From: Candidatus Woesearchaeota archaeon
Lineage (GTDB): Archaea; Nanobdellota; Nanobdellia; Woesearchaeales; ARS49
DNA: 64,000 bases
Direction: 5' to 3'
Assembly (NCBI GenBank): GCA_030750765.1
Contig: JASMHM010000005.1
Span: forward strand, 14,256-78,255
Shown here: piece by piece, positions 1-64,000 of the stretch
Layout: each line of letters opens with the position of its first letter
Numbering within the stretch: position 1 is the stretch's first letter
Program-made: the position numbers and the translations under genes
Notes under the pieces: generated by a model
The model's input: the letters and a program-made list of their open reading frames with translations, nothing else
Told to the model about the DNA's origin: nothing
Databases searched by the model: none

Positions 1-583
1 ACTAGAAAGCATCGGCGCAAAAGCCGGAGCACTCGCAGGAAGATTCGTGGACGCCACAACCTTTGAAAGTGAGCCAGAAGACGTTATCAGAAATGAACTA
101 CTCACGCTAGGCTTTGCAGAAGACGGCACAGAATCCATGTATGATGGACTAACCGGACACCGCATGCAAGCAAGAATATTCATAGGAAGCATGTACTATC
201 TCAAACTCAAACACATGGTGGCAAACAAGATCCACTCACGAGCAAGAGGACCCATCCAACTACTTACCAGACAACCCACAGAAGGCCGAGCAAAAGAAGG
301 AGGCCTACGACTAGGGGAGATGGAAAAAGACACCTTTGTAGCACACGGATCAGCACTCCTACTCAAGGAACGCTTCGACTCAGACAAGACCGTTGTTCCT
401 GTATGTGAAGAGTGTGGGATGATCGCAGTGTATGACGCATTCAAAGAAAAAAGCCTATGCCCTGTCTGCGGAGACAACGCAGTCATCCACGACGTAGAAA
501 TGAGCTACGCATTCAAACTTATACTAGACGAGTTCAAGAGTTTAGGAGTGTATCCAAAACTAGAACTAGGAAACCGATACTGA
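1..583 (+). CDS. rpoB: DNA-directed RNA polymerase subunit B, C-terminal part (5' end lies outside the window)
   Basis: Translation ...GSMYYLKLKHMVANKIHSRARGPIQLLTRQPTEGRAKEGGLRLGEMEKD...CEECGMIAVYD... is the conserved RpoB/Rpb2 C-terminal zinc-ribbon region. The frame is open to base 2. The stop TGA at 581-583 overlaps the rpoA1 ATG (TGATG). Confidence 0.9.
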   Translation, partial: LESIGAKAGALAGRFVDATTFESEPEDVIRNELLTLGFAEDGTESMYDGLTGHRMQARIFIGSMYYLKLKHMVANKIHSRARGPIQLLTRQPTEGRAKEGGLRLGEMEKDTFVAHGSALLLKERFDSDKTVVPVCEECGMIAVYDAFKEKSLCPVCGDNAVIHDVEMSYAFKLILDEFKSLGVYPKLELGNRY

Positions 584-3393
584 TGGCAGAAGAAGCACCA
601 CCCGAAGCAGAAGCGACAGAAGTAGTCGCCACTCCTGAAGGCGCCCCTGAAAGTACACCTGAAAGTACACCTGAAAGTACACCTGAAAGTACACCTGAAA
701 GTACACCTGAAAGTACACCTGAAGGTGCCCCTGAAGGTGCACCAGAAGAAGGAGACATGGTCGTTGAGCCACGTGTACCCCTCACACCAGAAGAGGAACG
801 CGCACTTCGTGAAAAATTCGAAGCCACAACTCGGTATGTTAACAAAAAAGTAACAAGCATTTTCTTCGGACTTCTAGGGCCGCGCATGATCAAAAAGATG
901 GCCCGCTCCAAGATAGTGACACCAGAATTGTACGACAAAGAAGGTTATCCAGTAGATGGAGGTCTTATGGACGTACGCCTAGGCGTTATCGACCCAGGAT
1001 TACGATGTAAGACTTGCGGAAGCAAGCTCAAAGAATGTATCGGCCACTTTGGCTACATCGAAATTGCCCGCCCTGTCATCCATATCAACTTCGTAAAGAT
1101 CGTACACACAATGTTACAATGCAGTTGCAGAGAATGCGGCCGCGTTTTGATCCCTGACGAAAACATCCAAAAAGCAAGAGAAGAGTTAGAACAAATAGAG
1201 ACAGACGAAGGTGTTGAGGCTCGAAGAGACGCAGTCAAAAACTTTGTGTCCAGCACAAAGAAAATGAGCAAGTGCCCGCACTGCAACGCCAAACAAGAAA
1301 AAATCACACTAGAAAAACCAACCACATTCATGGCTGATGCCGAACGAAGAATAACCCCTATCGAGATTAGGTCTCGCCTGGAAAAGATCCCAGACAATGA
1401 CTGTTGGGTGTTTGGTGTCAACCCAGAAAGCGCCAGACCAGAATGGATGGTGCTAACCGTACTAGCCATCCCTCCTGTCACCGTACGACCAAGCATCACA
1501 TTAGAAAGTGGAGAACGAAGTGAAGATGACCTTACCCACAAGCTAGGTGACATTGTTAGAATCAACCAACGACTCTTTGAAAACATCAACGCCGGAGCAC
1601 CAGAAATCATAGTAGAAGACTTGTGGGACTTGCTCCAATACCACGTCACCACATTCTTTGACAACGAAGTAGCACAATTACCGCCTGCCAGACACCGATC
1701 TGGTCAGCCCCTGAAAACAATCTCAGAAAGAATCAAGAGCAAAGAAGGACGTATCAGGCACAACCTGGCTGGAAAACGAACCAACTTCTGCGCTCGCACC
1801 GTGATCAGTCCAGACACCATGCTGGCAATCAACGAAGTAGGCGTGCCCAAAGTCATAGCCATGAAAATTACAGTACCCGAAATAATCAACGAGTGGAACC
1901 GGGAATACCTCAAGAAGTTCGTAGAAAACGGACCCACCAAGTACCCTGGAGCAAACTATCTCGTACGACCAGACGGAAAAAAGAAAAAAATCACTGACGA
2001 AACCAAAGAAGCCATACTCGAAGAATTGCAGCCTGGCTACGTGGTCGAACGCCACCTTATCGATGGAGATGTAAGCGTATTCAACCGACAACCTAGTCTG
2101 CACAGAATGAGTATGATGTGTCACAAGGTGCGTGTGCTTCCAGGAAGAACACTACGCCTGAACCCTGCAGTATGTGCGCCGTATAACGCAGACTTTGATG
2201 GGGACGAAATGAACCTTCACCTTCCACAAACAGAAGAAGCAAGAGCAGAGGCAGAGATCCTCCTAGATGTACAAACCCAACTTATCAGTCCAGGTTATGG
2301 CGGAAGCGCCATCGGTTGCATCCACGACGGTATCTCTGGCAACTTCGTACTCACCAAATTCATAGACTTAACCTATCAAGAAGCCGTAGACCTCTTATGT
2401 GCAATAGGCCTATTCAATGTTGACAAGCTACCAAACAAGAAGATAATCACCGGAAAAGAGCTGTTCAGCACACTCTTACCCGACGACTTCACCTTCCACG
2501 GCAAGTCCAAAAACGGAGAAGAAGTCGTGGTAGAGAAAGGTCAACTCGTCAAGGGAGTTATCGATCAGAAGACCGTTGGAGGAGAGGGAGCAGGAGAGAT
2601 GATCCGTGCACTCCAGAAAGAGTACGGAAGTCAGCAAACCATCGACATCATCCACTCCATCTTCAAACTAGGCATAGAAGTGTTGCTCCACACCGGCATC
2701 AGCGCTCCTGTGTCCGATATTGATATGCCAAAAGCAGCCAACACCAAGATACAAGAGTTACTCGTCCAAGCAGAGGAAGAGGTAGCTCAAATCATCCAGG
2801 ACTTTGAAGGTGGACAGCTCGAAGCACACCCAGGAAGAACGGTCAAGGAGACCATAGAATTACGCATCCTAGAAATCCTAAACAAAGCAAGAAATTCCTG
2901 CGGAGACACCATCCGAGAGCATTTCACCGAAGGATTGAACAGCACCAGCATCATCAGCTCGGGAGCAAGAGGAAACATACTCAACATAGTACAAATGGCG
3001 GCATGTGTAGGTCAGCAAGCACTAAGGGGAAAGCGAATCGACAAAGGATACAAAGGTCGAACACTCAGCTGCTTCAAACATGGAGATCTCAAACCAGAGT
3101 CACGCGGTTTTGTTCGTAACAGCTTCAGAAAGGGACTCAACCCTAAGGAGTTCTTCTTCCACGCCATCACAGGAAGAGACAGTCTGATGGACACTGCACT
3201 AAGAACGCCAAAGAGCGGATACCTCTACCGAAGACTAGCAAACGCAATGCAAGACTTGAAGGTAGAACATGACAAAACAGTAAGAGACGCAAACGGTCGA
3301 ATCATACAATTCTTGTACGGAGAAGACGGCATAGACGTCTCCCGTTCAGAAAAAGGAACAGTCAACGTTGACAGGATAACGAGGCAATCATGA
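583..3393 (+). CDS. rpoA1: DNA-directed RNA polymerase subunit A' (Rpo1N)
   Basis: Conserved blocks FGLLGPRMIKKMA, zinc site CKTCG...CIGHFG, RPDWMVLTVLAIPPVTVRPS, NADFDGDEMNLH (catalytic DFDGD) and RVLPGRTLRLNP. Start at ATG 583 overlaps the rpoB stop. There is a ~85-aa N-terminal extension with a PEST tandem repeat before the conserved core. Confidence 0.9.
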   Translation: MAEEAPPEAEATEVVATPEGAPESTPESTPESTPESTPESTPESTPEGAPEGAPEEGDMVVEPRVPLTPEEERALREKFEATTRYVNKKVTSIFFGLLGPRMIKKMARSKIVTPELYDKEGYPVDGGLMDVRLGVIDPGLRCKTCGSKLKECIGHFGYIEIARPVIHINFVKIVHTMLQCSCRECGRVLIPDENIQKAREELEQIETDEGVEARRDAVKNFVSSTKKMSKCPHCNAKQEKITLEKPTTFMADAERRITPIEIRSRLEKIPDNDCWVFGVNPESARPEWMVLTVLAIPPVTVRPSITLESGERSEDDLTHKLGDIVRINQRLFENINAGAPEIIVEDLWDLLQYHVTTFFDNEVAQLPPARHRSGQPLKTISERIKSKEGRIRHNLAGKRTNFCARTVISPDTMLAINEVGVPKVIAMKITVPEIINEWNREYLKKFVENGPTKYPGANYLVRPDGKKKKITDETKEAILEELQPGYVVERHLIDGDVSVFNRQPSLHRMSMMCHKVRVLPGRTLRLNPAVCAPYNADFDGDEMNLHLPQTEEARAEAEILLDVQTQLISPGYGGSAIGCIHDGISGNFVLTKFIDLTYQEAVDLLCAIGLFNVDKLPNKKIITGKELFSTLLPDDFTFHGKSKNGEEVVVEKGQLVKGVIDQKTVGGEGAGEMIRALQKEYGSQQTIDIIHSIFKLGIEVLLHTGISAPVSDIDMPKAANTKIQELLVQAEEEVAQIIQDFEGGQLEAHPGRTVKETIELRILEILNKARNSCGDTIREHFTEGLNSTSIISSGARGNILNIVQMAACVGQQALRGKRIDKGYKGRTLSCFKHGDLKPESRGFVRNSFRKGLNPKEFFFHAITGRDSLMDTALRTPKSGYLYRRLANAMQDLKVEHDKTVRDANGRIIQFLYGEDGIDVSRSEKGTVNVDRITRQS
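634..741. repeat. 12-nt in-frame tandem repeat (cctgaaagtaca x6 plus flanking variants) encoding (PEST)n/(PEGA)n in the RpoA' N-terminal extension
   Basis: Direct reading: cct gaa agt aca repeated 6 times perfectly (646-717), flanked by cctgaaggcgcc / cctgaaggtgcc / cctgaaggtgca units. Confidence 0.85.
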
Positions 3394-4502
3394 AACCAGA
3401 ACTCAAAGCATACGCAGACAGGCTCAACAAGAAACTCTTAGCACAGCTAGAGGAAGTACCTTCCTCCAAACTAGCCAAAGTCAGCAAGATCGTTGCTGAA
3501 GAGTTAGAGACCGCACAAGTAGATGCAGGAGAAGCAGTAGGCCTGATCTGCGCAGAAAGCATAGGCGAACAAGGCACACAGATGACTTTGGACACCTTCC
3601 ACTTTGCAGGTGTCGCAGAGATGAACGTTACCATGGGTCTACCAAGACTCATCGAAATCCTGGATGGAAGAAAACTGATCAAGACACCCATGATGGAGAT
3701 CTTCCTCAAAAGTCCATACAACAAAGGAAAGGACGTTCGAGAGCTAGCACGCAAGCTCAAAGCAACAAAAGTTGGCGACTTAGTCAAAGAATACAGCATG
3801 AACATCGCAGAACTCAAACTCCAACTCACCATGGACGAGGACAAAATGAAGACATGGGGAGTCACACCCGCAGCACTCAGCAAAGCCATCAGTAAAGGTG
3901 TCAAAGCCAAGGTAAAGATGGATGGCAACGTTGTGGAAGTCAAATTAAAGGACGATAGCGATCTTAGCGCACTCTATGCTCTAAGAGGAACGATTAACGA
4001 AATTCAAGCCGCAGGTATCAAGGGCATCAGCCAAGTACTTACTGTAGAAAGAGGGGAAGAGTTCCTCATCATTACTAGTGGTACCAACCTCAAAAAAGTG
4101 TTGGAACTAGAATTCGTTGACGGAGAACGAACAACCACCAATGATCTATACGAAATTGCGAAAGTGTTAGGCATCGAAGCCGCACGCCAAGCAATCATCA
4201 ACGAGGTAGACCGAGTCATTGACGCACAAGGATTGAGCATCGATACCCGACACGTGCTCCTTGTTGCAGACACGATGACGGTAAGTGGTAGCATCAAAGG
4301 TATCACCCGATACGGTGTCGTGAGTGAGAAGAGCTCCGTCCTTGCCAGAGCAAGTTTCGAGACACCCATCAAGCACTTGATTAACGCAACCCTTGCTGGT
4401 GAAAGGGACCCACTCAACAGCGTTGTGGAGAACGTCATGCTGAACCAACTCATTCCTGTAGGAACAGGACTGCCCAAATTGAACATGGAGAAGAAGAAGT
4501 AA
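3390..4502 (+). CDS. rpoA2: DNA-directed RNA polymerase subunit A'' (Rpo1C)
   Basis: Start overlaps the rpoA1 stop (ATGA). Translation contains GEAVGLICAESIGEQGTQMTLDTFHFAG (trigger-loop region) typical of archaeal A''. It lies in the canonical position after A'. Confidence 0.9.
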   Translation: MKPELKAYADRLNKKLLAQLEEVPSSKLAKVSKIVAEELETAQVDAGEAVGLICAESIGEQGTQMTLDTFHFAGVAEMNVTMGLPRLIEILDGRKLIKTPMMEIFLKSPYNKGKDVRELARKLKATKVGDLVKEYSMNIAELKLQLTMDEDKMKTWGVTPAALSKAISKGVKAKVKMDGNVVEVKLKDDSDLSALYALRGTINEIQAAGIKGISQVLTVERGEEFLIITSGTNLKKVLELEFVDGERTTTNDLYEIAKVLGIEAARQAIINEVDRVIDAQGLSIDTRHVLLVADTMTVSGSIKGITRYGVVSEKSSVLARASFETPIKHLINATLAGERDPLNSVVENVMLNQLIPVGTGLPKLNMEKKK

Positions 4503-4750
4503 TGGACATTCGCAAACTTGTTGAAGCAGACAAAGTCATTATTGGTTCTGACCGTGTACTCAAAGGTATGGCCAAGGAAACTCTCAAAGAAGTGCTGGTC
4601 ACGAGAAACATTGCCCAACTCATCAAACAAAAAGTTGAGCACTATGCAAAATTGCATGATATAAAGATTACCGAGCTAGAACAAAATTCTGAGGAACTTG
4701 GTGTTCTGTGTAAGAAACCCTTTAACATTTCTATTATTGGAGTAATATGA
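4502..4750 (+). CDS. rpl30e: ribosomal protein L30e
   Basis: 82 aa, L7Ae/L30e-fold pattern (GVLCKKPF..SIIGV). Canonical position between rpoA2 and nusA. TAATG overlap with the rpoA2 stop. Confidence 0.75.
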   Translation: MDIRKLVEADKVIIGSDRVLKGMAKETLKEVLVTRNIAQLIKQKVEHYAKLHDIKITELEQNSEELGVLCKKPFNISIIGVI

Positions 4751-5157
4751 CTCGAACCTTAAACGCAGACGATCTTAAACTAATGAATCTTTTTGAGAAG
4801 CGCACAGGCGCAGTACTCAAGGACTGCATTAAGACAGGTGAAATCATAGCCTTTATCGTTATCCAAGGACTAGAGAAGGCGATTGGACCTGGCGGCAAAA
4901 ACATCAAGCCCCTAGAAAAGGCCATGAACAAGCGCATTCGTGTGATCCAATGGGATGAGGACCAAGGACAGTTCATCAAGAACGCTTTCTCTCCCTACCA
5001 AATCTCAAACATCATTGAAAAGGACGGAAAAATCACCTTGGAAGCTGCTGATTACAAGACAAGAGGCATGCTTATAGGAAGGAATGCTTCCACCTTACGC
5101 ACCAATGAGTCTATCATAAAGCGTTATTTCCCTATTGGAGAACTTCGCGTAGCATAA
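4747..5157 (+). CDS. nusA: archaeal NusA-like transcription termination factor (two KH domains)
   Basis: 136 aa, KH GXXG motif (GPGGKNIK). Canonical position after L30e. ATGA overlap with the L30e stop. Confidence 0.8.
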   Translation: MTRTLNADDLKLMNLFEKRTGAVLKDCIKTGEIIAFIVIQGLEKAIGPGGKNIKPLEKAMNKRIRVIQWDEDQGQFIKNAFSPYQISNIIEKDGKITLEAADYKTRGMLIGRNASTLRTNESIIKRYFPIGELRVA

Positions 5158-5697
5158 CTACTTCCACTTAATACTACAACCCATCGCAGGAGTTACTGGT
5201 TCTGGGATTTCTTTGTCTTCTTGAATGGCAAGGATGGCATCCTTGAAATCTTCTTTGGCAACATTACCGGGGTCCTGCCAGTTGTCATCAAACCGTCCTT
5301 GGTAGCGTAACTTTCTTTCTTTGTCAAAGATAAAGAAGTGAGGGGTGCACTGGCCTCCGAAGTCTTTGGCCACCAATTGTGATTCATCGTGCAAATACAA
5401 AAAGTGCAGGTCCTTTTCCTTCACTCGTTTCACCATGGCATCAAACGAATCTTCTGGGTATTCTGAAGAGTTGTTGCTGTTGATGCCTACCACGCTAATG
5501 TTGGTGAAGTTCTTTGCTACCTCATTAATTCTGGGTTCTACGGCTATGGCGTAGGGGCAGTGATTGCAGGTGAAGAACACCGCAAGAATGTCTGCATGGA
5601 AGTCCTCGAGCTTGTACATTTTTCCATCGGTACCTGGAAGATCGAATCCAGGACACGAGTCGCCAATCTTGAGTTTGTATTCCACGCTTTCCATCAT
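5158..5697 (-). CDS. thioredoxin-fold thiol-disulfide oxidoreductase (AhpC/TSA/TlpA-like redoxin)
   Basis: CxxC-type motif (TCNHCPYA) embedded in a redoxin-like beta-alpha pattern. It replaces the rps12-rps7-EF2 genes that normally follow nusA. Confidence 0.55.
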   Translation of the reverse strand: MMESVEYKLKIGDSCPGFDLPGTDGKMYKLEDFHADILAVFFTCNHCPYAIAVEPRINEVAKNFTNISVVGINSNNSSEYPEDSFDAMVKRVKEKDLHFLYLHDESQLVAKDFGGQCTPHFFIFDKERKLRYQGRFDDNWQDPGNVAKEDFKDAILAIQEDKEIPEPVTPAMGCSIKWK

Positions 5698-7742
5698 TCA
5701 AACGGTATGGGTTGGTCTCCGCCGGCCCATGGTCGGTATTCTCCAAAGGGTGGTGCAACGCTTGCCACCATGTATTGTGGGGTGTATGATCCGCCCACGT
5801 AGGAGTTGTGGATCTGTGAGAAGGGCACGCCGGGCGCTCCGTATTGTGTTCTTAGTTTTGGATCAAAGTGCTGCCACGCCTTCATGAGGATGCGGCCTGA
5901 GCCGAACTTTTCTTCCTCGTGACCTTCGCTTACGACCGGTCCGTTAAATCCTTTTTTCTTAAGAATGCTTACTGCGTCCTTGATTGGGAGGATGCCCTGG
6001 CCTGGTGGCAGGTGCGCGTGCGCCCCTGTTGCGGTGTCCACTGCTTGGACACCGGAGATCATGTTGTTTTCTGCTAATTTCTCTACTTGTTCCAGATACC
6101 ACGTATTGAACTCTTTGACGCGCTTTTCCCACGGAAGGTCTGTGCGGAAGTGTTCTAGCCACATGCCAAGGTGGCCCGTGTCGAATATTCCTTTGATGTG
6201 TTCTTCTGCGGATTTCTTGGCCTGCACCGCACCCACTCCTTCCTTAACAAGATCTTGTTCCATCTCTTTTCGGGAGGAAGTGATGATGTCGATGAATTCG
6301 TCGGGGTGTCCGCCAAAGTATTGCGGCCAGCCAAGTTCAGGACCTATTTGTAGGCTGTGCTTGAGTTTTCCTCCTCGCGCTTTCTGTTCTTCATACGCGA
6401 TCATGCCTGCCTTTTTGTACCCTTCGACGGCCTTTTCTCTTGCGTGACTTTCAAAGAACTGTGCGTTATCCTTTCTTCGCTCGTTTTCTGCCACGGATTG
6501 CTGTTGTTGCTGGATCTCTTTGAGGTAGTCTTTCACGTTGGTGTCAAACTGCTCTATCTTGATGTCTGTGTCTCTTTTTGCTGCAGAAACATCGTTCAAT
6601 TGAGCAAGTGATTCCTTGATGTTGTTTATGGAATGGACGTCGCCCTGCGCTTCGGCACCTTCTAAGTGTTGGTTCAATTCAGTCCGGTAGGCGTCGGGAT
6701 TGTTCAGTTTTTCTCTTTTACCCTGAAAAGATGCTAATTTGGACTGGTCTCCTTCTAGGAAACTTCTCGTTCTTGCAATGCTTGATCGCGCCTGGCTGAG
6801 TTCTCGTGCGAACAATTCTTCTCTAATGAGTTTGAAGGCTGCCTCTCGCACTTTCAGGTCGTCTCCCCAGTCTTTTGGGTTGAGGTAGGCGGGGTTTTCT
6901 TCCATCTGGCCTTTTTCCACCTCAACTGTTTTTTGTTTGAACTCTTCTTTTTCTTTGAACTCTTTGAGGTAGTCTTCCCAGGTGATGTATCGTTGCAGAT
7001 TGAGCTTTGCCACCTCTTTTTCGTCCATTCCTGAGGTGTCCTTCTCGAACTCTGTTTCTTTGTTCTTGTACTTAAAGAATGGATTTGGTAGTCTTCTTCG
7101 TGGCAACGCTTGGATCGCACCGGTTTCTACATCTACTAATCGTAACTCATCACGTACTGCTTCATCAGGGATCTCAAAGGTTTTCTGGTCCACGATGTGG
7201 CCGTTCTTGTCCTTGGTCTCTCCGATAGTCTTATTCCATGTTTGTTCGAACAACGCTCTCGGGAACTCAAAGCTTACTAAGTCTACCTCTCCGCCTCCGA
7301 GATCTGCAGCAAATTGTAGGGCCTCGCGTATTTCATCTAAATTCTCTTTTTGTGCCTGTTCGTCTATCCTTCTTTGTTGGGGATCGTATCCAGAAAGATT
7401 GGTTACTGCTCCGGTGGGGAGTTCGAATCCTATGAGGTTTGTTTGATTGGCGAGTGCTACTTCCTTGAGCGCTTCTCGCACTTCTTGTCCTGTTGCTTTG
7501 CTCCCGCCGCCCATGGGTTGCTTTCTGCTTGTAGAAAGTACAATTTGGATGTTCCCTGCTCCAGCTCTTATGGCTGCTTGGACGTTTTGTAGTATGTTTT
7601 TCCCTGTTACTGGGTCTGTCTCTACAACTGTTTGACCTATTTGATTAAGAGTGAGTACTGGTTCTTCTAAGGCTTCTTTTGGCTTGATGTCTGCCACGGG
7701 TGAGTAGCCTCGGTCCATACTGTTTGTTGGCTCGTACGCCAT
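5694..7742 (-). CDS. xylose-isomerase-like TIM-barrel (sugar phosphate isomerase/epimerase / AP-endonuclease-2 fold) protein with a ~380-aa charged coiled-coil insertion
   Basis: N-terminal barrel strands (IQIVLSTSRK...LIGFELP...DLVSFEFP) and C-terminal signature (GHLGMWLEHF...TGAHAHLPPGQGILPIKDAVSILKKKGFNGPVVSEGHEE) are separated by a long K/E/Q-rich helical region. Confidence 0.45.
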   Translation of the reverse strand: MAYEPTNSMDRGYSPVADIKPKEALEEPVLTLNQIGQTVVETDPVTGKNILQNVQAAIRAGAGNIQIVLSTSRKQPMGGGSKATGQEVREALKEVALANQTNLIGFELPTGAVTNLSGYDPQQRRIDEQAQKENLDEIREALQFAADLGGGEVDLVSFEFPRALFEQTWNKTIGETKDKNGHIVDQKTFEIPDEAVRDELRLVDVETGAIQALPRRRLPNPFFKYKNKETEFEKDTSGMDEKEVAKLNLQRYITWEDYLKEFKEKEEFKQKTVEVEKGQMEENPAYLNPKDWGDDLKVREAAFKLIREELFARELSQARSSIARTRSFLEGDQSKLASFQGKREKLNNPDAYRTELNQHLEGAEAQGDVHSINNIKESLAQLNDVSAAKRDTDIKIEQFDTNVKDYLKEIQQQQQSVAENERRKDNAQFFESHAREKAVEGYKKAGMIAYEEQKARGGKLKHSLQIGPELGWPQYFGGHPDEFIDIITSSRKEMEQDLVKEGVGAVQAKKSAEEHIKGIFDTGHLGMWLEHFRTDLPWEKRVKEFNTWYLEQVEKLAENNMISGVQAVDTATGAHAHLPPGQGILPIKDAVSILKKKGFNGPVVSEGHEEEKFGSGRILMKAWQHFDPKLRTQYGAPGVPFSQIHNSYVGGSYTPQYMVASVAPPFGEYRPWAGGDQPIPFE

Positions 7743-7774
7743 GGTCTAAGAATAGACTGCGGGTATATAAACTA

Positions 7775-8353
7775 TTAGTTGTAGTCCCTCTTGTTGCCTT
7801 GGCTCATGTATCTTTGTTGTTCTTGGTCGCGCATGTTGTCTGCTAGACTTTGGGCGTATTTGCGTACGTTCCCTGCTCGCTCTTCTATCGCTTCAAACTG
7901 GGCCTTGCTTGCTTCTGTGTCTTGGTAGCCGCGGCCACGTTTGAGTTCTTCTGCTGCGGTTATTTCGTAGAGTTCCTTGTCTTGTGAGTAGTTCTTGTCT
8001 GAGATTTGAGAAAGCTGGGAGGCTCTTTGGTAGTTCTCTTCTGTACTTTTTTGCGCGAATCGGTTGACCTCTTCGCGTACCTCTTCTTGGTGGGCTCGCT
8101 CCTCCAGATTTTCCTCTTTTGGTTCCTCTTTCTTGAACAGATCTTCGAGTTTGGTTTCTTTTTTTTGCCCTATGAAGTTTTGGATGGCGTCTTGCTCTAT
8201 TTCTGCTTCTTGGATCATTCCCGTAGTGGCAAGATTTTGCTTTTTGGATCGTTCTTCGCGTTTCCTGAGAAATTCTTTGAGTTGTTGCAGCGCTTTCACT
8301 CTCTGTTCGGGCGGCAGCTTCTTGATCTGTTCTATTAAGTCTTTTAGTTTCAC
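7775..8353 (-). CDS. hypothetical highly charged (K/E-rich) protein
   Basis: ORF only; no recognisable motif. Co-directional with flanking genes. Confidence 0.3.
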   Translation of the reverse strand: MKLKDLIEQIKKLPPEQRVKALQQLKEFLRKREERSKKQNLATTGMIQEAEIEQDAIQNFIGQKKETKLEDLFKKEEPKEENLEERAHQEEVREEVNRFAQKSTEENYQRASQLSQISDKNYSQDKELYEITAAEELKRGRGYQDTEASKAQFEAIEERAGNVRKYAQSLADNMRDQEQQRYMSQGNKRDYN

Positions 8354-8384
8354 GGTAGATAGAGTTGGTCTCGCTATATAATCT

Positions 8385-10076
8385 TTACCATGAAGGCATT
8401 CTATTAGCTTTCTTGAAGAGTTTGTAGTTGATGAAGGTGAGGATGCGTCCGATCCCTATGGCGCCTTTAATTTCTGACCCGCTAGCTTTTTTGGGTTTTG
8501 CTTCGGCTCCGAAGAGCTTCTTAATTTCGTCCCAGGAGAAGGGCTTGAGCATGTCTTTGGCTTCTGAATGCCATTCCTTGAAGGGGCCGAGAAGATCCCC
8601 GGTGGGTCTGACGAAGTCGTCAATGATGTCTAGAGGGACGCCGGCCTCTTTCATTTTCTCTCTTGCTTTTTTGGGTTGTTCTTGGTATTGCTTGTGCAAA
8701 CTCTTGGCGGTTTTGTAGTCTTTGGAGAGCTTGACATCGCCCACGTCTTCTCCTGCCTCTGCTAGGAATATTTCCAAATCTTCGCCAATAGCTTTCATCG
8801 TGTCTGCTACCGAGCTATCTATCTCCCCTAGGATGCCGATGTCTTCAGACATCCTTAATTTTTTGTAGTTGTCTACTTGTTCTTTGGTCCAGGGGTACAA
8901 GCGCCATGTAATCTTGCTCTCCCCTACATGGATGGGGCCTCGGTGGAAGCCTTCTTGTTGGAAGCTCATCTGTGGGCGTGTTCGGTATTCTATGGTGACG
9001 AGTAGGCAGTTGAACACGTTTTCGTTCTTTTCTGGCATGTTCATTCCTAGTATTTCTATCTCTGCCAGGTTGCCTTCAAACGCAGTAACCATGTGCGGGC
9101 TGTCCATCATGGTTTCATTGCTTTGTAATCGTTCAATGTGGCGTAGGTAAGGTCGTACCCAGGACATGTACATCTTGAGGATGTTGTAGTGTTGTCGTAA
9201 GTATTTGAGCTCAAATCCTTTGCGTACTTTGAGCTCATCGTAGTTTACCTCTCGCCAGGTCATGTATTGTAGTAATTTCCTTTTGAGGGTTAACTTGAGC
9301 GTGCTGTTGACTTCTAACTCACCTACCAGCTTGTCTACTTGTTCTTTGTTCTTTGGCCTTAAGCTGAAGAAGAAATCAGGTAAGGAGGTAAACTGGAGTT
9401 GGGTTGCCATCTGGAATAGGTTGGCTGCGGTTCTTTGTCCTTGGAACACGCCATCTACAAGGTCTACCCATAATCCTTTGAGCGTGACCTCTGCGTCTTC
9501 TTGTCCTTTGCGCGCCATTTCGTGGTAGGTGAGTCGTTCTTGGATCCAGCGGAGGTCGCGTACGAGCTGGAAGAGATCTCTTCTGATAAACTGACCAATT
9601 TGGGCGAGATATTGGGATACTTTGTCTTGGGCTAGGCCAATTCTTTGTGCGCCTGCTCCGTAGAAGCTGGACTGTTCTGACGCAGTGAACAAGTCACGAA
9701 TCTTTTCTATGTGCCCATAGCCAGTATCAGTCATTAGATGGAGTATTATTTGGTATAAGGGTTCAATGCTGAGGTTGGGTGTTTCGTAGGTTATTTGGTA
9801 GCGTAGTTCTGGTTTGGGCCAGGGCATCATTTGCATCTGGTCTTTGGTAGTCTCTACCTCATCAAGTTCTACGTATTCTTCTATTTTGCCGTCTTTCTCC
9901 AGCGCTTCCATGAGCTGATCTTGTTTGGGCTTGCTCCACTTGCTAAAATTAGGGTGGTCGCTCGCAAAGCTGCTCTTGGCAAAGCCGTTTTCTATGAAAA
10001 GACGTGCAGTACTACTCATACGTCGAGGGTCTCCTTTTGGGTATTTACGCTTTATGAGGGCTTTCCTTCTTGGCAT
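8385..10076 (-). CDS. hypothetical protein (563 aa), no recognisable domain
   Basis: Long uninterrupted ORF, co-directional within the 5158-11368 minus-strand cluster. Confidence 0.35.
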   Translation of the reverse strand: MPRRKALIKRKYPKGDPRRMSSTARLFIENGFAKSSFASDHPNFSKWSKPKQDQLMEALEKDGKIEEYVELDEVETTKDQMQMMPWPKPELRYQITYETPNLSIEPLYQIILHLMTDTGYGHIEKIRDLFTASEQSSFYGAGAQRIGLAQDKVSQYLAQIGQFIRRDLFQLVRDLRWIQERLTYHEMARKGQEDAEVTLKGLWVDLVDGVFQGQRTAANLFQMATQLQFTSLPDFFFSLRPKNKEQVDKLVGELEVNSTLKLTLKRKLLQYMTWREVNYDELKVRKGFELKYLRQHYNILKMYMSWVRPYLRHIERLQSNETMMDSPHMVTAFEGNLAEIEILGMNMPEKNENVFNCLLVTIEYRTRPQMSFQQEGFHRGPIHVGESKITWRLYPWTKEQVDNYKKLRMSEDIGILGEIDSSVADTMKAIGEDLEIFLAEAGEDVGDVKLSKDYKTAKSLHKQYQEQPKKAREKMKEAGVPLDIIDDFVRPTGDLLGPFKEWHSEAKDMLKPFSWDEIKKLFGAEAKPKKASGSEIKGAIGIGRILTFINYKLFKKANRMPSW

Positions 10077-10773
10077 GCTTCCACAGTACGTCGAAATAGC
10101 TTTTGTAGGCTTTGGCTGCTGCGGCGTTTTCGATGATGATGCCTTCTGGCTCGTCTGTCCAGATCACGATACCTATCTTGTTGCCATAAATGTTGGTGAC
10201 TGCAGGACTTTCCGTGACGCCCTCTAAGTGTCTGTACTCGGTGGTCTGGCCATCCAACTCTGTTCTACCTCTTCTGATGATTAGTTTGGTGCGCACATTG
10301 TTCTCTTTCTTCAATCTATCAAACTGTAGGGCGAACTCGGGCATTCTTTCTGAGAACTGTCCTTCGCTGCCGAACACGAAGTTGTCTTTGCCTGTTCTAG
10401 CAATATCTGTAAAGATACTTTTCACTCCTTTAATACCTTTGAACAACCGTACTTGGCCTTCGATTTTGGCTGCTTTGTGTCTTTTGTGTAATTCCGGAAG
10501 CACGCTCTTGATGTCTTCTTCTTGTTCTTTAAGATAGTCTAGTAATCGTTTGGGTCCTGCTGCTTGGAACCATTTTATTTGGCCGATGACCACATAACTT
10601 ACCAATCCTTTTTCTGTTAACGTCTTGAGCGCGTTGTAACAACTACTTCGGTCTATCTTCGCCAGCCGCGCTATTTTTCCGGCTTTGGTTGATCCGTGGT
10701 CGTTAAGCGTGAGATAGACTTTGATTTCGTTCGGGCTGAACCCGAGGTTTTCTAGTACTATTTCTACGTTCAT
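10045..10773 (-). CDS. TrmB-family transcriptional regulator (paralog 1 of 3)
   Basis: N-terminal wHTH (LENLGFSPNEIKVYLTL...AGKIARLAKIDRSSCYNALKTLTEKGLVSY) plus a TrmB-type C-terminal domain. Similar to the ORFs at 18331-19089 and 24234-24971. Confidence 0.7.
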   Translation of the reverse strand: MNVEIVLENLGFSPNEIKVYLTLNDHGSTKAGKIARLAKIDRSSCYNALKTLTEKGLVSYVVIGQIKWFQAAGPKRLLDYLKEQEEDIKSVLPELHKRHKAAKIEGQVRLFKGIKGVKSIFTDIARTGKDNFVFGSEGQFSERMPEFALQFDRLKKENNVRTKLIIRRGRTELDGQTTEYRHLEGVTESPAVTNIYGNKIGIVIWTDEPEGIIIENAAAAKAYKSYFDVLWKHAKKESPHKA

Positions 10774-11368
10774 AGACTCTGCAGGGTGCTGCCCCTATAT
10801 AATTGTTGTCCATTCCTCCACAGCGAGGGGTGAGTGGGCTTTCAAGTATTCTGTCCAGTACTAACTTTTGTCGCAGGTGTCTGCTCATCGCAGGTATTGG
10901 TATGGGGTTGTATCCTAGCTCGGTGTAGACCTCTCTGAGCGCTCTGTGAGTCTCTAGCTGTTCGTTTCGGTCTTCTCTTCGGACTGCGGTGTTCTCTAGC
11001 TCGGTTAGGGGATCAACTAAGAACACTCCTGCGTAGTTGCTTCTCTCAGCAGCTTCTGTGAGTTCTGAGGGTGGCGTTATTCCGCCTATCCTGCAGTAGG
11101 CTATCCCGTCTGGAACTCCTCTATCTTGGAGTACGAAGTGGGGGTTGTTTAGATGGTCGTTTTCCCATTCTAGCTGTAGTTCTAGCACTCTTTTTTGGAA
11201 GTCTAGAAGTCTTTTCCAGGGTAGAAGGTTTCCTTTTCTTTTGAGTTCCCCTTCGATGACGAAGGTGGCAACCTCGCCTATGGATCCCATTCCAGGTCCT
11301 GAGAGATCGTCCAACAACGTGCTCTTGCCGGTTCCTGGCCCACCTGTCAGTACATAGTGAGGTATCAT
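10703..11368 (-). CDS. P-loop NTPase (AAA_28 / NadR-C-like predicted ATPase)
   Basis: Walker A YVLTGGPGTGKST near the N-terminus; Walker B-like VFLVDP. The tail overlaps the TrmB start by 71 nt. Confidence 0.55.
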   Translation of the reverse strand: MIPHYVLTGGPGTGKSTLLDDLSGPGMGSIGEVATFVIEGELKRKGNLLPWKRLLDFQKRVLELQLEWENDHLNNPHFVLQDRGVPDGIAYCRIGGITPPSELTEAAERSNYAGVFLVDPLTELENTAVRREDRNEQLETHRALREVYTELGYNPIPIPAMSRHLRQKLVLDRILESPLTPRCGGMDNNYIGAAPCRVYERRNSTRKPRVQPERNQSLSHA

Positions 11369-11465
11369 CTCACTACTCCTAGTGAGTATGAAACTATATC
11401 AAATGGTGTTGTAGCACGTGCTACACCTAGCAATTAATTTATACTAGCGTTTAACCCAAGCGTGC

Positions 11466-11972
11466 ATGGTACTCACTCGTCCAGAACTCTTGAAGGCTAT
11501 CAAGAAAGGCCAGATCCGCATCACGCCTTTTGATAAGAACGCAGTAGGGCCGGGAAGCATCGATCTCACTCTGGACAAACACTTCAGAGTCTTCACCAAG
11601 AGCAAGAAACAATATGTGGCAGATGAAAAGGCCAACTATCATGATGTCACCAAAGCAAAGACAGCAGATCACATCATAATCAAGCCAGGAGAGATGGTGC
11701 TGGGCATCACCAAAGAGAAGGTGACGCTACAAACGGGTTTCAGCGGATGGTTGGAGGGCAGATCACGTTTCGCTAGACTGGGCTTACTCGTGCATATCTC
11801 TGCAAGTTTCATGCAGCCAGGTATTGACAACAAGCAAGTTCTGGAGATGGTCAACCTTGGGAAGGTTCCGTTGAAACTCAAACAAGGTACAAAAGTGTGT
11901 CAATTAATCGTCCAACCTGCAAAGGGTAGGGCAAAGTATGAAGGAAAGTTTTCTAGTCAGCAGAAGCCCTGA
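11466..11972 (+). CDS. dcd: dCTP deaminase (dUTPase superfamily)
   Basis: Conserved dCTP deaminase pattern (GPGSIDLTL...GEMVLGITKEKV...GWLEGRSRFARLGLLVH...QLIV). TATA-like aatttatact lies ~25 nt upstream. Confidence 0.8.
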   Translation: MVLTRPELLKAIKKGQIRITPFDKNAVGPGSIDLTLDKHFRVFTKSKKQYVADEKANYHDVTKAKTADHIIIKPGEMVLGITKEKVTLQTGFSGWLEGRSRFARLGLLVHISASFMQPGIDNKQVLEMVNLGKVPLKLKQGTKVCQLIVQPAKGRAKYEGKFSSQQKP

Positions 11973-13595
11973 TTAGTTATACAGGGTGTACAAGTGCTTT
12001 TTGAACTTATCCTTGGGTAGTTTTTTCTGCTTGATAAGCGCGGACAAGTGTAATGCGCCCATTAAGTGGGGGATGATGACGTGTTCTGCTCCTGCATTGT
12101 ATAACATCAGTGCATCTCGAGGTTGTTCGGCAGTAACGATGATCTTGGTTTTCTTGCTGCCATGACTCAACAAGAGTAGGCTTGCTTTTGGATCGGTGAC
12201 GGTAGAGACCACCATCTTGGCATGTTTGAGCGGTACGGCATCGATGACCTCTGCGTCAGACACGTCGCCAAGAATAACGGGAATCTTGTCTTTTTGCAAT
12301 TCTTTGACTGTAGACGGATTGTACTCCACCACGAGCATGCTCTTACGCTTTTTCTTGAGCTGGTTGATCACCACTCTTCCAATGCGGTTGGCTCCAAAGA
12401 TGATCACGTCATACTTGCTGTTGCGCTCTCTAAAGAAGCGTGTTTGCTTGGTCAGGCTCAAGTGCTCAAAGGGTTTCAAGAATCTCTCAAATCGTTTGTA
12501 GATGTCGTGGCTGTTGGAGATATAATACGTACTGACCATGAACGTGAGGCCTACCAACAAAGCGATTGCTGACAGCGCCTCAGTATTTACCAACCCGTTG
12601 TTGTAGGCTAGCGCCACGAGCAAAAGCCCAAACTCTCCTACCTGGGCGATGCTCAACCCTGTGACAAAACTAGTGTGAGCTTTGAAGCCTGCCATAACCA
12701 TGAACAAGAAGACGATGATGGGGTTGCCGATAAGTACGAAGGCGGCGAGGGCGAGCATGCTTAGCAAGGATCCTGTATGCAATACGATCTGCGAACCAAC
12801 GCTGATGAAGAACAAGGTTGCAAAAAAGTCTCGGAGAGCCTTCACCCTGCTACTGATCTCTACAGAGTAGGCAGTGGATGCAAGACTGATTCCTGCGAGA
12901 AATCCTCCTATAGCAATAGAGAACTCTAAACGTGCGGCACCTGCGCTGAGCAAGAAACACCAAGCAATGGCGAGCATGAAAATGGTTTCCTGGCTTTTTG
13001 CCTTGCTAAAGATGGGGCGAATGACGTACGTGCCGCCAATCATTCCTGTCGCCAACAGCAAGATTCCTTTCAATACTGCCATCAGAGGCGTTGAGGCGCT
13101 GCCCAGTACACCAAGAGCTAGCACGGCTATCACATCTTGCACTAGTAAGATTCCGAGTGCTATCCTGCTGTGAAGCGAGTGCAGCTCTCGTTTATCACTT
13201 AAGAGTTTGACGACAAGCACTGTGCTGCTCAACGTCAGGGCAAGACTAAGGTACAGGCTGCTTTCTGGTGAGTAGGCGAGCATACGTAAGAGGTAGTATC
13301 CCACTCCAAAGGTGAACGCGACCTGGGCAAGCCCTGCCACCAACGAGATCTTTCCTACCTCCTTCAGCTTTCGCATGTCTAGTTCTAGTCCTACCATGAA
13401 GAGCAAGAAAGCGATACCAATCTCTGACAGTATCGTGATGAGTTGTTGGTCTTGTAGCACGCCCAAAAAGGAGGGACCTAAAATGAGTCCAGCAAGGATG
13501 TAGCCAATGATGGGTGGTTGTTTCAAGCGATCAGCAAGCACGGCCAGGACAGCTGCAATCACTAATATGATGGTTAACTCGTTCAATACTGTCAT
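11973..13595 (-). CDS. Kef-type monovalent cation:proton antiporter (CPA2) with C-terminal TrkA-N/RCK domain
   Basis: About 12 TM helices followed by the Rossmann motif IIFGANRIGRVV...VEYN...ILGDVSD. Confidence 0.8.
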   Translation of the reverse strand: MTVLNELTIILVIAAVLAVLADRLKQPPIIGYILAGLILGPSFLGVLQDQQLITILSEIGIAFLLFMVGLELDMRKLKEVGKISLVAGLAQVAFTFGVGYYLLRMLAYSPESSLYLSLALTLSSTVLVVKLLSDKRELHSLHSRIALGILLVQDVIAVLALGVLGSASTPLMAVLKGILLLATGMIGGTYVIRPIFSKAKSQETIFMLAIAWCFLLSAGAARLEFSIAIGGFLAGISLASTAYSVEISSRVKALRDFFATLFFISVGSQIVLHTGSLLSMLALAAFVLIGNPIIVFLFMVMAGFKAHTSFVTGLSIAQVGEFGLLLVALAYNNGLVNTEALSAIALLVGLTFMVSTYYISNSHDIYKRFERFLKPFEHLSLTKQTRFFRERNSKYDVIIFGANRIGRVVINQLKKKRKSMLVVEYNPSTVKELQKDKIPVILGDVSDAEVIDAVPLKHAKMVVSTVTDPKASLLLLSHGSKKTKIIVTAEQPRDALMLYNAGAEHVIIPHLMGALHLSALIKQKKLPKDKFKKHLYTLYN

Positions 13596-14335
13596 GAGAA
13601 GCCTCCAGAGGGAAGCACTTGGTAGACTGCTTGCATATCAACACCCAATTCTTCTGCCACCCTTTTGGCGGTGTCTTCTTTATTCTTTATACCTAAAGAT
13701 AGTTCTACTATCTTTTTGGCGTTCTTTTGCATGGCTGCCACCGGGCCGCAAGTTACTTTGTCACGCACCACCCCAACAGCGCACTTCAACTCTACCTTCT
13801 GCGTTTCCCTGCTGCCGTCCACGTAGAAAGATCCCTTTTTCAGGCTCTCTCCGTGTGGTCCTGCTTTTTTGAGTTGGTGACCTTTCATGATATGGACCTC
13901 TGCAAAGGCCATCCCTAACTTCCACCCTCTGCTAAACACGCCTGTGGCGATGCTCGCTTCCTCGATGTTGGTCTTGGTGGCCTCACCTTTAATCACAAAG
14001 AATGGGGAGCCGGCAAACACGGTGTGGCAGACGGTCTCTTCGGCTTCCACGTGTGTTTTCACGATAGCATCATTACTCTCTGCGTTCCTTCCCCCAACAC
14101 AGAGCACACCATCGCTGCTGACAAACCAGTGAAAGCGATCATACCATTCAGCTTTTGTTCGCACTGTTTTTTTCTTAGGAATAGCCGTGGCTGCCTTGTT
14201 CTTGAGACGATCCATCGCAAGTATGGCCCGCTCTCGTTTCTTTCGTGCTCGTTTAGCACCCTCGTAATACCTTGCCGCGTTTACCTCTAGCGACTTGGTA
14301 AAGTCCAGCTTGATTTCCATCATGTCCACGAACAA
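13592..14335 (-). CDS. NFACT-R (DUF814) domain protein, short archaeal Rqc2/FbpA-like
   Basis: WYDRFHWFVSSDGVLCVGGRNAESNDAIVKTHVEAEETVCHTVFAGSPFFVIKG matches the NFACT-R core, preceded by a coiled-coil. Confidence 0.6.
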   Translation of the reverse strand: MFVDMMEIKLDFTKSLEVNAARYYEGAKRARKKRERAILAMDRLKNKAATAIPKKKTVRTKAEWYDRFHWFVSSDGVLCVGGRNAESNDAIVKTHVEAEETVCHTVFAGSPFFVIKGEATKTNIEEASIATGVFSRGWKLGMAFAEVHIMKGHQLKKAGPHGESLKKGSFYVDGSRETQKVELKCAVGVVRDKVTCGPVAAMQKNAKKIVELSLGIKNKEDTAKRVAEELGVDMQAVYQVLPSGGFS

Positions 14336-14811
14336 TCAAAGGTCTTGACAACCGTGTTCTTGTCTGCGCAGAACACGACATTGCCGTTCACTTCTATCTT
14401 GGGCGTGAACTTAACCTGTCGTGGTCTGCCAATGTCTGGATGGGAGAACGAGACTTGCTGCACTGCTGTAGGTTCCATGTCTTGCGAGATCGTGCTTTCT
14501 GCAGTATGGACGTTCCTTGTTCCTATCAGTTTTATCTGGACGTCCTTGACAGCTATGTCGGGACCGTTTTCTAGGATGGCTTGGAAGGTGCCATCTTGGT
14601 CACAAACTTGATTTATGCTGTCAATACTGTATGCATGCACCTCTACTGCATCGCACCCTGCACTCATTTTATGAGCTCCTTCAACAAAGTCAGCGCTATC
14701 TTCAATGTACTTTTCCCCCCATGCCATAACTACTGTACCGATAAGGAATGAGAATGCGATTAGGATGATCGTGGCAACAATAGGTGTGATCCCCTTTTTA
14801 GAGCCTAACAT
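14320..14811 (-). CDS. archaeal type IV pilin-like protein (class III signal peptide)
   Basis: MLGSKKGITPIVATIILIAFSFLIGTVV is a classic KG|ITP prepilin cleavage site plus hydrophobic stretch. An internal Met start was chosen. The cognate A24 peptidase is at 17448-18293. Confidence 0.55.
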   Translation of the reverse strand: MLGSKKGITPIVATIILIAFSFLIGTVVMAWGEKYIEDSADFVEGAHKMSAGCDAVEVHAYSIDSINQVCDQDGTFQAILENGPDIAVKDVQIKLIGTRNVHTAESTISQDMEPTAVQQVSFSHPDIGRPRQVKFTPKIEVNGNVVFCADKNTVVKTFDCSWT

Positions 14812-14873
14812 AGTGTCCTCTTTTGTTGTTTCCAACCATTCGTATTTATAAATCTTGAGGTTCTGCAAGAGAG

Positions 14874-15875
14874 ATGCTTACTGTGTTGTGCACTGACATG
14901 GGCGCTGCCCAAGCCTTGATTCCTGTAATTCGCAAGGTCAAGAACGTCCAAGTCTTGGCAGATAGTCGAGGGCAGGCCAAAATAGCACTCAAAAAGGCAG
15001 GCATTCCCTTCAAATCACTCACCAAAAAACAGGTCATCCCTCTGGGGGACGCACTCTTAACGTCTACCACGCCCATCCAGCGAGAAAAAGGAAAAATAGT
15101 GCATTATGGCAGGGAAGCCGAGGCATGGCATCTTGCCAAGCACAAAAAGATACCTAGCCTGGCAGTCATGGACAAGTACACCAAAACAGAGGTGTTTGAC
15201 CTCTTTACTGAAGTGGTTAGTGGCGGAAAAGTGTTCCCTGACAAGGTATGCCTGCCACACGACTTCGCACTCAAAGAAATGCTCAAACTAGGCTTTGCTC
15301 GAAAGCATCTTACTGTTACAGGCAATCCACACTTTGATAATGTTAAAAGAAAAGCAAAAAGAAAGTACAAGCAACGTATTATCCCGGTGTTCTTGAGCAG
15401 CCAACGTTACATGCTACAAGCAGGCATGGACAATCTTCCACTTCTCAAGGTAGTGGTAGACGCTGTTACTGATGCGGACGTCATCGTCAAACCCCATCCT
15501 AAGGATACTGCTGCTACCATCAAAAAATACCAAAAATGCGGAGCAATCATAGACAAAACGTCAGACACAGAAGAGCTTGTGTTGAGCATGCGAGAGGATG
15601 AGTTTTGCACAGGCAGTGCCTCTACGGTGCTAGAGTTTGCCACCTTTGCAAACAAGCTAGCAGTAAGCATACAACTGGGTGCAACCCAAGAAGACATGAT
15701 TACTAATGTGATGAACATAACCCCTCATGCGTACTCTGCCCACGCTGCAAAAACGCTAATCAAGCAAGCTCTGCATAATGCAACGTTTCGCAGCAAGTGG
15801 GGGCAGCGAAGAAAGAAGTTGAAGCAGAAGGATGCCACGAAGGCTGTGCTAAAGAAATTACGCAAAGGTATTTAG
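14874..15875 (+). CDS. hypothetical protein, possible GT-B-fold glycosyl/glycerophosphotransferase-like
   Basis: Weak two-Rossmann pattern (N-terminal MLTVLCTDMGAAQALIPV; C-terminal VIVKPHPKD...TGSASTVLEF). Confidence 0.3.
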   Translation: MLTVLCTDMGAAQALIPVIRKVKNVQVLADSRGQAKIALKKAGIPFKSLTKKQVIPLGDALLTSTTPIQREKGKIVHYGREAEAWHLAKHKKIPSLAVMDKYTKTEVFDLFTEVVSGGKVFPDKVCLPHDFALKEMLKLGFARKHLTVTGNPHFDNVKRKAKRKYKQRIIPVFLSSQRYMLQAGMDNLPLLKVVVDAVTDADVIVKPHPKDTAATIKKYQKCGAIIDKTSDTEELVLSMREDEFCTGSASTVLEFATFANKLAVSIQLGATQEDMITNVMNITPHAYSAHAAKTLIKQALHNATFRSKWGQRRKKLKQKDATKAVLKKLRKGI

Positions 15876-15898
15876 CTGTTCTTAGTTTCCTCCTTACT

Positions 15899-16273
15899 AT
15901 GTCAGTCATCCATGAGGGCCTCGAACAATTTCTGGTTACCTCAGGAGATACGGATGACATACCTGTGCAGATATCCATCACTCCATCTCCCGCAACAGCC
16001 CTGGCTGCAGCTCCAGGAAGGGCCGCCAAATTAAGTATAATTGTGGGTGACCTCACGGCCAAGGCCAAGCCTCTGAAGGCGTATTTTTCGGCAAACAAAG
16101 TAGAACAAGTGAAGCTACAATCTCCTCCTGTTCCGGGCGTGCATATGGTGAATCTGACGCTTTCCCAGATCAGAGAGTTGGACGCGCAACACACGAAGTA
16201 CAACATAGCAAGCATACTCTACGATGATCCCGCCCTCACCGCTCGCACGGCTCAAACAAGCATGACAGTCTAA
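15899..16273 (+). CDS. hypothetical protein
   Basis: ORF with internal ATG after the stop of the upstream gene; no motif recognised. Confidence 0.2.
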   Translation: MSVIHEGLEQFLVTSGDTDDIPVQISITPSPATALAAAPGRAAKLSIIVGDLTAKAKPLKAYFSANKVEQVKLQSPPVPGVHMVNLTLSQIRELDAQHTKYNIASILYDDPALTARTAQTSMTV

Positions 16274-16312
16274 GCCTAAACACTTAAATACGTCGAGACA
16301 CACATTCTACGA

Positions 16313-16837
16313 ATGGCCGAGGAAGGACAAGACTGCATTTTTTGTCAGATAGCTAACGGTCAAGTGCCAGCAAAGAAAGTGTATGAAGACGCAAGCTTCA
16401 TGGCGGTCTTAGACATCAATCCTGCCAATCCTGGCCATGTACTCATCCTACCCAAGGCACACGCGAGTGTCTACCCACAACTGAGCGAAGGAGACTCTTC
16501 AGGTGTAGGTATCCTGTGCAAAAAGATATCCTTAGCCATGATCCAAGGATTAGGTGTGCAAGGCACCACAATCTTTGTGGCAAACGGTGGTGTTGCAGGA
16601 CAACGAGCACCACACTTAATCGTCCACGTCATCCCACGCATGCAAGATGACAAACTCTTCCAACCGCACCCTGTAACGCCGGTGGATGGTATGCCAGACG
16701 CTCCTGATGAAGGCAAAGATGACAAGGACGACAAAGACGATGACGAGGGTGAAAAGAAGGATACGCCTCCAGACAAGCAAGCAGCCCCACCAAAAGACGT
16801 AGATCTGGATGCGATCACGGCGGTGTTGGATGGTTGA
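16313..16837 (+). CDS. HIT-family (histidine triad-like) hydrolase with acidic DDKDD tail
   Basis: CIFCQI...ANPGHVLILPK...APHLIVHVIPR is the HIT fold with zinc-binding CxxC and a histidine motif variant. Confidence 0.75.
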   Translation: MAEEGQDCIFCQIANGQVPAKKVYEDASFMAVLDINPANPGHVLILPKAHASVYPQLSEGDSSGVGILCKKISLAMIQGLGVQGTTIFVANGGVAGQRAPHLIVHVIPRMQDDKLFQPHPVTPVDGMPDAPDEGKDDKDDKDDDEGEKKDTPPDKQAAPPKDVDLDAITAVLDG

Positions 16838-17318
16838 CTGTCCGGTATGCCTCACCAAGAAAGAGGACGAAGACAAGCTCATCGCCACCATCAAGACAGA
16901 AGATGGAATGGTGGTTGTGCCTAAAGAACACGTTGCTATCTTAGAACAGACTCCTGATGAGGTGGTGGGGGCTATGTTCGCCAAAGCAAACATAGTATTG
17001 CTGCAAATGTTCGAAAAGGGATTACAAGGTGCTAACTTAATCTTAAACAACGGGGTTACTGCTGGCCAAACCCTTCCACACGTTGCCTTACAACTCGTGG
17101 AAAGGAGCGAGAACGATGGGTTATTCCCGCTATGGCAGCCAAAGCAACTGCCAGAGGATGCCATGAACCAGATCCAGGAAAAGATGACGGAAGCCATCCA
17201 GGCAGTGGATAGCGGTCCTGTAGAAGAAAAGCCAAAGGTAGAAAGTAAACCAAAGAGTAAGGATGAAGAAAAAAAGGAGAATGCGTTTATGCGCCGCGTT
17301 TTCCGCCGTGTTCCCTAG
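16830..17318 (+). CDS. HIT-like paralog with degenerate histidine motif
   Basis: Tandem to the previous gene with an 8-nt overlap. CPVCL...VVPKEHV...LPHVALQLV shows only one His in the triad position. Ends in TAG. Confidence 0.5.
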   Translation: MVDCPVCLTKKEDEDKLIATIKTEDGMVVVPKEHVAILEQTPDEVVGAMFAKANIVLLQMFEKGLQGANLILNNGVTAGQTLPHVALQLVERSENDGLFPLWQPKQLPEDAMNQIQEKMTEAIQAVDSGPVEEKPKVESKPKSKDEEKKENAFMRRVFRRVP

Positions 17319-17447
17319 CCATCTCGGCGTGTAATTCTGTGAGTACTAGTTTTGCAATGATGACTACTGTAACAATACCTGCCATGATGATAAAATCACG
17401 AACATCCATTCACTCAGTCGAGGTCTAACGATATATAAGCGTTTCCC

Positions 17448-18293
17448 TCACAAGAGAAGGTGCAGCACAAAGGTGAGTAGAGAACCGTGCCATAAGGTAA
17501 CAACAAAGGCAATCAAAAAGCTAGGGATGAAAGGGATGCCTGTCTTAACCAAAACATTACCTACTTTTCCCTTATCGTGCAGTTCTTGCACTTTATTGAT
17601 CTCTGCAGCACTCAGGCCAGTGGATTCCTTGCTCACTATCGTTTTTCCTTCTGCCTTGATATCCTCACCAATCCAGTCACCCAACGTGAGCTTGTCTGGC
17701 TTGGCATAGTATTGCAGGCAAGAAAGTTGTACGGCATGAGAAAAGGGTAGCAAGTAGAACAGTATGGGGAAGAGCACTGCGATGGCTAGCATGGGCCAGT
17801 AGGGCATCATCGCAAACAGCACCAAAGTTACCAAAACGCCTGCGGCGCTTGCGTACCTTACCCAGCTAAACAGGTTCATGCTTGCAGTAAACTGTTTCCT
17901 GAACGCGTGATGGTGTCGGATAGCCAAACACACCAGCCATACGATGCTGTACGCTGCCCCGCACAGGAGCAGATTCATCAAGAACGCCAACCAAATGCCG
18001 TCCAAAGAGAGTTGGAGACCGATAAAGCTCCCCGTGACTGTGAGGATGCCTACGTCTCCTCCACCCCATTGTCTTGTGTAGAACAATGCGGCACCTATGG
18101 CAAAAAACACCAAACAGCCCATCAGTCGAGAGATGATCGGGATCCAGTTTTCAGTGTACGCTCCTGCAAGTGCTGCAAGCCCTAATCCTGCAAAGACGCT
18201 AGCATAGCACAGCCAGTCCGAAACCTCTCTGGTTTGGAGGTCGGTCACGCTAGCGATGGTTAAAATAGCCAATAGTACGATCCAATCAAGCAT
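17448..18293 (-). CDS. A24-family prepilin/preflagellin peptidase (PibD/FlaK-like)
   Basis: Polytopic membrane protein with both catalytic Asp contexts (VTDLQTREV and GGGDVGIL). Confidence 0.65.
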   Translation of the reverse strand: MLDWIVLLAILTIASVTDLQTREVSDWLCYASVFAGLGLAALAGAYTENWIPIISRLMGCLVFFAIGAALFYTRQWGGGDVGILTVTGSFIGLQLSLDGIWLAFLMNLLLCGAAYSIVWLVCLAIRHHHAFRKQFTASMNLFSWVRYASAAGVLVTLVLFAMMPYWPMLAIAVLFPILFYLLPFSHAVQLSCLQYYAKPDKLTLGDWIGEDIKAEGKTIVSKESTGLSAAEINKVQELHDKGKVGNVLVKTGIPFIPSFLIAFVVTLWHGSLLTFVLHLLL

Positions 18294-18330
18294 GGAAAAC
18301 GTGGAGACGCTTAGTTTAAAGCTCTTTTGG

Positions 18331-19089
18331 TTAGAGTTTTGCTTGTTTGTACAATTCGTAGAAGAATTGGCGAAACTGTTCAGTGATGGTATGGGAGGTA
18401 ATCACGATAGTTGTGGGCTTGTCCTCCCAGTTCACGATCACTAGCTTGTTTCCTACGAGGACGATTCCTTGCGGGAAGGTAAAGTTGGTGAAGCGAAGTT
18501 TGATGCGTTTTGCAATGTCTGTTCCGTATCGAAACATTATGTGGCGTGCGCTTTCGTGACATAACACTCTAATCTTCAGCCCCTTTTCTACCCTGCGCCA
18601 GGTAAGATTGGCATAAAATCGGTGAATGTCTGGATCTTCATGCTCTTTACCAAAACTAAAGCTCAAGTATTCCTCGCCTTTCTTTGCCTGTCTTACCAGA
18701 TTATAGATGGAGTTGAAAACCGCTTGTTTACCTTCGTACAACTCCACGTTTTGCTTGTCCTCCGCCTGCTTGCGTTTTTCCTGCAACAGGGGAAGGATTT
18801 CCATGAACTGTGCCTTTCGCTCATCATAATAGTGTACGATCTTTTCTGGCTCTGCAGCCTGGAAGTGTTTGGTGTGCTTGATGGTGACATAACTTACCAA
18901 TGATTTTTCTATCAATCGGTCTAAGACTTCATAAATCTTGGAGCTAGGGATGTCTGTTTTCTTGACTATGCTTCCAATTGTTGAGGTGCCAAGTTCTAGC
19001 AGTGCTAGGTACGCTTTGGCCTCACGTTTGGACAGGCCGAGTTGCTCTAGGGTAGAGGTGTCCATAGTCGTGTGAAGGGTGGGGCGCAT
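18331..19089 (-). CDS. TrmB-family transcriptional regulator (paralog 2)
   Basis: LEQLGLSKREAKAYLALLELG...IVKKTDIPSSKIYEVLDRLIEKSLVSY wHTH plus a TrmB C-domain. Divergent from the binding-protein gene at 19163. Confidence 0.7.
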   Translation of the reverse strand: MRPTLHTTMDTSTLEQLGLSKREAKAYLALLELGTSTIGSIVKKTDIPSSKIYEVLDRLIEKSLVSYVTIKHTKHFQAAEPEKIVHYYDERKAQFMEILPLLQEKRKQAEDKQNVELYEGKQAVFNSIYNLVRQAKKGEEYLSFSFGKEHEDPDIHRFYANLTWRRVEKGLKIRVLCHESARHIMFRYGTDIAKRIKLRFTNFTFPQGIVLVGNKLVIVNWEDKPTTIVITSHTITEQFRQFFYELYKQAKL

Positions 19090-19162
19090 TTAAACTTTGC
19101 TGTTTAACCACTCCCTTTGGGGGTAGAATCTATTTACATAGTGGGTTTACCTTATCTAGTGT

Positions 19163-20287
19163 ATGGCAACGCATAAACTACTACCCTTACTACTAGTAAC
19201 GCTGCTGGCCTGCGGAAGCCCAGAAGCCATAGAAATTGGTGTTATCGCACCACTCACCGGACCTGCTGCAAGCTACGGAGAGCCTAGCGCTCTCGCTCTA
19301 CAGGTAGGGGCAGACATCATCAATGAACAAGGTGGCGTACTCGGCAGACAGATCAAACTCATCATGCAAGACGGAGAGTGCAATCCTGCAAAAGCCGTCA
19401 CCGCAACCAAACACCTCATAGAAATTGAAGGGGTGAGCGTACTCCTAGGCGGCAGTTGCAGCTCAGAAAGTATTGCTATCGCTCCTGTAGCTAACGAAAA
19501 CAAAGTGTTACAGGTGGCAACCCTCACCTCTGCAGACAGTTACTCAGATGCAGGACCTTACAGCTTTAGAGTCTTCCCCACCTCAACCTACTACGTAGGG
19601 AAGCAAGCCCAGCTAGCCCTACAACAAGGCGTCACCAGCATAGTCATCATCTACGAACAAAAAGCATACCCTCAATCCGTGTTTGCCGCATTCAAAAAAG
19701 GATTTGAAGCAAATGGGGGCACAGTCATCCAAGAACATGCCTTCCCTTCAGAGGAGACCGACTTTAGAAGCTATCTCCTGAAAGCAAAGGAATCTGGAGC
19801 ACAGGCCATCCTGTTCTCTGCACAAGGAACCTCCAGCGCGGTTAACTTCTTGAAGCATTACCATGAACTAGACCTCCAAGACAGTTTCAAGCTTATAGGC
19901 AACAGTGTTGTTGCTGCCAAAAAAGTGTTTGACGAAAGCCAAGGATTAAACGTAGGCGTCACTGCTGTTGATGCCTACGCAGACAGAAGCACGCTCCAAG
20001 CACAAGAATTACTCACTCGCTATGCTGCAAAGTACGGACAAGAGCCACAGACCAACTTCGGATATGTTGCCGCGTCCTACGATCGCGTGTTCCTTGTGGC
20101 AAGGGCCATGGAAGCCTGCGAAAGTGTCACGGACACAGACTGCATGGCTGCATACCTTAGCGCTGTCCAGGGATACCGAGGCGTGTACGGCACGCTAAGC
20201 TTTGACGAGAGAGGAGACGTTACCTCGTCCATAGCCATCCACCACCTCGACGAGCAAGGCAACCATGTCTGGAAACCGATCCATTAG
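19163..20287 (+). CDS. LivJ/LivK-type (Peripla_BP_6) ABC substrate-binding protein with lipobox-like signal
   Basis: Signal LLLVTLLACGS. IGVIAPLTGPAASYGEP...GGSCSSESIAIAPVANENKV matches the branched-chain amino acid/amide binding-protein family. No cognate LivHMGF genes nearby. Ends in TAG. Confidence 0.75.
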   Translation: MATHKLLPLLLVTLLACGSPEAIEIGVIAPLTGPAASYGEPSALALQVGADIINEQGGVLGRQIKLIMQDGECNPAKAVTATKHLIEIEGVSVLLGGSCSSESIAIAPVANENKVLQVATLTSADSYSDAGPYSFRVFPTSTYYVGKQAQLALQQGVTSIVIIYEQKAYPQSVFAAFKKGFEANGGTVIQEHAFPSEETDFRSYLLKAKESGAQAILFSAQGTSSAVNFLKHYHELDLQDSFKLIGNSVVAAKKVFDESQGLNVGVTAVDAYADRSTLQAQELLTRYAAKYGQEPQTNFGYVAASYDRVFLVARAMEACESVTDTDCMAAYLSAVQGYRGVYGTLSFDERGDVTSSIAIHHLDEQGNHVWKPIH

Positions 20288-20352
20288 TCCAGATTACGCA
20301 TTCGCAAACTTTATTAACCACCTAGCTTGCAAAAAAGACAGTGTCAAGTGAG

Positions 20353-20505
20353 ATGAAAGATGCGGAGGCAATAACAAAAGAGATAGAGCGCTTGGAGACA
20401 AACCACTACTTCACCTTCTACGTCGAGCCCGTCCACAAGAAAGAAAGCGCCAAGCACTTGCAAGAAGAAAGGATACGGGCGTTGAAGTGGGTGCTTGGAG
20501 ACTAG
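20353..20505 (+). CDS. small ORF (50 aa), hypothetical
   Basis: ATG...TAG ORF in the gap after the binding-protein gene. Below the ORF-track threshold, with no support beyond the open frame. Confidence 0.2.
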   Translation: MKDAEAITKEIERLETNHYFTFYVEPVHKKESAKHLQEERIRALKWVLGD

Positions 20506-21284
20506 CCTCTCAACGTCATCGTGTTGCCTGACTCGTACCTTTTCAAACCTGCATAGAACACGCCAATAGCGAGCATGCAGAAAGCTATTGTCACTAACGT
20601 CATGTAGATCAGCCAAGTCCAGCTAAAACTTCTCATGAGCTCCACGGGAACGCCACCTGCCATGCCTGCAGGGAACACAAACAAGATGAAGAATTTGGTG
20701 AAACCACCAAACACCGAAAGGGGATAGCTAGAAATAATAAAAAAGGTGTCTCTGGAGGTTTGTGCTGCCTCCTCAAACCGTCCTAGCCAGAACCCTACCG
20801 AATTGACCAACACCGACCATGCGGTTAGTATCAACGCTCCCAAGACACTGGTATAGAGAAACAACGGCCATGCTCCCTCAGGTAAAAATATGAATGCTAA
20901 CACTAGCCCAAACACCAAATCGCCAATAGGGGGATAGTGGAATTTGAGGATGACATGCATGAGTACGTTCTTTGGCAGGGTAAGATAGTAATCTAGCATG
21001 CCATTTTGTATCATTCGAGCAATCTTGGAAGATTGTCTTAAGAACCCTGCTCCTAAGCCAAAGGAAAACGTGGTTACCGCCCATAGTAGCGCAACATCTT
21101 GGAAGACCCAGCCGTTAACGCTGCCGAATCTTTGAAAGAATAACCACCAGAAGAATACCCAAAAGATGTCGTTCACAAACATACCTACGCTTTGTACCAA
21201 GAAGTTAGCCTTGTACTCCATGGCCGCACCTATCTCTACGCTAAAGTACTTGAGGATGAACGCGAGGTTTTTCTTAACCCCCAT
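20502..21284 (-). CDS. ABC-2 family transporter permease
   Basis: Six predicted TM segments. Operonic with the neighbouring permease and ATPase (overlapping stop/starts). Confidence 0.55.
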   Translation of the reverse strand: MGVKKNLAFILKYFSVEIGAAMEYKANFLVQSVGMFVNDIFWVFFWWLFFQRFGSVNGWVFQDVALLWAVTTFSFGLGAGFLRQSSKIARMIQNGMLDYYLTLPKNVLMHVILKFHYPPIGDLVFGLVLAFIFLPEGAWPLFLYTSVLGALILTAWSVLVNSVGFWLGRFEEAAQTSRDTFFIISSYPLSVFGGFTKFFILFVFPAGMAGGVPVELMRSFSWTWLIYMTLVTIAFCMLAIGVFYAGLKRYESGNTMTLRG

Positions 21285-22065
21285 GCACGCTCACCGCCTT
21301 TGCTCCTTTTTTGTGCAGCCACCACACTATGATGCCCAACCCTGCAATCCAGCCTAGCTGGCCAAGTACGACGTGGACAAAGTCTGCAAAAGAAAATTTG
21401 ACAAACAATTTTGCAGGGCCGTACATCATGTAGCTAAACGGAAGTTTGTGAAGTATGGGCTGGATCCATGCGGGGTACACTTCGTAGGGCATGAACATAC
21501 CTCCCATGATAAACGTAAATTTTGTGTGAATCCAGGAAAGCGATTCAGTTTCCTCAAACCAAAAGCTTAGTAGTCCGTAGATCAGCACGAACAAAAAGTT
21601 CATGAACAACGCTCCCAGCACCGCAATCAGTATGAAGGGGATGTAGGAAAACGTGAAGGGGATGGTGCCAACAAAAAGCCAAGCTAGCACTAAACCCATG
21701 CTGCCAAAAAAGAGCAGCACAAAAGAACCATAGCCGAACAGGTTGGCCAGCCACCGGTACGCGTAGTTTATGGGTTTTAGCAAAGAAAGGCTAAACAATC
21801 CTGTGCGTACTTCCTCGTTGATGTCCTCCACCTTGTGGGAGGCGTTCGAGAACGTGATGATCTCGGCAACTGCTAAGTACCATATCATCTGTGCAATAGT
21901 GAAGCCTTCGATGGTTGTTTCTTGGCCGTACACGGTTTTCCAAATTTGTAAGAACACAAACAGCACGACGACGAGAATGGCTATGCCTACGAATGAGTTG
22001 CCACTATCGCTGAGCTCATGATGGAATTCCGACTTGGCAATCTGCCAGTACTTGGCCAGGTTCAT
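21274..22065 (-). CDS. ABC-2 family transporter permease
   Basis: Polytopic membrane protein immediately downstream of the ABC ATPase, with a 4-nt overlap. Confidence 0.55.
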   Translation of the reverse strand: MNLAKYWQIAKSEFHHELSDSGNSFVGIAILVVVLFVFLQIWKTVYGQETTIEGFTIAQMIWYLAVAEIITFSNASHKVEDINEEVRTGLFSLSLLKPINYAYRWLANLFGYGSFVLLFFGSMGLVLAWLFVGTIPFTFSYIPFILIAVLGALFMNFLFVLIYGLLSFWFEETESLSWIHTKFTFIMGGMFMPYEVYPAWIQPILHKLPFSYMMYGPAKLFVKFSFADFVHVVLGQLGWIAGLGIIVWWLHKKGAKAVSVHGG

Positions 22066-23033
22066 TGGTACAGTTTTTCGATGATCTCCTCAATGGGAGG
22101 TTCTTCGATGACGACGTCCGCCACTTTGCACGCAGTCATATACGCGCTCAACACTTTGCGTACGGGTGCTCGCTTTTTGTTCACTTCTAACTTGACCAAG
22201 GCAGGCGTGTGGATGAGTATCTTGACGCCAGGTATGGTGGGTAGTTTGTTAGTTTGTTCTGCAAGATGGAATTCCATGATTTTTGTGGTGATACGCTTGC
22301 GCATTCTTTCCATGCTGCCATCATACAACACCTTCCCTTGATTGATCACGATAACTCTAGGGCAGAGTTCTTCAATGTCATCTAAGTCATGGCTAGTTAG
22401 GATGACGGTGAGGTTTTGCTCCTTGTTGAGCTTCCTGATCAATTCTCGCACTCTTCTCTTGGCTATTATGTCTAACCCTATAGTGGGCTCGTCTAGGAAC
22501 AACACTTCTGGTTTGTGGAGTATGCTGGCTACAAACTCGCACCGCATGCGCTGGCCTAGTGAGAGTTTTTTGACAGGGATGTGCACGAGTTCATCTATCT
22601 TGAAGATCTTGATTAGTTCTTGTACGTGTTTCTTGAAATCACTCTCTTCTAGCTCGTAGATCTTGGAGTACAACTCGAACGTGTCCATGGCGGGTAGGTG
22701 GTACAACAACTGCTGTCGTTGACCAAAGATCGCACCAATATGGAAGGCTAGTTGTTGTCTTTCTTCTTGCGGATTGAAACCTAAGACGCTTATCTTTCCT
22801 CGGCTAGGGTGCAGGATGCCGGTCATCATCTTTATGGCAGTACTCTTTCCAGCACCGTTAGGTCCGATGAAACCTACCAACTCTCCTTGCTTGATCTGGA
22901 TGTTGATGTTTTTTACCGCTTTGACGTTTTTGTACTGTGGACTAACCAAACTTTTCAAACTATTCCACAGCCCTGGCGGCTTGACTTTTGCCCTGAAGTC
23001 TTTACTCACACCATGAACTTCGATAGCATTCAT
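22062..23033 (-). CDS. ABC transporter ATP-binding protein (ABC-2 exporter type) with C-terminal extension
   Basis: Walker A GPNGAGKST, signature LSLGQRMR, Walker B LFLDEPT, H-loop TSHDL. Confidence 0.8.
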   Translation of the reverse strand: MNAIEVHGVSKDFRAKVKPPGLWNSLKSLVSPQYKNVKAVKNINIQIKQGELVGFIGPNGAGKSTAIKMMTGILHPSRGKISVLGFNPQEERQQLAFHIGAIFGQRQQLLYHLPAMDTFELYSKIYELEESDFKKHVQELIKIFKIDELVHIPVKKLSLGQRMRCEFVASILHKPEVLFLDEPTIGLDIIAKRRVRELIRKLNKEQNLTVILTSHDLDDIEELCPRVIVINQGKVLYDGSMERMRKRITTKIMEFHLAEQTNKLPTIPGVKILIHTPALVKLEVNKKRAPVRKVLSAYMTACKVADVVIEEPPIEEIIEKLYQ

Positions 23034-23071
23034 AAGGCGTAAAGCAAGAATGCGAGTATTTAAGAGTATTG

Positions 23072-24145
23072 TCAGCTACGAACCGCCTGTCCATCTCGCA
23101 CTGTCGTGATGTAATAGTCCTTGCCCGTGTCCCATGTCTGTGGGTTGAAGGTGATGGGGCCAGCCACGCTTTGGTAGTTTTTTAGATTGATCATCCTATC
23201 CGCCGCACACTCTGTTTCTTCGCTACCGCAAGCATTAAACAGGTGCGCCATGAGATGTGCGGAGTCGTAGGCGTCTCTTGCCCACATGGTTGGCTCTTCG
23301 TGATATCTTGCTTCCCATCGAGAGGCAAACACTGCGTCCGTGCCTTTTTCTTCCTTGGCGCTGACTATGCCCTCCGCATTGTTTTCTGCGATACGTAACG
23401 TGTCTGGATTGTCAATGCCTTCAATGCCAAGTATGGTTGCTTTTGATCCTAGTTCGCGTATTTGGTTGATGACCTCTCCTGCGCTTCCCCATACGATGAA
23501 TATTGCATCAGCGTTTTTCATCTTGGTGATCATGGTTCGATAGTCTGGATTCTCCCAGGGAAGGAAGGATTCAGTGCCGACAATACTTCCTCCTTGATTG
23601 GTAAAATAATGTGCAAAGTGTTCCTTGTTCTTGACTCCGTACAAGTTGTCAAAGTAGATTATTCCTACCGTTCGCATGCCTGCTTTGTATGCGTGCTCTG
23701 CTAGAGTGCGCATTTGCTTTTCCAGCAGGCTTTTCGTGCTGAAATAGGTAGGGCCTAGTTTGCCAAAGTTGGTCTCAGAAGTGATGCCGATAAGGTTTTC
23801 TTTCTCAGCAAACTTCGCGGTTATTTCAATAGAGCTGCCGCAAAAGGGGCCCAGGAAGGCAGCTACGTCGTCTATGTGTCTTAGTTTGTTGAGTGCGGTC
23901 ACTGTGGGGGTTATATCGCACTTGGTGTCTTCATAGACCAATTGCAACAACTTTCCATTAACGCCGCCTTGTTCGTTGATTTCTTCTGCAGCAAGATCAA
24001 ATCCTTTTCGCATCTCCTCGCCAAAGTAGCTAAGCGACCCGGTTAGGGGCGCTAACGCACCTACTCTGACGGGTTCGCTCACGCCAGGAACCGCACCGTG
24101 GATGGTGCAGGCTGCCAGCATTAAGAACAACATTGCATACTTCAT
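23072..24145 (-). CDS. LivJ/LivK-type ABC substrate-binding protein (second orphan copy), lipobox-like signal
   Basis: MKYAMLFLMLAACTIHG signal. VGALAPLTGSLSYFGEE...GPFCGSS core. Divergent from TrmB paralog 3. Confidence 0.7.
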   Translation of the reverse strand: MKYAMLFLMLAACTIHGAVPGVSEPVRVGALAPLTGSLSYFGEEMRKGFDLAAEEINEQGGVNGKLLQLVYEDTKCDITPTVTALNKLRHIDDVAAFLGPFCGSSIEITAKFAEKENLIGITSETNFGKLGPTYFSTKSLLEKQMRTLAEHAYKAGMRTVGIIYFDNLYGVKNKEHFAHYFTNQGGSIVGTESFLPWENPDYRTMITKMKNADAIFIVWGSAGEVINQIRELGSKATILGIEGIDNPDTLRIAENNAEGIVSAKEEKGTDAVFASRWEARYHEEPTMWARDAYDSAHLMAHLFNACGSEETECAADRMINLKNYQSVAGPITFNPQTWDTGKDYYITTVRDGQAVRS

Positions 24146-24233
24146 GGAGATTTCTAGCCCCAGAACACATAAATTGTAATGTAGTCCTAAAAAGGAGGAC
24201 AACCTTTAAGTATGGCTAGGTACTTCTAAGAGT

Positions 24234-24971
24234 ATGGATCTGAAAGTGCTCGAAGAGGCAGGCCTCACCCAAGGAGAAATCAAGGTCTATCTCGCCCTAC
24301 TAAAATTGGGGAAGGTCAGCGCCGGCCCGATCACACAAGAGTCGGCACTACACCGTTCTCGCGTGTACGAAGCGCTCACCCGACTCGTTAACAAAGGGTT
24401 GGTATCCTACACGAACAAAGCTCAGACAAAATACTTCCAGGCCAACAATCCCGAAGAATTGCTGGATTATTTGGAAGAAAAGAAACGCAACGTCCAAACC
24501 TTGCTGCCACAGCTTAAGGCCCTACAAGCAAAACCTGAGGAGGCCTATGAAACTGCGGTGTATGAAGGGTTTCGAGGGCTCAAAAGCATTTTTGAGAACG
24601 CAAAGCGCGACACGCCAAAAGGGGGAGAGATTTTGGTGTTTGGTGCTAGGTCTGGGCATGACTTTCACAAAAAAACCTGGGAAACGTATTTTCTTAACTA
24701 CAACAGACAACTAGAATCCAAGAAGATCGGTCTTCGCCTCATCTACAATGAAGATCTGCGAGGAACGTCTGAAGCAACAGCCCACGAAAAGGGCAAGCAC
24801 AACAAGATTCGCTATCTCAAGCACTACACGCCTGCAGGGGTGAACATCCACGGAGACAACGTTGCCGTGTTTGTCTGGAGTAAGAACCTTGCTTACGTGA
24901 TGAAAGGAAAGGAAGTGGCGGATTCGTTCCGCGAATATTTCAAAATCTTGTGGAAGGCAGCGAAGAAGTAA
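24234..24971 (+). CDS. TrmB-family transcriptional regulator (paralog 3)
   Basis: LEEAGLTQGEIKVYLALLKLGKVSAGPITQESALHRSRVYEALTRLVNKGLVSY plus a TrmB C-domain. Confidence 0.7.
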   Translation: MDLKVLEEAGLTQGEIKVYLALLKLGKVSAGPITQESALHRSRVYEALTRLVNKGLVSYTNKAQTKYFQANNPEELLDYLEEKKRNVQTLLPQLKALQAKPEEAYETAVYEGFRGLKSIFENAKRDTPKGGEILVFGARSGHDFHKKTWETYFLNYNRQLESKKIGLRLIYNEDLRGTSEATAHEKGKHNKIRYLKHYTPAGVNIHGDNVAVFVWSKNLAYVMKGKEVADSFREYFKILWKAAKK

Positions 24972-25042
24972 CGCCCCTGCTGGGAGTCGAACCCAGATCT
25001 TACCGACCGCAACGGTACAGTCTATCCATTAGCCTACAGGGG
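24971..25042 (-). tRNA. tRNA-Arg (anticodon GCG)
   Basis: Manually folded reverse complement: acceptor GCCCCTG/CAGGGGC, D-arm, anticodon stem TACCG/CGGTA with loop TTGCGGT, T-arm CTGGG-TTCGACT-CCCAG, discriminator G. TATA-like ctttataaaac lies ~25 nt upstream. Confidence 0.7.
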
Positions 25043-25104
25043 CATGCCATGGAAGAGTGGCTGTTGTTTTATAAAGGTATAACCCTAGACACACAAAAAC
25101 TTAT

Positions 25105-25680
25105 ATGCCTCTAGGCCTAGGCACGTCCATGGATATGGACGCAAGACAAGCATGGGCAATACACGGTGTGATGATCCTAGAAAAGTGGGCAGGAAAGTTA
25201 GAGACAGACAATGCAGAGTTCTATGCCTCATTCTATGATATGTATGATGGCGCAGCAGAGAAGCTAGAGAGGGAGAGCGATATGGGCAAGTTTTGGGAGC
25301 AAGCAAACTCCTTCTCTGCGCAAGGAAAAATGTTCACAGAGTTCATCCCTGGAAGCCACACGGACACAGGGGTCTCGCTAAGCACCCAGGCAGGGACAGC
25401 ATTTGGCATACTGTTTGGCAGCATGGAATTTGGTTTGTTGGCCATGGACACCCAAGACCGGCAGTGGGAGAAGGCAAAAGAATCATTGCTCAACGAGTAC
25501 GCCCAGGTCGCTGAAAAAATGAAGCAAGCAGGGTTTGATATGTATAGCGTGAACTACGCGCTAAAAAAGCGTCTAAACGAGAAGAGGCAGCAAAAATGGA
25601 TTAATGCTGGCGGTACAGAATCGATTATTAGTCATGAGCACTTTGCCATCGCCCTCGGTGTCATAGCGTTGTTTGACTAG
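25105..25680 (+). CDS. hypothetical protein
   Basis: ORF only. Ends in TAG. Confidence 0.3.
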   Translation: MPLGLGTSMDMDARQAWAIHGVMILEKWAGKLETDNAEFYASFYDMYDGAAEKLERESDMGKFWEQANSFSAQGKMFTEFIPGSHTDTGVSLSTQAGTAFGILFGSMEFGLLAMDTQDRQWEKAKESLLNEYAQVAEKMKQAGFDMYSVNYALKKRLNEKRQQKWINAGGTESIISHEHFAIALGVIALFD

Positions 25681-27143
25681 GCCAATCGACTTTGGACCAC
25701 GTTCTCGCCAACTTGCTTTTTGAGATCTCTTGCCACTGCCTGTCCAAGCAACCGATTGAGTATGTCGAACTTTGCGCGCTTCACTTCTGTGGCAGTTTTG
25801 AGGCCGTTGTTGAACAACGTTCTTGCTCTGACGCGTCCAATGCCTTTGAAACGGATGAGGTCGAGCAACTCTTCTTTGACTCCTTTTTCCAATCTCAATT
25901 TAGTTTTGTAAACACGCTTGGAGAGTTCTCGCTGTCCAGAAATTTTGGCAATCTCCATGGCGGCATACGACAACCATTTGGCTTTTTCGATTTTGTTACG
26001 TAATTCTCCCGGAGTTATGTTTCTGTGCTCCAAGATGAATGCTTCATTCTTCTCATCCATCCAGTCTACCAAGACGGCGGCGGTCTTGACTGCTGGAAGA
26101 TAATCTTCGTTGAACATGTCGTCTATTCCTTCTTTTGTTGCCACGGCTTCTATGTCATCATATTCTGCTTGCCGAATGCTAAACAAGGGTTTCATTTCTA
26201 CGCAATCACAAAGCAGGTACAACATTCCGGTGTCGGACATGTCCGTGTGTAACCGTTTTCTTAGGCTGTGAGCGGTTAAGGGATCGATGTACAATTCTGC
26301 AACCCTTCTTCCTAATCGGGTTGCTTCCAAGGTTTTCCCTTTTTTGATTTGTTCTATCTCTTCCAAAAGGTTCACCATGCGTGAGATGATCTCTTCGATC
26401 TCGTCATGGTCTTCATACTGATGTGCCCAGAAGGTTTTGGAAAAGAAGTCCATCAGTTGTTCTTCTGTGCGTGCGATTCTGGTGACGATCAAACTCAGCA
26501 CGTATGTTCTGAGCACCGGTTCTACTGCGAGCTTGGATAGTATGTTTTCTGGATCGCCATTGATGTATTCTTCCATAATGTGTTCTGCATCATCTTCTGA
26601 ATTGGCGATGCATATCGCTTCTCCGAACGTGTCGTACTTGGGTCGGCCTGCACGACCTGCCATTTGGTGGTACTCCAGCACTGGTATGAAGTTCATGCCA
26701 AAGCTGTCAAAGCGTTTCAAATCTCTAATGATTGCGCGAAACGCAGGAAGGTCCAATCCTGCAGCAAGTGTTGGCGTGCACGCGATGATCTTGATGGTGC
26801 CATCGCGAAATCCATCTTCTACTAATGTTTTTTGTTTGGAATGCAAGCCTGCATGATGGAAGGCGGTTCCTTTTTGGACGCAGCGAAACAATCTTTCACA
26901 TTGTTTGGTTGGTGTTGGCAACACCTTTCTTACTTTTTCTGCCAACGCTTCGCATGATAGGTTTGTCTTTTTGCTGATACTTTCTGCTTCTTTCTCTGCG
27001 CTTCTTTTGGTGTTCACAAAGACGAGTGCTTGCTTGTCTTTTGCTATCGTGTCTAGCGCGAGGTTGATGGTGTGCTCTTTGGCTAATTGCTTTATTTCCA
27101 CGTGTTTTCCAAGGAGCGAAAGTTTATAAACCCTTGTCGGCAT
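25677..27143 (-). CDS. Hel308/Ski2-like helicase fragment lacking the N-terminal RecA1 ATPase domain
   Basis: Contains motif IV (ALVFVNTKRSAE) and motif VI (YHQMAGRAGRPKYD), plus the winged-helix, ratchet and C-terminal HhH-like (GIGRVRARTLF) domains. No Walker A or DEAH motif. The ORF starts 12 nt from tRNA-Ile. Confidence 0.7.
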   Translation of the reverse strand: MPTRVYKLSLLGKHVEIKQLAKEHTINLALDTIAKDKQALVFVNTKRSAEKEAESISKKTNLSCEALAEKVRKVLPTPTKQCERLFRCVQKGTAFHHAGLHSKQKTLVEDGFRDGTIKIIACTPTLAAGLDLPAFRAIIRDLKRFDSFGMNFIPVLEYHQMAGRAGRPKYDTFGEAICIANSEDDAEHIMEEYINGDPENILSKLAVEPVLRTYVLSLIVTRIARTEEQLMDFFSKTFWAHQYEDHDEIEEIISRMVNLLEEIEQIKKGKTLEATRLGRRVAELYIDPLTAHSLRKRLHTDMSDTGMLYLLCDCVEMKPLFSIRQAEYDDIEAVATKEGIDDMFNEDYLPAVKTAAVLVDWMDEKNEAFILEHRNITPGELRNKIEKAKWLSYAAMEIAKISGQRELSKRVYKTKLRLEKGVKEELLDLIRFKGIGRVRARTLFNNGLKTATEVKRAKFDILNRLLGQAVARDLKKQVGENVVQSRLA

Positions 27144-27154
27144 TTAATAAGCAT

Positions 27155-27229
27155 GGTCCCGTAGCTCAGCCTGGTTAGAGCGCCGCTCTGATAAGGCGGA
27201 GGTCCGGTGTTCGAATCACCGCGGGACCA
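27155..27229 (+). tRNA. tRNA-Ile (anticodon GAT)
   Basis: GGTCCCG acceptor, D-arm GCTC/GAGC, anticodon stem CCGCT/GGCGG with loop CTGATAA, T-arm CGGTG-TTCGAAT-CACCG, 3' CGGGACC-A. TATA tttataaa at 27123-27130. Confidence 0.8.
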
Positions 27230-27265
27230 TTCCTATTTTTATACTAGCTAAGTTTTCCTTGTCAT

Positions 27266-28399
27266 ATGAAAAAGAGGTTTGTTGAGACAGTAATTATTGG
27301 AGGAGGGATGGCTGGCGTGGGTTGTGCCCGGACTCTGCTCAAGAAGGGCTACAAGAACTTTAAATTGATTACGGAGGATATCGGTGGACGCCTGCGTATG
27401 TCTGAGGACGGGCATGTCGCCTACGGGGCTTATTTTATTGGCGATGATTATCACCATACCAAAAAATTTTTTAAGAAAGTGAGAGAAATTAACATTTTCA
27501 AGGTAAGATTTCATGACCGATCGGGTTCTTACAAGACGGCTAGTTCCTTTTTTCATCCTATCCAGGTCCTCAAATTCCTTTACTTAATCAACAAATTCCG
27601 AAGGCACTATGAGAGTTTGAAAAAAAGGTGCGAAAATGTGAGCCAACTTGTTGCTTTAAAGGAGGACGAATTCCTTTCCGGTCTTTACAAAGCAAGGGCA
27701 ATTGATTTTGTGAAGAGCGAAGGCATATACGGAATTAGCAAGAAGTTTATGTCAGAAACCATGTATGGACTTATTTTTCTGGGACTTGAGGAATACTCAG
27801 CTTTCGAATTCTTTAGATGGATGCAGTACTTCAACCGCCCGCTATATGAATTTCACTTTCTTAAGGAAAGATTCCTGTCGGGCATGGATCAAAAAATTAT
27901 TTTAGGAAAAGTCGTGAGGATTTCCAAGAAGAAGGAAGCTTATGAAGTCAAATTAAAACAAGGGTTTTTGTCTTGCAAAAATGTGGTTGTGGCCACCCCC
28001 CCACACATTTCAAAGAAGCTTGTTGGGATTAAAAAGATAAAAAAACCCGCAAAGGCCTACATGTTTCACATCAGAGGAGTTATCCGGCCTCCTTGGGCGG
28101 ATGATTATGAATTGTTTTCTCAACATTCCGAATTAATTGATATTGCACATCAGCATGATGGATCTTACTTGTTGTATTGTTTGTCGCCTCAACCTAACTT
28201 ACGCAAATACTTCTCTGAGTATGATTTGGTTCAGAAACTTCACTGGGACCCTGCTTTTAACGCCGCAGGTCATGTTCTGTGGGACTGCGAGATTAAACCG
28301 AACCTTTTCCTGATCGGTGATCACAACATAATAGGCATGGAGGATGCCTTCATAACGGGTATTTACGCAGCTAACCAAATTATCAAAAAAATGCAGTGA
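27266..28399 (+). CDS. FAD/NAD(P)-binding oxidoreductase (amine-oxidase / phytoene-desaturase-like)
   Basis: N-terminal dinucleotide motif VIIGGGMAGVGCA. Visibly AT- and Lys-rich relative to its neighbours. Lies within the repeat-bounded block next to tRNA-Ile. Confidence 0.6.
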   Translation: MKKRFVETVIIGGGMAGVGCARTLLKKGYKNFKLITEDIGGRLRMSEDGHVAYGAYFIGDDYHHTKKFFKKVREINIFKVRFHDRSGSYKTASSFFHPIQVLKFLYLINKFRRHYESLKKRCENVSQLVALKEDEFLSGLYKARAIDFVKSEGIYGISKKFMSETMYGLIFLGLEEYSAFEFFRWMQYFNRPLYEFHFLKERFLSGMDQKIILGKVVRISKKKEAYEVKLKQGFLSCKNVVVATPPHISKKLVGIKKIKKPAKAYMFHIRGVIRPPWADDYELFSQHSELIDIAHQHDGSYLLYCLSPQPNLRKYFSEYDLVQKLHWDPAFNAAGHVLWDCEIKPNLFLIGDHNIIGMEDAFITGIYAANQIIKKMQ

Positions 28400-28436
28400 T
28401 TCGAACACCAACCTACTGTGGTCCGCGGGACCACCA
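28397..28436 (+). repeat. tRNA-Ile 3'-end-like segment (TTCGAACACC...CGCGGGACCA-CCA) followed by a T-run
   Basis: Matches the T-loop and acceptor 3' half of tRNA-Ile, with a 14-nt insertion and an encoded CCA. No 5' half is present. Confidence 0.4.
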
Positions 28437-28514
28437 TTTTTTCTGCGTGTTGAGTCTTTCCCGGAAAGTTTCCGGACTTAAAACGAAAGGTATATAAATG
28501 GTAATACCTTTGTA

Positions 28515-28925
28515 ATGGCTATGGTTACTGAGATAATCCCCACCAAATTTCCTGTGCAGGATGTTAAGGAGATGGACGCGCTTGTTAAGAAGGGAGTCTT
28601 TATTTCTAGAAGCGATCTAATAAGAAACGCTGCTCGAGAGAAAATGAGGGAAGTTAAGAGTCCAAATGAGTTTGAGCATGCAGTAAGGGTAATGGCTGCA
28701 AAGGGCGATTTTTCCAGCCTAGAGGGTCGGACCTTAGCCTCGCTTTTCTTGAATCCGGAAAAACAAGGTTTTAATCCTGCTGAAAAAAAGGCTATCTCCA
28801 AACTTCTTCGTCATCCCTTTAAAATTCTCAAAAAGATTGGAAAAAAAATAGCACTGACAGATAATGGCCAAAGCGTTGCTAGAGGCTATCTGAAGGGCTT
28901 GGCCTTTGCTCAGACACTCGCATGA
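28515..28925 (+). CDS. ribbon-helix-helix (CopG/Arc-like) domain protein
   Basis: N-terminal DVKEMDALVKKGVFISRSDLIRNAAREKM fits the RHH beta-strand plus two-helix pattern. Confidence 0.4.
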   Translation: MAMVTEIIPTKFPVQDVKEMDALVKKGVFISRSDLIRNAAREKMREVKSPNEFEHAVRVMAAKGDFSSLEGRTLASLFLNPEKQGFNPAEKKAISKLLRHPFKILKKIGKKIALTDNGQSVARGYLKGLAFAQTLA

Positions 28926-29176
28926 CCTCCGTGGAAGGAAAGGATCTAGAACTTTTTTGCAAAACTGCTAAAACTATTTTCAGAAAAGGCCATCTAACGC
29001 TGGATGCTTTGCTACGATTTGTTGGTTCAAGAGACCATCGTAGAGATAAAAAGATACTAGAGAAACTGTTTAAGCTTGGATTGCTCGTTAAGCACCGCTC
29101 AGATACTTATGAACTTTCCAGCATTGGCAGAATGTTCGCTATGGACCGGTGCGAATGGTTTAAAGAGCGAAAGTAA
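28922..29176 (+). CDS. hypothetical small protein (possible wH)
   Basis: ORF overlapping the previous stop. Ends exactly at the att-like repeat. Confidence 0.25.
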   Translation: MTSVEGKDLELFCKTAKTIFRKGHLTLDALLRFVGSRDHRRDKKILEKLFKLGLLVKHRSDTYELSSIGRMFAMDRCEWFKERK

Positions 29177-29194
29177 ATCACCGCGGACCATCCA
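29176..29194 (+). repeat. direct repeat of the tRNA-Ile 3' end (aaatcaccgcgg-accatcc), attR-like
   Basis: About 17 of 19 nt identical to the tRNA-Ile 3' end at 27214-27233 (aatcaccgcgggaccattcc), with one G missing. Confidence 0.45.
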
Positions 29195-29200
29195 TTTCTT

Positions 29201-29584
29201 TCACAATAGAACTGCGTTCTTGAATCTCTTAAAATGCGGGTCGCCTGTGAGTATTTTGGCGTTGGCTTGTTTGGCGTTGGCCGCAACAAACGCGTCCAGC
29301 ATGCCAAATTCTTTTTCCTTCTTTTTTTCCTGCAACGTGAATCTTTCCTGCCTCTATGCTCGTATCTTGCTCAAGCGGGTCAACGGCGGAGAGACTGTTT
29401 ATTCCCTGGATGGCAATGTCTGAATTTTTGCCATTGCGTTCAAATTTGCTAACTATCTCTGCAACCGTGGCAGAAGACGTAATGATGTGGTGGTCTGCCT
29501 CCACTATCGCCGCCACCTTTTCCCCTTGTCAGAGCCATCTAAATACTCTATTCAGACGTAGACATCAACGACGTACTTAGTCAT
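29201..29584 (-). pseudogene. vapC: VapC (PIN-domain) toxin pseudogene, disrupted by at least two frameshifts
   Basis: ATG overlaps the AbrB stop (cATGActaa). It reads MTKYVVDVYV then a stop. The middle (AAIVEADHHIITSSATVAEI...) and the PIN C-terminus (EFGMLDAFVAANAKQANAKILTGDPHFKRFKNAVLL*) lie in two other frames. One shift coincides with an A7/T7 homopolymer at 29325-29331. Confidence 0.5.
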
Positions 29585-29783
29585 GATTACCTTCCATCCA
29601 TTTCTCATCCTGGGCAGTGAAAGGTCCAATTCCTCTTGCAGCACCAAAGAAACTTTTTTTCACTAGTTGCACGGTTATCTTTACGTGCTGTCCTGCGGTG
29701 AGTCCTTCCAATGCAATGATTTCCTTTGGGACCGTGGCAATCAAAGAACTGCCTGCCTTTCTCAATGTGGTGATACTTTCCAT
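29577..29783 (-). CDS. AbrB/MazE (SpoVT-AbrB) family antitoxin-like DNA-binding protein
   Basis: LRKAGSSLIATVPKEIIALEGLTAGQHVKI is a swapped-hairpin AbrB motif. Sits immediately upstream of the VapC remnant. Confidence 0.6.
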   Translation of the reverse strand: MESITTLRKAGSSLIATVPKEIIALEGLTAGQHVKITVQLVKKSFFGAARGIGPFTAQDEKWMEGNHD

Positions 29784-29813
29784 AGGACTTTATATGATTG
29801 TAAGTTATAATAC

Positions 29814-30314
29814 GTGTTTGGTTTTTACCATGGAGGATCAACACATCTTTTTATTCCGTGCGCGTCTTGCGGTGTTATGCCTGAACTCCTCACATGGTTG
29901 AAAGAAGCCGCCCCTGCGGACATTCAGAAAGAGTTTTTAGCATGTCCCATAGGGTTAGATGATGGGATCTCTTTCTTGTATAGGCTGAAGAGTGTTCCGT
30001 TGGGTTTGGCGAGCGTGGAGATCTGTCGTGACGTGCGTAGGATATTGTGGCATGCTTTCCGTCCTTTGCACGAAGTAGACTTGGATAGTTTTGGCGGGTT
30101 TGGCCTTGGCACGCTTGCGCATTGTGAAACGTTAGTGTATCTGTACACAGATGTTCGAAAAGGGTACACGATGGGGCATCAGGGAACTCCCGAAGATCTA
30201 AGAATGCGTCATCTTGGTTTCATGGGCATCGACTCTTCAGAGGAATTGCCTATTGATGAATACACACGCCGATCGTTTGCGTTCGCGACAAAGAAAGGTT
30301 TTGATTACTCGTAA
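29814..30314 (+). CDS. hypothetical protein
   Basis: ORF only. Confidence 0.25.
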   Translation: MFGFYHGGSTHLFIPCASCGVMPELLTWLKEAAPADIQKEFLACPIGLDDGISFLYRLKSVPLGLASVEICRDVRRILWHAFRPLHEVDLDSFGGFGLGTLAHCETLVYLYTDVRKGYTMGHQGTPEDLRMRHLGFMGIDSSEELPIDEYTRRSFAFATKKGFDYS

Positions 30315-30357
30315 GCTTAGAAACGTTTATAAACCGCCGAAGAGCTTTTTAGGGTAT

Positions 30358-30430
30358 GCCCCTGTAGCTCAGCCGGTAGAGCGACAGACTGTTAATCTGT
30401 AGGTCGGCAGTTCGAGTCTGCCCGGGGGCG
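30358..30430 (+). tRNA. tRNA-Asn (anticodon GTT)
   Basis: GCCCCTG/CGGGGGC acceptor, D-arm GCTC-AGCCGGTA-GAGC, anticodon stem ACAGA/TCTGT with loop CTGTTAA, T-arm GGCAG-TTCGAGT-CTGCC, discriminator G. TATA tttataaa at 30326-30333. Confidence 0.8.
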
Positions 30431-30448
30431 TTGGAATACAATCTAGAA

Positions 30449-30685
30449 ATGGATAGTGTGGTCAAACGCATTAAGGATGAAAAGGCAAAAACGGTTTGCG
30501 TCCAGCTACCGGACGGTCTGAAGACCCAAGCTGGCGAGATCGCTCAGCAGTTAGAAACATCTACTGACGCCACCATCCTGATCTGGTTGGGTAGTTGTTT
30601 TGGCGCGTGCGATCTTCCCTTAGAGGTGGAAGGTCTAGGCGTGGATCTGCTCGTCCAATGGGGTCACGCTGAATGGAATTTCTAG
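30449..30685 (+). pseudogene. dph2: truncated diphthamide synthase Dph2 fragment (N-terminal ~78 aa only)
   Basis: MDSVVKRIKDEKAKTVCVQLPDGLKTQAGEIAQQLE...ILIWLGSCFGACDLPLEVEGLGVDLLVQWGH matches the Dph2 N-terminus. The frame stops after 78 codons and the next ORF is an unrelated membrane protein. Confidence 0.5.
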
Positions 30686-30999
30686 TGTTATGGGGCTTGC
30701 TTGGCTTTCCTGCCGGCATTCTCGTGGCACAATACGCTAAGGACGAGATGGGTGGAGGCAGAGGCTGGCTTTTCTTGCTTAGAGGGTTACTGTTTGGTAT
30801 CCTCGCATGCGTAGGTTTGTTCGCCTACTTCGGATGGTATGGTCTTTTGCTCATTCCAGTAAGCATGTTCCTGACAGGATGGCTCAACAAGGGCGTGGAC
30901 GTACTCCTTATTTTGGGAATAATCTTTCTGAGAAGTGATCTACTCGTTGCTAGCTTGTTATTCTTGTACGGCTTGCCTGCTGGTTCGTTGTGGGACTAA
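30673..30999 (+). CDS. small membrane protein, hypothetical
   Basis: Three predicted TM helices. Confidence 0.3.
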   Translation: MEFLVLWGLLGFPAGILVAQYAKDEMGGGRGWLFLLRGLLFGILACVGLFAYFGWYGLLLIPVSMFLTGWLNKGVDVLLILGIIFLRSDLLVASLLFLYGLPAGSLWD

Positions 31000-31298
31000 G
31001 CTGCTTTATTACCTTCTACTCTTGCCACTATTTCTTGAACATCTCGGTCTGTGTTGTTCCTTTGTTGATGTATTTCCCTTCGTATATCTGCGATGCGTGC
31101 GCTGCGCTTTCTAATACCTACCTCAAAAGAACGTATCGTATATTGTAGGTCAACTAGGTTTTGAGCATATACTGGATTTCGTTGCAGCTTCGCAAGGGCG
31201 TGGGTCTCTCGCTGTTGCGTGGCGACCTCCTCTTCCAGTTTCTCCTCCAAATCCAGTAAACGCTGTACAATGGTAATTCCTTTCTTGAAGAACGCCAT
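30996..31298 (-). CDS. hypothetical coiled-coil protein
   Basis: ORF only. Confidence 0.3.
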   Translation of the reverse strand: MAFFKKGITIVQRLLDLEEKLEEEVATQQRETHALAKLQRNPVYAQNLVDLQYTIRSFEVGIRKRSARIADIRREIHQQRNNTDRDVQEIVARVEGNKAA

Positions 31299-31373
31299 AC
31301 CCTGCAGGAGTGGTACTCCTTTAAAACGTTATCGTGAGAAACATTTAAATACGTCCACGGCTGGCTAGCGTCC

Positions 31374-31727
31374 ATGGCGATGGTGATGTACGACTGGATC
31401 TATGGTATCTCGCAAATCGCAGCAGTAGTCCTATCGTGTATTGCAGGACTCATAGCTCTTTACATCTTTAAGGATGCACGAAAACAAGAATTGTTAGGCG
31501 CGTGGAAGCCCATGTGCGCAGCTTTGGCCTTGTTTGCCGTCGAGGAGCTTTTGGGTTTGTTTAGAACATTCGACGTCTACGGCACTGCAGCCTTCAGCTG
31601 GGTGCCTGCGGGTATGGTAAGATTTTTGACCACTGCCGCAACGCACATCCTTCCTTTCTTCATACTCATGCTTCTTATCGCAGCTCTCATCAAGCAAATC
31701 AACATTAAGAGGGGGTGGGTGGCGTGA
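31374..31727 (+). CDS. small membrane protein, hypothetical
   Basis: Three to four predicted TM helices. Confidence 0.3.
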   Translation: MAMVMYDWIYGISQIAAVVLSCIAGLIALYIFKDARKQELLGAWKPMCAALALFAVEELLGLFRTFDVYGTAAFSWVPAGMVRFLTTAATHILPFFILMLLIAALIKQINIKRGWVA

Positions 31728-32041
31728 TATTGCAGTCCTTTGCTGAGGTGGGGCCTATCTACAACCTTATCCTGGTTATAGTCGTGATCGTGCTCTTTGT
31801 TAAGCTCTTAAAAGCAGAAGCTTACCAGCACGTGTACACTAAGCCTTGGAAGCTTATCTTTATCGGCGTCATAATTTTCGTGGTAGAAAGCGTCATCACT
31901 GTCTTAAGAAACCTGTCTGCTACAGGTGTTGGCAGGCACATTAATGGCTTTTTCGAGTTAGCCATAGTAATACTGTTCATTCACGCCTTATTATTACAAA
32001 AAGAAGACATGAAGCAGGCGCAGCTGCTTAAGACTGAATAA
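31715..32041 (+). CDS. small membrane protein, hypothetical
   Basis: Three predicted TM helices. Overlaps the previous stop. Confidence 0.3.
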   Translation: MGGVILQSFAEVGPIYNLILVIVVIVLFVKLLKAEAYQHVYTKPWKLIFIGVIIFVVESVITVLRNLSATGVGRHINGFFELAIVILFIHALLLQKEDMKQAQLLKTE

Positions 32042-32051
32042 GACTATAACA

Positions 32052-32059
32052 TTTATATA
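32052..32059 (+). promoter_or_regulatory. TATA box (tttatata) 26 nt upstream of the GTG start of giant protein 1; leaderless arrangement
   Basis: The same box and spacing occur before tRNA-Ile, tRNA-Asn and the giant-3 operon. Confidence 0.5.
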
Positions 32060-32084
32060 CCCGTACGACTGCCGCATTCTCATT

Positions 32085-35000
32085 GTGAAAAAAAGGGGGA
32101 ACCGTTATCACATCTTGATACCGGTAGGTTTAATAGTCGTATTTCTAGCTAGCGCTCTCGCTGTCATAGCCGAGTACCAAGTACCTGCAGGACAGTGCGG
32201 TGTTGAAAGAATGCTTGTCGGTACACGCGTCACTCCGGGTACGGTCATAATCTTGTTCGGAGACGGTACAAGAACGTGCCAATACCCTCGAGACATTCCT
32301 CACCCCTCAGACATCGTTGACACTAACTGCGCGTACGTTGTCAAGGCGGGCGGCAAGAAGTTCTCATGTTACCAAGAGGTGCGAGAGCGCGTACGAACCG
32401 GTTTCCCTATCCACAACGCGTACTGTGGAGACTGTCCATTGTGTTCAGAACCTAGATACGAATGTGAGGGCATGAACGGTGAGATAACGTGCTGTAATGA
32501 GGCAGCACCGTACTGCCTCAATAGTGCAGAGCCAAACTCGCCACCGTCTTGTGCACGATGTCCGATGTACCCAGATCCGACGGGTAGCGACCCCATGTCT
32601 GGTCCGCAGGAAAAACCGGGTATAGCTTGCGGAAATTCAGGATGTTGTGATCCGTACAACGAACGATGCTACCAAGGAACATGCGCTCCTAAGTGCATGC
32701 AAGGAGATCCTATGGCCGGAATGCCTGCAGAGATAGAGTGTGGGGCTAACTGCTGCGAGAGTGACCAAACTTGCAGGAACGGAAAGTGCATCAACCCTAA
32801 CTGGTGTGAAAAACGAGAACAGACCAAATGTGGTGAAACCTGCTGCGAGTGGGATGAGGAATGTAACAACGGAGAATGTGAAGAATTGGGTTGTGCTAGC
32901 GGTCGAAAACACCGTTCTAACTCGTATCACTGTTTTGACGCCCACCGTCAAGGGATCTACAATCCTTTCGCGCTTGACGAAGCGTGTGACGCTAAAAGGA
33001 ATCCTAAACGGTTCTTCATGTCTGGAAGAGCAGATTACTACAATAGGGTCTGCTGCACCGAGAGAAGTTCCATGTGCTGCCAGGAAGGGTATACTGAAAG
33101 CATATGTGCAGAGCTCGGATGGATGGATCCTTCAGATCCTTTCCTAAAACTTCCCAAGGCTAACGATCCTCCACACCTTCAATGGTCTCCTATTATGGGT
33201 GGATCGCAATACGCATCGTGCGCCGGACATTTGGTGAACTTGATGGACCTTCGCGCTAGGTGCTTTCCGGTCTACACAGGTTCATGGGTAGCAATTATGC
33301 ACTCTCAAGGAGAGCGAAGAATGACTACTGATACCCAAGGCAATAAGCGTTCTGCGGTAAGCTGCTGTGTGAAGTATCCCGAACCAGAGGAGGTACCCTT
33401 TGAGTGCCCGCCTGATCCCTTCACCTTCCTGCCAACAGCCAAATGCGGCGAGTTCAATTGCTGCATGGAGGGTGAGAAGTGTGAGAACGGCGAATGTGTC
33501 GTTCCGTTTGAGTGTCCTATTGATCCGATGACGAATGTGAAGATGGCTAAGTGTGGTGAGGATAATTGTTGCATGGCCGGTGACACCTGCGAGAACGGCC
33601 AGTGTGTTCCGCCTGGTGATCGTGATCGTGATGGTGCTCCTCCCGGTCCGCCTAGGTGTCCTCCTGATCCTTACACGGGTAAGCAGCTCGCATGTGGTGG
33701 TACAGGACCTTGTGAAGGCAAGGATCTACTCGGTAGATCACAACACGTTTGTGGGGCAGGTTGCTGTGCTTCTGGACAAAAGTGTTTGGAAGAAGGTTGC
33801 ACCAAGACAAAACAAGAAGTCACCACTACGATAGCTCTAGGCAGTTCCTACACTACGGGTGATTTCCGTGTGTTGTTCGAGAGTGTGGATGCTCAGTACG
33901 CAAATTTCAGAGTGTTCAAACAAGATGAGGATAAGGGCCGTCTCCGTGTGGCTAAGACGCCCCCAGCCGAAGGAAGCAAAGCGGGCGTAGGCATCAGCCT
34001 ACTCAAATTGGAGGAGGGCTCTGCTCCTCAATCCACTCCCAGCACGGTAAGCAATGCTGTGACGGGGTGTCAAACATTAAGCAAACAAAATACGGTATAC
34101 ACGCTGACCCAAGATGTGGTGGCCGATAAAGGTTGCTTCGTGGCCAAGGGACAAGGTTCAACGTTGGATTGTGGGGGGCATACCATACGTGGCAGTGGTC
34201 AGGGTGCAGGCGTGAGAATCGAGACGTTTATGGGTGGATTCACCGTCAAAAACTGCAAAATCACAGAATTCCAGACGGGTATCGAGGTGGTCACGCACAC
34301 GCGAGGTGTGGTTTTGGAAAACAACGAACTTTTCAAAAACACCGAAAATGGGGTAAATTCTGGAGTCCACAACTGGGATGTGCAGTTAACGAACAACAAC
34401 GCGTATGACAACGGCAAGAACGGTTTCCAATTCAACGACAACTCTTACCGCGCCCTGGTAACCAACAACCGAGCAACCAACAATGGTGGGGGAGGTTTTG
34501 TATGGTTACACAACTCATACGATCCGGTATTCAAGAACAATCAAGCTTCAGGACACCCGTGTGACTATCGCTTCGCAAGTACTGTGGCCAAGTTTGGCCG
34601 CACGGTTATCTTCCAAAACAATATTGGGAAAACTTGTGGACTTCCGGGAGCGCCCACTCCTACTCCACTACCATCCAAGACGGTATGCACCGCTGAACAA
34701 CTGAAAATAACCCATGTGGCTATAGGCGTGCGGGATTATTACAGAAAAAGCCCTATTGAGGGTGTCACAGTATACGTCAGCCACAAAGGTAAGGGCTACA
34801 CCGTGACGTCTAAGCGTAACGGTGATGCGGTGGTTGATCTTGGCATTCCCACGTGGTGTGGTATGGTGCAAGGCACACTCAAGTACCTAGTGCAAATCCA
34901 GCACTACGGGTACGCAAATTTCCGACAAACGTACAATCGAGCAGGCGTGTCTGCATTACTGAGACTAGATGATGACAGAATGTTTATGACTGGGGCAAGC

Positions 35001-36437
35001 GTGACAGGTATGAGCATACTAGACACGCCACTTGAAATGAGCGTGCGCTTCACCGACAAGGCAACCGGAGCGCCCCTTCCTGGCATTCCTGTGAGCGTCA
35101 TTGAGGTCGTGCACAACGGTCCTCCTATTAAGACAACGTACCACTCAACTCGTTCGGACGGAAGCGTTAAAGTCTCACAAACGCCATCATCTCTGGGCAC
35201 ATCATTCTGGTTCGTGGCAAAGTCTGCTGACCACACAATCCATCCCCTGCCAATCTACATTACCGGACCCCTCACTACATCACAAGCGCTCTCCAAACCT
35301 GAGAATCCTTCGTTGTGGGATTCGGGTAAGGCCGTCTTCACCACCTACACCAAAAAGGACGATAAGGTTGTCCGTCTCCGGGCTAAGCTCACGTATTCCC
35401 TTGCTGACGGCCAAAAAGTCCAGGCCACGGCCAACAGCCAAGGAGAAACTACCTTCACGTACAAATGGGATACCAAAGGCGAGATCATCAACGGAAAGAA
35501 ACTTACCTCCAACAGAATTCGAACAGCTGCAGCCATAGGTAGGATAAAAATAGAGATGTCTGGTTACAAGACTAGAGATCTGGGTTCGGGTATGTGGTTG
35601 GGCAAGATAAGCAAGATCAACCTGAACATGGAGCCAACGTCAGGGTCAGGAGGTACCGTTAGTCCTCCACCGCCTCCCGTGCCTCCGCCTACACCTCCTC
35701 CGGTGCCACCGCCTAGTCCTACACCTCCTCCCACACCTCCTCCCGTACCGTCACCTACTCCGCCTCCCACACCTCCACAGCCGCCAGGACCGGATGCCAA
35801 GAAATTGCTAGCCACGATCAAGATAACCACAGAAACGGAAGAGTGCATACAAACAACCTGCGCAGAGCTCTGTCCTGCAAACCACATCAGCTGCGGAAAT
35901 AGCTGCTGCGGACCAGAACAAAAATGCAGTGATGGCGCATGTGTCGTCAAGGAGGATTGCGGTGGCGTACTCTGTCCTTCTGGAGAGGTTTGCATCAACG
36001 ATATTTGCGCGTTGGCGTGCGACGAGAAAGAAACCCGGTGTGGTAATGCCTGCTGCAACCGAGGACAAGAATGCTTCCAAGGAAGCTGTCTCAACAAGCC
36101 CTGTCCGACACTCAAGGGCGACAGACCAACAACTGCCTGTGGGGGAACATGCTGTGGTCCTAATGAGTATTGTGAATCCGAAAGATGCCAGCCAATGTGT
36201 GATGGACAAGGAGCAGGCACTCCCGTGCCGCCAACCCCTCCTATCCCTCCTACGCCTCCCGTTCCACCCACGCCGCTTACAGGCCAAGAGCATTGTGGAG
36301 TTATAGAAGGACCTATACCTGGACCTAACGGAAACGAGGTCTGTCAAGGGAAGAACTTACAATGTAAAGAAATTGAATATGTCCTTCTTGGTGATACTTC
36401 CTCACCCTCCTTAGCAAGTTGTGACAAAACCTTTTAG
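32085..36437 (+). CDS. giant secreted cysteine-rich surface protein 1 (1450 aa): signal/TM, Cys-rich modules, parallel beta-helix, Ig-like domain, Pro-rich linker, Cys-rich modules
   Basis: GTG start. N-terminal hydrophobic helix ILIPVGLIVVFLASALAVIA. Recurrent C-G-x-x-C-C-x(5-7)-C-x-x-G-x-C modules. PbH1-like repeats (CGGHTIRGSGQGAGVRIE...NNELFKNTENGVNSG...NNNAYDNGKNGFQFNDNS...NNRATNNGGGGF) at ~34050-34640. Domain SFWFVAKSADHTIHPLP...TTYTKKDDKVVRL...KWDTKGEIINGKKLTS...GMWLGK is shared with giant 2. PPPPVPPPTPPP linker at ~35660-35790. No C-terminal anchor. Ends at a single TAG that is in frame with giant 2. Confidence 0.7.
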   Translation: MKKRGNRYHILIPVGLIVVFLASALAVIAEYQVPAGQCGVERMLVGTRVTPGTVIILFGDGTRTCQYPRDIPHPSDIVDTNCAYVVKAGGKKFSCYQEVRERVRTGFPIHNAYCGDCPLCSEPRYECEGMNGEITCCNEAAPYCLNSAEPNSPPSCARCPMYPDPTGSDPMSGPQEKPGIACGNSGCCDPYNERCYQGTCAPKCMQGDPMAGMPAEIECGANCCESDQTCRNGKCINPNWCEKREQTKCGETCCEWDEECNNGECEELGCASGRKHRSNSYHCFDAHRQGIYNPFALDEACDAKRNPKRFFMSGRADYYNRVCCTERSSMCCQEGYTESICAELGWMDPSDPFLKLPKANDPPHLQWSPIMGGSQYASCAGHLVNLMDLRARCFPVYTGSWVAIMHSQGERRMTTDTQGNKRSAVSCCVKYPEPEEVPFECPPDPFTFLPTAKCGEFNCCMEGEKCENGECVVPFECPIDPMTNVKMAKCGEDNCCMAGDTCENGQCVPPGDRDRDGAPPGPPRCPPDPYTGKQLACGGTGPCEGKDLLGRSQHVCGAGCCASGQKCLEEGCTKTKQEVTTTIALGSSYTTGDFRVLFESVDAQYANFRVFKQDEDKGRLRVAKTPPAEGSKAGVGISLLKLEEGSAPQSTPSTVSNAVTGCQTLSKQNTVYTLTQDVVADKGCFVAKGQGSTLDCGGHTIRGSGQGAGVRIETFMGGFTVKNCKITEFQTGIEVVTHTRGVVLENNELFKNTENGVNSGVHNWDVQLTNNNAYDNGKNGFQFNDNSYRALVTNNRATNNGGGGFVWLHNSYDPVFKNNQASGHPCDYRFASTVAKFGRTVIFQNNIGKTCGLPGAPTPTPLPSKTVCTAEQLKITHVAIGVRDYYRKSPIEGVTVYVSHKGKGYTVTSKRNGDAVVDLGIPTWCGMVQGTLKYLVQIQHYGYANFRQTYNRAGVSALLRLDDDRMFMTGASVTGMSILDTPLEMSVRFTDKATGAPLPGIPVSVIEVVHNGPPIKTTYHSTRSDGSVKVSQTPSSLGTSFWFVAKSADHTIHPLPIYITGPLTTSQALSKPENPSLWDSGKAVFTTYTKKDDKVVRLRAKLTYSLADGQKVQATANSQGETTFTYKWDTKGEIINGKKLTSNRIRTAAAIGRIKIEMSGYKTRDLGSGMWLGKISKINLNMEPTSGSGGTVSPPPPPVPPPTPPPVPPPSPTPPPTPPPVPSPTPPPTPPQPPGPDAKKLLATIKITTETEECIQTTCAELCPANHISCGNSCCGPEQKCSDGACVVKEDCGGVLCPSGEVCINDICALACDEKETRCGNACCNRGQECFQGSCLNKPCPTLKGDRPTTACGGTCCGPNEYCESERCQPMCDGQGAGTPVPPTPPIPPTPPVPPTPLTGQEHCGVIEGPIPGPNGNEVCQGKNLQCKEIEYVLLGDTSSPSLASCDKTF

Positions 36438-36512
36438 GCGCACACCGGGCAGGGTAAGTTTAGAGCGGCATGCTGCACTACGCGAGATCTATCTTGTAAG
36501 AATGTTAGAGGT

Positions 36513-39500
36513 ATGAGTGGAAAATCTGGAAACGAGGTATGTGCTATACGTGGAGAAACGTGTGAAGATGTTTTCCTTCATTCCGGAGGTAAGGCGGTTC
36601 CGACAATGGAGTACATTCCGCCCGTGGGATGTGAATCGGTAGTTAGTTCGAATTCACAATGGGGATTGATGAATACTGTTAGCGGATTCAATGCAAATGT
36701 TGTGTGTTGCGACACTCCTGCTCCCCCTGTATCCCCTTCCGGAAAGACTTGCACTGCTGCAGAGCTAGCCGAAACAAAAGTGTATATTGCACCACAGGAC
36801 CGGGGAGCAACTACCCTGCTTAAGCGGCGAGTCCCCGTAAAGGTTATTCATAATGGAAAAGAGTTCAACGAACGGTCCAGTCATAGGGTGCCAGCAATAA
36901 TCGATCTTGGCATTCCTACGCGGTGTGGCGAGATACAAGGTACGCTCAATTATGAAGTAGTCATTGACGACCCGTTTTTCAAGCCTTACCGACGGTCTTT
37001 TAGGAAGGTTTCTACAAACGTCTACTTGGATCAATCCTCTTCACCCACTGGAGCATTGATCACAGGGATGGGCTATCTGGATACGCCGGTAGAAATGAAA
37101 GTGAGCTTTAGCGACAAAAACACGGGCGCGCCTATAGCGGGAGTTCCTGTAGAAGTGTATGAAGTTGAAGCTTCATTCCAGCCCCTACCTATTCGTAAGG
37201 CTCGATACACCACCAACGCAGATGGGCTCGTCACCGCATCCGAGACACGTGCCCAGTTTAGAAGCAGTTTCTGGTTCGTCGCCAAAGACTCCCGCCACAC
37301 AATCAATCCTTTACTCGTCTCTCCTGTGGGGAACAAACCTACCTCCAAAGCACAAAGTCTGGAAAGACCAAAGGACGAACGTTTTGACACCGGCGTTATG
37401 ACAGTTACTACCTATACCAAGGAAAATGGAAAGGTGATAAGACTTCCCGCAACCGTAACCTACTACCTTCCTAATGGTGAGTCCTCGGTTATCACGGCGA
37501 ACGCAAATGGGGTGGCCAAACTCATCTACAAATGGGACGCCATGAACGAAATCATTAACGGAAAGAAACTCACCTCGACGCGATTTCCTCGAGTGATCCC
37601 TGGCGGAAAGGTTCGCATAGAAATGCCTGGCTACAAAACCGAAGAAATTGGTGCCGGAATGTGGTTAGGCAAGAATAGCAAAGTCACTATGAGACTTGAA
37701 AAAGAGACCGTTTCCAAACCCGCGCCCCCTGTTCGCCCTCCAACACCTCCGCCAACTCCACCTCCTACTCCGCCTCCTACGCCGGTTCCAACTCCCACGC
37801 CTGCGCCACAGCCTAGTCCTGGGCTTCCGCCTCCCCGTCTGCCAGAGTTTGTTCCTGGATCAAGCACGTGCATAGTTCCTGCAGGTAACGCAGTGCCTCA
37901 ATCAGAATGTGGGCTGGATGAAAACTTCGTTCTAGACGACTTTGAAGGTTGGGAGCGGGTAACAGAAGGCTCAGGAACAATAGGGCACAAAAGCGGCAAG
38001 CTTCACCTAAAAATGGGCGGGGGCTCGAACTGGAAGGCAGTAGGCCTCAAGAAAAAGCTTCCGCATCCCATGCATGATTTTGCTGTCTCGGTAAGCATCC
38101 AAGGAGATTTCAAAGGAGGGGGTAATCAGCGTGGACAAATAGTACTGAGAGACGCTTGCGGCAAAGAATTCACACAACAAATAGGAAGAGACATGGGTAG
38201 TAGTACCTGGAAAGGGGAGATTTGCAATCCAAGATGTGACGAGAGCGAGACTAGATATCGTGGAGAGCCGATTCTTTATGTTTTCGTCAGAAAAGGCCCA
38301 GTCTTCACCATAACCGAAAACGGAAACCGAATTTTTTCCGGCAAGCTCAACATAGGTAGGTTAGACAGCGTTCAACTAGCCGCACTCACAAACGGGTACC
38401 CTCCTGCCTTCACCGTGGACTTTGATTACATTAACGTCGTTGGTACATGCACGACCGAGCCAGGTTGTGATTGTGATAACTTTGGGACCACGCCCGACAA
38501 CGAGCCTCCACCTGAACCGCCTGAGCCTCCTGCACCCGAACCTCCTCCTGAGATGGATACTGAAGAGTGCGCCACTTTCGCTGATGGAACAGAAACAATA
38601 GCCTGCGGCAACACTTGTTGTACACCTCAGGAAGATTGTGTTGGTGGCCAGTGCATCGTCAACTGCGCAGATCCTGGTGATTTTGATGATCCTGATGATT
38701 CAATTCCTGATGATTGCCCTGTTCTCCCTGGTCAAAGAGTCACAACGCCCTGCGGCAACACGTGCTGTGGGCCTAACCATGCGTGTGTGGACGGTGCTTG
38801 TGTGAATGCTTGTCCAGGACCTCCGCCTCCGCCTGAGAAACCTCAATGTGGAGGGGGCTGCCCCAATCGTAATAGAGGATGGGGTGGGGGAGAAATCTCA
38901 CCAACCACTCTTGCGCATAGTAGAGTAGGGATAAGCGTTGCTACTTCCCAGAACAAGATCGCTGTAGGGGCCGTGAGTAACCGAACGAGCGCTCCCTTCC
39001 CTACCCAAGTGTACACTTACGAACGTACCAACCCGCTTCTCACACCTACCAATGTGTATCCAACCCCTCCTGAGTACTTCATCCAGAAGGGAGGGCCCAT
39101 ATTTGGTCCGGCATATTACAAGGGAAGTGGGCAGCCAGCTAAGGCTGGTGGGCAAAACTTGTACTTGAGATTGCGCCAAGATGCCTTCCGTCAAATGCAG
39201 ACCTTAGACCCTCCTGGAGAGAGTTATGAACGCTTTGGACAAGCGGTTGCCATGCATGGCGACACGTTAGTGGTGGGTGCTCCTAATAGTGACGCTGCCG
39301 GACTCCCAGGAGCCGCGTACGTGTACCGGTACACTTCTGAAGGATGGGAGTTCTCGAAAAAACTAGAACCCGATGACTCACCTCAGAGCGCGCTCTTTGG
39401 AAGCTCGCTTTCCTTCGACGGAGACACACTACTTGTTGGAGCGGTTGATAAACTCTTCGACCCGCTCAACCTGCACTGCAAGCCAGGATTCAATTTCGGA

Positions 39501-42500
39501 AATGTCTATGTGTATGATGCGAGCATGGAGTTAGTCCAAAAGTTGGTCAGTCCTCAACCACAATTTGGTGACTTCTTTGGCAGTGCCATGGACGTTGATG
39601 GAGAGCTCATTGTCATAGGCGCTCATGGCCAGGATACTGCCGAGATTGACCAAGGGGCCGTGTTCTTGTACAGGAAAGTGGGAGGAAAATGGGGTCTACA
39701 GAAAAAAATAGTGAACGAGCTTCTCACGAAGGGTGCGCAGTTTGGGGCTGCCTTAGATTTGCATGAAGGCACGCTCGTGATTGGCGCACCTAGACACGCA
39801 CAGGCATATGACGGAGAGTGGAAGAGAGACATGGGGCACCTTTCGGAGTATAATATCGGACCTGCAAGCGTCACACTAGTGAGATCTGTAGAGCCGTCTC
39901 GCGGGTGCACTTTTCCCTTACTCTTTGGCTGGTCTATAGCTACCAACGGAACGCAAACGTTTGTTGGAGCAAAGGCCGCAAATAATGAGCACGGACTCGT
40001 GTTTATTGCAAACCACCCAGAAAGCGGAGATATCCAGCTCTCAAAAGAGTTATTGGGTCGGGATGCGGATTATGGACCCTTTACCGATCCTAGAGCAATA
40101 AAGCTCCATCCTAAACTTATCCTGGAACCATCTGTACACTTTGGTCACGAGCTGAGCTGGGATGAAGTGCTTGTGGTGGGTGCCCCACTTTCTGGCAAGA
40201 ATGATGAGGGTGCTGCCTTGGTCTTTGCCAACGAGCTTGACAGGCACTGGGTGGATGTCATTCCTAAATCCGATGCGGCCGCTCTCACTTCCTTTGCAGA
40301 TATTAATGAGGACCTTCTTGACTTAAACTTAGACGCTATTAGCCTTGATTTAGATCTGTCCAACTCCATAACCGGCGGCGCGGTCGTCACGCCAAGAAAC
40401 ATACTTGCTCTAACCGGACTAGCTTCCATCACAGGCGCGCAAGTATTTGATCCTATGTTTCCCATTTTCAAACCTGGTACTTGTAAAAGAGAGCTAGATA
40501 GTGATCTTGAGTGTATAGCTGAGTGCGAGTTTTCGTGTTCTGTTCCTCCAGGAACTATGTGCGACTTTACGATGTGTGGTGTGGAGTGTGACTCGCGTCC
40601 TGATCCTATCTCTTGCCACGAAAGTTGTGTTAACGCCGAAGTTGCCTGTCACGAAAGAGAAGAGGAAGCGAATATTCAAAATCGTGAGGTCTGCATGAAT
40701 GATTGCTTAATCTGCTGCGGCCCATCTCTTCCTTTCGAAGACTTTTCCTTTGTCCCTGAAAATCCTTCTATCCCTGAAGGACCTGGTCCGACCTCTGTGC
40801 CTAGTGACACATGTCACTTCCCGAAGTCGCCAGAGCCCTTATGCGTGGACGACTGCATGGGAGATTGCCATTCTTGGAGGACAAGGGTCTCTATGCATAA
40901 TCTCGAAGCAATCCGCGATGAATGTTTCGATGAATGCGTCGCCGCGAGTATGGACTTTGTGTGCTCTGATGAAGGCACGCAAGCGTGTGATGACATTGTC
41001 CGAGATGCAGAAAAAAAGATTCTCAAACTCGAACAAAATGTTGAAAGATTCTGCGACGGAGAAGCCGCGAAGTGCGAAAACAACTGTTGTGGTTGTGATG
41101 CGAGTCAGGTGAGCTGTGGCCAAACGTGTTGTGATGCAGGAACGACATGTGTAGCAGGAACCTGTGCTCCTCCTGTAGCCATCATCCCTGTGGTAAACAA
41201 GCCTATCATGCAGCAGCTGTGCAACGCCCGTTTCCAAGGAGACCAACAATTCTATTGCGGTGAGGACTCGACAAGCATAGACGTCGCAAGGGTACAAAGT
41301 GCTATTGATAATGGAGACACGGGCTTGGTCAACCAGTTAGTCATGTTCCAGTGTTGCGAACCACCACAAATATGCAAGAACGCAGGATCTTTCTCAGCGA
41401 CCTGTGGCAATCCTCCTGAATGCCAACCAGGCGACACACAATGCGCAGGCATAGAAAAGGAGACCTGCAATGCTGGATCGTGGCAATCTCTAGGTATCAT
41501 TCTGGGAGAATGTGGCGTGGATTGTGAGCCAGGTCAAACTCGATGCTCTCCAGGAAACGAATTCGAAGAGTGCGACAGCGAAGGAAAATGGCAAAATCAA
41601 GGATTACAACAGGGTAAGTGTGGCGTTGCATGCCTTCTAGGAGAAAAAACCTGCGACGATAGAGGGGTATTGCACGTGTGTGCTGACACCAACGTTTTCC
41701 AGGCCTCTGGATTGGTAATGGGAGAGTGTGGCGTAGACTGTGAGCCCACAAGCACACGATGTGATGGGACCAACGTCCTTCGGTGTGATAGCACAGGCAA
41801 GGAATTCAGCGAAGGCGAAGTTCCAGGCCAGTGTGGAGTGCCTCTGCCTGAGATAGAGATTACACCCGTTCCAGTGGCTGAAGAAGGAGAACAGGTTGTT
41901 GTTCCTGGTGAAGTGCCCGCTGGAGCCCAAGACAGACCATCCGAATCAGGATGCACCCAAGACGAGTGCCGAGAACAAGAATTCTGGCAGTGCAGAGATG
42001 GAGAACTCGTACAACGAGGATTCATCCGAGATCAGTGTGGGGTAGAATGTTCACCCGGCCAAGAAGCCTGCCAAGGATCAGAACTACACAAATGTAACGA
42101 TCAACGATTATGGGAGAATTTAGGCATTCGCTTCACAGTATGTGGTAGTTTGTGCACGCCTGGCCAAGAAAAATGTGAGGGCACCACTTTCCTCAAATGC
42201 AACAACAACTGGCAGTTTGATAACCTAGGAAGTCAACCGGGCAAGTGCAACGTGCCGGGTCCAGAGGGTGGAGACGGCTCTATCATGAGTGGGGGAACTG
42301 GTTGTGACTGTCCTGCAGACAGACCACTACCTACCCCTGGAAAAACCCCGTGCCCTGCTTTCCCTGATGGCACCACATCCTGGCCGTGTGGAGACATGTG
42401 CTGCGTGGAAGGAGAAAGCTGCATCGAAGGTCAGTGCACGCTGGAATGTCCAAAATACGAACAAGAGATACTCGTATGTGAGAATGGTGCCACAGGTCCA

Positions 42501-45500
42501 GGTGGAAAAGGACCTGGCGACTACTTCCTGAAGGAATGCAACCAATGCCCTGTACTGCCAGGAGGCAGACTGACCATACAATGTGGCAATGATTGCTGTG
42601 GACCTAACGAGCGCTGTATACGTGGAAGCTGTAAGGCTGCCTGCACCTATGCTGGCGGGGGTGTGGCTAACATCCTAAATATCGTGCATTACTCACAAGT
42701 AACCAACTACACCCAAGTCTTCCAAAACGTGATCAACGTCACCCAGGTAACTGAGATCGTCCAGGTAGAAAACATCACCCAGTTCTACAACGTCACCCAA
42801 GGATGTCAAGAGATACCCGTACACGTGCTGGAGATGCCTGGAAGAATACCTGCCCAGGGAGTCACGGTAGAGGCCATCAACTATGATGATTTGGCAGCGA
42901 ACGTTCGCAACGTAGCAGACACTGGAAAGACTGACGAGCTCGGAAGAACCAAACTCTTCCCTTGCGAGAGCAGTCGCTTCATCATCGAAACCCAACCACG
43001 CATCTTCACCAAGAGTTTCGGCTTTGCGAGCACAAACAAGATAAAACAGCTGACTCTATTCGTCACGAGACCTCTCGAAGGAACAACTACTGAGACAAGC
43101 AAGTTAACCGTCCACGTGAGTGCTGACTTCAGAGACGGAGTCAACAGATTCATCCAGCCATTCCCTGGCGTGGAAGTGACGCTCAAGAACAGCAACTTCC
43201 ATGAAGGGGTCAAGCTGACCGAGATAGCCGAAAAGATAACAGATGAAAATGGAAACGTAACCTTCCTCATAGGGGTAGGGCCGGGTTATCTGGAGATTGA
43301 CGGGGAAAAACTATTTACTACCCGTCTTGTCCAAGATCTGGATGAGGATCTGATCATAACGGCCTTGGCAACCAGAGATGTAGGAAAGAATCAGCGAGCA
43401 TCCACAAAGCGCATATCCATCAAGTCTCACGGCACCTTCTTGGAATCTCGCTTTGCTCTCAACACCCCACCAAAAGGGGGCGAGGGAAGAGTGCAAGTTA
43501 CTAAGGAGCTAAAAGATCCTACAGTGGATGAGTTGGTCATCACCATCCAGGGCCCTGACCGAAAAGTGCTTCCAGGAGCAATCATCAAAATATTCAGCGG
43601 TGACGTTCTCGTCACGCAGCGAGTTATGAGCGATAGGCTACCCGTAGAGATTACCCTTCCAGAAGGTGATTACACTGTTGTAGCAGAAGCAGGAGATCAC
43701 AAGAGCGTGTCAAAGAACGCTTCGATCAAGAACCGTTTCGGCAAGCTACGAGGAGAACGAGTACTAATTCGGCTGACGGAGAGTACCATCCCCTCACTCA
43801 CGGCACGTATTATACACCCGCTCCAACCCTCCCCACTAGCCAAGTTCTTCACCTGGCTCTCTGGACCACCCACTGGTGCACTGACTGTGCTCAACTGCGA
43901 CGAGCCAAACCTCCCATGTGGAAGTGGATGTTGCAACTGGCACACCGAAGCGTGCAAAGCAGGATTGTGCGTCCCTAAGGTCGTGCAGGACAATCTAGCT
44001 TGGACAGACACACCACCGCCGCCCATCAAGCCAGACACTGACGAGTGTGTAGAAATCTACACCCACCAAGGTCCTATACCGATGCGAAACGGTGGCATAC
44101 TCATAAAAGCAGGCACGCATGGAAATAAGGCTTGCCAGTACAGAGCAAATCTTCCCTGCAACTGTGTCAGAAAAGGTGAAGGAGAGTGCAACATCAAATG
44201 CGACGCGCACATCGAAAGCACAACTATCACCGGAACATTGCCCAATAATTATCAGGAACGCGCTGGTTGGCGTCAGGAATACGTGGCCAGTTGTGGTTAT
44301 TGTGAGGACAAAACGCAAGTAAGTGGAGATACGCCAATCGATACCTGTCCTACGACCGAAAGCTTTGACAGCGCCCTAAACATGAATCTTGCATCCTGGG
44401 GTAAGGAAAAACCAAAGTATGGATTCCACGTTCGGAGCGAAGAGCAAGTCATTAAGATACAACGCTTTGGTGCTTCCGAGGACGCGAATGTGGTCCTGTA
44501 CCGGACGCTCCAAGAGCCTCTCGCAGACTTCCGACTCAAAGGAAGTGTGTACGCTGTCTTTGATGGAAAAAGAATGACTGCTAGCATCGCAGTCGTGGAC
44601 CAAGCAGGAGCAGAACATGTGGTGGAACTTGGCAACTACGTTAGCTACCACGGAAGAACTCGCCACATAAATGGAGGAAGGCCGGGTGGAGCGTACGCTG
44701 AAAGAACCTGGCAAACCTTTGCCATAGAAAAAAGAGGAAGCAGCATCAAGGTATACTCGTATGTTGACGGCATCGAGACAATTGTCAAGGAATACGGTAG
44801 CAAAATCGGTGCGTTGAGCCGTATTGAACTTCGCACTTGGCAAGAGGGACTGGGCAGCGAGGCATGGTTCAAAGACTTCCATCTTTCAGGTATTTGTGGA
44901 CTGCCAGCAGAGGACGTACTCCCTGACATTGATGTTTGTGGCAGCCAAGGATCATGGGATGTGAACCAAGGACCCCAAAGCAAAGTCCAGGCGCAAGATG
45001 GTCGTATCCGTATTGAAACCGTGGGCGGAGAAGATTCCTCAACGCTCACCCATGAGATCACCAAACCACTCATTGACTTTGACATTAGCTGGAAATCCCA
45101 AGCAGACTTTGGTTCTTCCATCCCACGCCGTGGACGCAAAAGCATGTTAATTATAGAGGACGAGCAAGGTAGGAAATACAGCTATGGCCTCAACCAGTAC
45201 ACGCACATGCACGGTCGAACACCGAACAACAAACAGGCGATGGTGCATATATGCAATCCTTCGGACTGTAAAACCAACTTTAAAGACTATGACGGCAGTG
45301 TGGTACAGTACCGTTTGGTTAAAAAAGGAAGCACGCTAACGCTATACGCGAACGGAGAGTCTGTAAACACGCAAGGTGCACAATTCTTCAAGCTAAAGAA
45401 AATATCTTTCAACGCACACACCTGGGGCGGTTCGCCACCATTCACTACCTGGTTTGATGGCCTTTCCGTCAAGGGACTGTGTGAAAAACCACCAGAACCA

Positions 45501-47882
45501 CCGGATATTGATTTCTGTGGCAATCGCGGTGGAGCGAATAACGGCTGGGTTACGCTTGATAATGAAAAAATTGCACTTATCAAAGACGAAGGGACTATCC
45601 GCATTGACACTAACTCTGGAGACGGTAAGGATACGTGGCTTACTCGAGAGCTAGAAAACCCACTCGCTGACTTTGCTGTTTCCGCACGCATTCGCATGGA
45701 TCTTGGAGCACGATGGACTTACGATAAAAAACGAGTTGCTCTCAGAGCGTACGACGATGTAGGAAAAATGGTGGCTCTGGGACCAGGTCAGGGACCTAGA
45801 AGACACGGACGGTCAAGTAATCCAGGACCCTATCTGCTCATACGATGCACACACCAACGTTGTTACAATCAACAAGGTGCATTCACACCTGAGTACGTAG
45901 AATATGTCATCGGACGAAAGGACGGTCAAACCTTTGCCCTTGTAAACGGTGAGCCCCAAAACCCTCAGACTCCCTTGGCCAATCTAAAGAAGGTAGGTGT
46001 CTACACTGGTGGTTCGAGCCACAACCCGTACACGTCCTGGATCGAAGACCTCCAAGTGTGTGGCCTATGCGGTGACCAAGGCAAGCCATGCCCTTGCTTT
46101 GAGGGTCAGACGGACTGCGAGCCCACCATCCTTCCCACATGTGAAGTCGGAGAGACAAAATGCAACGGTCCAATCATGGAGGCGTGTGAAGAAGGTTCAT
46201 GGGTGGCAAAGGGAGTCCAAGAAGGCACATGTGGTGCTGTCTGCACTCCAGGAGAGTCGCTCTGTCAAGGAACCTTGACTGCGGTCTGTACCGACCAAGG
46301 TACTCTAGCGCCCGCGGGACTGGTTAAGGGGGAGTGTGGAGCTCTCTGCGCCCTTGGCGAGGAGTTCTGCGACGGCACAGAATACTCCGTCTGTAACGAC
46401 CAAGGAACAGCAGATGTTCGCGGCGAAGTCGAGGGCAAGTGTGGCGTACTCCAATGCCCAAGCATAGACGGAAGAGAGCCTCTGACCGCATGCGGAGAGA
46501 CCTGCTGTAGCGATACCCAAAACTGTATTGATGATACTTGCATCCCACAATGTGAAGGCCCAATCCGCAGTTTCTTCAATAGGCTGACAGGAAACACCGT
46601 TCTCCTCACCGGTCTGGTTGCGGCAGAGTTGGGTTGTCCCTTGTTGCCTGATGGAACTTCTACCTCTGCTTGCGGTACAACGTGCTGCGTGCCTGGGGAG
46701 GTATGCACCGACGGAGAATGTGAGGCTGACTGTCCAAAGGTACAAGAAAGTGTTGACTGTCCGATCTTCTTCAACGGTCTGAAGACCACCGAGTGCGGCA
46801 ACACCTGCTGTACGCCGAGGGAGACCTGTGTGGAGGGCGTATGTACGATTAATTGTCCAGGAAGTTGTGGAGGCACTACCTGTAAGGCTCCTTCCACGTG
46901 CTTGGACAACGTGTGTGTTGAAACATGCGGTAATGCCCTCTGTGGTGCTGGTGAGCTTTGCACAGACGATGTGTGCTCGCCAGGTTGCGATGGAAAATCG
47001 TGTTATCCGGGAGAGGCATGCATTGAAGAGGAGTGCGTACCTACTTGTGGCAATAAGATCTGTGAGGGAGGAGAAACCTGTGTTCTTGATTCTTGCGTCT
47101 CGGTATGTGGAGATACGGTGTGTGGTGAAGGACAAATGTGTACGGATGGCCAGTGCACGCCAGCTTGCGGTAGAAAACTCTGTCTTGGCAGAGAGATCTG
47201 CCTCGATCAAGAATGTGTGCTGCCTTGCGGTGTGGAAGTGTGTAGCCAGGATGAGGTGTGCGTTCTTGATGAATGTAAGCCAGGCGTACCTCCTGAACCG
47301 AAGACCAACATCACCACGCTATTCGTAACTAGAATGGTCAATGTCACTAAGGAGATCTTCATCACCCGATTGGTGAACGTTACCATTAGGGAACCTCTCA
47401 TTGTGGAGAAGGAGCGCATCGTGGAAAGAGAGCGAATAGTTGAGGTACCCCGAACGGTGATCAAGCGTGTGGTGCTAGAGCGACCGATCACGGTTACTAA
47501 ACAGGTTCTCAAGGAAGTCATCATAGAGAAACCCGTCACTGAAGATACGCCCATATTGATTGAGGCACCAACACCAAAAACTCCGCCAGTGATCATAGAG
47601 CCTCCAAAACCAAAGGTCGTGAAGACGCCGAGGGTCACTAAGAAACGTAGCTGGTGGTGGCTATGGTTCTTGTTGCTACTGCCCTTGTTGGCCCTGGGCT
47701 ACCTGAAGAAAAGGCATGATGATCTCATGCCTTTGGTGGACTACATCACGCAGTGCAAGCGCATTGGTTATCCTGATAGCCAAATACGCCAGTACGTCAT
47801 CTTGGGGGGATATGACCCTAAACTTGTTAACCGAGCCCTCGCCATGGCTGAAAAGGAGATGGAACGTGAAACACACAACTAG
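36513..47882 (+). CDS. giant cysteine-rich surface protein 2 (3789 aa): Ig-like domain, Pro-linker, ConA/LamG-like lectin domains (x4), FG-GAP integrin-like beta-propeller, EGF-like Cys repeats, C-terminal TM anchor and cytoplasmic tail
   Basis: No N-terminal signal peptide. The N-terminus is paralogous to the Ig-like domain of giant 1 (SFWFVAKDSRHTINPLL...TTYTKENGKVIRL...KWDAMNEIINGKKLTS...GMWLGK). Pro-rich linker ~37700-37850. LamG-like jelly rolls at ~37900-38450 and three more at ~44340-46070, each ending ...GLCG. FG-GAP repeats at ~38870-40260 (FGQAVAMHGDTLVVGAPNSDAAGLPGAAYVYRY; FGSSLSFDGDTLLVGA; GAVFLYRK). About 40-aa Cys repeats (CGVDCEPGQTRC...GKCGV) at ~41390-42260 and ~46075-46450. 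20-aa CGxxxCxxGExC repeats at ~46850-47280. NxT-rich segment ~42660-42800. TM SWWWLWFLLLLPLLALGYL at ~47645-47705. Ends in TAG. Confidence 0.7.
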   Translation: MSGKSGNEVCAIRGETCEDVFLHSGGKAVPTMEYIPPVGCESVVSSNSQWGLMNTVSGFNANVVCCDTPAPPVSPSGKTCTAAELAETKVYIAPQDRGATTLLKRRVPVKVIHNGKEFNERSSHRVPAIIDLGIPTRCGEIQGTLNYEVVIDDPFFKPYRRSFRKVSTNVYLDQSSSPTGALITGMGYLDTPVEMKVSFSDKNTGAPIAGVPVEVYEVEASFQPLPIRKARYTTNADGLVTASETRAQFRSSFWFVAKDSRHTINPLLVSPVGNKPTSKAQSLERPKDERFDTGVMTVTTYTKENGKVIRLPATVTYYLPNGESSVITANANGVAKLIYKWDAMNEIINGKKLTSTRFPRVIPGGKVRIEMPGYKTEEIGAGMWLGKNSKVTMRLEKETVSKPAPPVRPPTPPPTPPPTPPPTPVPTPTPAPQPSPGLPPPRLPEFVPGSSTCIVPAGNAVPQSECGLDENFVLDDFEGWERVTEGSGTIGHKSGKLHLKMGGGSNWKAVGLKKKLPHPMHDFAVSVSIQGDFKGGGNQRGQIVLRDACGKEFTQQIGRDMGSSTWKGEICNPRCDESETRYRGEPILYVFVRKGPVFTITENGNRIFSGKLNIGRLDSVQLAALTNGYPPAFTVDFDYINVVGTCTTEPGCDCDNFGTTPDNEPPPEPPEPPAPEPPPEMDTEECATFADGTETIACGNTCCTPQEDCVGGQCIVNCADPGDFDDPDDSIPDDCPVLPGQRVTTPCGNTCCGPNHACVDGACVNACPGPPPPPEKPQCGGGCPNRNRGWGGGEISPTTLAHSRVGISVATSQNKIAVGAVSNRTSAPFPTQVYTYERTNPLLTPTNVYPTPPEYFIQKGGPIFGPAYYKGSGQPAKAGGQNLYLRLRQDAFRQMQTLDPPGESYERFGQAVAMHGDTLVVGAPNSDAAGLPGAAYVYRYTSEGWEFSKKLEPDDSPQSALFGSSLSFDGDTLLVGAVDKLFDPLNLHCKPGFNFGNVYVYDASMELVQKLVSPQPQFGDFFGSAMDVDGELIVIGAHGQDTAEIDQGAVFLYRKVGGKWGLQKKIVNELLTKGAQFGAALDLHEGTLVIGAPRHAQAYDGEWKRDMGHLSEYNIGPASVTLVRSVEPSRGCTFPLLFGWSIATNGTQTFVGAKAANNEHGLVFIANHPESGDIQLSKELLGRDADYGPFTDPRAIKLHPKLILEPSVHFGHELSWDEVLVVGAPLSGKNDEGAALVFANELDRHWVDVIPKSDAAALTSFADINEDLLDLNLDAISLDLDLSNSITGGAVVTPRNILALTGLASITGAQVFDPMFPIFKPGTCKRELDSDLECIAECEFSCSVPPGTMCDFTMCGVECDSRPDPISCHESCVNAEVACHEREEEANIQNREVCMNDCLICCGPSLPFEDFSFVPENPSIPEGPGPTSVPSDTCHFPKSPEPLCVDDCMGDCHSWRTRVSMHNLEAIRDECFDECVAASMDFVCSDEGTQACDDIVRDAEKKILKLEQNVERFCDGEAAKCENNCCGCDASQVSCGQTCCDAGTTCVAGTCAPPVAIIPVVNKPIMQQLCNARFQGDQQFYCGEDSTSIDVARVQSAIDNGDTGLVNQLVMFQCCEPPQICKNAGSFSATCGNPPECQPGDTQCAGIEKETCNAGSWQSLGIILGECGVDCEPGQTRCSPGNEFEECDSEGKWQNQGLQQGKCGVACLLGEKTCDDRGVLHVCADTNVFQASGLVMGECGVDCEPTSTRCDGTNVLRCDSTGKEFSEGEVPGQCGVPLPEIEITPVPVAEEGEQVVVPGEVPAGAQDRPSESGCTQDECREQEFWQCRDGELVQRGFIRDQCGVECSPGQEACQGSELHKCNDQRLWENLGIRFTVCGSLCTPGQEKCEGTTFLKCNNNWQFDNLGSQPGKCNVPGPEGGDGSIMSGGTGCDCPADRPLPTPGKTPCPAFPDGTTSWPCGDMCCVEGESCIEGQCTLECPKYEQEILVCENGATGPGGKGPGDYFLKECNQCPVLPGGRLTIQCGNDCCGPNERCIRGSCKAACTYAGGGVANILNIVHYSQVTNYTQVFQNVINVTQVTEIVQVENITQFYNVTQGCQEIPVHVLEMPGRIPAQGVTVEAINYDDLAANVRNVADTGKTDELGRTKLFPCESSRFIIETQPRIFTKSFGFASTNKIKQLTLFVTRPLEGTTTETSKLTVHVSADFRDGVNRFIQPFPGVEVTLKNSNFHEGVKLTEIAEKITDENGNVTFLIGVGPGYLEIDGEKLFTTRLVQDLDEDLIITALATRDVGKNQRASTKRISIKSHGTFLESRFALNTPPKGGEGRVQVTKELKDPTVDELVITIQGPDRKVLPGAIIKIFSGDVLVTQRVMSDRLPVEITLPEGDYTVVAEAGDHKSVSKNASIKNRFGKLRGERVLIRLTESTIPSLTARIIHPLQPSPLAKFFTWLSGPPTGALTVLNCDEPNLPCGSGCCNWHTEACKAGLCVPKVVQDNLAWTDTPPPPIKPDTDECVEIYTHQGPIPMRNGGILIKAGTHGNKACQYRANLPCNCVRKGEGECNIKCDAHIESTTITGTLPNNYQERAGWRQEYVASCGYCEDKTQVSGDTPIDTCPTTESFDSALNMNLASWGKEKPKYGFHVRSEEQVIKIQRFGASEDANVVLYRTLQEPLADFRLKGSVYAVFDGKRMTASIAVVDQAGAEHVVELGNYVSYHGRTRHINGGRPGGAYAERTWQTFAIEKRGSSIKVYSYVDGIETIVKEYGSKIGALSRIELRTWQEGLGSEAWFKDFHLSGICGLPAEDVLPDIDVCGSQGSWDVNQGPQSKVQAQDGRIRIETVGGEDSSTLTHEITKPLIDFDISWKSQADFGSSIPRRGRKSMLIIEDEQGRKYSYGLNQYTHMHGRTPNNKQAMVHICNPSDCKTNFKDYDGSVVQYRLVKKGSTLTLYANGESVNTQGAQFFKLKKISFNAHTWGGSPPFTTWFDGLSVKGLCEKPPEPPDIDFCGNRGGANNGWVTLDNEKIALIKDEGTIRIDTNSGDGKDTWLTRELENPLADFAVSARIRMDLGARWTYDKKRVALRAYDDVGKMVALGPGQGPRRHGRSSNPGPYLLIRCTHQRCYNQQGAFTPEYVEYVIGRKDGQTFALVNGEPQNPQTPLANLKKVGVYTGGSSHNPYTSWIEDLQVCGLCGDQGKPCPCFEGQTDCEPTILPTCEVGETKCNGPIMEACEEGSWVAKGVQEGTCGAVCTPGESLCQGTLTAVCTDQGTLAPAGLVKGECGALCALGEEFCDGTEYSVCNDQGTADVRGEVEGKCGVLQCPSIDGREPLTACGETCCSDTQNCIDDTCIPQCEGPIRSFFNRLTGNTVLLTGLVAAELGCPLLPDGTSTSACGTTCCVPGEVCTDGECEADCPKVQESVDCPIFFNGLKTTECGNTCCTPRETCVEGVCTINCPGSCGGTTCKAPSTCLDNVCVETCGNALCGAGELCTDDVCSPGCDGKSCYPGEACIEEECVPTCGNKICEGGETCVLDSCVSVCGDTVCGEGQMCTDGQCTPACGRKLCLGREICLDQECVLPCGVEVCSQDEVCVLDECKPGVPPEPKTNITTLFVTRMVNVTKEIFITRLVNVTIREPLIVEKERIVERERIVEVPRTVIKRVVLERPITVTKQVLKEVIIEKPVTEDTPILIEAPTPKTPPVIIEPPKPKVVKTPRVTKKRSWWWLWFLLLLPLLALGYLKKRHDDLMPLVDYITQCKRIGYPDSQIRQYVILGGYDPKLVNRALAMAEKEMERETHN

Positions 47883-48300
47883 CATCCTCGTTGTAGGCTT
47901 GGTGGCTCTCTGTGCTCTGTGCTTGATATTGGGAGATGCTATCATCACGGGAGATATTAGTCTTCCAGCAGTCCACGTTACTGAAACGGTGTGTACAGAG
48001 GTAGATGGTGAGGAAGTGTGTGTTGAGGAGAAACGCATGGAGGGTATGAACCTTCCTTGGATGGAAGAACCCGCAGTGTGGTGGGGTAGTATTCTTCTCG
48101 GACTGGTTGTTTTCCTTGCATGCTTGTACGCGGTGGTGCACCTGCGAAGGACGCTGGCAGAAATGCGCCGAAGGCGAAAGCAACTAAAGGAGTATATTAG
48201 ACAGGCACGACAAGAGAACACCACAGATGAGCGGCTCACGTATTATTTGAAGAGTATGCGATACTCTGATCGCGATATCAAGAACGCTTTGAAGCATTAA
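47866..48300 (+). CDS. small two-TM membrane protein with a cytoplasmic tail resembling the giant-2 tail
   Basis: A putative GTG start overlaps the giant-2 stop. TM helices ILVVGLVALCALCLILG and ILLGLVVFLACLYAVVHL. Tail LKEYIRQARQ...YYLKSMRYSDRDIKNAL parallels the giant-2 tail LVDYITQCKR...QYVILGGYDPKLVNRAL. Confidence 0.35.
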   Translation: MKHTTSILVVGLVALCALCLILGDAIITGDISLPAVHVTETVCTEVDGEEVCVEEKRMEGMNLPWMEEPAVWWGSILLGLVVFLACLYAVVHLRRTLAEMRRRRKQLKEYIRQARQENTTDERLTYYLKSMRYSDRDIKNALKH

Positions 48301-48550
48301 TTTCGTTTGGTCTCATCAAGCAATGTATCATCTTTGACTTGCACTTCCATTCCTTGAGGAATTCCTTGACCTTCTTTTCCTGTTTTGGCCTTACGAGTAG
48401 AACGGTCTTTGCAAGTTGTACTATGCCGCATTCTTTTATGATGCCTGGTTGGCCTCCTCTTCCTTTGAGAGCATAGAAGAATCTGACTTTATCTTTGTAC
48501 ACCAAGTGTTTGGTGTCATATGTAACAATAATCATAGGGGTGAGCTTCAT
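48278..48550 (-). CDS. small conserved basic protein, paralog A (family of three; function unknown)
   Basis: MKLTPMIIVTYDTKHLVYKDKVRFFYALKGRGGQPGIIKEC...FLKEWKC. The ATG overlaps the stop of paralog B. The DNA is clearly a tandem duplicate of paralog B. Confidence 0.5.
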   Translation of the reverse strand: MKLTPMIIVTYDTKHLVYKDKVRFFYALKGRGGQPGIIKECGIVQLAKTVLLVRPKQEKKVKEFLKEWKCKSKMIHCLMRPNEINASKRS

Positions 48551-48894
48551 TTCTTGCCACCTCCAAACTTCTTTTTCAATTCGCGAAGTCTCTCAGCGTG
48601 GGGGTGTTCTTCCTTTGGCGCCGTTCGTATGGAGTCCTGGCCGCATTCTTCTGGTCGCATCAGGCAACGGAGCATTTTGGAATTGCACTCCCATTCCTTG
48701 AGGAAGGCTTGAACTCTCTTTTCATGTTCTGGTGCCACGAGCAACACGGTTTTGGCAAGCTGTGTGATGTTACATTCTTTGATTATGCCTGGCTGGCCCC
48801 CTCTACCTTTAAGCGCGTAGAAGAATCTGACTTTGTCTTTGTACTCTAAGTGCTTGGTGTCGTAGGTGAAGATGTTCATGGGGGCGCGCTTCAT
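48547..48894 (-). CDS. small conserved basic protein, paralog B, with a C-terminal tail (RLRELKKKFGGGKK) matching the giant-3 C-terminus
   Basis: MKRAPMNIFTYDTKHLEYKDKVRFFYALKGRGGQPGIIKEC...FLKEWEC plus the tail. Its ATG overlaps the giant-3 stop. The 25-bp junction sequence cttcatttcttgccacctccaaact is identical at 48545-48569 and 48889-48913. Confidence 0.5.
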   Translation of the reverse strand: MKRAPMNIFTYDTKHLEYKDKVRFFYALKGRGGQPGIIKECNITQLAKTVLLVAPEHEKRVQAFLKEWECNSKMLRCLMRPEECGQDSIRTAPKEEHPHAERLRELKKKFGGGKK

Positions 48895-51800
48895 TTCTTG
48901 CCACCTCCAAACTTTTTCTTCAAGTCACGTAAGCGCTTGGCGTGCTTGTATTCGTGCTCTTCCTGCTTTGGTTTTTCTTTTGGTTTATGCTTGATCGTTG
49001 GCTTTGGTTTCACCATTCGCTGGTAGTTCGTACCAAAGCTTCCTCGCAGTTTTTCTAGACTCTCGTTGTGGGTTCTCTGTCTCTTCTCAACGGGCGTGGG
49101 TTCTAGCGTGGTGCTTGGTGCGGGACGGACGTAGCTTGTCTTGGTCTTGTAGTTGGTGTCAAAGCTCTTCTTCAGGTTGTCCAGCATGTGGCTCTTGTGC
49201 TCATACGGCTTGCGCACGACCTTTGGTGCGGGCACAATAGGTGTTGGTTCTGGTTTTTTGTACTGTAGCCGCTCCTCAACTCTTCCACGGAATTGTTCCT
49301 TGAGCTTGTCAAAGCCATATCGTGGTTTGTGGACTGGTGCGCGAGGCTTCTTCTGGACAGGGAGGGCATGTGGTTGCGCCTTGGGTGTCTTTTCTAAGTA
49401 TCTTGCATAACTTGTACCGAATTGTTTCTTGAGTTGGTGGAGTGGTGTGGGTACTTTTTCAGTCTCTTTTGGCTTGGTCCAAGCGCTTGGGTGGCGTTTT
49501 CCAAGCATCTCTTGTAGTCGTTTCCCGCTGGTCTTAGGTTGCTGTTGTGGGGTGGGTTGAGGTCTAATGACGAACGGTTTGTACTTGACTTTTGGCATGT
49601 CCCACTTTGGTGGTGGGCTAGGTATCTGGGTTCTGGAGGGTAGTCGTATAGGTTTGAGTTTTGGTAGGCTAACTTTCAGGAAGACATCTTGCAACCTTCT
49701 CAAGGCAGGCACCATTACTGGTTTTCGTCTATGAGGCTTCCAGTCTCGTAATGGGTGCGGCACTTTGATGTGCGGTAGGCGGAGGTGTCTGAAGAATTCA
49801 ACAAGGACAGAGACAACAATGAGTGCGAGCAGAACATAGGCAGGGATGAGGGCTTGGTATAGGTAGTGGTGGAGTCCTATGGTTGCGCCTAGGAGGAGTG
49901 CGATGGCTACTTTTCCTAGGCGGAAGATGCGTGGAAGTGCTTTGCCGTACTTGTGCTTCTTGACCTCTCCCCACAAGATGAGGGCGATCATGGCGATGAG
50001 GAAGCCATAAATAACGATGGGTAGCAAGTTCTTGGCTCTTCTTTCAACGATCAAACAGTCACTTGGGCAGTTTACCTTGTCCTCTCCGTTTCCACACACA
50101 CCGTTTCCACACTTACAGTTGAGTGGGTCTGCTACGGTGTCTTCGTCGATTTCCTGGCCAACAACTGCGTATGTGTAGCCAGGTTGGCAGTTGTTAATGT
50201 TGAGCCGGATGTACTGATTGTATCCTAGTGTAACTTTTCCTTCTACTTGTTGTGCTACTAATCTTGCGATGACTTTTCTTGGTACGGAGTGGTCGATGAG
50301 TTGTCCGTGGTCTAGTTCCATCTCAAAGTAGTCTTCGCACTTGTTCTCCACAGGTTGACCTCCGACATTCTGGGCGCTGCTCACACTCACCACTCCGTCA
50401 TTGGGTTCCTTGAAGAACTCTCCAATTTGGTCACTCTCAACGGTGAAGATTGCGGTTTCGATGGTGAAGGGTCGGTTGCCTGCTAGTACGACGTATTCTT
50501 TGCCAGGCATTCTTGGTAGTTGGACTCCTTGGCTTAGGCTAGACACTACTGTGGGGCTTGCCGCGAGGAAGGGCACGATGTTTTTCTTTGCTCCGATCTT
50601 CTTTTGTACTTTCTTGTAGATGTCGATGGCGGGGCTTCCATCGTTTGGTGTTCCTACGAGGATGAGTTTTCTGATTTTTTCTTCAAACTCTTTGTTGGTC
50701 ATGTCCTTGAGTACTTGCTGAGTGATGAGTCCTCCCATACTGTGAGCGACGATGTCTACAGTGTCGAACTCTCGTAATGTACCTTCGATGAGTAGTCTTG
50801 TTTGTCTGGATATTTCTTTGAATTCTAGAGTGCTTGGGTACGCGATACTGTACACTTGTTGTGGTTGTTTGGTTAGTCTGAATTCTTCTATCATGGGTAG
50901 CCAGGTTGCTGGGCTGCTCATGAATCCGTGGATGAGGATGAGTGCTTGTCTGCTGCCGCCATCATATTCCTTACTCATCGTTACGTCGTCACAGCTGTCG
51001 CACCTGATTCCGTAGAATCCTAGTACGCTTGTGGTGTTTGTTTCAAAGCTTCCTTTGACTGTGGTGCCGTCGTAGTTGGTGACGATGGACTGCATGTCTC
51101 CGTTTTGTTTTCGGAATGCGGGGAATTCGCCTTCGAGGACGTTGTTGGTGCGCGGGTTCTTGACGCTTATGGTTACGGTTTGTGGTTTGCCACTGTTTTG
51201 GATGATTTCGATGGGGTCTACGAGTAGTGCGATGTGTTTGTCTACTTGTGGTAGGCTGAGTGCGTGTGGTTTCATGTTGAATTGGAAGGGTGTGGTGACG
51301 TCTTTGAATTCGATGGTGTATCCTTCTACCTGGACGCGTGGATTTTCAGGGGTGATGGTGGCTTGTTTTGTGAGCACTCTCTTTCTATCAATTTCTAATC
51401 CTTCTTTGGAGTACTCGCTCAACACGAGTTCGGAGTAGCTCACGCCACCGCATTCGAACTCTGTTGGTTTTTCTACGCCGACGAATTCGCAGCCTTCGTT
51501 GTTGCACTTTAGCGTTGTTATGTTTTCGTAGTTCTCAGAGACGCTTAGCGTTAGTACGACGTTGTCTCCGGCGCAGTCCATGGCGAATGGGTCTGCTAGC
51601 ACGCTGAAGCCTGTAGGTACTGGAGGGGTGCTGGCTTTCTTGATTTTTACTTGGCTTCCTGCTTCTCCTTGTGCGCATGCTACTTCTTCTGCTTCGATGT
51701 CTTCTTGGCTGATGAAGAGTTTTCCGATGTTGCTTCGTCTTTGGGAGGTTGCGGTGCTCACGCCTGCTGCTTTTGCTGCCGGTGCTGCTGCTGGCGCGGG

Positions 51801-54800
51801 GGCAGGCGCGGGTGCTGCGGGTGCATCTGGTGCTTCCTCGGCTGCAGCGGCTTTCTTGGCAGCATTGCTAGATCTGGAGGGAATTATTTTTCCCGTACCT
51901 GGATTGGTCTCTTCCCCGTAGCTGGTAAAGCCGGTGACGTTGAAGATGTGTCTCTGGTTGGAGAAGCTCACCTCTGTGCACGCCGAGCTTGGGCAGGTCT
52001 CAAAGACGCCATCATCTTCAGGATCTCTCGTCGCTCGAGGGGACAAGAATAACGTGTTGAAGAAGGTGACTTGTGATTCTACATTTAGTCCGGATTCTTG
52101 ACTGCTGTTTGCTAGGGCGTAATCTTCAGCAAAGACTAAGAAGCTAGAAAGGTTGGTGATGTTGTTTGCTATTCTTCCGAATTCTATGCCGCTCGTGTTC
52201 AGCTGTCCAAGTTTGAACGTGCTGTCTTTCATGATGTTGCTGTGGTTGTCGTGATATCGGTTGAGGTAGACAAACTTTGCTCCGGCACTGGTTCCGTTGA
52301 AGGTTGCGTTTCTTACAAAGATGAATTCTGCTTGTACTTGGGTGGATCCATTCCTGCCGTTGTAGGTTGCTCCGTCCATGATGTAGGTGCTGTTGATGAT
52401 TATGTTTCCACCTGCACCCCTTACTGTTGTTCCTGGGAGCATGGTGGCGTTGCTGAGGTTGAGATTTGCATCTCTAGGACTCCACTCCCAGTTTTGTATG
52501 CCGTACAGATGGTTGTGGGCGATGTCGTATCTTCCCCCAGTTCCAATCTCTCCCCCATTTGTCCCGTTGACAAGTAGGTGACTATCATTGATCAGGCTGG
52601 TGTTGTACTTGATCATGATCCTTCCTCCACCTCCACCTTCTCCAGTTCCTCCGCGTCCTCGCGCAAGGAAGTATCCTTGTCCGTCGATGACGTCTGTAAC
52701 TATGTTGATGCTTCCTCCGCTTCCTCCGCCTCCGTCTTGGTCACCAAAGCCGTCTACAGACAGGTTTCCAGAGATGTTCATGAGCCCTGCCTCGATGAAC
52801 ACTAGCCCTCCGCCTAGCGAACCGTTAACCTCTGGAGCTGCACCTCCGCCTCCGCCCCCACTTCCTAGCTCTACGGGATTGAAGGCGCTGCCGTACGTTG
52901 ATCCGTACGATTCTGTGCTTATTTCGGGGTTCTCTGTGGGTAGCCATGTGGGTGCTCCGGTTCCTCCGTGACTGCCGCCGCTTCCGTTGCCTTCTGTTGC
53001 GCCGGTGGGTCCTGCGCCCGGTCCTGTCTCTGCTCCAAACCCTTTGGTGGTGATGGTGCTTCCGACGTCCATGGTCATGTTGGTGGTGCTGATGTTGAGC
53101 CTGGTGACGTTAGCGATCTGTGACATGTCCATGAGTATGTGTTGGGCGGTGATGCTTAGGTTGGAGAGATTTTGGCTTGGGTTTGGGATGATGCTTGCGT
53201 TGTACAAGATCAGGTTGGTGACGTTCAGCACGAGACTGCTGTTGCTTTTTGTTACTGCCTGGGTGACGTTGATGGTGGCGTAATTCCAAATGCTGAGATC
53301 GGTGAGCACCCATCTCCAGCCGCCTCGGATTTGGACGCTGCTGGCGTTCAACTCAAAGAAGGCGATGGTGCCTATCCCTCCTCCACTCTTTCCAGACACG
53401 TCCGCATTCTCGATGGATAGGGTGCTGAAATTGGTTCTTACTGTGATCATGCCTCCTGAGCTGTTGTCGCCTCCTTTTACGTCAAAATTTCCATTGCCTG
53501 TGAGATTGTTTACGATTACGTTGATGGTGCCTCCGCTTCCTCCTGCTCCGGATTCTGTTCCTTGATAATTTTCGCCCTTAGCGCTGACATTTCCGCTAAT
53601 ATTCACTTGGTTGCCGCGGATGAACACCACGCCTCCTCCTGCTCCTGCTCCTCCTTGGTCCATTTTATCCCCGCCTCCACTTCCTGGTTGGGTAGGGTTG
53701 AAGGGGCGGTCATAAGGACTGCCTCCTGGCATGGTCCCGCCAGCAGTTTCGACAAATTCAGCACCCTTGCCGCCGTGACCTGCCCCTGAGCCTCCTTCGG
53801 TGGCTGATGTTCCTGCTCCAGGTCCTTTCTCTGCGATAAATCCTGCTTTATCTGCGGAAATAAACGAGTTTGCCGTGAGCGTGAAGTTTGGGCTGGTGAT
53901 GTTCATTACGCTTGTTCTGTTGATGGTGGAGTCCATGATGAGGCTGGTGCCTGCGCTTAGTGTGAAGTTTCCGATGAAGCTATCGTTGGTGTTGCCTTCG
54001 ATGGTGCTGTTTATTAGGTGGAAGACGCTGGCTGAGATGTTTAAGGTGTCATTTGCTTTTGTGCGGGCGTTGCTAACGTTCAACAAGGTGTAGTTCCAGC
54101 TGGCTTGTTTGACCCATCGCCATCCTTGCCTGATGTTGAGGCTGTTGTCGTCCAGGTCGAACATGGCGGCAGTGCCATGTTCTGCGCCACCATCTCCCTG
54201 CACCTCAAGATTTGTGATGGGTATCTGGGTGAAATTGTACTGTACAAGGATCATGCCGCCGCTGCTAGCGTTGGCTCCTTTTGCTGTGAGGAATCCGCCG
54301 CCGGTGAGGTTGCCTACCAAAATATTAATGGAGCCGCCTGCCCCTCCTGTGTTCTTAGTACCTTCTGGTGGGGGGAGTACTCCATCAACGCTGATGTTGC
54401 CCGACAGGTTAGAAAAGGAAGAACGGATGAACACCACGCCCCCTCCTCGCCCGCCTAGGAAACTTGCACTTTCGCTGGCGCCTCCGCTTCCTGCCTCTTC
54501 AGGGTTTAGAGGATTGTCATAGGGTTGATTGGGAACGCTCTCTCCTGGCATGCCCTTTCCACCGTGGCCGGCCCCGCTGCCTGCTAAGGTCGCTCCTGCT
54601 ACACCAAAGGCAGGTCCAGAATCTGAGGCAAAGCCGGCACCATCAGAAAGAATGACGGACCCTGCCGTGAGGGTGAAATTAGGACTGGTGATGTTGAACC
54701 TGCTCGTTCTGTTGATGACTGAGTTCATGATGAGGCTGGTGCCTGCGCTTAGTGTGAAGTTGCCGATGAAGGACACGTTGTTTTTTGGTTCGATGATGCT

Positions 54801-57800
54801 GTCTACAAGGTGGAAGACGCTGGCTGAGATGTTTAAGGTGTCATTTGCTTTTGTGCGGGCGTTGCTAACGTTCAACAAGGTGTAGTTCCAGCTGGCTTGT
54901 TTGACCCATCGCCATCCTTGTCGGATGTTTAGGCTGTTGTCATCCTCGTCATACATTGCTGTCGTGCCTTGTTCTCCGCCAGAGCTGCCGCTGGTGTTGA
55001 GCTTCTCTATAGAGATGGTGGTGGTGTTGTAACCAACGAAAATCATGCCACCGCCGCTTCTGGCTCCAGTACCTGTCGCGTCGAACGTTCCATTACCTAC
55101 AAGTTCGTTTACGAGGATGTTGATGCTGCCTCCGCTTCCCCCTCCTGCTAAGCCACTTCCCGCAACGCCTTGGACGCTGATGTTGCCGGAGAGGTTAGCG
55201 AAGTTGGATCGTATAATGACCACGCCTCCACCGAAACCTCCACGAGGTCCGCCGACTCCCTCAGAACCGCCGCCGCTGCCATGCTCAACAGGGTTTGTGG
55301 GGTCGTCATACACTTGGCCCTCGGGCATGGGAGGATCTGCTTCGGGGGGGCCGCCTAGTCCTCCGTGTCCTGCCCCGGCGCCGTCTCCGCTTCCCGAAGC
55401 CATGCCTGCTCCTGGGCCTAGGTCGTTAGAAAACCCTGTGCCGTCTGCGATGATGATCGAGCCAATAGTGAAGGTGAAGTTAGGGCTGGTGATGTTGAGT
55501 CTGCTTGTTTTATTGATGACAGCATCTACCAAGAATGAGGTTCCTGCGCCAATCGTAATGTTGCCGATGATGCTTTCATTGTTCTTGGGCTCGATGCTTG
55601 CGTTTGTCAAGTGGAAGACGCTGGCGGTGATGTTGAGTGAGTCGTTCGCTAACGTGATAGCATTTGTGACGTTCAACAAAGTGAAGTTCCAGGCCGCGAG
55701 CTTGACCCATCGCCAGCTCTGTCTGATGTTGAGGCTGTTGCTGTCCATGTCAAACATGGCTGAGGTACCGGGATTGCTTCCGCTGGCTCCGTCAACAAAC
55801 ATATTCTCAATGCTTGATGTGGTGGTGTTGTAACTAAGAAGGATCATACCTCCCCCGCCTCCTGAAGATCCAATACCTCGTGACAGGTACTTTCCGTCTC
55901 CGTGTAGAGTGTTCGCGAGTACGTTGATGGTGCCTCCGCTTCCTCCTCCATGGGGGCCGTCGCTAGCCCCTCCGTCTGTGCTGATGTTGCCTGACATGTT
56001 CAGCATGTCGGCTCTGATAAAGACTGCTCCGCCTCCTCTCTGTCCGCCCTTGCCTCCTCCACTTCCTAACTCGATAGGATTCAAGGGATCATCGTACACT
56101 TCGCTGCGAGGCAAGGGAGGAGTATCTTCGGGTACGGCTCTGCCTGCTCCACCGTGTCCTCCTGGACCGCCAAAGCTTCCACCATCTTGTCCTCCTCCAG
56201 GTCCGTCTGAGGAGTCGAATCCAGAGGCGTCCAGAATGATGAAGGATCCGCTGTCAATGCTGACGTTTACCGAGGTCACGTTGAATCTTGTGAAGTTTCC
56301 GATGGTCGAGCTTAGTATGAACATTTCGGTGGTGTTCACGGTCAGGTTCTTGTCCAAATCCAGGCTTACGTTTCCGGCAAGAAGCAAAGTGCTGTTTTGC
56401 ATGCGGAAGAACGCTCCAGAGATGTTGATACTGACGTTATACGTGGCCACTACATTTGTCAGGTTCATGGAAAACGCGTATACTGGTGTCTCGTCAAACG
56501 TCCACGACTGTCGCATGTTGAACACGCCGGTGCCTAGGTCCACAAATGCTAGCGAGCCAGGGAAGGCATTTCCTCTGCTGCTCACAGAAGAGCGAGAGGG
56601 GTCAAGAGTGCTGCTGTTTGCCCTAACCATGATGCGTCCGCCGCCTCCAGAAGCATTTTCATTACTTGAGGCTCCTTCTGCCTCGAGACGTCCGTTTCCT
56701 ACGAGAGTGTCTACGAGGATGTTGATGCTGCCTCCGCTGCCTCCGCCAGCTGCATCATTATCAGTAAAGACTGTTCCCCCTGACACGGTTATGTTTCCGC
56801 TCATGTTGAGCCTGCTTCCTCTTATGAACACTGCGCCTCCTCCTCGGGCAGCTCCAGAGTTACCGTCATCGCCCCTTCCGCCCTGGCTTCCAGGGTTTAC
56901 AGGGTTGCGTGCGCTGTCATAGCTCAGACCTGCTAGTGTGGGAGGTGTTCCGGGAGAGTCTAACCCTTTGCCTCCGTGTCCTGCGCCAGAACCGTAGGGG
57001 TGACCTCCGTCGTCGTCCGCCCCTGCTCCTGGACCGTCGTAGGCAGTGTCGCTTGCGTTAATGACTGAGCTCTCATCAATGGTTGTGTTTGTACTGGTGA
57101 TGTTTACTATGAGAAGGCTTGTTAGTATGCTGTTTTTGATCTCCATGTTGGTCGCGTTCATGGTGAGGTTGGTCGTGGTGTTTTCTGGGGCACCCTCAAT
57201 GGATGCGTTTACCATGCTGAACATCCCAACGCTAAAGTTGAGTGTGGCGTTCATGGTGATGTTAACGCCAATAATGCGAATGCTGCCCATGTTTTGCAAG
57301 GCTGCAGAGGGGAATCTGAAATCCTCAATGAGATAGACTGTGTCGTCGTCCACGTCCAAAATGATTAGCGAACCTGGATCTGCGTCGGCCTCGCCTGGTG
57401 AAACGTCGTAATTGTCGCGGGTGAGACTGGAGTGGTTGTACTCAATGCGCATTCTTCCTCCGCCGCCTGCACCTCCGCCTCCGCCTCCGCCTCTGGCAGT
57501 GATGTTTCCTGTACCATTGATGTGGTTGGCGATGATGTGGATGGTGCCGCCTCCGCCTCCGCCGCCTATTCCTGAGCCAAAGCTCTGGATGCCTGAGATA
57601 CCGTCTGCACTTATCGTACCGTTAACGATGAGCACGTCTGCCTCGAGCTTGAGTATGCCTCCTCCTGCTCCTCCAATGCCGTCATCCGTAGTGCCTGCAT
57701 GCCCTCCTCCACTTCCTGCCTGGAATGGGTTGACAGGATCTCCATACGCTACTCCTCCGTCGGAGGGAGGGTCGTTGTTATTCGCTCCGCCTCCACCGCC

Positions 57801-60152
57801 GTGGCTTCCTCCAGGGCCATGCTTTTCATCATCGCTAGAGCGGTCCACTTGGCTGATGCCTTCAAGAACTTGGTAGCCGGTACCATTCAACAGGATGTCT
57901 CCTTCTACAGTGATGTTATCTGCCTTGATGAGTATGCTTTCGTTGCCTATGCTGGTGGCGTTGATGATCATGATGGCTCCTGCACTAATGTTGATGTTGC
58001 TACAGGTTTTGTTGCTCGTTACGTACTCAGTACCGGTGATGACCCAGTTGCCTGTTGAGTCTGGACAGCTCGCAAACTTGGTGACGTTAAACTCGATGTA
58101 GACGCTGTGGTTCTTGTTGTTGGAGGTGTCGTTAGCTAGTATTGTGAGGTTGTACTCTCCCGAGGTGTCTGTGGCTAGCGTAACAAACGTGTTGTTGAAC
58201 TCGGTGCCAGAACGATTGAACAATTGTATCAGTGTGTTGCTGCCGTTGGGGATGGTGATGTTGGCAAACACAGTGTCTGTTATGTTGTCATCTGTAACAT
58301 TAACATCGATGGTGGTGGTGTTGCCTCTGGCGAACTGTTTGGGCGTGATGTTGAGCTTGGTTACTGCGGGTACTTTGATGTCTGAAGGGAGGTTGATCTC
58401 GTACTGGATGATCAGCACAGGATAGTTGGTAATGTTGTCATCATTCTGCATCACGATCTCTGCCGTGGAGTTGGTCTCGTTATTTTCCGGTGTTCTTATG
58501 CCTAGCGTGAACACGTCGCTCCCTGTTAGCGCGCTCTCGATGTCGGCTGAGGCATTAAGGCCTAGTTGCTGGGTGGTCTTCCAGTAGCAGCCAGAAGACA
58601 TAAGACAGTTGTCCTTCTCTTCATGGCCTGCCACGTTACACCCGTCCGCGTGGTCCAAGCACACGGAGCCATTCCATTGACAGCCGGTGTTCGTACCGCA
58701 AGAGCCTTCATCTCCCTGCTCTGCACAATTATCTCGGAAGCCTCGGCACAGGGTTCTGCTGCTGGTGAAGTTGGTGTGGTCCTCAAAGTAGACGTTACTG
58801 GTGCCATTAGTGCCGTTGTAGAGGTCGTTGTTGCCTTGCGAGTTGTCGGTGTAGTCTGCCGCGGGCTTGGAGATTCCGGCAATCGTGATGTTGTCCTCGC
58901 CAGTGCTCTTTGTTGCTGTAAGCGTTAGATTAACCAATGTGATGTTGGCGTTGTCAGGAATTATGGTGGTGTTGAAGTCTAGGAAGATGCGATAGCCTGC
59001 ATGCTTGGTGTCGCCCCAAGAGCACGTAAATTGGGCAGAGCAATCTCCTTCGCCGGAGGTTATATTGCTGCACGGTTCAGCTGTGCCCTCGCAGCTGTCT
59101 CCGTCCCAGGTGCATCCTCGCTGGGTGTCGCAGGAAGGCTCATCTGCGATCTCGCCGCAGGTCATAACTTCACCTGAGCAACCTGGATGGGTTTTGTTTC
59201 CAAGGGAAGCGTTTGAGGATGTGGTATCTCGGGTGTGTGCTGTCACGTTCGTGCTGGTCTCGTTTCTAAGGGTGTGCCCGTCTAGCGTGAGATTGCCTCC
59301 GTCTAGGGAGATCGCGGTTATGGAGACCACTTGTATGAGGAGGTCTCCTTGTTGTTGGACTGGCGAGACAGAGAAGCCCACTGCCTCTCCTGCAGACCTG
59401 AACAAGGTGAAGTGGTCAACGGTAAAACTTACGTCTCCGCTGTCGTACTGGATGTTGGTACAGCTAGGGCTTGTCGTGTCATCACACGTTCCCCAAGTTG
59501 TTCCATCATCGCTGTATTCGATCTTGCTGCCGATGGCGCTGTTGATGGTGAGTGTTGCTGTTTTGTTGAGCTGGACACACTTGGCAGTGTCTAGTCCGAT
59601 AAGGTTATCCTCCACAACAAGACATTCGTGGATGTTGGTGTAGTTTTGCTTGCCACCAAAGTCGATCTTTCCAAGATCGCCGCTAACGCTGCCGTCTTCT
59701 TGTATTTGCATTCCTTTGGGTATGAGTAAGAAATTGTAGTTGAGGATTGCAGCATCATCCTCTTCGTCCGCTGCGTCCTCTAGCGTGGTTGTGTCTTCAA
59801 TAAGACTGGGAAGGTCGGTAAGGTCGGGTAGTGCTTCAACAACTGGCCCTTGGAACTCGTGACTAAGCACCTGTTGAGAGATATTGGAGCCCACGAGTAA
59901 GGATACTGTGAGCTCCACCTCTCTAACATCTGCGTGGTTTTTGGTTAGTGTTAGCAATTCTCCATCAACTTCTGTCGTCACATTCTCGTGTGTCTGGACG
60001 AGGAAAGAGTCAGCCGGGCCTAGTCGCTCCGTGAGGTTTAGCGTGGTTGTTGGTAGATCAAGACCGAATAGTCCGGTGATCGTGCCTCCCCAAAGAGCTA
60101 AACTAAGCCCAGCAATGACGATGAATACGGCGAGCAGCTTCCTTACTTCCAT
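48891..60152 (-). CDS. giant surface protein 3 (3753 aa): signal peptide, NxT/S-sequon-rich beta-solenoid-like region, Cys clusters, ~6 tandem ~265-aa Gly-rich modules, Ala/Pro linker, lipase-type alpha/beta-hydrolase domain, two TM segments, basic repeat cytoplasmic tail
   Basis: N-terminal signal MEVRKLLAVFIVIAGLSLALWGG. Repeated modules (...NISASVFHL...GGAGGSINILV...NSLNIRQGWRWVKQASWNYTLLNV...) at ~52100-57400. AAKKAAAAEEAPDAPAAPAPAPAP linker. Hydrolase core ~50600-50960 (ALILIHGF oxyanion region, nucleophile elbow AHSMGG, LVGTPNDGSP). TM helices at ~49824-49901 and ~49959-50066. Tail with repeated L(K/R)KxFGTxY units ending KRLRDLKKKFGGGKK. Stop is TGA. Confidence 0.7.
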   Translation of the reverse strand: MEVRKLLAVFIVIAGLSLALWGGTITGLFGLDLPTTTLNLTERLGPADSFLVQTHENVTTEVDGELLTLTKNHADVREVELTVSLLVGSNISQQVLSHEFQGPVVEALPDLTDLPSLIEDTTTLEDAADEEDDAAILNYNFLLIPKGMQIQEDGSVSGDLGKIDFGGKQNYTNIHECLVVEDNLIGLDTAKCVQLNKTATLTINSAIGSKIEYSDDGTTWGTCDDTTSPSCTNIQYDSGDVSFTVDHFTLFRSAGEAVGFSVSPVQQQGDLLIQVVSITAISLDGGNLTLDGHTLRNETSTNVTAHTRDTTSSNASLGNKTHPGCSGEVMTCGEIADEPSCDTQRGCTWDGDSCEGTAEPCSNITSGEGDCSAQFTCSWGDTKHAGYRIFLDFNTTIIPDNANITLVNLTLTATKSTGEDNITIAGISKPAADYTDNSQGNNDLYNGTNGTSNVYFEDHTNFTSSRTLCRGFRDNCAEQGDEGSCGTNTGCQWNGSVCLDHADGCNVAGHEEKDNCLMSSGCYWKTTQQLGLNASADIESALTGSDVFTLGIRTPENNETNSTAEIVMQNDDNITNYPVLIIQYEINLPSDIKVPAVTKLNITPKQFARGNTTTIDVNVTDDNITDTVFANITIPNGSNTLIQLFNRSGTEFNNTFVTLATDTSGEYNLTILANDTSNNKNHSVYIEFNVTKFASCPDSTGNWVITGTEYVTSNKTCSNINISAGAIMIINATSIGNESILIKADNITVEGDILLNGTGYQVLEGISQVDRSSDDEKHGPGGSHGGGGGANNNDPPSDGGVAYGDPVNPFQAGSGGGHAGTTDDGIGGAGGGILKLEADVLIVNGTISADGISGIQSFGSGIGGGGGGGTIHIIANHINGTGNITARGGGGGGGAGGGGRMRIEYNHSSLTRDNYDVSPGEADADPGSLIILDVDDDTVYLIEDFRFPSAALQNMGSIRIIGVNITMNATLNFSVGMFSMVNASIEGAPENTTTNLTMNATNMEIKNSILTSLLIVNITSTNTTIDESSVINASDTAYDGPGAGADDDGGHPYGSGAGHGGKGLDSPGTPPTLAGLSYDSARNPVNPGSQGGRGDDGNSGAARGGGAVFIRGSRLNMSGNITVSGGTVFTDNDAAGGGSGGSINILVDTLVGNGRLEAEGASSNENASGGGGRIMVRANSSTLDPSRSSVSSRGNAFPGSLAFVDLGTGVFNMRQSWTFDETPVYAFSMNLTNVVATYNVSINISGAFFRMQNSTLLLAGNVSLDLDKNLTVNTTEMFILSSTIGNFTRFNVTSVNVSIDSGSFIILDASGFDSSDGPGGGQDGGSFGGPGGHGGAGRAVPEDTPPLPRSEVYDDPLNPIELGSGGGKGGQRGGGAVFIRADMLNMSGNISTDGGASDGPHGGGSGGTINVLANTLHGDGKYLSRGIGSSGGGGGMILLSYNTTTSSIENMFVDGASGSNPGTSAMFDMDSNSLNIRQSWRWVKLAAWNFTLLNVTNAITLANDSLNITASVFHLTNASIEPKNNESIIGNITIGAGTSFLVDAVINKTSRLNITSPNFTFTIGSIIIADGTGFSNDLGPGAGMASGSGDGAGAGHGGLGGPPEADPPMPEGQVYDDPTNPVEHGSGGGSEGVGGPRGGFGGGVVIIRSNFANLSGNISVQGVAGSGLAGGGSGGSINILVNELVGNGTFDATGTGARSGGGMIFVGYNTTTISIEKLNTSGSSGGEQGTTAMYDEDDNSLNIRQGWRWVKQASWNYTLLNVSNARTKANDTLNISASVFHLVDSIIEPKNNVSFIGNFTLSAGTSLIMNSVINRTSRFNITSPNFTLTAGSVILSDGAGFASDSGPAFGVAGATLAGSGAGHGGKGMPGESVPNQPYDNPLNPEEAGSGGASESASFLGGRGGGVVFIRSSFSNLSGNISVDGVLPPPEGTKNTGGAGGSINILVGNLTGGGFLTAKGANASSGGMILVQYNFTQIPITNLEVQGDGGAEHGTAAMFDLDDNSLNIRQGWRWVKQASWNYTLLNVSNARTKANDTLNISASVFHLINSTIEGNTNDSFIGNFTLSAGTSLIMDSTINRTSVMNITSPNFTLTANSFISADKAGFIAEKGPGAGTSATEGGSGAGHGGKGAEFVETAGGTMPGGSPYDRPFNPTQPGSGGGDKMDQGGAGAGGGVVFIRGNQVNISGNVSAKGENYQGTESGAGGSGGTINVIVNNLTGNGNFDVKGGDNSSGGMITVRTNFSTLSIENADVSGKSGGGIGTIAFFELNASSVQIRGGWRWVLTDLSIWNYATINVTQAVTKSNSSLVLNVTNLILYNASIIPNPSQNLSNLSITAQHILMDMSQIANVTRLNISTTNMTMDVGSTITTKGFGAETGPGAGPTGATEGNGSGGSHGGTGAPTWLPTENPEISTESYGSTYGSAFNPVELGSGGGGGGAAPEVNGSLGGGLVFIEAGLMNISGNLSVDGFGDQDGGGGSGGSINIVTDVIDGQGYFLARGRGGTGEGGGGGRIMIKYNTSLINDSHLLVNGTNGGEIGTGGRYDIAHNHLYGIQNWEWSPRDANLNLSNATMLPGTTVRGAGGNIIINSTYIMDGATYNGRNGSTQVQAEFIFVRNATFNGTSAGAKFVYLNRYHDNHSNIMKDSTFKLGQLNTSGIEFGRIANNITNLSSFLVFAEDYALANSSQESGLNVESQVTFFNTLFLSPRATRDPEDDGVFETCPSSACTEVSFSNQRHIFNVTGFTSYGEETNPGTGKIIPSRSSNAAKKAAAAEEAPDAPAAPAPAPAPAAAPAAKAAGVSTATSQRRSNIGKLFISQEDIEAEEVACAQGEAGSQVKIKKASTPPVPTGFSVLADPFAMDCAGDNVVLTLSVSENYENITTLKCNNEGCEFVGVEKPTEFECGGVSYSELVLSEYSKEGLEIDRKRVLTKQATITPENPRVQVEGYTIEFKDVTTPFQFNMKPHALSLPQVDKHIALLVDPIEIIQNSGKPQTVTISVKNPRTNNVLEGEFPAFRKQNGDMQSIVTNYDGTTVKGSFETNTTSVLGFYGIRCDSCDDVTMSKEYDGGSRQALILIHGFMSSPATWLPMIEEFRLTKQPQQVYSIAYPSTLEFKEISRQTRLLIEGTLREFDTVDIVAHSMGGLITQQVLKDMTNKEFEEKIRKLILVGTPNDGSPAIDIYKKVQKKIGAKKNIVPFLAASPTVVSSLSQGVQLPRMPGKEYVVLAGNRPFTIETAIFTVESDQIGEFFKEPNDGVVSVSSAQNVGGQPVENKCEDYFEMELDHGQLIDHSVPRKVIARLVAQQVEGKVTLGYNQYIRLNINNCQPGYTYAVVGQEIDEDTVADPLNCKCGNGVCGNGEDKVNCPSDCLIVERRAKNLLPIVIYGFLIAMIALILWGEVKKHKYGKALPRIFRLGKVAIALLLGATIGLHHYLYQALIPAYVLLALIVVSVLVEFFRHLRLPHIKVPHPLRDWKPHRRKPVMVPALRRLQDVFLKVSLPKLKPIRLPSRTQIPSPPPKWDMPKVKYKPFVIRPQPTPQQQPKTSGKRLQEMLGKRHPSAWTKPKETEKVPTPLHQLKKQFGTSYARYLEKTPKAQPHALPVQKKPRAPVHKPRYGFDKLKEQFRGRVEERLQYKKPEPTPIVPAPKVVRKPYEHKSHMLDNLKKSFDTNYKTKTSYVRPAPSTTLEPTPVEKRQRTHNESLEKLRGSFGTNYQRMVKPKPTIKHKPKEKPKQEEHEYKHAKRLRDLKKKFGGGKK

Positions 60153-60394
60153 ACTGCCCTCCTATCGTAGGAACATTTCCATTCCTTGAGAAATGCGTCT
60201 ACGGTGTTAGCGTGTTGTTTGGGTACTAAGAAGGCGGTGCGACCTAACTGGTCTATTTTGCAGTCTTTGATGATGCCACTTTTCCCATCTCTTCCTTTGA
60301 TGGCGTAGTAAAATCTAACCTTGTCAGAGTATTTTAGATGGGTGGTAGAATAGGTAAAAAGTGCAAATTCAGTGTAACTACTACCAGCAACCAC
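60143..60394 (-). CDS. small conserved basic protein, paralog C (first gene of the giant-3 operon)
   Basis: ...FALFTYSTTHLKYSDKVRFYYAIKGRDGKSGIIKDC...FLKEWKC is homologous to paralogs A and B. Putative GTG start at 60394-60392, 26 nt downstream of the TATA. Overlaps the giant-3 start by 10 nt. Confidence 0.45.
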   Translation of the reverse strand: MVAGSSYTEFALFTYSTTHLKYSDKVRFYYAIKGRDGKSGIIKDCKIDQLGRTAFLVPKQHANTVDAFLKEWKCSYDRRAVWK

Positions 60395-60419
60395 GCTGTT
60401 AAATAATTTAACAGTTTGG

Positions 60420-60427
60420 TATATAAA
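60420..60427 (-). promoter_or_regulatory. TATA box (tttatata on the minus strand) for the paralog-C/giant-3/B/A operon
   Basis: Forward tatataaa. The GTG lies 26 nt downstream on the minus strand, the same architecture as giant 1 and the tRNAs. Confidence 0.5.
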
Positions 60428-60429
60428 GC

Positions 60430-60450
60430 TTTCGACGTTTCTCGTCGAAA
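60430..60450 (-). promoter_or_regulatory. perfect 8-bp inverted repeat hairpin (tttcgacg-tttct-cgtcgaaa) abutting the TATA box; terminator of the upstream gene and/or operator
   Basis: Seen directly. On the minus strand the hairpin is followed by gc and then the T-rich TATA. It lies 70 nt downstream of the Rpp21 stop. Confidence 0.4.
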
Positions 60451-60518
60451 ACCCTACAATCACTCGCGTGGGTCAAAACTATCAAAAAACTCGATTCTTT
60501 AAATTACTACCGTACCAC

Positions 60519-60764
60519 TTACAGATCGTACCTTGTCACAGCATCACAATCGCTGCAAGTTTGCACCAACACGCCCTTTCTGATGCGTTTTTGCCATCGC
60601 GCAAGCGCGAAACATTCCTTACAGTACGTACGTTTGAGCTCTGGAGAAAGGTCTAGCCTTTTTTTCAAGCGAAGCAAATGAGCTTTCCTTACCAATTTTC
60701 GTTCATTAGCCTTATCTTTGGTCGCTTCCACCAACAATTTTTGAAACTCGTCTAACCCTGCCAC
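60519..60764 (-). CDS. rnp4: RNase P protein subunit Rpp21/Rpr2 (zinc ribbon)
   Basis: ANERKLVRKAHLLRLKKRLDLSPELKRTYCKECFALARWQKRIRKGVLVQTCSDCDAVTRYDL matches the Rpp21 basic helix plus CxxC...CxxC ribbon. Confidence 0.55.
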   Translation of the reverse strand: MAGLDEFQKLLVEATKDKANERKLVRKAHLLRLKKRLDLSPELKRTYCKECFALARWQKRIRKGVLVQTCSDCDAVTRYDL

Positions 60765-60833
60765 GACGGTGATAGAGATGTTTTGTATTTAAATGATACC
60801 CATCTTAATAAGCGGAACCACGCTTTCACTCTC

Positions 60834-61970
60834 ATGGGATGGCGTGATTGGTTCCGTCGAGAGACAGAAATTCCTGCTGCAGAACTAGAGGTGTGGCTCA
60901 AGGAAAAGGCTACAGAAAGACGCGAAGAGCAGCAAGAGGAAGCAAAAGCGTTCGCTAACAAACAAGAAGAGAGCCGAAAAAGTATTCTCACTGGACTAGA
61001 AGCCTTAGAAGCTGCAGAGTTGGGTAATGAAAAGATCCCTGTCAAGCACAAACATTTCATGGAAGGCAATCGTGCCACCTTTATGAAAGTGATCAATCAA
61101 GGCCTAGAGAACAATCGCTTGGATGATTTAGGAACAAAACTCCAAAGAAGCATGACCATACTGAACGAATTTTTCCAGAACGAAGTGATGGCGATCTTAG
61201 AATCTGTACGCAATTACGAAAACGCAAGGAAAGAACAGCTCGAACTCGAAGCAGAGAACGAATTTGAGGTTGTTCTCAATCGTTTGTCTGCGTACCAAAG
61301 AGGAAAGAAAGAAAAGTCGCATGTAGAAAACCAACAAGCGGTCCTTACCAAGGAAGTGGAAAGTTTACAACAACAATACGCTGACAGAGATGAGCGAGCG
61401 AGCAACCGATTGCTCCAACCTGACTTTCTTGGTGCCCAAGAAAACGCTGACAAGTTGGAAACGGCAAGCAAGCGCATGCGCGGTGAGATAGCAGACCTGT
61501 TCTCCCCTTTACGAGATGTACTAAAAAAATACGGTCACGCTCGCTTCCACCACAAGCAGTTGATGGACCAATACCTCGACGACGCGAGCGTTGCTCTGAG
61601 CACAGACATAGATCTAGAAGTGGTGGATGCTTTGGCATACGCAAAGAGCATGATAGCAAAGGAAGAGATCACGTTCAAGGATGATGGGAAAAAACAACGC
61701 GCACTGGATGCCATCGATTTTATTTCCAAAGAAGAGCTCACCGTGATGCTTCGCGAGTATGCTTTGTTGAGCAAGCAGGCAAAGGATGCAGATCGTTCGA
61801 GCAAAGAGCATGATGCCATCAAGATTTCAAAAAAACTGTCTGAAGAAGCGAAACAATTGCAAGCAAAACTGTCAGACAAAGAAAAAGCATTGCGCCGCGT
61901 GGAGGACATCAACGTGGAAATTGAGTATCCTCATGAATTGTTAGAAAAACTGAAAGTTAAAGTGGTTTGA
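60834..61970 (+). CDS. hypothetical coiled-coil protein
   Basis: Long K/E/Q-rich helical ORF. First in-frame ATG at 60834, ~40 nt downstream of TATA-like tatttaaa (60788-60793). Confidence 0.35.
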   Translation: MGWRDWFRRETEIPAAELEVWLKEKATERREEQQEEAKAFANKQEESRKSILTGLEALEAAELGNEKIPVKHKHFMEGNRATFMKVINQGLENNRLDDLGTKLQRSMTILNEFFQNEVMAILESVRNYENARKEQLELEAENEFEVVLNRLSAYQRGKKEKSHVENQQAVLTKEVESLQQQYADRDERASNRLLQPDFLGAQENADKLETASKRMRGEIADLFSPLRDVLKKYGHARFHHKQLMDQYLDDASVALSTDIDLEVVDALAYAKSMIAKEEITFKDDGKKQRALDAIDFISKEELTVMLREYALLSKQAKDADRSSKEHDAIKISKKLSEEAKQLQAKLSDKEKALRRVEDINVEIEYPHELLEKLKVKVV

Positions 61971-63069
61971 GTGCGGGTAATTCTTTGCCTTCCAGCACCA
62001 TCAGCATGGCACCGCCGCCACTGCACACATGGCTGTAACCTTTAATTTTTGCTGCCACGGTTATGGTGTCTCCGCCACCAATCACGCTCATCGCTTTTGC
62101 TTTCGCGATGGCTTTGGCAATCTTTTTGCTGCCGCTGGAAAATCTTTTGTCCTCAAACATGCCCATTGGCCCGCTCCACAAAATTGTTTTTGCGTTGTTG
62201 ATGATCTCTGAAAAGATTGCGGTTGTTTCTGGTCCGTTGTCCAAGCATCGGGCATCTTTTGGCACGTTATCTGCCCCTACCGTGTTCGTTTTCCCTTTGT
62301 GTAAGATTTTGAAATCTACCGGAAGCATGATTTTTTTGGATTGCAACAACGCTTTGGTTGGGTACTCTTCTCCGACGGTGATGCCTACTTCTTTCCCCAT
62401 ATTTTTGTAAAAAGTAAGTGCCATCGCACCTCCAATGAGGATGGCGTCTGCTTTCTTGAGAAGGGTTTTTATGACTGCTCCTTTGTCTTTCATTTTCACG
62501 CCACCCAGCACCACAACGTACGGTTTCTTGGGTTTGTTCAAACTTTGTAGCATGCGCATCTCTGCTTCCACTTCCAAACCTGCAGCTGACGGCAACAATT
62601 TTGGGATGCCAGTCATGCTGGCATGGTCTCTATGCGAGTTAGAAAACGCATCTTGGACAAACACTTGCGCCTGGCTTGCTAATTTCTTGGCAAATGATAG
62701 ATCATTTTCTTCTTCCTCTTTATGGTAGCGAAGATTTTCGAGCATGAAGATCTGGCCTGGTTTTGCGTGCGCAACAATAGGTCCTACGCCAACGCAATCA
62801 TCCAAATGAGTCACCTTCTTGTTGAGCAGTTCGCTTAATCGTTCGGCTATGGGGAGGGTGCTCACACCTTTCAATCTTTTTCCATGCGGTCTGCCCACGT
62901 GACAGATGATTATAATGACTGCTTGTTGTTTGAGCAAGTATTTGATGGTGGGCAACCCATCAACAATCCTTTGATCGTCCACGACCTTACCCTCTTTAAT
63001 GGGCACGTCAAAACCTGCTCTTAGAAGTACTCGCTTATTTTTTACTGGAAGCTGCTTGAGTGTTCGCAT
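61957..63069 (-). CDS. pgk: phosphoglycerate kinase
   Basis: N-domain KRVLLRAGFDVP...DDQRI...LPTIKYLL...CHVGRPHG. C-domain WSGPMGMFE...IGGGDT...SGGGAMLMVLEGKELP. Confidence 0.85.
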   Translation of the reverse strand: MRTLKQLPVKNKRVLLRAGFDVPIKEGKVVDDQRIVDGLPTIKYLLKQQAVIIIICHVGRPHGKRLKGVSTLPIAERLSELLNKKVTHLDDCVGVGPIVAHAKPGQIFMLENLRYHKEEEENDLSFAKKLASQAQVFVQDAFSNSHRDHASMTGIPKLLPSAAGLEVEAEMRMLQSLNKPKKPYVVVLGGVKMKDKGAVIKTLLKKADAILIGGAMALTFYKNMGKEVGITVGEEYPTKALLQSKKIMLPVDFKILHKGKTNTVGADNVPKDARCLDNGPETTAIFSEIINNAKTILWSGPMGMFEDKRFSSGSKKIAKAIAKAKAMSVIGGGDTITVAAKIKGYSHVCSGGGAMLMVLEGKELPALKPL

Positions 63070-63093
63070 GACTTTGAGCAGGCCTTCCCTTAT

Positions 63094-63489
63094 TTATTGT
63101 TGTCGGAACTCGTCCCAGATTAATCCGATAACGCCTAGGGTTATCGCAGCATCAGCAATGTTGAAGACCGGCCAGAAACCTACGTTGATGAAATCTATCA
63201 CGCCACCGTACAGTATTCGGTCAAGGATGTTGCCTGCGGCACCGCCAACCACAAGTGCGAGCATGTGACTGCACCACGCATTCTTGATCAAACTCGTTCG
63301 ATACTTGTAGATACCGACGAGAATCAGGACACTCACTGCTAGCCAGAGCAGATTGTTTTGACCCATACCAAACAACGTGCCGGTGTTCTGGATAGACATG
63401 GAAGCAAAGATATGTTTTGATATTCTGTCTAGCACAAGAATGAGTAATGCTATGCGAACAAAGCTACCACTGAGCGTCTTTTTTATCAT
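63094..63489 (-). CDS. lspA: lipoprotein signal peptidase (SPase II)
   Basis: Four TM helices with conserved LspA blocks NTG..FG and [10 protein letters not shown]...[26 protein letters not shown] (both catalytic Asp contexts). Confidence 0.65.
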
Positions 63490-63871
63490 TGGATTTTTGT
63501 TCGATTCTTTCTAATCGTTGCAACACATTTTCTAACTGTGCGCGTAGGGTATCCAGCTTTGCAATCACGACCTGCACATCTCGTTCCACGTTCATCATGG
63601 GCGGGCTAGGTGCTACCGGGTTTGGTTCGGGTGGCCCGGCTGGTGTGGTGAAGGGTTGTGGTGGTTCGGGTGGTGCGTTAAACGCGCCCATGTCCGGAGG
63701 TTTGGGATCTACCAATCCTCCGTGGGTGACACCTACCAAAGGTTCTGGATCTATGGCTGGAGCGCTGTCCGCTGCTGGTGGCGGGTTGTCTGGCTCTGGC
63801 AGGTCAAGATCTTTTTGTTTTCGCAAATGAAAATGTTTCAACCGGTCAAGAATGCCCATAAGCGCTTGCAA
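63464..63871 (-). CDS. hypothetical Pro-rich / coiled-coil protein, operonic with lspA
   Basis: ORF only. Overlaps the lspA start by 26 nt. Confidence 0.3.
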
Positions 63872-64000
63872 GAACTACTCGTATAATAATGTTAGCATGT
63901 GCACACTCTATCCGGGTCGGTAGGGTGGGGGACGATTTATACATCTCCAGGATTGATCCGGTCCAAGTCGGTGCTTACAGATGGATAAGGATTTCTTTGG

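Follow-up and report, generated by a model that had tools for sequence, protein, structure and literature searches.

Here we determined that the hydrolase domain near the C-terminus of a giant surface protein from a tiny Woesearchaeota archaeon of symbiotic type forms the core of a cassette, conserved at the C-terminus, that consists of two beta-sandwiches, the hydrolase, a Cys knot, and transmembrane (TM) helices. The cassette comprises approximately 580 residues and is common to well over a hundred surface proteins with differing ectodomains; an initial reading of the DNA from its letters (the sequence-only reading) had described the domain as embedded in an adhesin-like protein, but it is not an add-on to an adhesin. 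With its invariant triad, predicted membrane-proximal position, and fixed spacing to the membrane, the cassette is a defined and testable object. DPANN archaea such as the Woesearchaeota are abundant, mostly uncultured, thought to be cell-attached, and believed not to synthesize lipids themselves. We favor an explanation in which the domain is a catalytically competent serine ester hydrolase in a membrane-tethered cassette, with an ester lipid of a partner as the best guess for its substrate, and we give that explanation as a whole about an even chance of being right.

The giant gene and its protein

The window (the whole 64,000-nucleotide stretch analysed) contains a single uninterrupted ORF at 48891..60152 on the minus strand, the strand of all features below. 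It encodes 3753 aa plus a stop, confirming the protein length first reported, and contains the stretch 50600-50960. The window's other two giant ORFs lack the lipase-like domain. The Woesearchaeota MAG ARS49 (locus L002) encodes an orthologue of 3760 aa that is 82% identical. Against this orthologue, dN/dS is 0.135 for the whole gene, 0.144 for the ectodomain, and 0.059 for the hydrolase domain, the lowest value among all parts of the protein. This orthologue and these ratios show that the giant gene is genuine and evolves under purifying selection.

As read from the translation, residues 1-23 (MEVRKLLAVFIVIAGLSLALWGG; 60084..60152, minus strand) have a charged n-region and then a hydrophobic core of 15 residues, and likely form an N-terminal signal peptide or signal-anchor. 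The variable ectodomain, residues 30-2740 (51933..60065), has repeat units of approximately 330 aa that are beta-helix-like in appearance, with glycine-rich stretches; phmmer also sees the internal repeats, with 8 stretches in L002. The ectodomain contains 145 N-x-S/T sequons, compared with 44.5 expected from shuffles. Among family members, phmmer finds this region in the close orthologue only. An Ala/Pro-rich low-complexity linker, read from the sequence, follows at residues 2741-2795 (51768..51932). At the other end of the protein, the Lys/Pro-rich tail assigned from its composition to residues 3457-3753 (48894..49784) and predicted to be cytoplasmic is 25% K+R, has zero Cys, and contains repeated L..LK..FGT.Y-like motifs. 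Among family members searched with phmmer, only the close orthologue and a single fragment have this tail. A Pfam search of the tail gave no match, and the long cytoplasmic tails of other family members also contain no Pfam domains.

Three TM helices are predicted from hydropathy and the positive-inside rule at residues ~3376-3395, 3415-3432, and 3434-3455 (49788..50027). The ALILIHGF motif starts at residue 3070 and TM1 at 3376, a distance of ~306 residues that agrees with the ~310 given originally, and the folded hydrolase domain ends ~65 residues before TM1. Several features bear on topology: the hydrophobic signal or anchor at the N-terminus, the excess of sequons, K/R-rich loops after TM1 and TM3, and conserved cysteines in the module with zero in the tail. 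The best topology inference from these features is that the hydrolase is extracellular and membrane-proximal, the side of the membrane on which the sequence-only reading had placed it. The further suggestion that the enzyme processes the protein's own anchor is not supported, since all three TM helices are kept and the protein lacks a signal for a lipid anchor.

Sequence families and predicted fold of the hydrolase domain

The minus-strand translation of 50600-50960 (GGSRQALILIHGF...DIVAHSMGGL...LILVGTPNDGSP) contains the motif ALILIHGF...DIVAHSMGGL exactly as quoted at the outset. The lipase-like domain around it spans residues ~3051-3310 (50223..51002), as delimited by Pfam, AF2, Foldseek, the family profile, and dN/dS. 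Its Pfam matches are to alpha/beta-hydrolases of the lipase type (E=4e-7 to 4e-4) and are marginal and partial, confined to the surroundings of the N-terminal half of the domain and the nucleophile. What the matched families have in common with this protein and most of its relatives is the nucleophile elbow and the next strand, in alignments of 48-105 residues that score at or around the curated cut-offs. PGAP1 (PF07819, cut-off 24.3 bits) scores 27.0 bits on the isolated domain and 22.7 on the whole protein, at profile positions 84-147 of 233 only. The corresponding scores are 21.1 and 15.8 bits for Lipase_2 (PF01674, Bacillus LipA type, cut-off 20.3; positions 3-97 of 219) and 20.4 and 14.4 bits for DUF676 (PF05057, putative serine esterase, cut-off 20.3). 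LCAT (PF02450, cut-off 21 bits) reaches 22.7 bits, but only at positions 121-168 of 392, in the nucleophile region. With 48 profile positions aligned, matches in 3/48 family members, and no LCAT structure in the top 50 fold matches, membership in LCAT was rejected. DUF7379 (PF24096; positions 70-119 of 191) was rejected as well: it gives the best E-value, yet its 30.8 bits fall below the gathering cut-off of 33.

Among 48 family members, DUF676 is the commonest Pfam match (34 members, best E=3e-7), followed by DUF7379 (33), Abhydrolase_6 (32), and PGAP1 (23), with DUF7379 and PGAP1 counted at E<1e-3; Hydrolase_4/S33 (12, weak) and Lipase_2 (5) are rarer. The assignment to Lipase_2, PGAP1-like, or LCAT-like enzymes thus stands in part. 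The Pfam families are reached, marginally, but membership in PGAP1 or LCAT proper does not follow, since only 48-64 residues around the nucleophile align. Relative to the Pfam families, these proteins seem to make up a separate branch that has no model of its own.

An exhaustive phmmer search with a 301-aa query returned 753 proteins at E<=1e-3, including 169 cluster representatives at E<=1e-30 that span the whole query. A word-indexed homologue search was too insensitive, with 5 matches for the single domain and 1 for an 8-sequence profile. The AF2 model of the hydrolase (pLDDT 87.8, pTM 0.87) has the canonical order of strands and helices. Because of the Pfam E-values and the phmmer matches, the GxSxG motif is not a chance match, and residues ~3051-3310 are, as judged from homology and the predicted fold, a lipase-type alpha/beta-hydrolase. 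Pfam, AF2, and Foldseek agree on this assignment, which is also that of the sequence-only reading.

Foldseek against the PDB gave 526 alpha/beta-hydrolase matches at E<=1e-3. The best matches are the family I lipases of Proteus, Burkholderia, and Pseudomonas together with BlEst2 of Bacillus licheniformis (probability 1.00, E=2e-10 to 1e-7), with moderate TM-scores of 0.44-0.53. Since the choice of lipase over esterase rests on the ranking of these matches, it should be read as provisional. The top matches among the family I lipases are the Proteus mirabilis and Burkholderia cepacia enzymes and Pseudomonas aeruginosa LipA (E=2e-10 to 6e-8). Like the archaeal domain, they have a GX-type HG oxyanion motif, the elbow sequence xHSxGG, and helices that form a cap behind strand beta6; identity is 13-18% and TM ~0.45-0.5. 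Bacillus subtilis LipA, the Lipase_2 type, is grouped with family I. Unlike the archaeal protein, the family I lipases are soluble and secreted, neither membrane-tethered nor archaeal. By profile, the PDB LipA entries are matched only at E=0.4-0.6.

BlEst2 (PDB 6WPX/6WPY) is a secreted lipase/esterase whose beta-sandwich domains lie at the C-terminus. No other solved structure matches the family profile as well (E=4e-11), and the alignment pairs the HG, x-H/Y-S-x-G-G (here xHSxGG), GTPxxGS, and NDG motifs. BlEst2 ranks high in the fold search too, with TM up to 0.67 on target; identity is ~17-18%. Both proteins combine a hydrolase with beta-sandwich accessory domains. However, BlEst2 is a soluble bacterial enzyme of 487 aa with its accessory domains C-terminal, whereas in the archaeal protein of 3753 aa the beta-sandwiches are N-terminal and a Cys knot and TM helices follow the enzyme. 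In BlEst2 the accessory domains are described as inhibitory, according to the title of the PDB entry as cited in PMC10816834.

Predicted catalytic residues

The oxyanion-hole motif H3075-G3076 (50925..50930), of the GX type and followed by F3077, is located at the end of model strand 30-35. Over 159 aligned sequences, the set used for residue conservation, the first position is His in 143 and Pro in 13, and the second is Gly in 155. The predicted nucleophile is Ser3138 in A-H-S-M-G-G (codon AGT, 50739..50741), conserved in 157/159 homologues. In the model it occupies a nucleophile elbow of the type found in the alpha/beta-hydrolase fold superfamily (CL0028), with strand 92-98, Ser99 (= S3138), and helix 100-111. 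A-H-S-M-G is the pentapeptide of the Bacillus I.4 lipases. After strand beta6 there is a G-T-P-N-D-G-S motif, residues 3167-3173 (50634..50654), which aligns with GTPHHGS of BlEst2 and has its P conserved in 156/159 and its G in 153/159 sequences. A helical cap or lid (~3174-3208) adjoins this motif, and the lower pLDDT of its helices (63-65) compared with the rest of the model suggests that the cap may be mobile. The HG-F, AHSMGG, and GTPNDGS motifs together with model helices 135-169 correspond to the structural pattern of bacterial lipase family I (Arpigny-Jaeger), for which a GX-type HG(F/L) motif and GTPxxGS plus a helical cap are characteristic.

The predicted acid, Asp3252 in N-D-G-V (50397..50399), aligns with NDGAV of BlEst2 and follows model strand 180-186 and a hairpin, placing it after beta7. 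The predicted base, His3282 (50307..50309), is in the loop between strand 236-239 (beta8) and the C-terminal helix. Both are present in 159/159 homologues and are outside 50600-50960, further downstream in the protein. The HMM search and structure prediction proposed for locating the triad yielded S3138, D3252, and H3282 in the order nucleophile-acid-histidine, in loops after beta5, beta7, and beta8 as in the superfamily. According to alignment and model, the triad is complete and canonical in order and secondary-structure position, and the best fold matches are true lipases and esterases rather than a non-catalytic fold. From these predictions we infer, with good support, that the domain has esterase activity at the cell surface.

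The C-terminal cassette and its family

Architecture was compared across 158 family members. The conserved pre-domain, residues 2796-3050 (51003..51767), is made up of two beta-sandwich domains according to phmmer and AF2. It is found in 114 of the members, always directly upstream of the hydrolase, and its model is all-beta (pLDDT 83.5, pTM 0.57). It has no Pfam match, and a fold search against the PDB gave nothing significant (best E=0.03). Downstream of the hydrolase, conservation and AF2 define a linker (LGYNQY...) and a cysteine knot, C-x-C-G-N-G-x-C-G-x-G-E...N-C-P-x-D-C, at residues 3311-3370 (50043..50222). The knot cysteines are invariant in 8 diverse members, and a CxCG[NDS]GxC motif is C-terminal to the hydrolase in 107/158. 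This region is modelled at pLDDT 82-92 with little regular secondary structure and has no Pfam match. At least one TM helix follows the cassette in 149/158 members. In these 149 proteins, which are only ~35% identical, TM1 starts at a nearly fixed distance from the catalytic His (median 93 residues, IQR 91-96).

Family proteins range from 582 to 7646 aa, with variable N-terminal ectodomains and cytoplasmic tails. We looked for stand-alone proteins consisting of the hydrolase plus anchor. Where <130 residues precede the domain, the member is usually a fragment at a contig end or has a mis-called start; the smallest complete-looking members (~580-850 aa) generally keep the pre-domain. All named relatives are from Woesearchaeota or Nanoarchaeia, except for one contig binned as Methanosarcinales, and they carry names such as ‘alpha/beta fold hydrolase [Candidatus Woesearchaeota archaeon]’. 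Literature searches found nothing on DUF7379, and those on lipases and surface proteins of DPANN archaea or Woesearchaeota gave no description of the cassette.

Proposed function and alternatives

In the proposed mechanism, the domain would belong to the bacterial-lipase-like branch of the alpha/beta-hydrolase fold and, displayed outside the cell, would act as a serine hydrolase on carboxyl esters. Ser3138 would act as nucleophile, His3282 as base, and Asp3252 as acid, and the backbone that follows H3075-G3076 would form the oxyanion hole together with the backbone that follows the nucleophile. The cassette of these Woesearchaeota and Nanoarchaeia surface proteins, with two beta-sandwiches, the hydrolase, a disulfide-rich knot, and 1-4 TM helices, would keep the active site close to the membrane of its own cell and always equally far from it (~93 residues from His to TM1). 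The N-terminal ectodomain would be the interchangeable part, in this protein a glycosylated beta-helix array of ~2700 aa. Most speculatively, the substrate may be ester-linked lipids or other hydrophobic esters, encountered in a narrow cleft after the ectodomain binds a partner cell or particle, and the target may be a bacterial membrane or ester-lipid debris, not the ether-lipid membrane of an archaeon.

By established lipid chemistry, archaeal ether lipids are not cleavable by a serine esterase, and therefore the idea that the domain breaches a partner's membrane needs a bacterial or other ester-lipid target. There is genomic evidence that some Woesearchaeota attack bacteria, in the form of murein transglycosylases and a pore-forming toxin (PMC9723730). 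In the boldest version, which we consider doubtful, the cassette would be a DPANN-specific (Woesearchaeota/Nanoarchaeia), membrane-tethered ecto-lipase or acyltransferase working in the cleft between archaeon and partner, with ectodomains that set specificity and a fixed-height enzyme that opens or harvests the partner's ester-lipid membrane. If true, the cassette would give Woesearchaeota a conserved means of living as predators or parasites of bacteria, a lifestyle already proposed for them. Action on ester lipids would favor bacterial over archaeal targets and offer a handle on host range.

The active site is predicted to be near the cell's own membrane and ~2700 residues from the distal ectodomain, which fits a role in cis at least as well as attack in trans. 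On this reading the target would be a component of the cell's own membrane or surface layer, to be deacylated, trimmed, or transacylated with no attack on a partner, for example by remodelling host-scavenged lipids or by PGAP1-like or LCAT-like acyl transfer. The near-constant spacing from His to TM1 is consistent with this role, as are the retention of the cassette regardless of ectodomain, the presence of PGAP1 and LCAT among the marginal Pfam matches, and the dependence of DPANN archaea on host lipids (10.1101/2023.12.06.570485). Conversely, no ester-containing envelope component is known in these organisms, the PGAP1 and LCAT matches are limited to the nucleophile region, and a compact folded linker could by itself explain the fixed spacing. 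We regard action in cis as unlikely, with a chance of perhaps one in a handful; if it does occur, it would point to novel ester chemistry in the archaeal envelope. Whichever holds, DPANN surface proteins can be found and classified with the cassette as a marker.

The enzyme may also be an esterase or peptidase acting on substrates other than lipids, such as acetylated polysaccharides or glycoproteins, PHA- or cutin-like polyesters, or peptides, in nutrient scavenging at the surface. The Hydrolase_4/S33 matches and those to PHA depolymerase and further esterases, all of them weak, would agree with this role, together with the faint likeness of the pre-domain to accessory domains of glycoside hydrolases, and the degradation of varied polymers reported for Woesearchaeota (PMC9723730). 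However, lipases are consistently best by sequence and fold, the oxyanion motif and the GTPxxGS-plus-cap arrangement are of the family I lipase type, and the pre-domain matches are not significant, so that we hold a non-lipid substrate to be improbable, though worth keeping in mind.

Catalysis has been lost in many alpha/beta-fold domains, and the module could in principle be a structural spacer or binding domain only. We rejected this reading as very unlikely, since hardly any polar position other than Ser, Asp, His, and the oxyanion Gly is invariant in 159 sequences of ~35% identity, and the hydrolase has the lowest dN/dS in the protein.

The least probable reading, which our results largely refute, is a polymorphic toxin or contact-dependent inhibition tip with a lipase effector: the giant protein is filamentous, sits at the cell surface, and has an enzymatic domain close to its C-terminus, lipase-type domains serve as bacterial toxins, and two small paralogous ORFs directly downstream with 4-nt overlaps could be immunity proteins, but the pattern is reversed, with the C-terminal enzyme cassette conserved and the N-terminal part variable, the TM helices and cytoplasmic tail after the domain would leave it attached to the producer, and the small ORFs also occur upstream, lack both a signal and a TM segment, and recur at the locus of the close orthologue but at none of the more distant loci (L003-L008). 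No conserved neighbour or partner gene was found across distant loci.

Moraxella McaP and Pseudomonas EstA are lipolytic autotransporter adhesins of Gram-negatives, and SPEARE are giant proteins of Nanohaloarchaeota. The autotransporter esterases differ from the archaeal protein in their GDSL/SGNH fold, beta-barrel anchor, and domain order, and SPEARE proteins contain protease and nuclease domains; neither is homologous to the archaeal protein. The likeness is instead one of concept, in that each combines a surface-anchored large or adhesive ectodomain with a hydrolytic enzyme in a cell-contact lifestyle.

Identification of the hydrolase domain

The sequence-only reading of this region had placed a lipase-type domain just outside a membrane anchor, quoting motifs within 50600-50960. 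Minus-strand translation of this interval gives GGSRQALILIHGF...DIVAHSMGGL...LILVGTPNDGSP, which reproduces those motifs, and the stretch lies inside one ORF at 48891-60152 (-) encoding a 3753-aa protein. ALILIHGF starts at residue 3070, with AHSMGG following at 3136, LILVGTPNDGSP at 3163, NDGVV at 3251 and LDHGQL at 3280; the first C-terminal hydrophobic helix starts at 3376. The proposed catalytic residues are S3138 (codon at 50739-50741, -), D3252 (50397-50399, -) and H3282 (50307-50309, -), with the oxyanion motif H3075-G3076 at 50925-50930 (-). By these codon positions, the acid and base fall outside the interval first named.

A Pfam scan of the isolated 300-aa region matched lipase-type α/β-hydrolase families exclusively: PGAP1 (27.0 bits, cut-off 24.3), LCAT (22.7 bits, cut-off 21), Lipase_2 (21.1 bits, cut-off 20.3), DUF676 (20.4 bits, cut-off 20.3) and DUF7379 (E=3.6e-7, 30.8 bits, under the cut-off of 33). 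Every match is partial and centers on the N-terminal half and nucleophile elbow, and the PGAP1, Lipase_2 and DUF676 scores are marginal. The domain was assigned neither to LCAT, where the partial match covers the nucleophile-elbow region, nor to DUF7379, given its sub-threshold score. NCBIfam gave no match near any cut-off for this region, and the top single-sequence PDB match is the putative lipase 7X2P (E=0.003). The domain is a member of the α/β-hydrolase superfamily, and its family is best regarded as a branch of its own, for which no dedicated model exists.

Predicted fold and catalytic machinery

We modeled residues 3040-3375 with AlphaFold2 using a 48-sequence family alignment (model residue i is protein residue 3039+i), giving a mean pLDDT of 87.8 and a pTM of 0.87. 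The secondary structure follows the canonical α/β-hydrolase order. The HG motif closes strand 30-35, and strand 92-98, Ser99 (S3138) and helix 100-111 form the nucleophile elbow. Strand 121-127 leads into GTPNDGS and a helical cap (helices 135-169), which is modeled less confidently at a pLDDT of about 63-65. Strand 180-186 and a hairpin then lead to Asp213 (D3252), and strand 236-239 leads to His243 (H3282) and the C-terminal helix.

Searching the PDB with this model in Foldseek gave 526 matches (E<=1e-3). The leading matches include the bacterial family I lipases of Proteus mirabilis (6JD9/4GW3), Burkholderia cepacia (1YS1), Pseudomonas aeruginosa (1EX9) and Geobacillus, as well as Streptomyces lipase 5H6B and BlEst2 (6WPY/6WPX), with E from 2e-10 to 1e-7 and TM-scores of 0.44-0.53 by query and up to 0.67 by target. 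BlEst2 also matches the family profile at E=4e-11, with the HG, xHSxGG, GTPxxGS and NDG motifs aligned. The domain is predicted to work in the manner of BlEst2-type esterases or the bacterial lipases of family I.

Across 159 aligned sequences (the query and 158 homologs), the triad Ser is present in 157 and the Asp and His in all 159. The oxyanion Gly is found in 155, preceded by His in 143 and Pro in 13. The triad named in the sequence-only reading is complete, and no non-catalytic fold provides a better match.

Homologs and selection

The 301-residue hydrolase query was run exhaustively against 1.84 billion representatives with phmmer. This identified 753 proteins at E<=1e-3, of which 169 reached E<=1e-30; almost all cover the complete query at 29-41% identity. 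Their public names include "alpha/beta fold hydrolase," "LamG-like jellyroll fold domain-containing protein" and "parallel beta-helix repeat protein," in Woesearchaeota or Nanoarchaeota; the names vary with the ectodomain. A genome scan found seven loci with the hydrolase, six in MAGs labeled Woesearchaeota, Nanoarchaeia or unclassified archaeon. The exception, CAYGVI010000002.1, is binned as "uncultured Methanosarcinales archaeon," and its cassette protein shares locus coordinates and identity to the query with that of a Nanoarchaeia MAG (JBGPSD010000012.1). The contig may be mis-binned and of DPANN origin, or may hint at physical association with a methanogen host.

One of the seven loci, L002 (Woesearchaeota ARS49), encodes the close ortholog, which is 3760 aa, 82% identical overall and 89% in the hydrolase. 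By the Nei-Gojobori method, dN/dS for this pair is 0.135 over the whole gene, rising to 0.144 in the ectodomain and falling to 0.059 in the hydrolase, and the catalytic elements are under strong purifying selection.

A conserved membrane-proximal cassette

The proteins that carry the hydrolase-homologous region are large, reaching 7646 aa, and it lies close to their C-terminus. At least one hydrophobic transmembrane (TM) segment follows shortly after it in 149 of 158 relatives, and a CxCG[NDS]GxC motif directly follows it in 107. In these 149 proteins, the catalytic His and the start of the first TM segment are a near-constant distance apart (median 93 residues, IQR 91-96, range 73-109). In an alignment of eight diverse members, nine cysteines are invariant: C3051 and C3054 before the hydrolase, C3272 inside it, C3322, and five in a knot with the pattern C-x-C-G-N-G-x-C...C-P-x-D-C. 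The upstream 256 residues (2790-3045) are kept in 114 of 158 relatives, always immediately N-terminal to the hydrolase. Modeled alone, they form two β-sandwich domains (pLDDT 83.5, pTM 0.57) that match nothing in Pfam and nothing significantly in the PDB.

Matches to the ectodomain repeats, N-terminal 700 residues and cytoplasmic tail are essentially limited to the close ortholog. Thus, the conserved unit consists of the β-sandwiches, hydrolase, knot and TM helices, and the long ectodomain is the variable part. Complete-looking members, defined by a Met start, a hydrophobic N-terminus and a TM segment after the cassette (n=74), have a median length of 1591 aa (range 582-7646). Where <130 residues precede the hydrolase, the member is mostly a contig-end fragment or has a mis-called start. 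In a 5821-aa woesearchaeotal protein (MEM2916224.1, named "SpoIIE family protein phosphatase" at NCBI), the cassette is near the N-terminus, with the hydrolase at 211-513, the knot, four TM segments, ~5200 more residues and a last TM at ~5765. Either the architecture is permuted, or the protein is a fusion produced by gene calling or assembly. The enzyme fold is already known; the archaeal cassette architecture appears undescribed, as our literature search found no description of it.

Probable topology, ectodomain and tail

At the N-terminus, MEVRKLLAVFIVIAGLSLALWGG resembles a signal peptide or signal-anchor. In the ectodomain there are 145 N-x-S/T sequons compared to 44.5 expected from shuffles, and the cassette and tail are nearly free of them. 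Conserved cysteines occur in the cassette, with zero in the tail. Three TM helices are located at about 3376-3395, 3415-3432 and 3434-3455, and Lys and Arg are abundant both in the loop that follows TM1 and in the tail beyond TM3. Together, these features suggest that the hydrolase is extracellular and the 297-aa tail cytoplasmic.

Ectodomain residues 30-2740 (51933-60065, -) comprise repeat units of ~330 aa, each with a β-helix-like, N-x-S/T-rich part and a glycine-rich block (DGPGAG..GAGHGG..PYD.P.NP.E.GSGGG...GGG.VFIR..N.SGNIS..G...GGGSGG.INI). A Pfam scan of the whole protein at E<0.1 gave no repeat or β-helix family. The tail (residues 3457-3753; 48894-49784, -) is Lys/Pro-rich with 25% K+R, and is common to the close ortholog and one fragment (P0153) only. 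It contains ~5 copies of an L..LK..FGT.Y-like motif (LHQLKKQFGTSYARY, FDKLKEQFRGR, LDNLKKSFDTNY, LEKLRGSFGTNY and LRDLKKKFGGGKK), which may be a cytoplasmic docking motif.

Proposed activity and substrate

We infer that the domain is an active extracellular serine esterase. It is an α/β-hydrolase with all catalytic elements, tethered a short, fixed distance from the membrane within the cassette, and we consider an active surface esterase in this conserved setting very probable. Less firmly, its substrates may be ester lipids or other hydrophobic esters: lipases rank at the top whether the matches are by sequence or by fold, the HG(F/L) oxyanion motif belongs to the GX type, and GTPxxGS is followed by a mobile helical cap.

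Acting in trans, the enzyme might cleave the ester lipids of a partner, a tentative reading that we place somewhat short of even; its biological target is speculative. The ether lipids of archaeal membranes are not cleavable by a serine esterase, so breaching a partner's membrane would require a bacterial or other ester-lipid partner. Such a partner is not far-fetched, since murein transglycosylases and pore-forming toxin genes are reported in Woesearchaeota MAGs and read as predation on bacteria (PMC9723730; see also PMC12352652). What speaks against trans action is the membrane-proximal, fixed-height position, which fits a role in cis, on the cell's own envelope or scavenged lipids, just as well; host-lipid dependence is documented in DPANN for a nanohaloarchaeon (10.1101/2023.12.06.570485). 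Overall, we consider such a cis role rather unlikely. We give a similarly low probability to a non-lipid ester or peptide substrate. A polymorphic toxin does not fit, as the enzyme cassette is conserved and the body variable, the domain remains attached via TM helices, and the small ORFs lie on both sides and are conserved solely in the close ortholog's locus. A non-catalytic scaffold is very unlikely because the triad is invariant (157, 159 and 159 of 159). The esterase cassette is a well-defined, testable object that bears on the interaction between DPANN archaea and their partners.

Neighboring genes

The giant gene is surrounded by ordinary archaeal chromosomal genes, including split RpoA'/A'', a Hel308-type helicase, PGK, prepilin peptidase and ABC transporter components. 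Two further giant ORFs adjoin it, of 1450 aa (32085-36437, +; Beta_helix/NosD) and 3789 aa (36513-47882, +; FG-GAP repeats), and both lack the hydrolase cassette. The FG-GAP protein has many CG..C..GE.C cysteine-rich repeats, one C-terminal TM helix and a syntenic ortholog in L002. Between the giant gene and PGK is a 395-aa ORF with a TTG start (60783-61970, +), whose 3' end overlaps PGK by 14 nt and which is partly conserved in L002. Its match to the P22 coat protein family is borderline (E=2e-5; 24.0 bits, exactly the cut-off) and PHROG gave none; the ORF may be spurious, or it may encode a capsid-like or encapsulin-like protein.

Three small paralogous ORFs flank the giant gene, one upstream (106 aa; 60143-60463, -) and two downstream with 4-nt ATGA overlaps (115 aa, 48547-48894, -; 90 aa, 48278-48550, -). 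They share the core ..TYDTKHL.YKDKVRFFYALKGRGG.PGII...L.KTVLLV....V..FLKEW.C. and match no Pfam or PHROG family; none has a signal or TM segment. The L002 locus likewise has a small ORF on each side (684-935 and 12151-12423). The 115-aa ORF ends in ...ERLRELKKKFGGGKK (48547-48600, -), near-identical to the giant protein's C-terminus, ...KRLRDLKKKFGGGKK (48894-48940, -), which suggests local duplication or recombination copying the 3' end of the giant gene.
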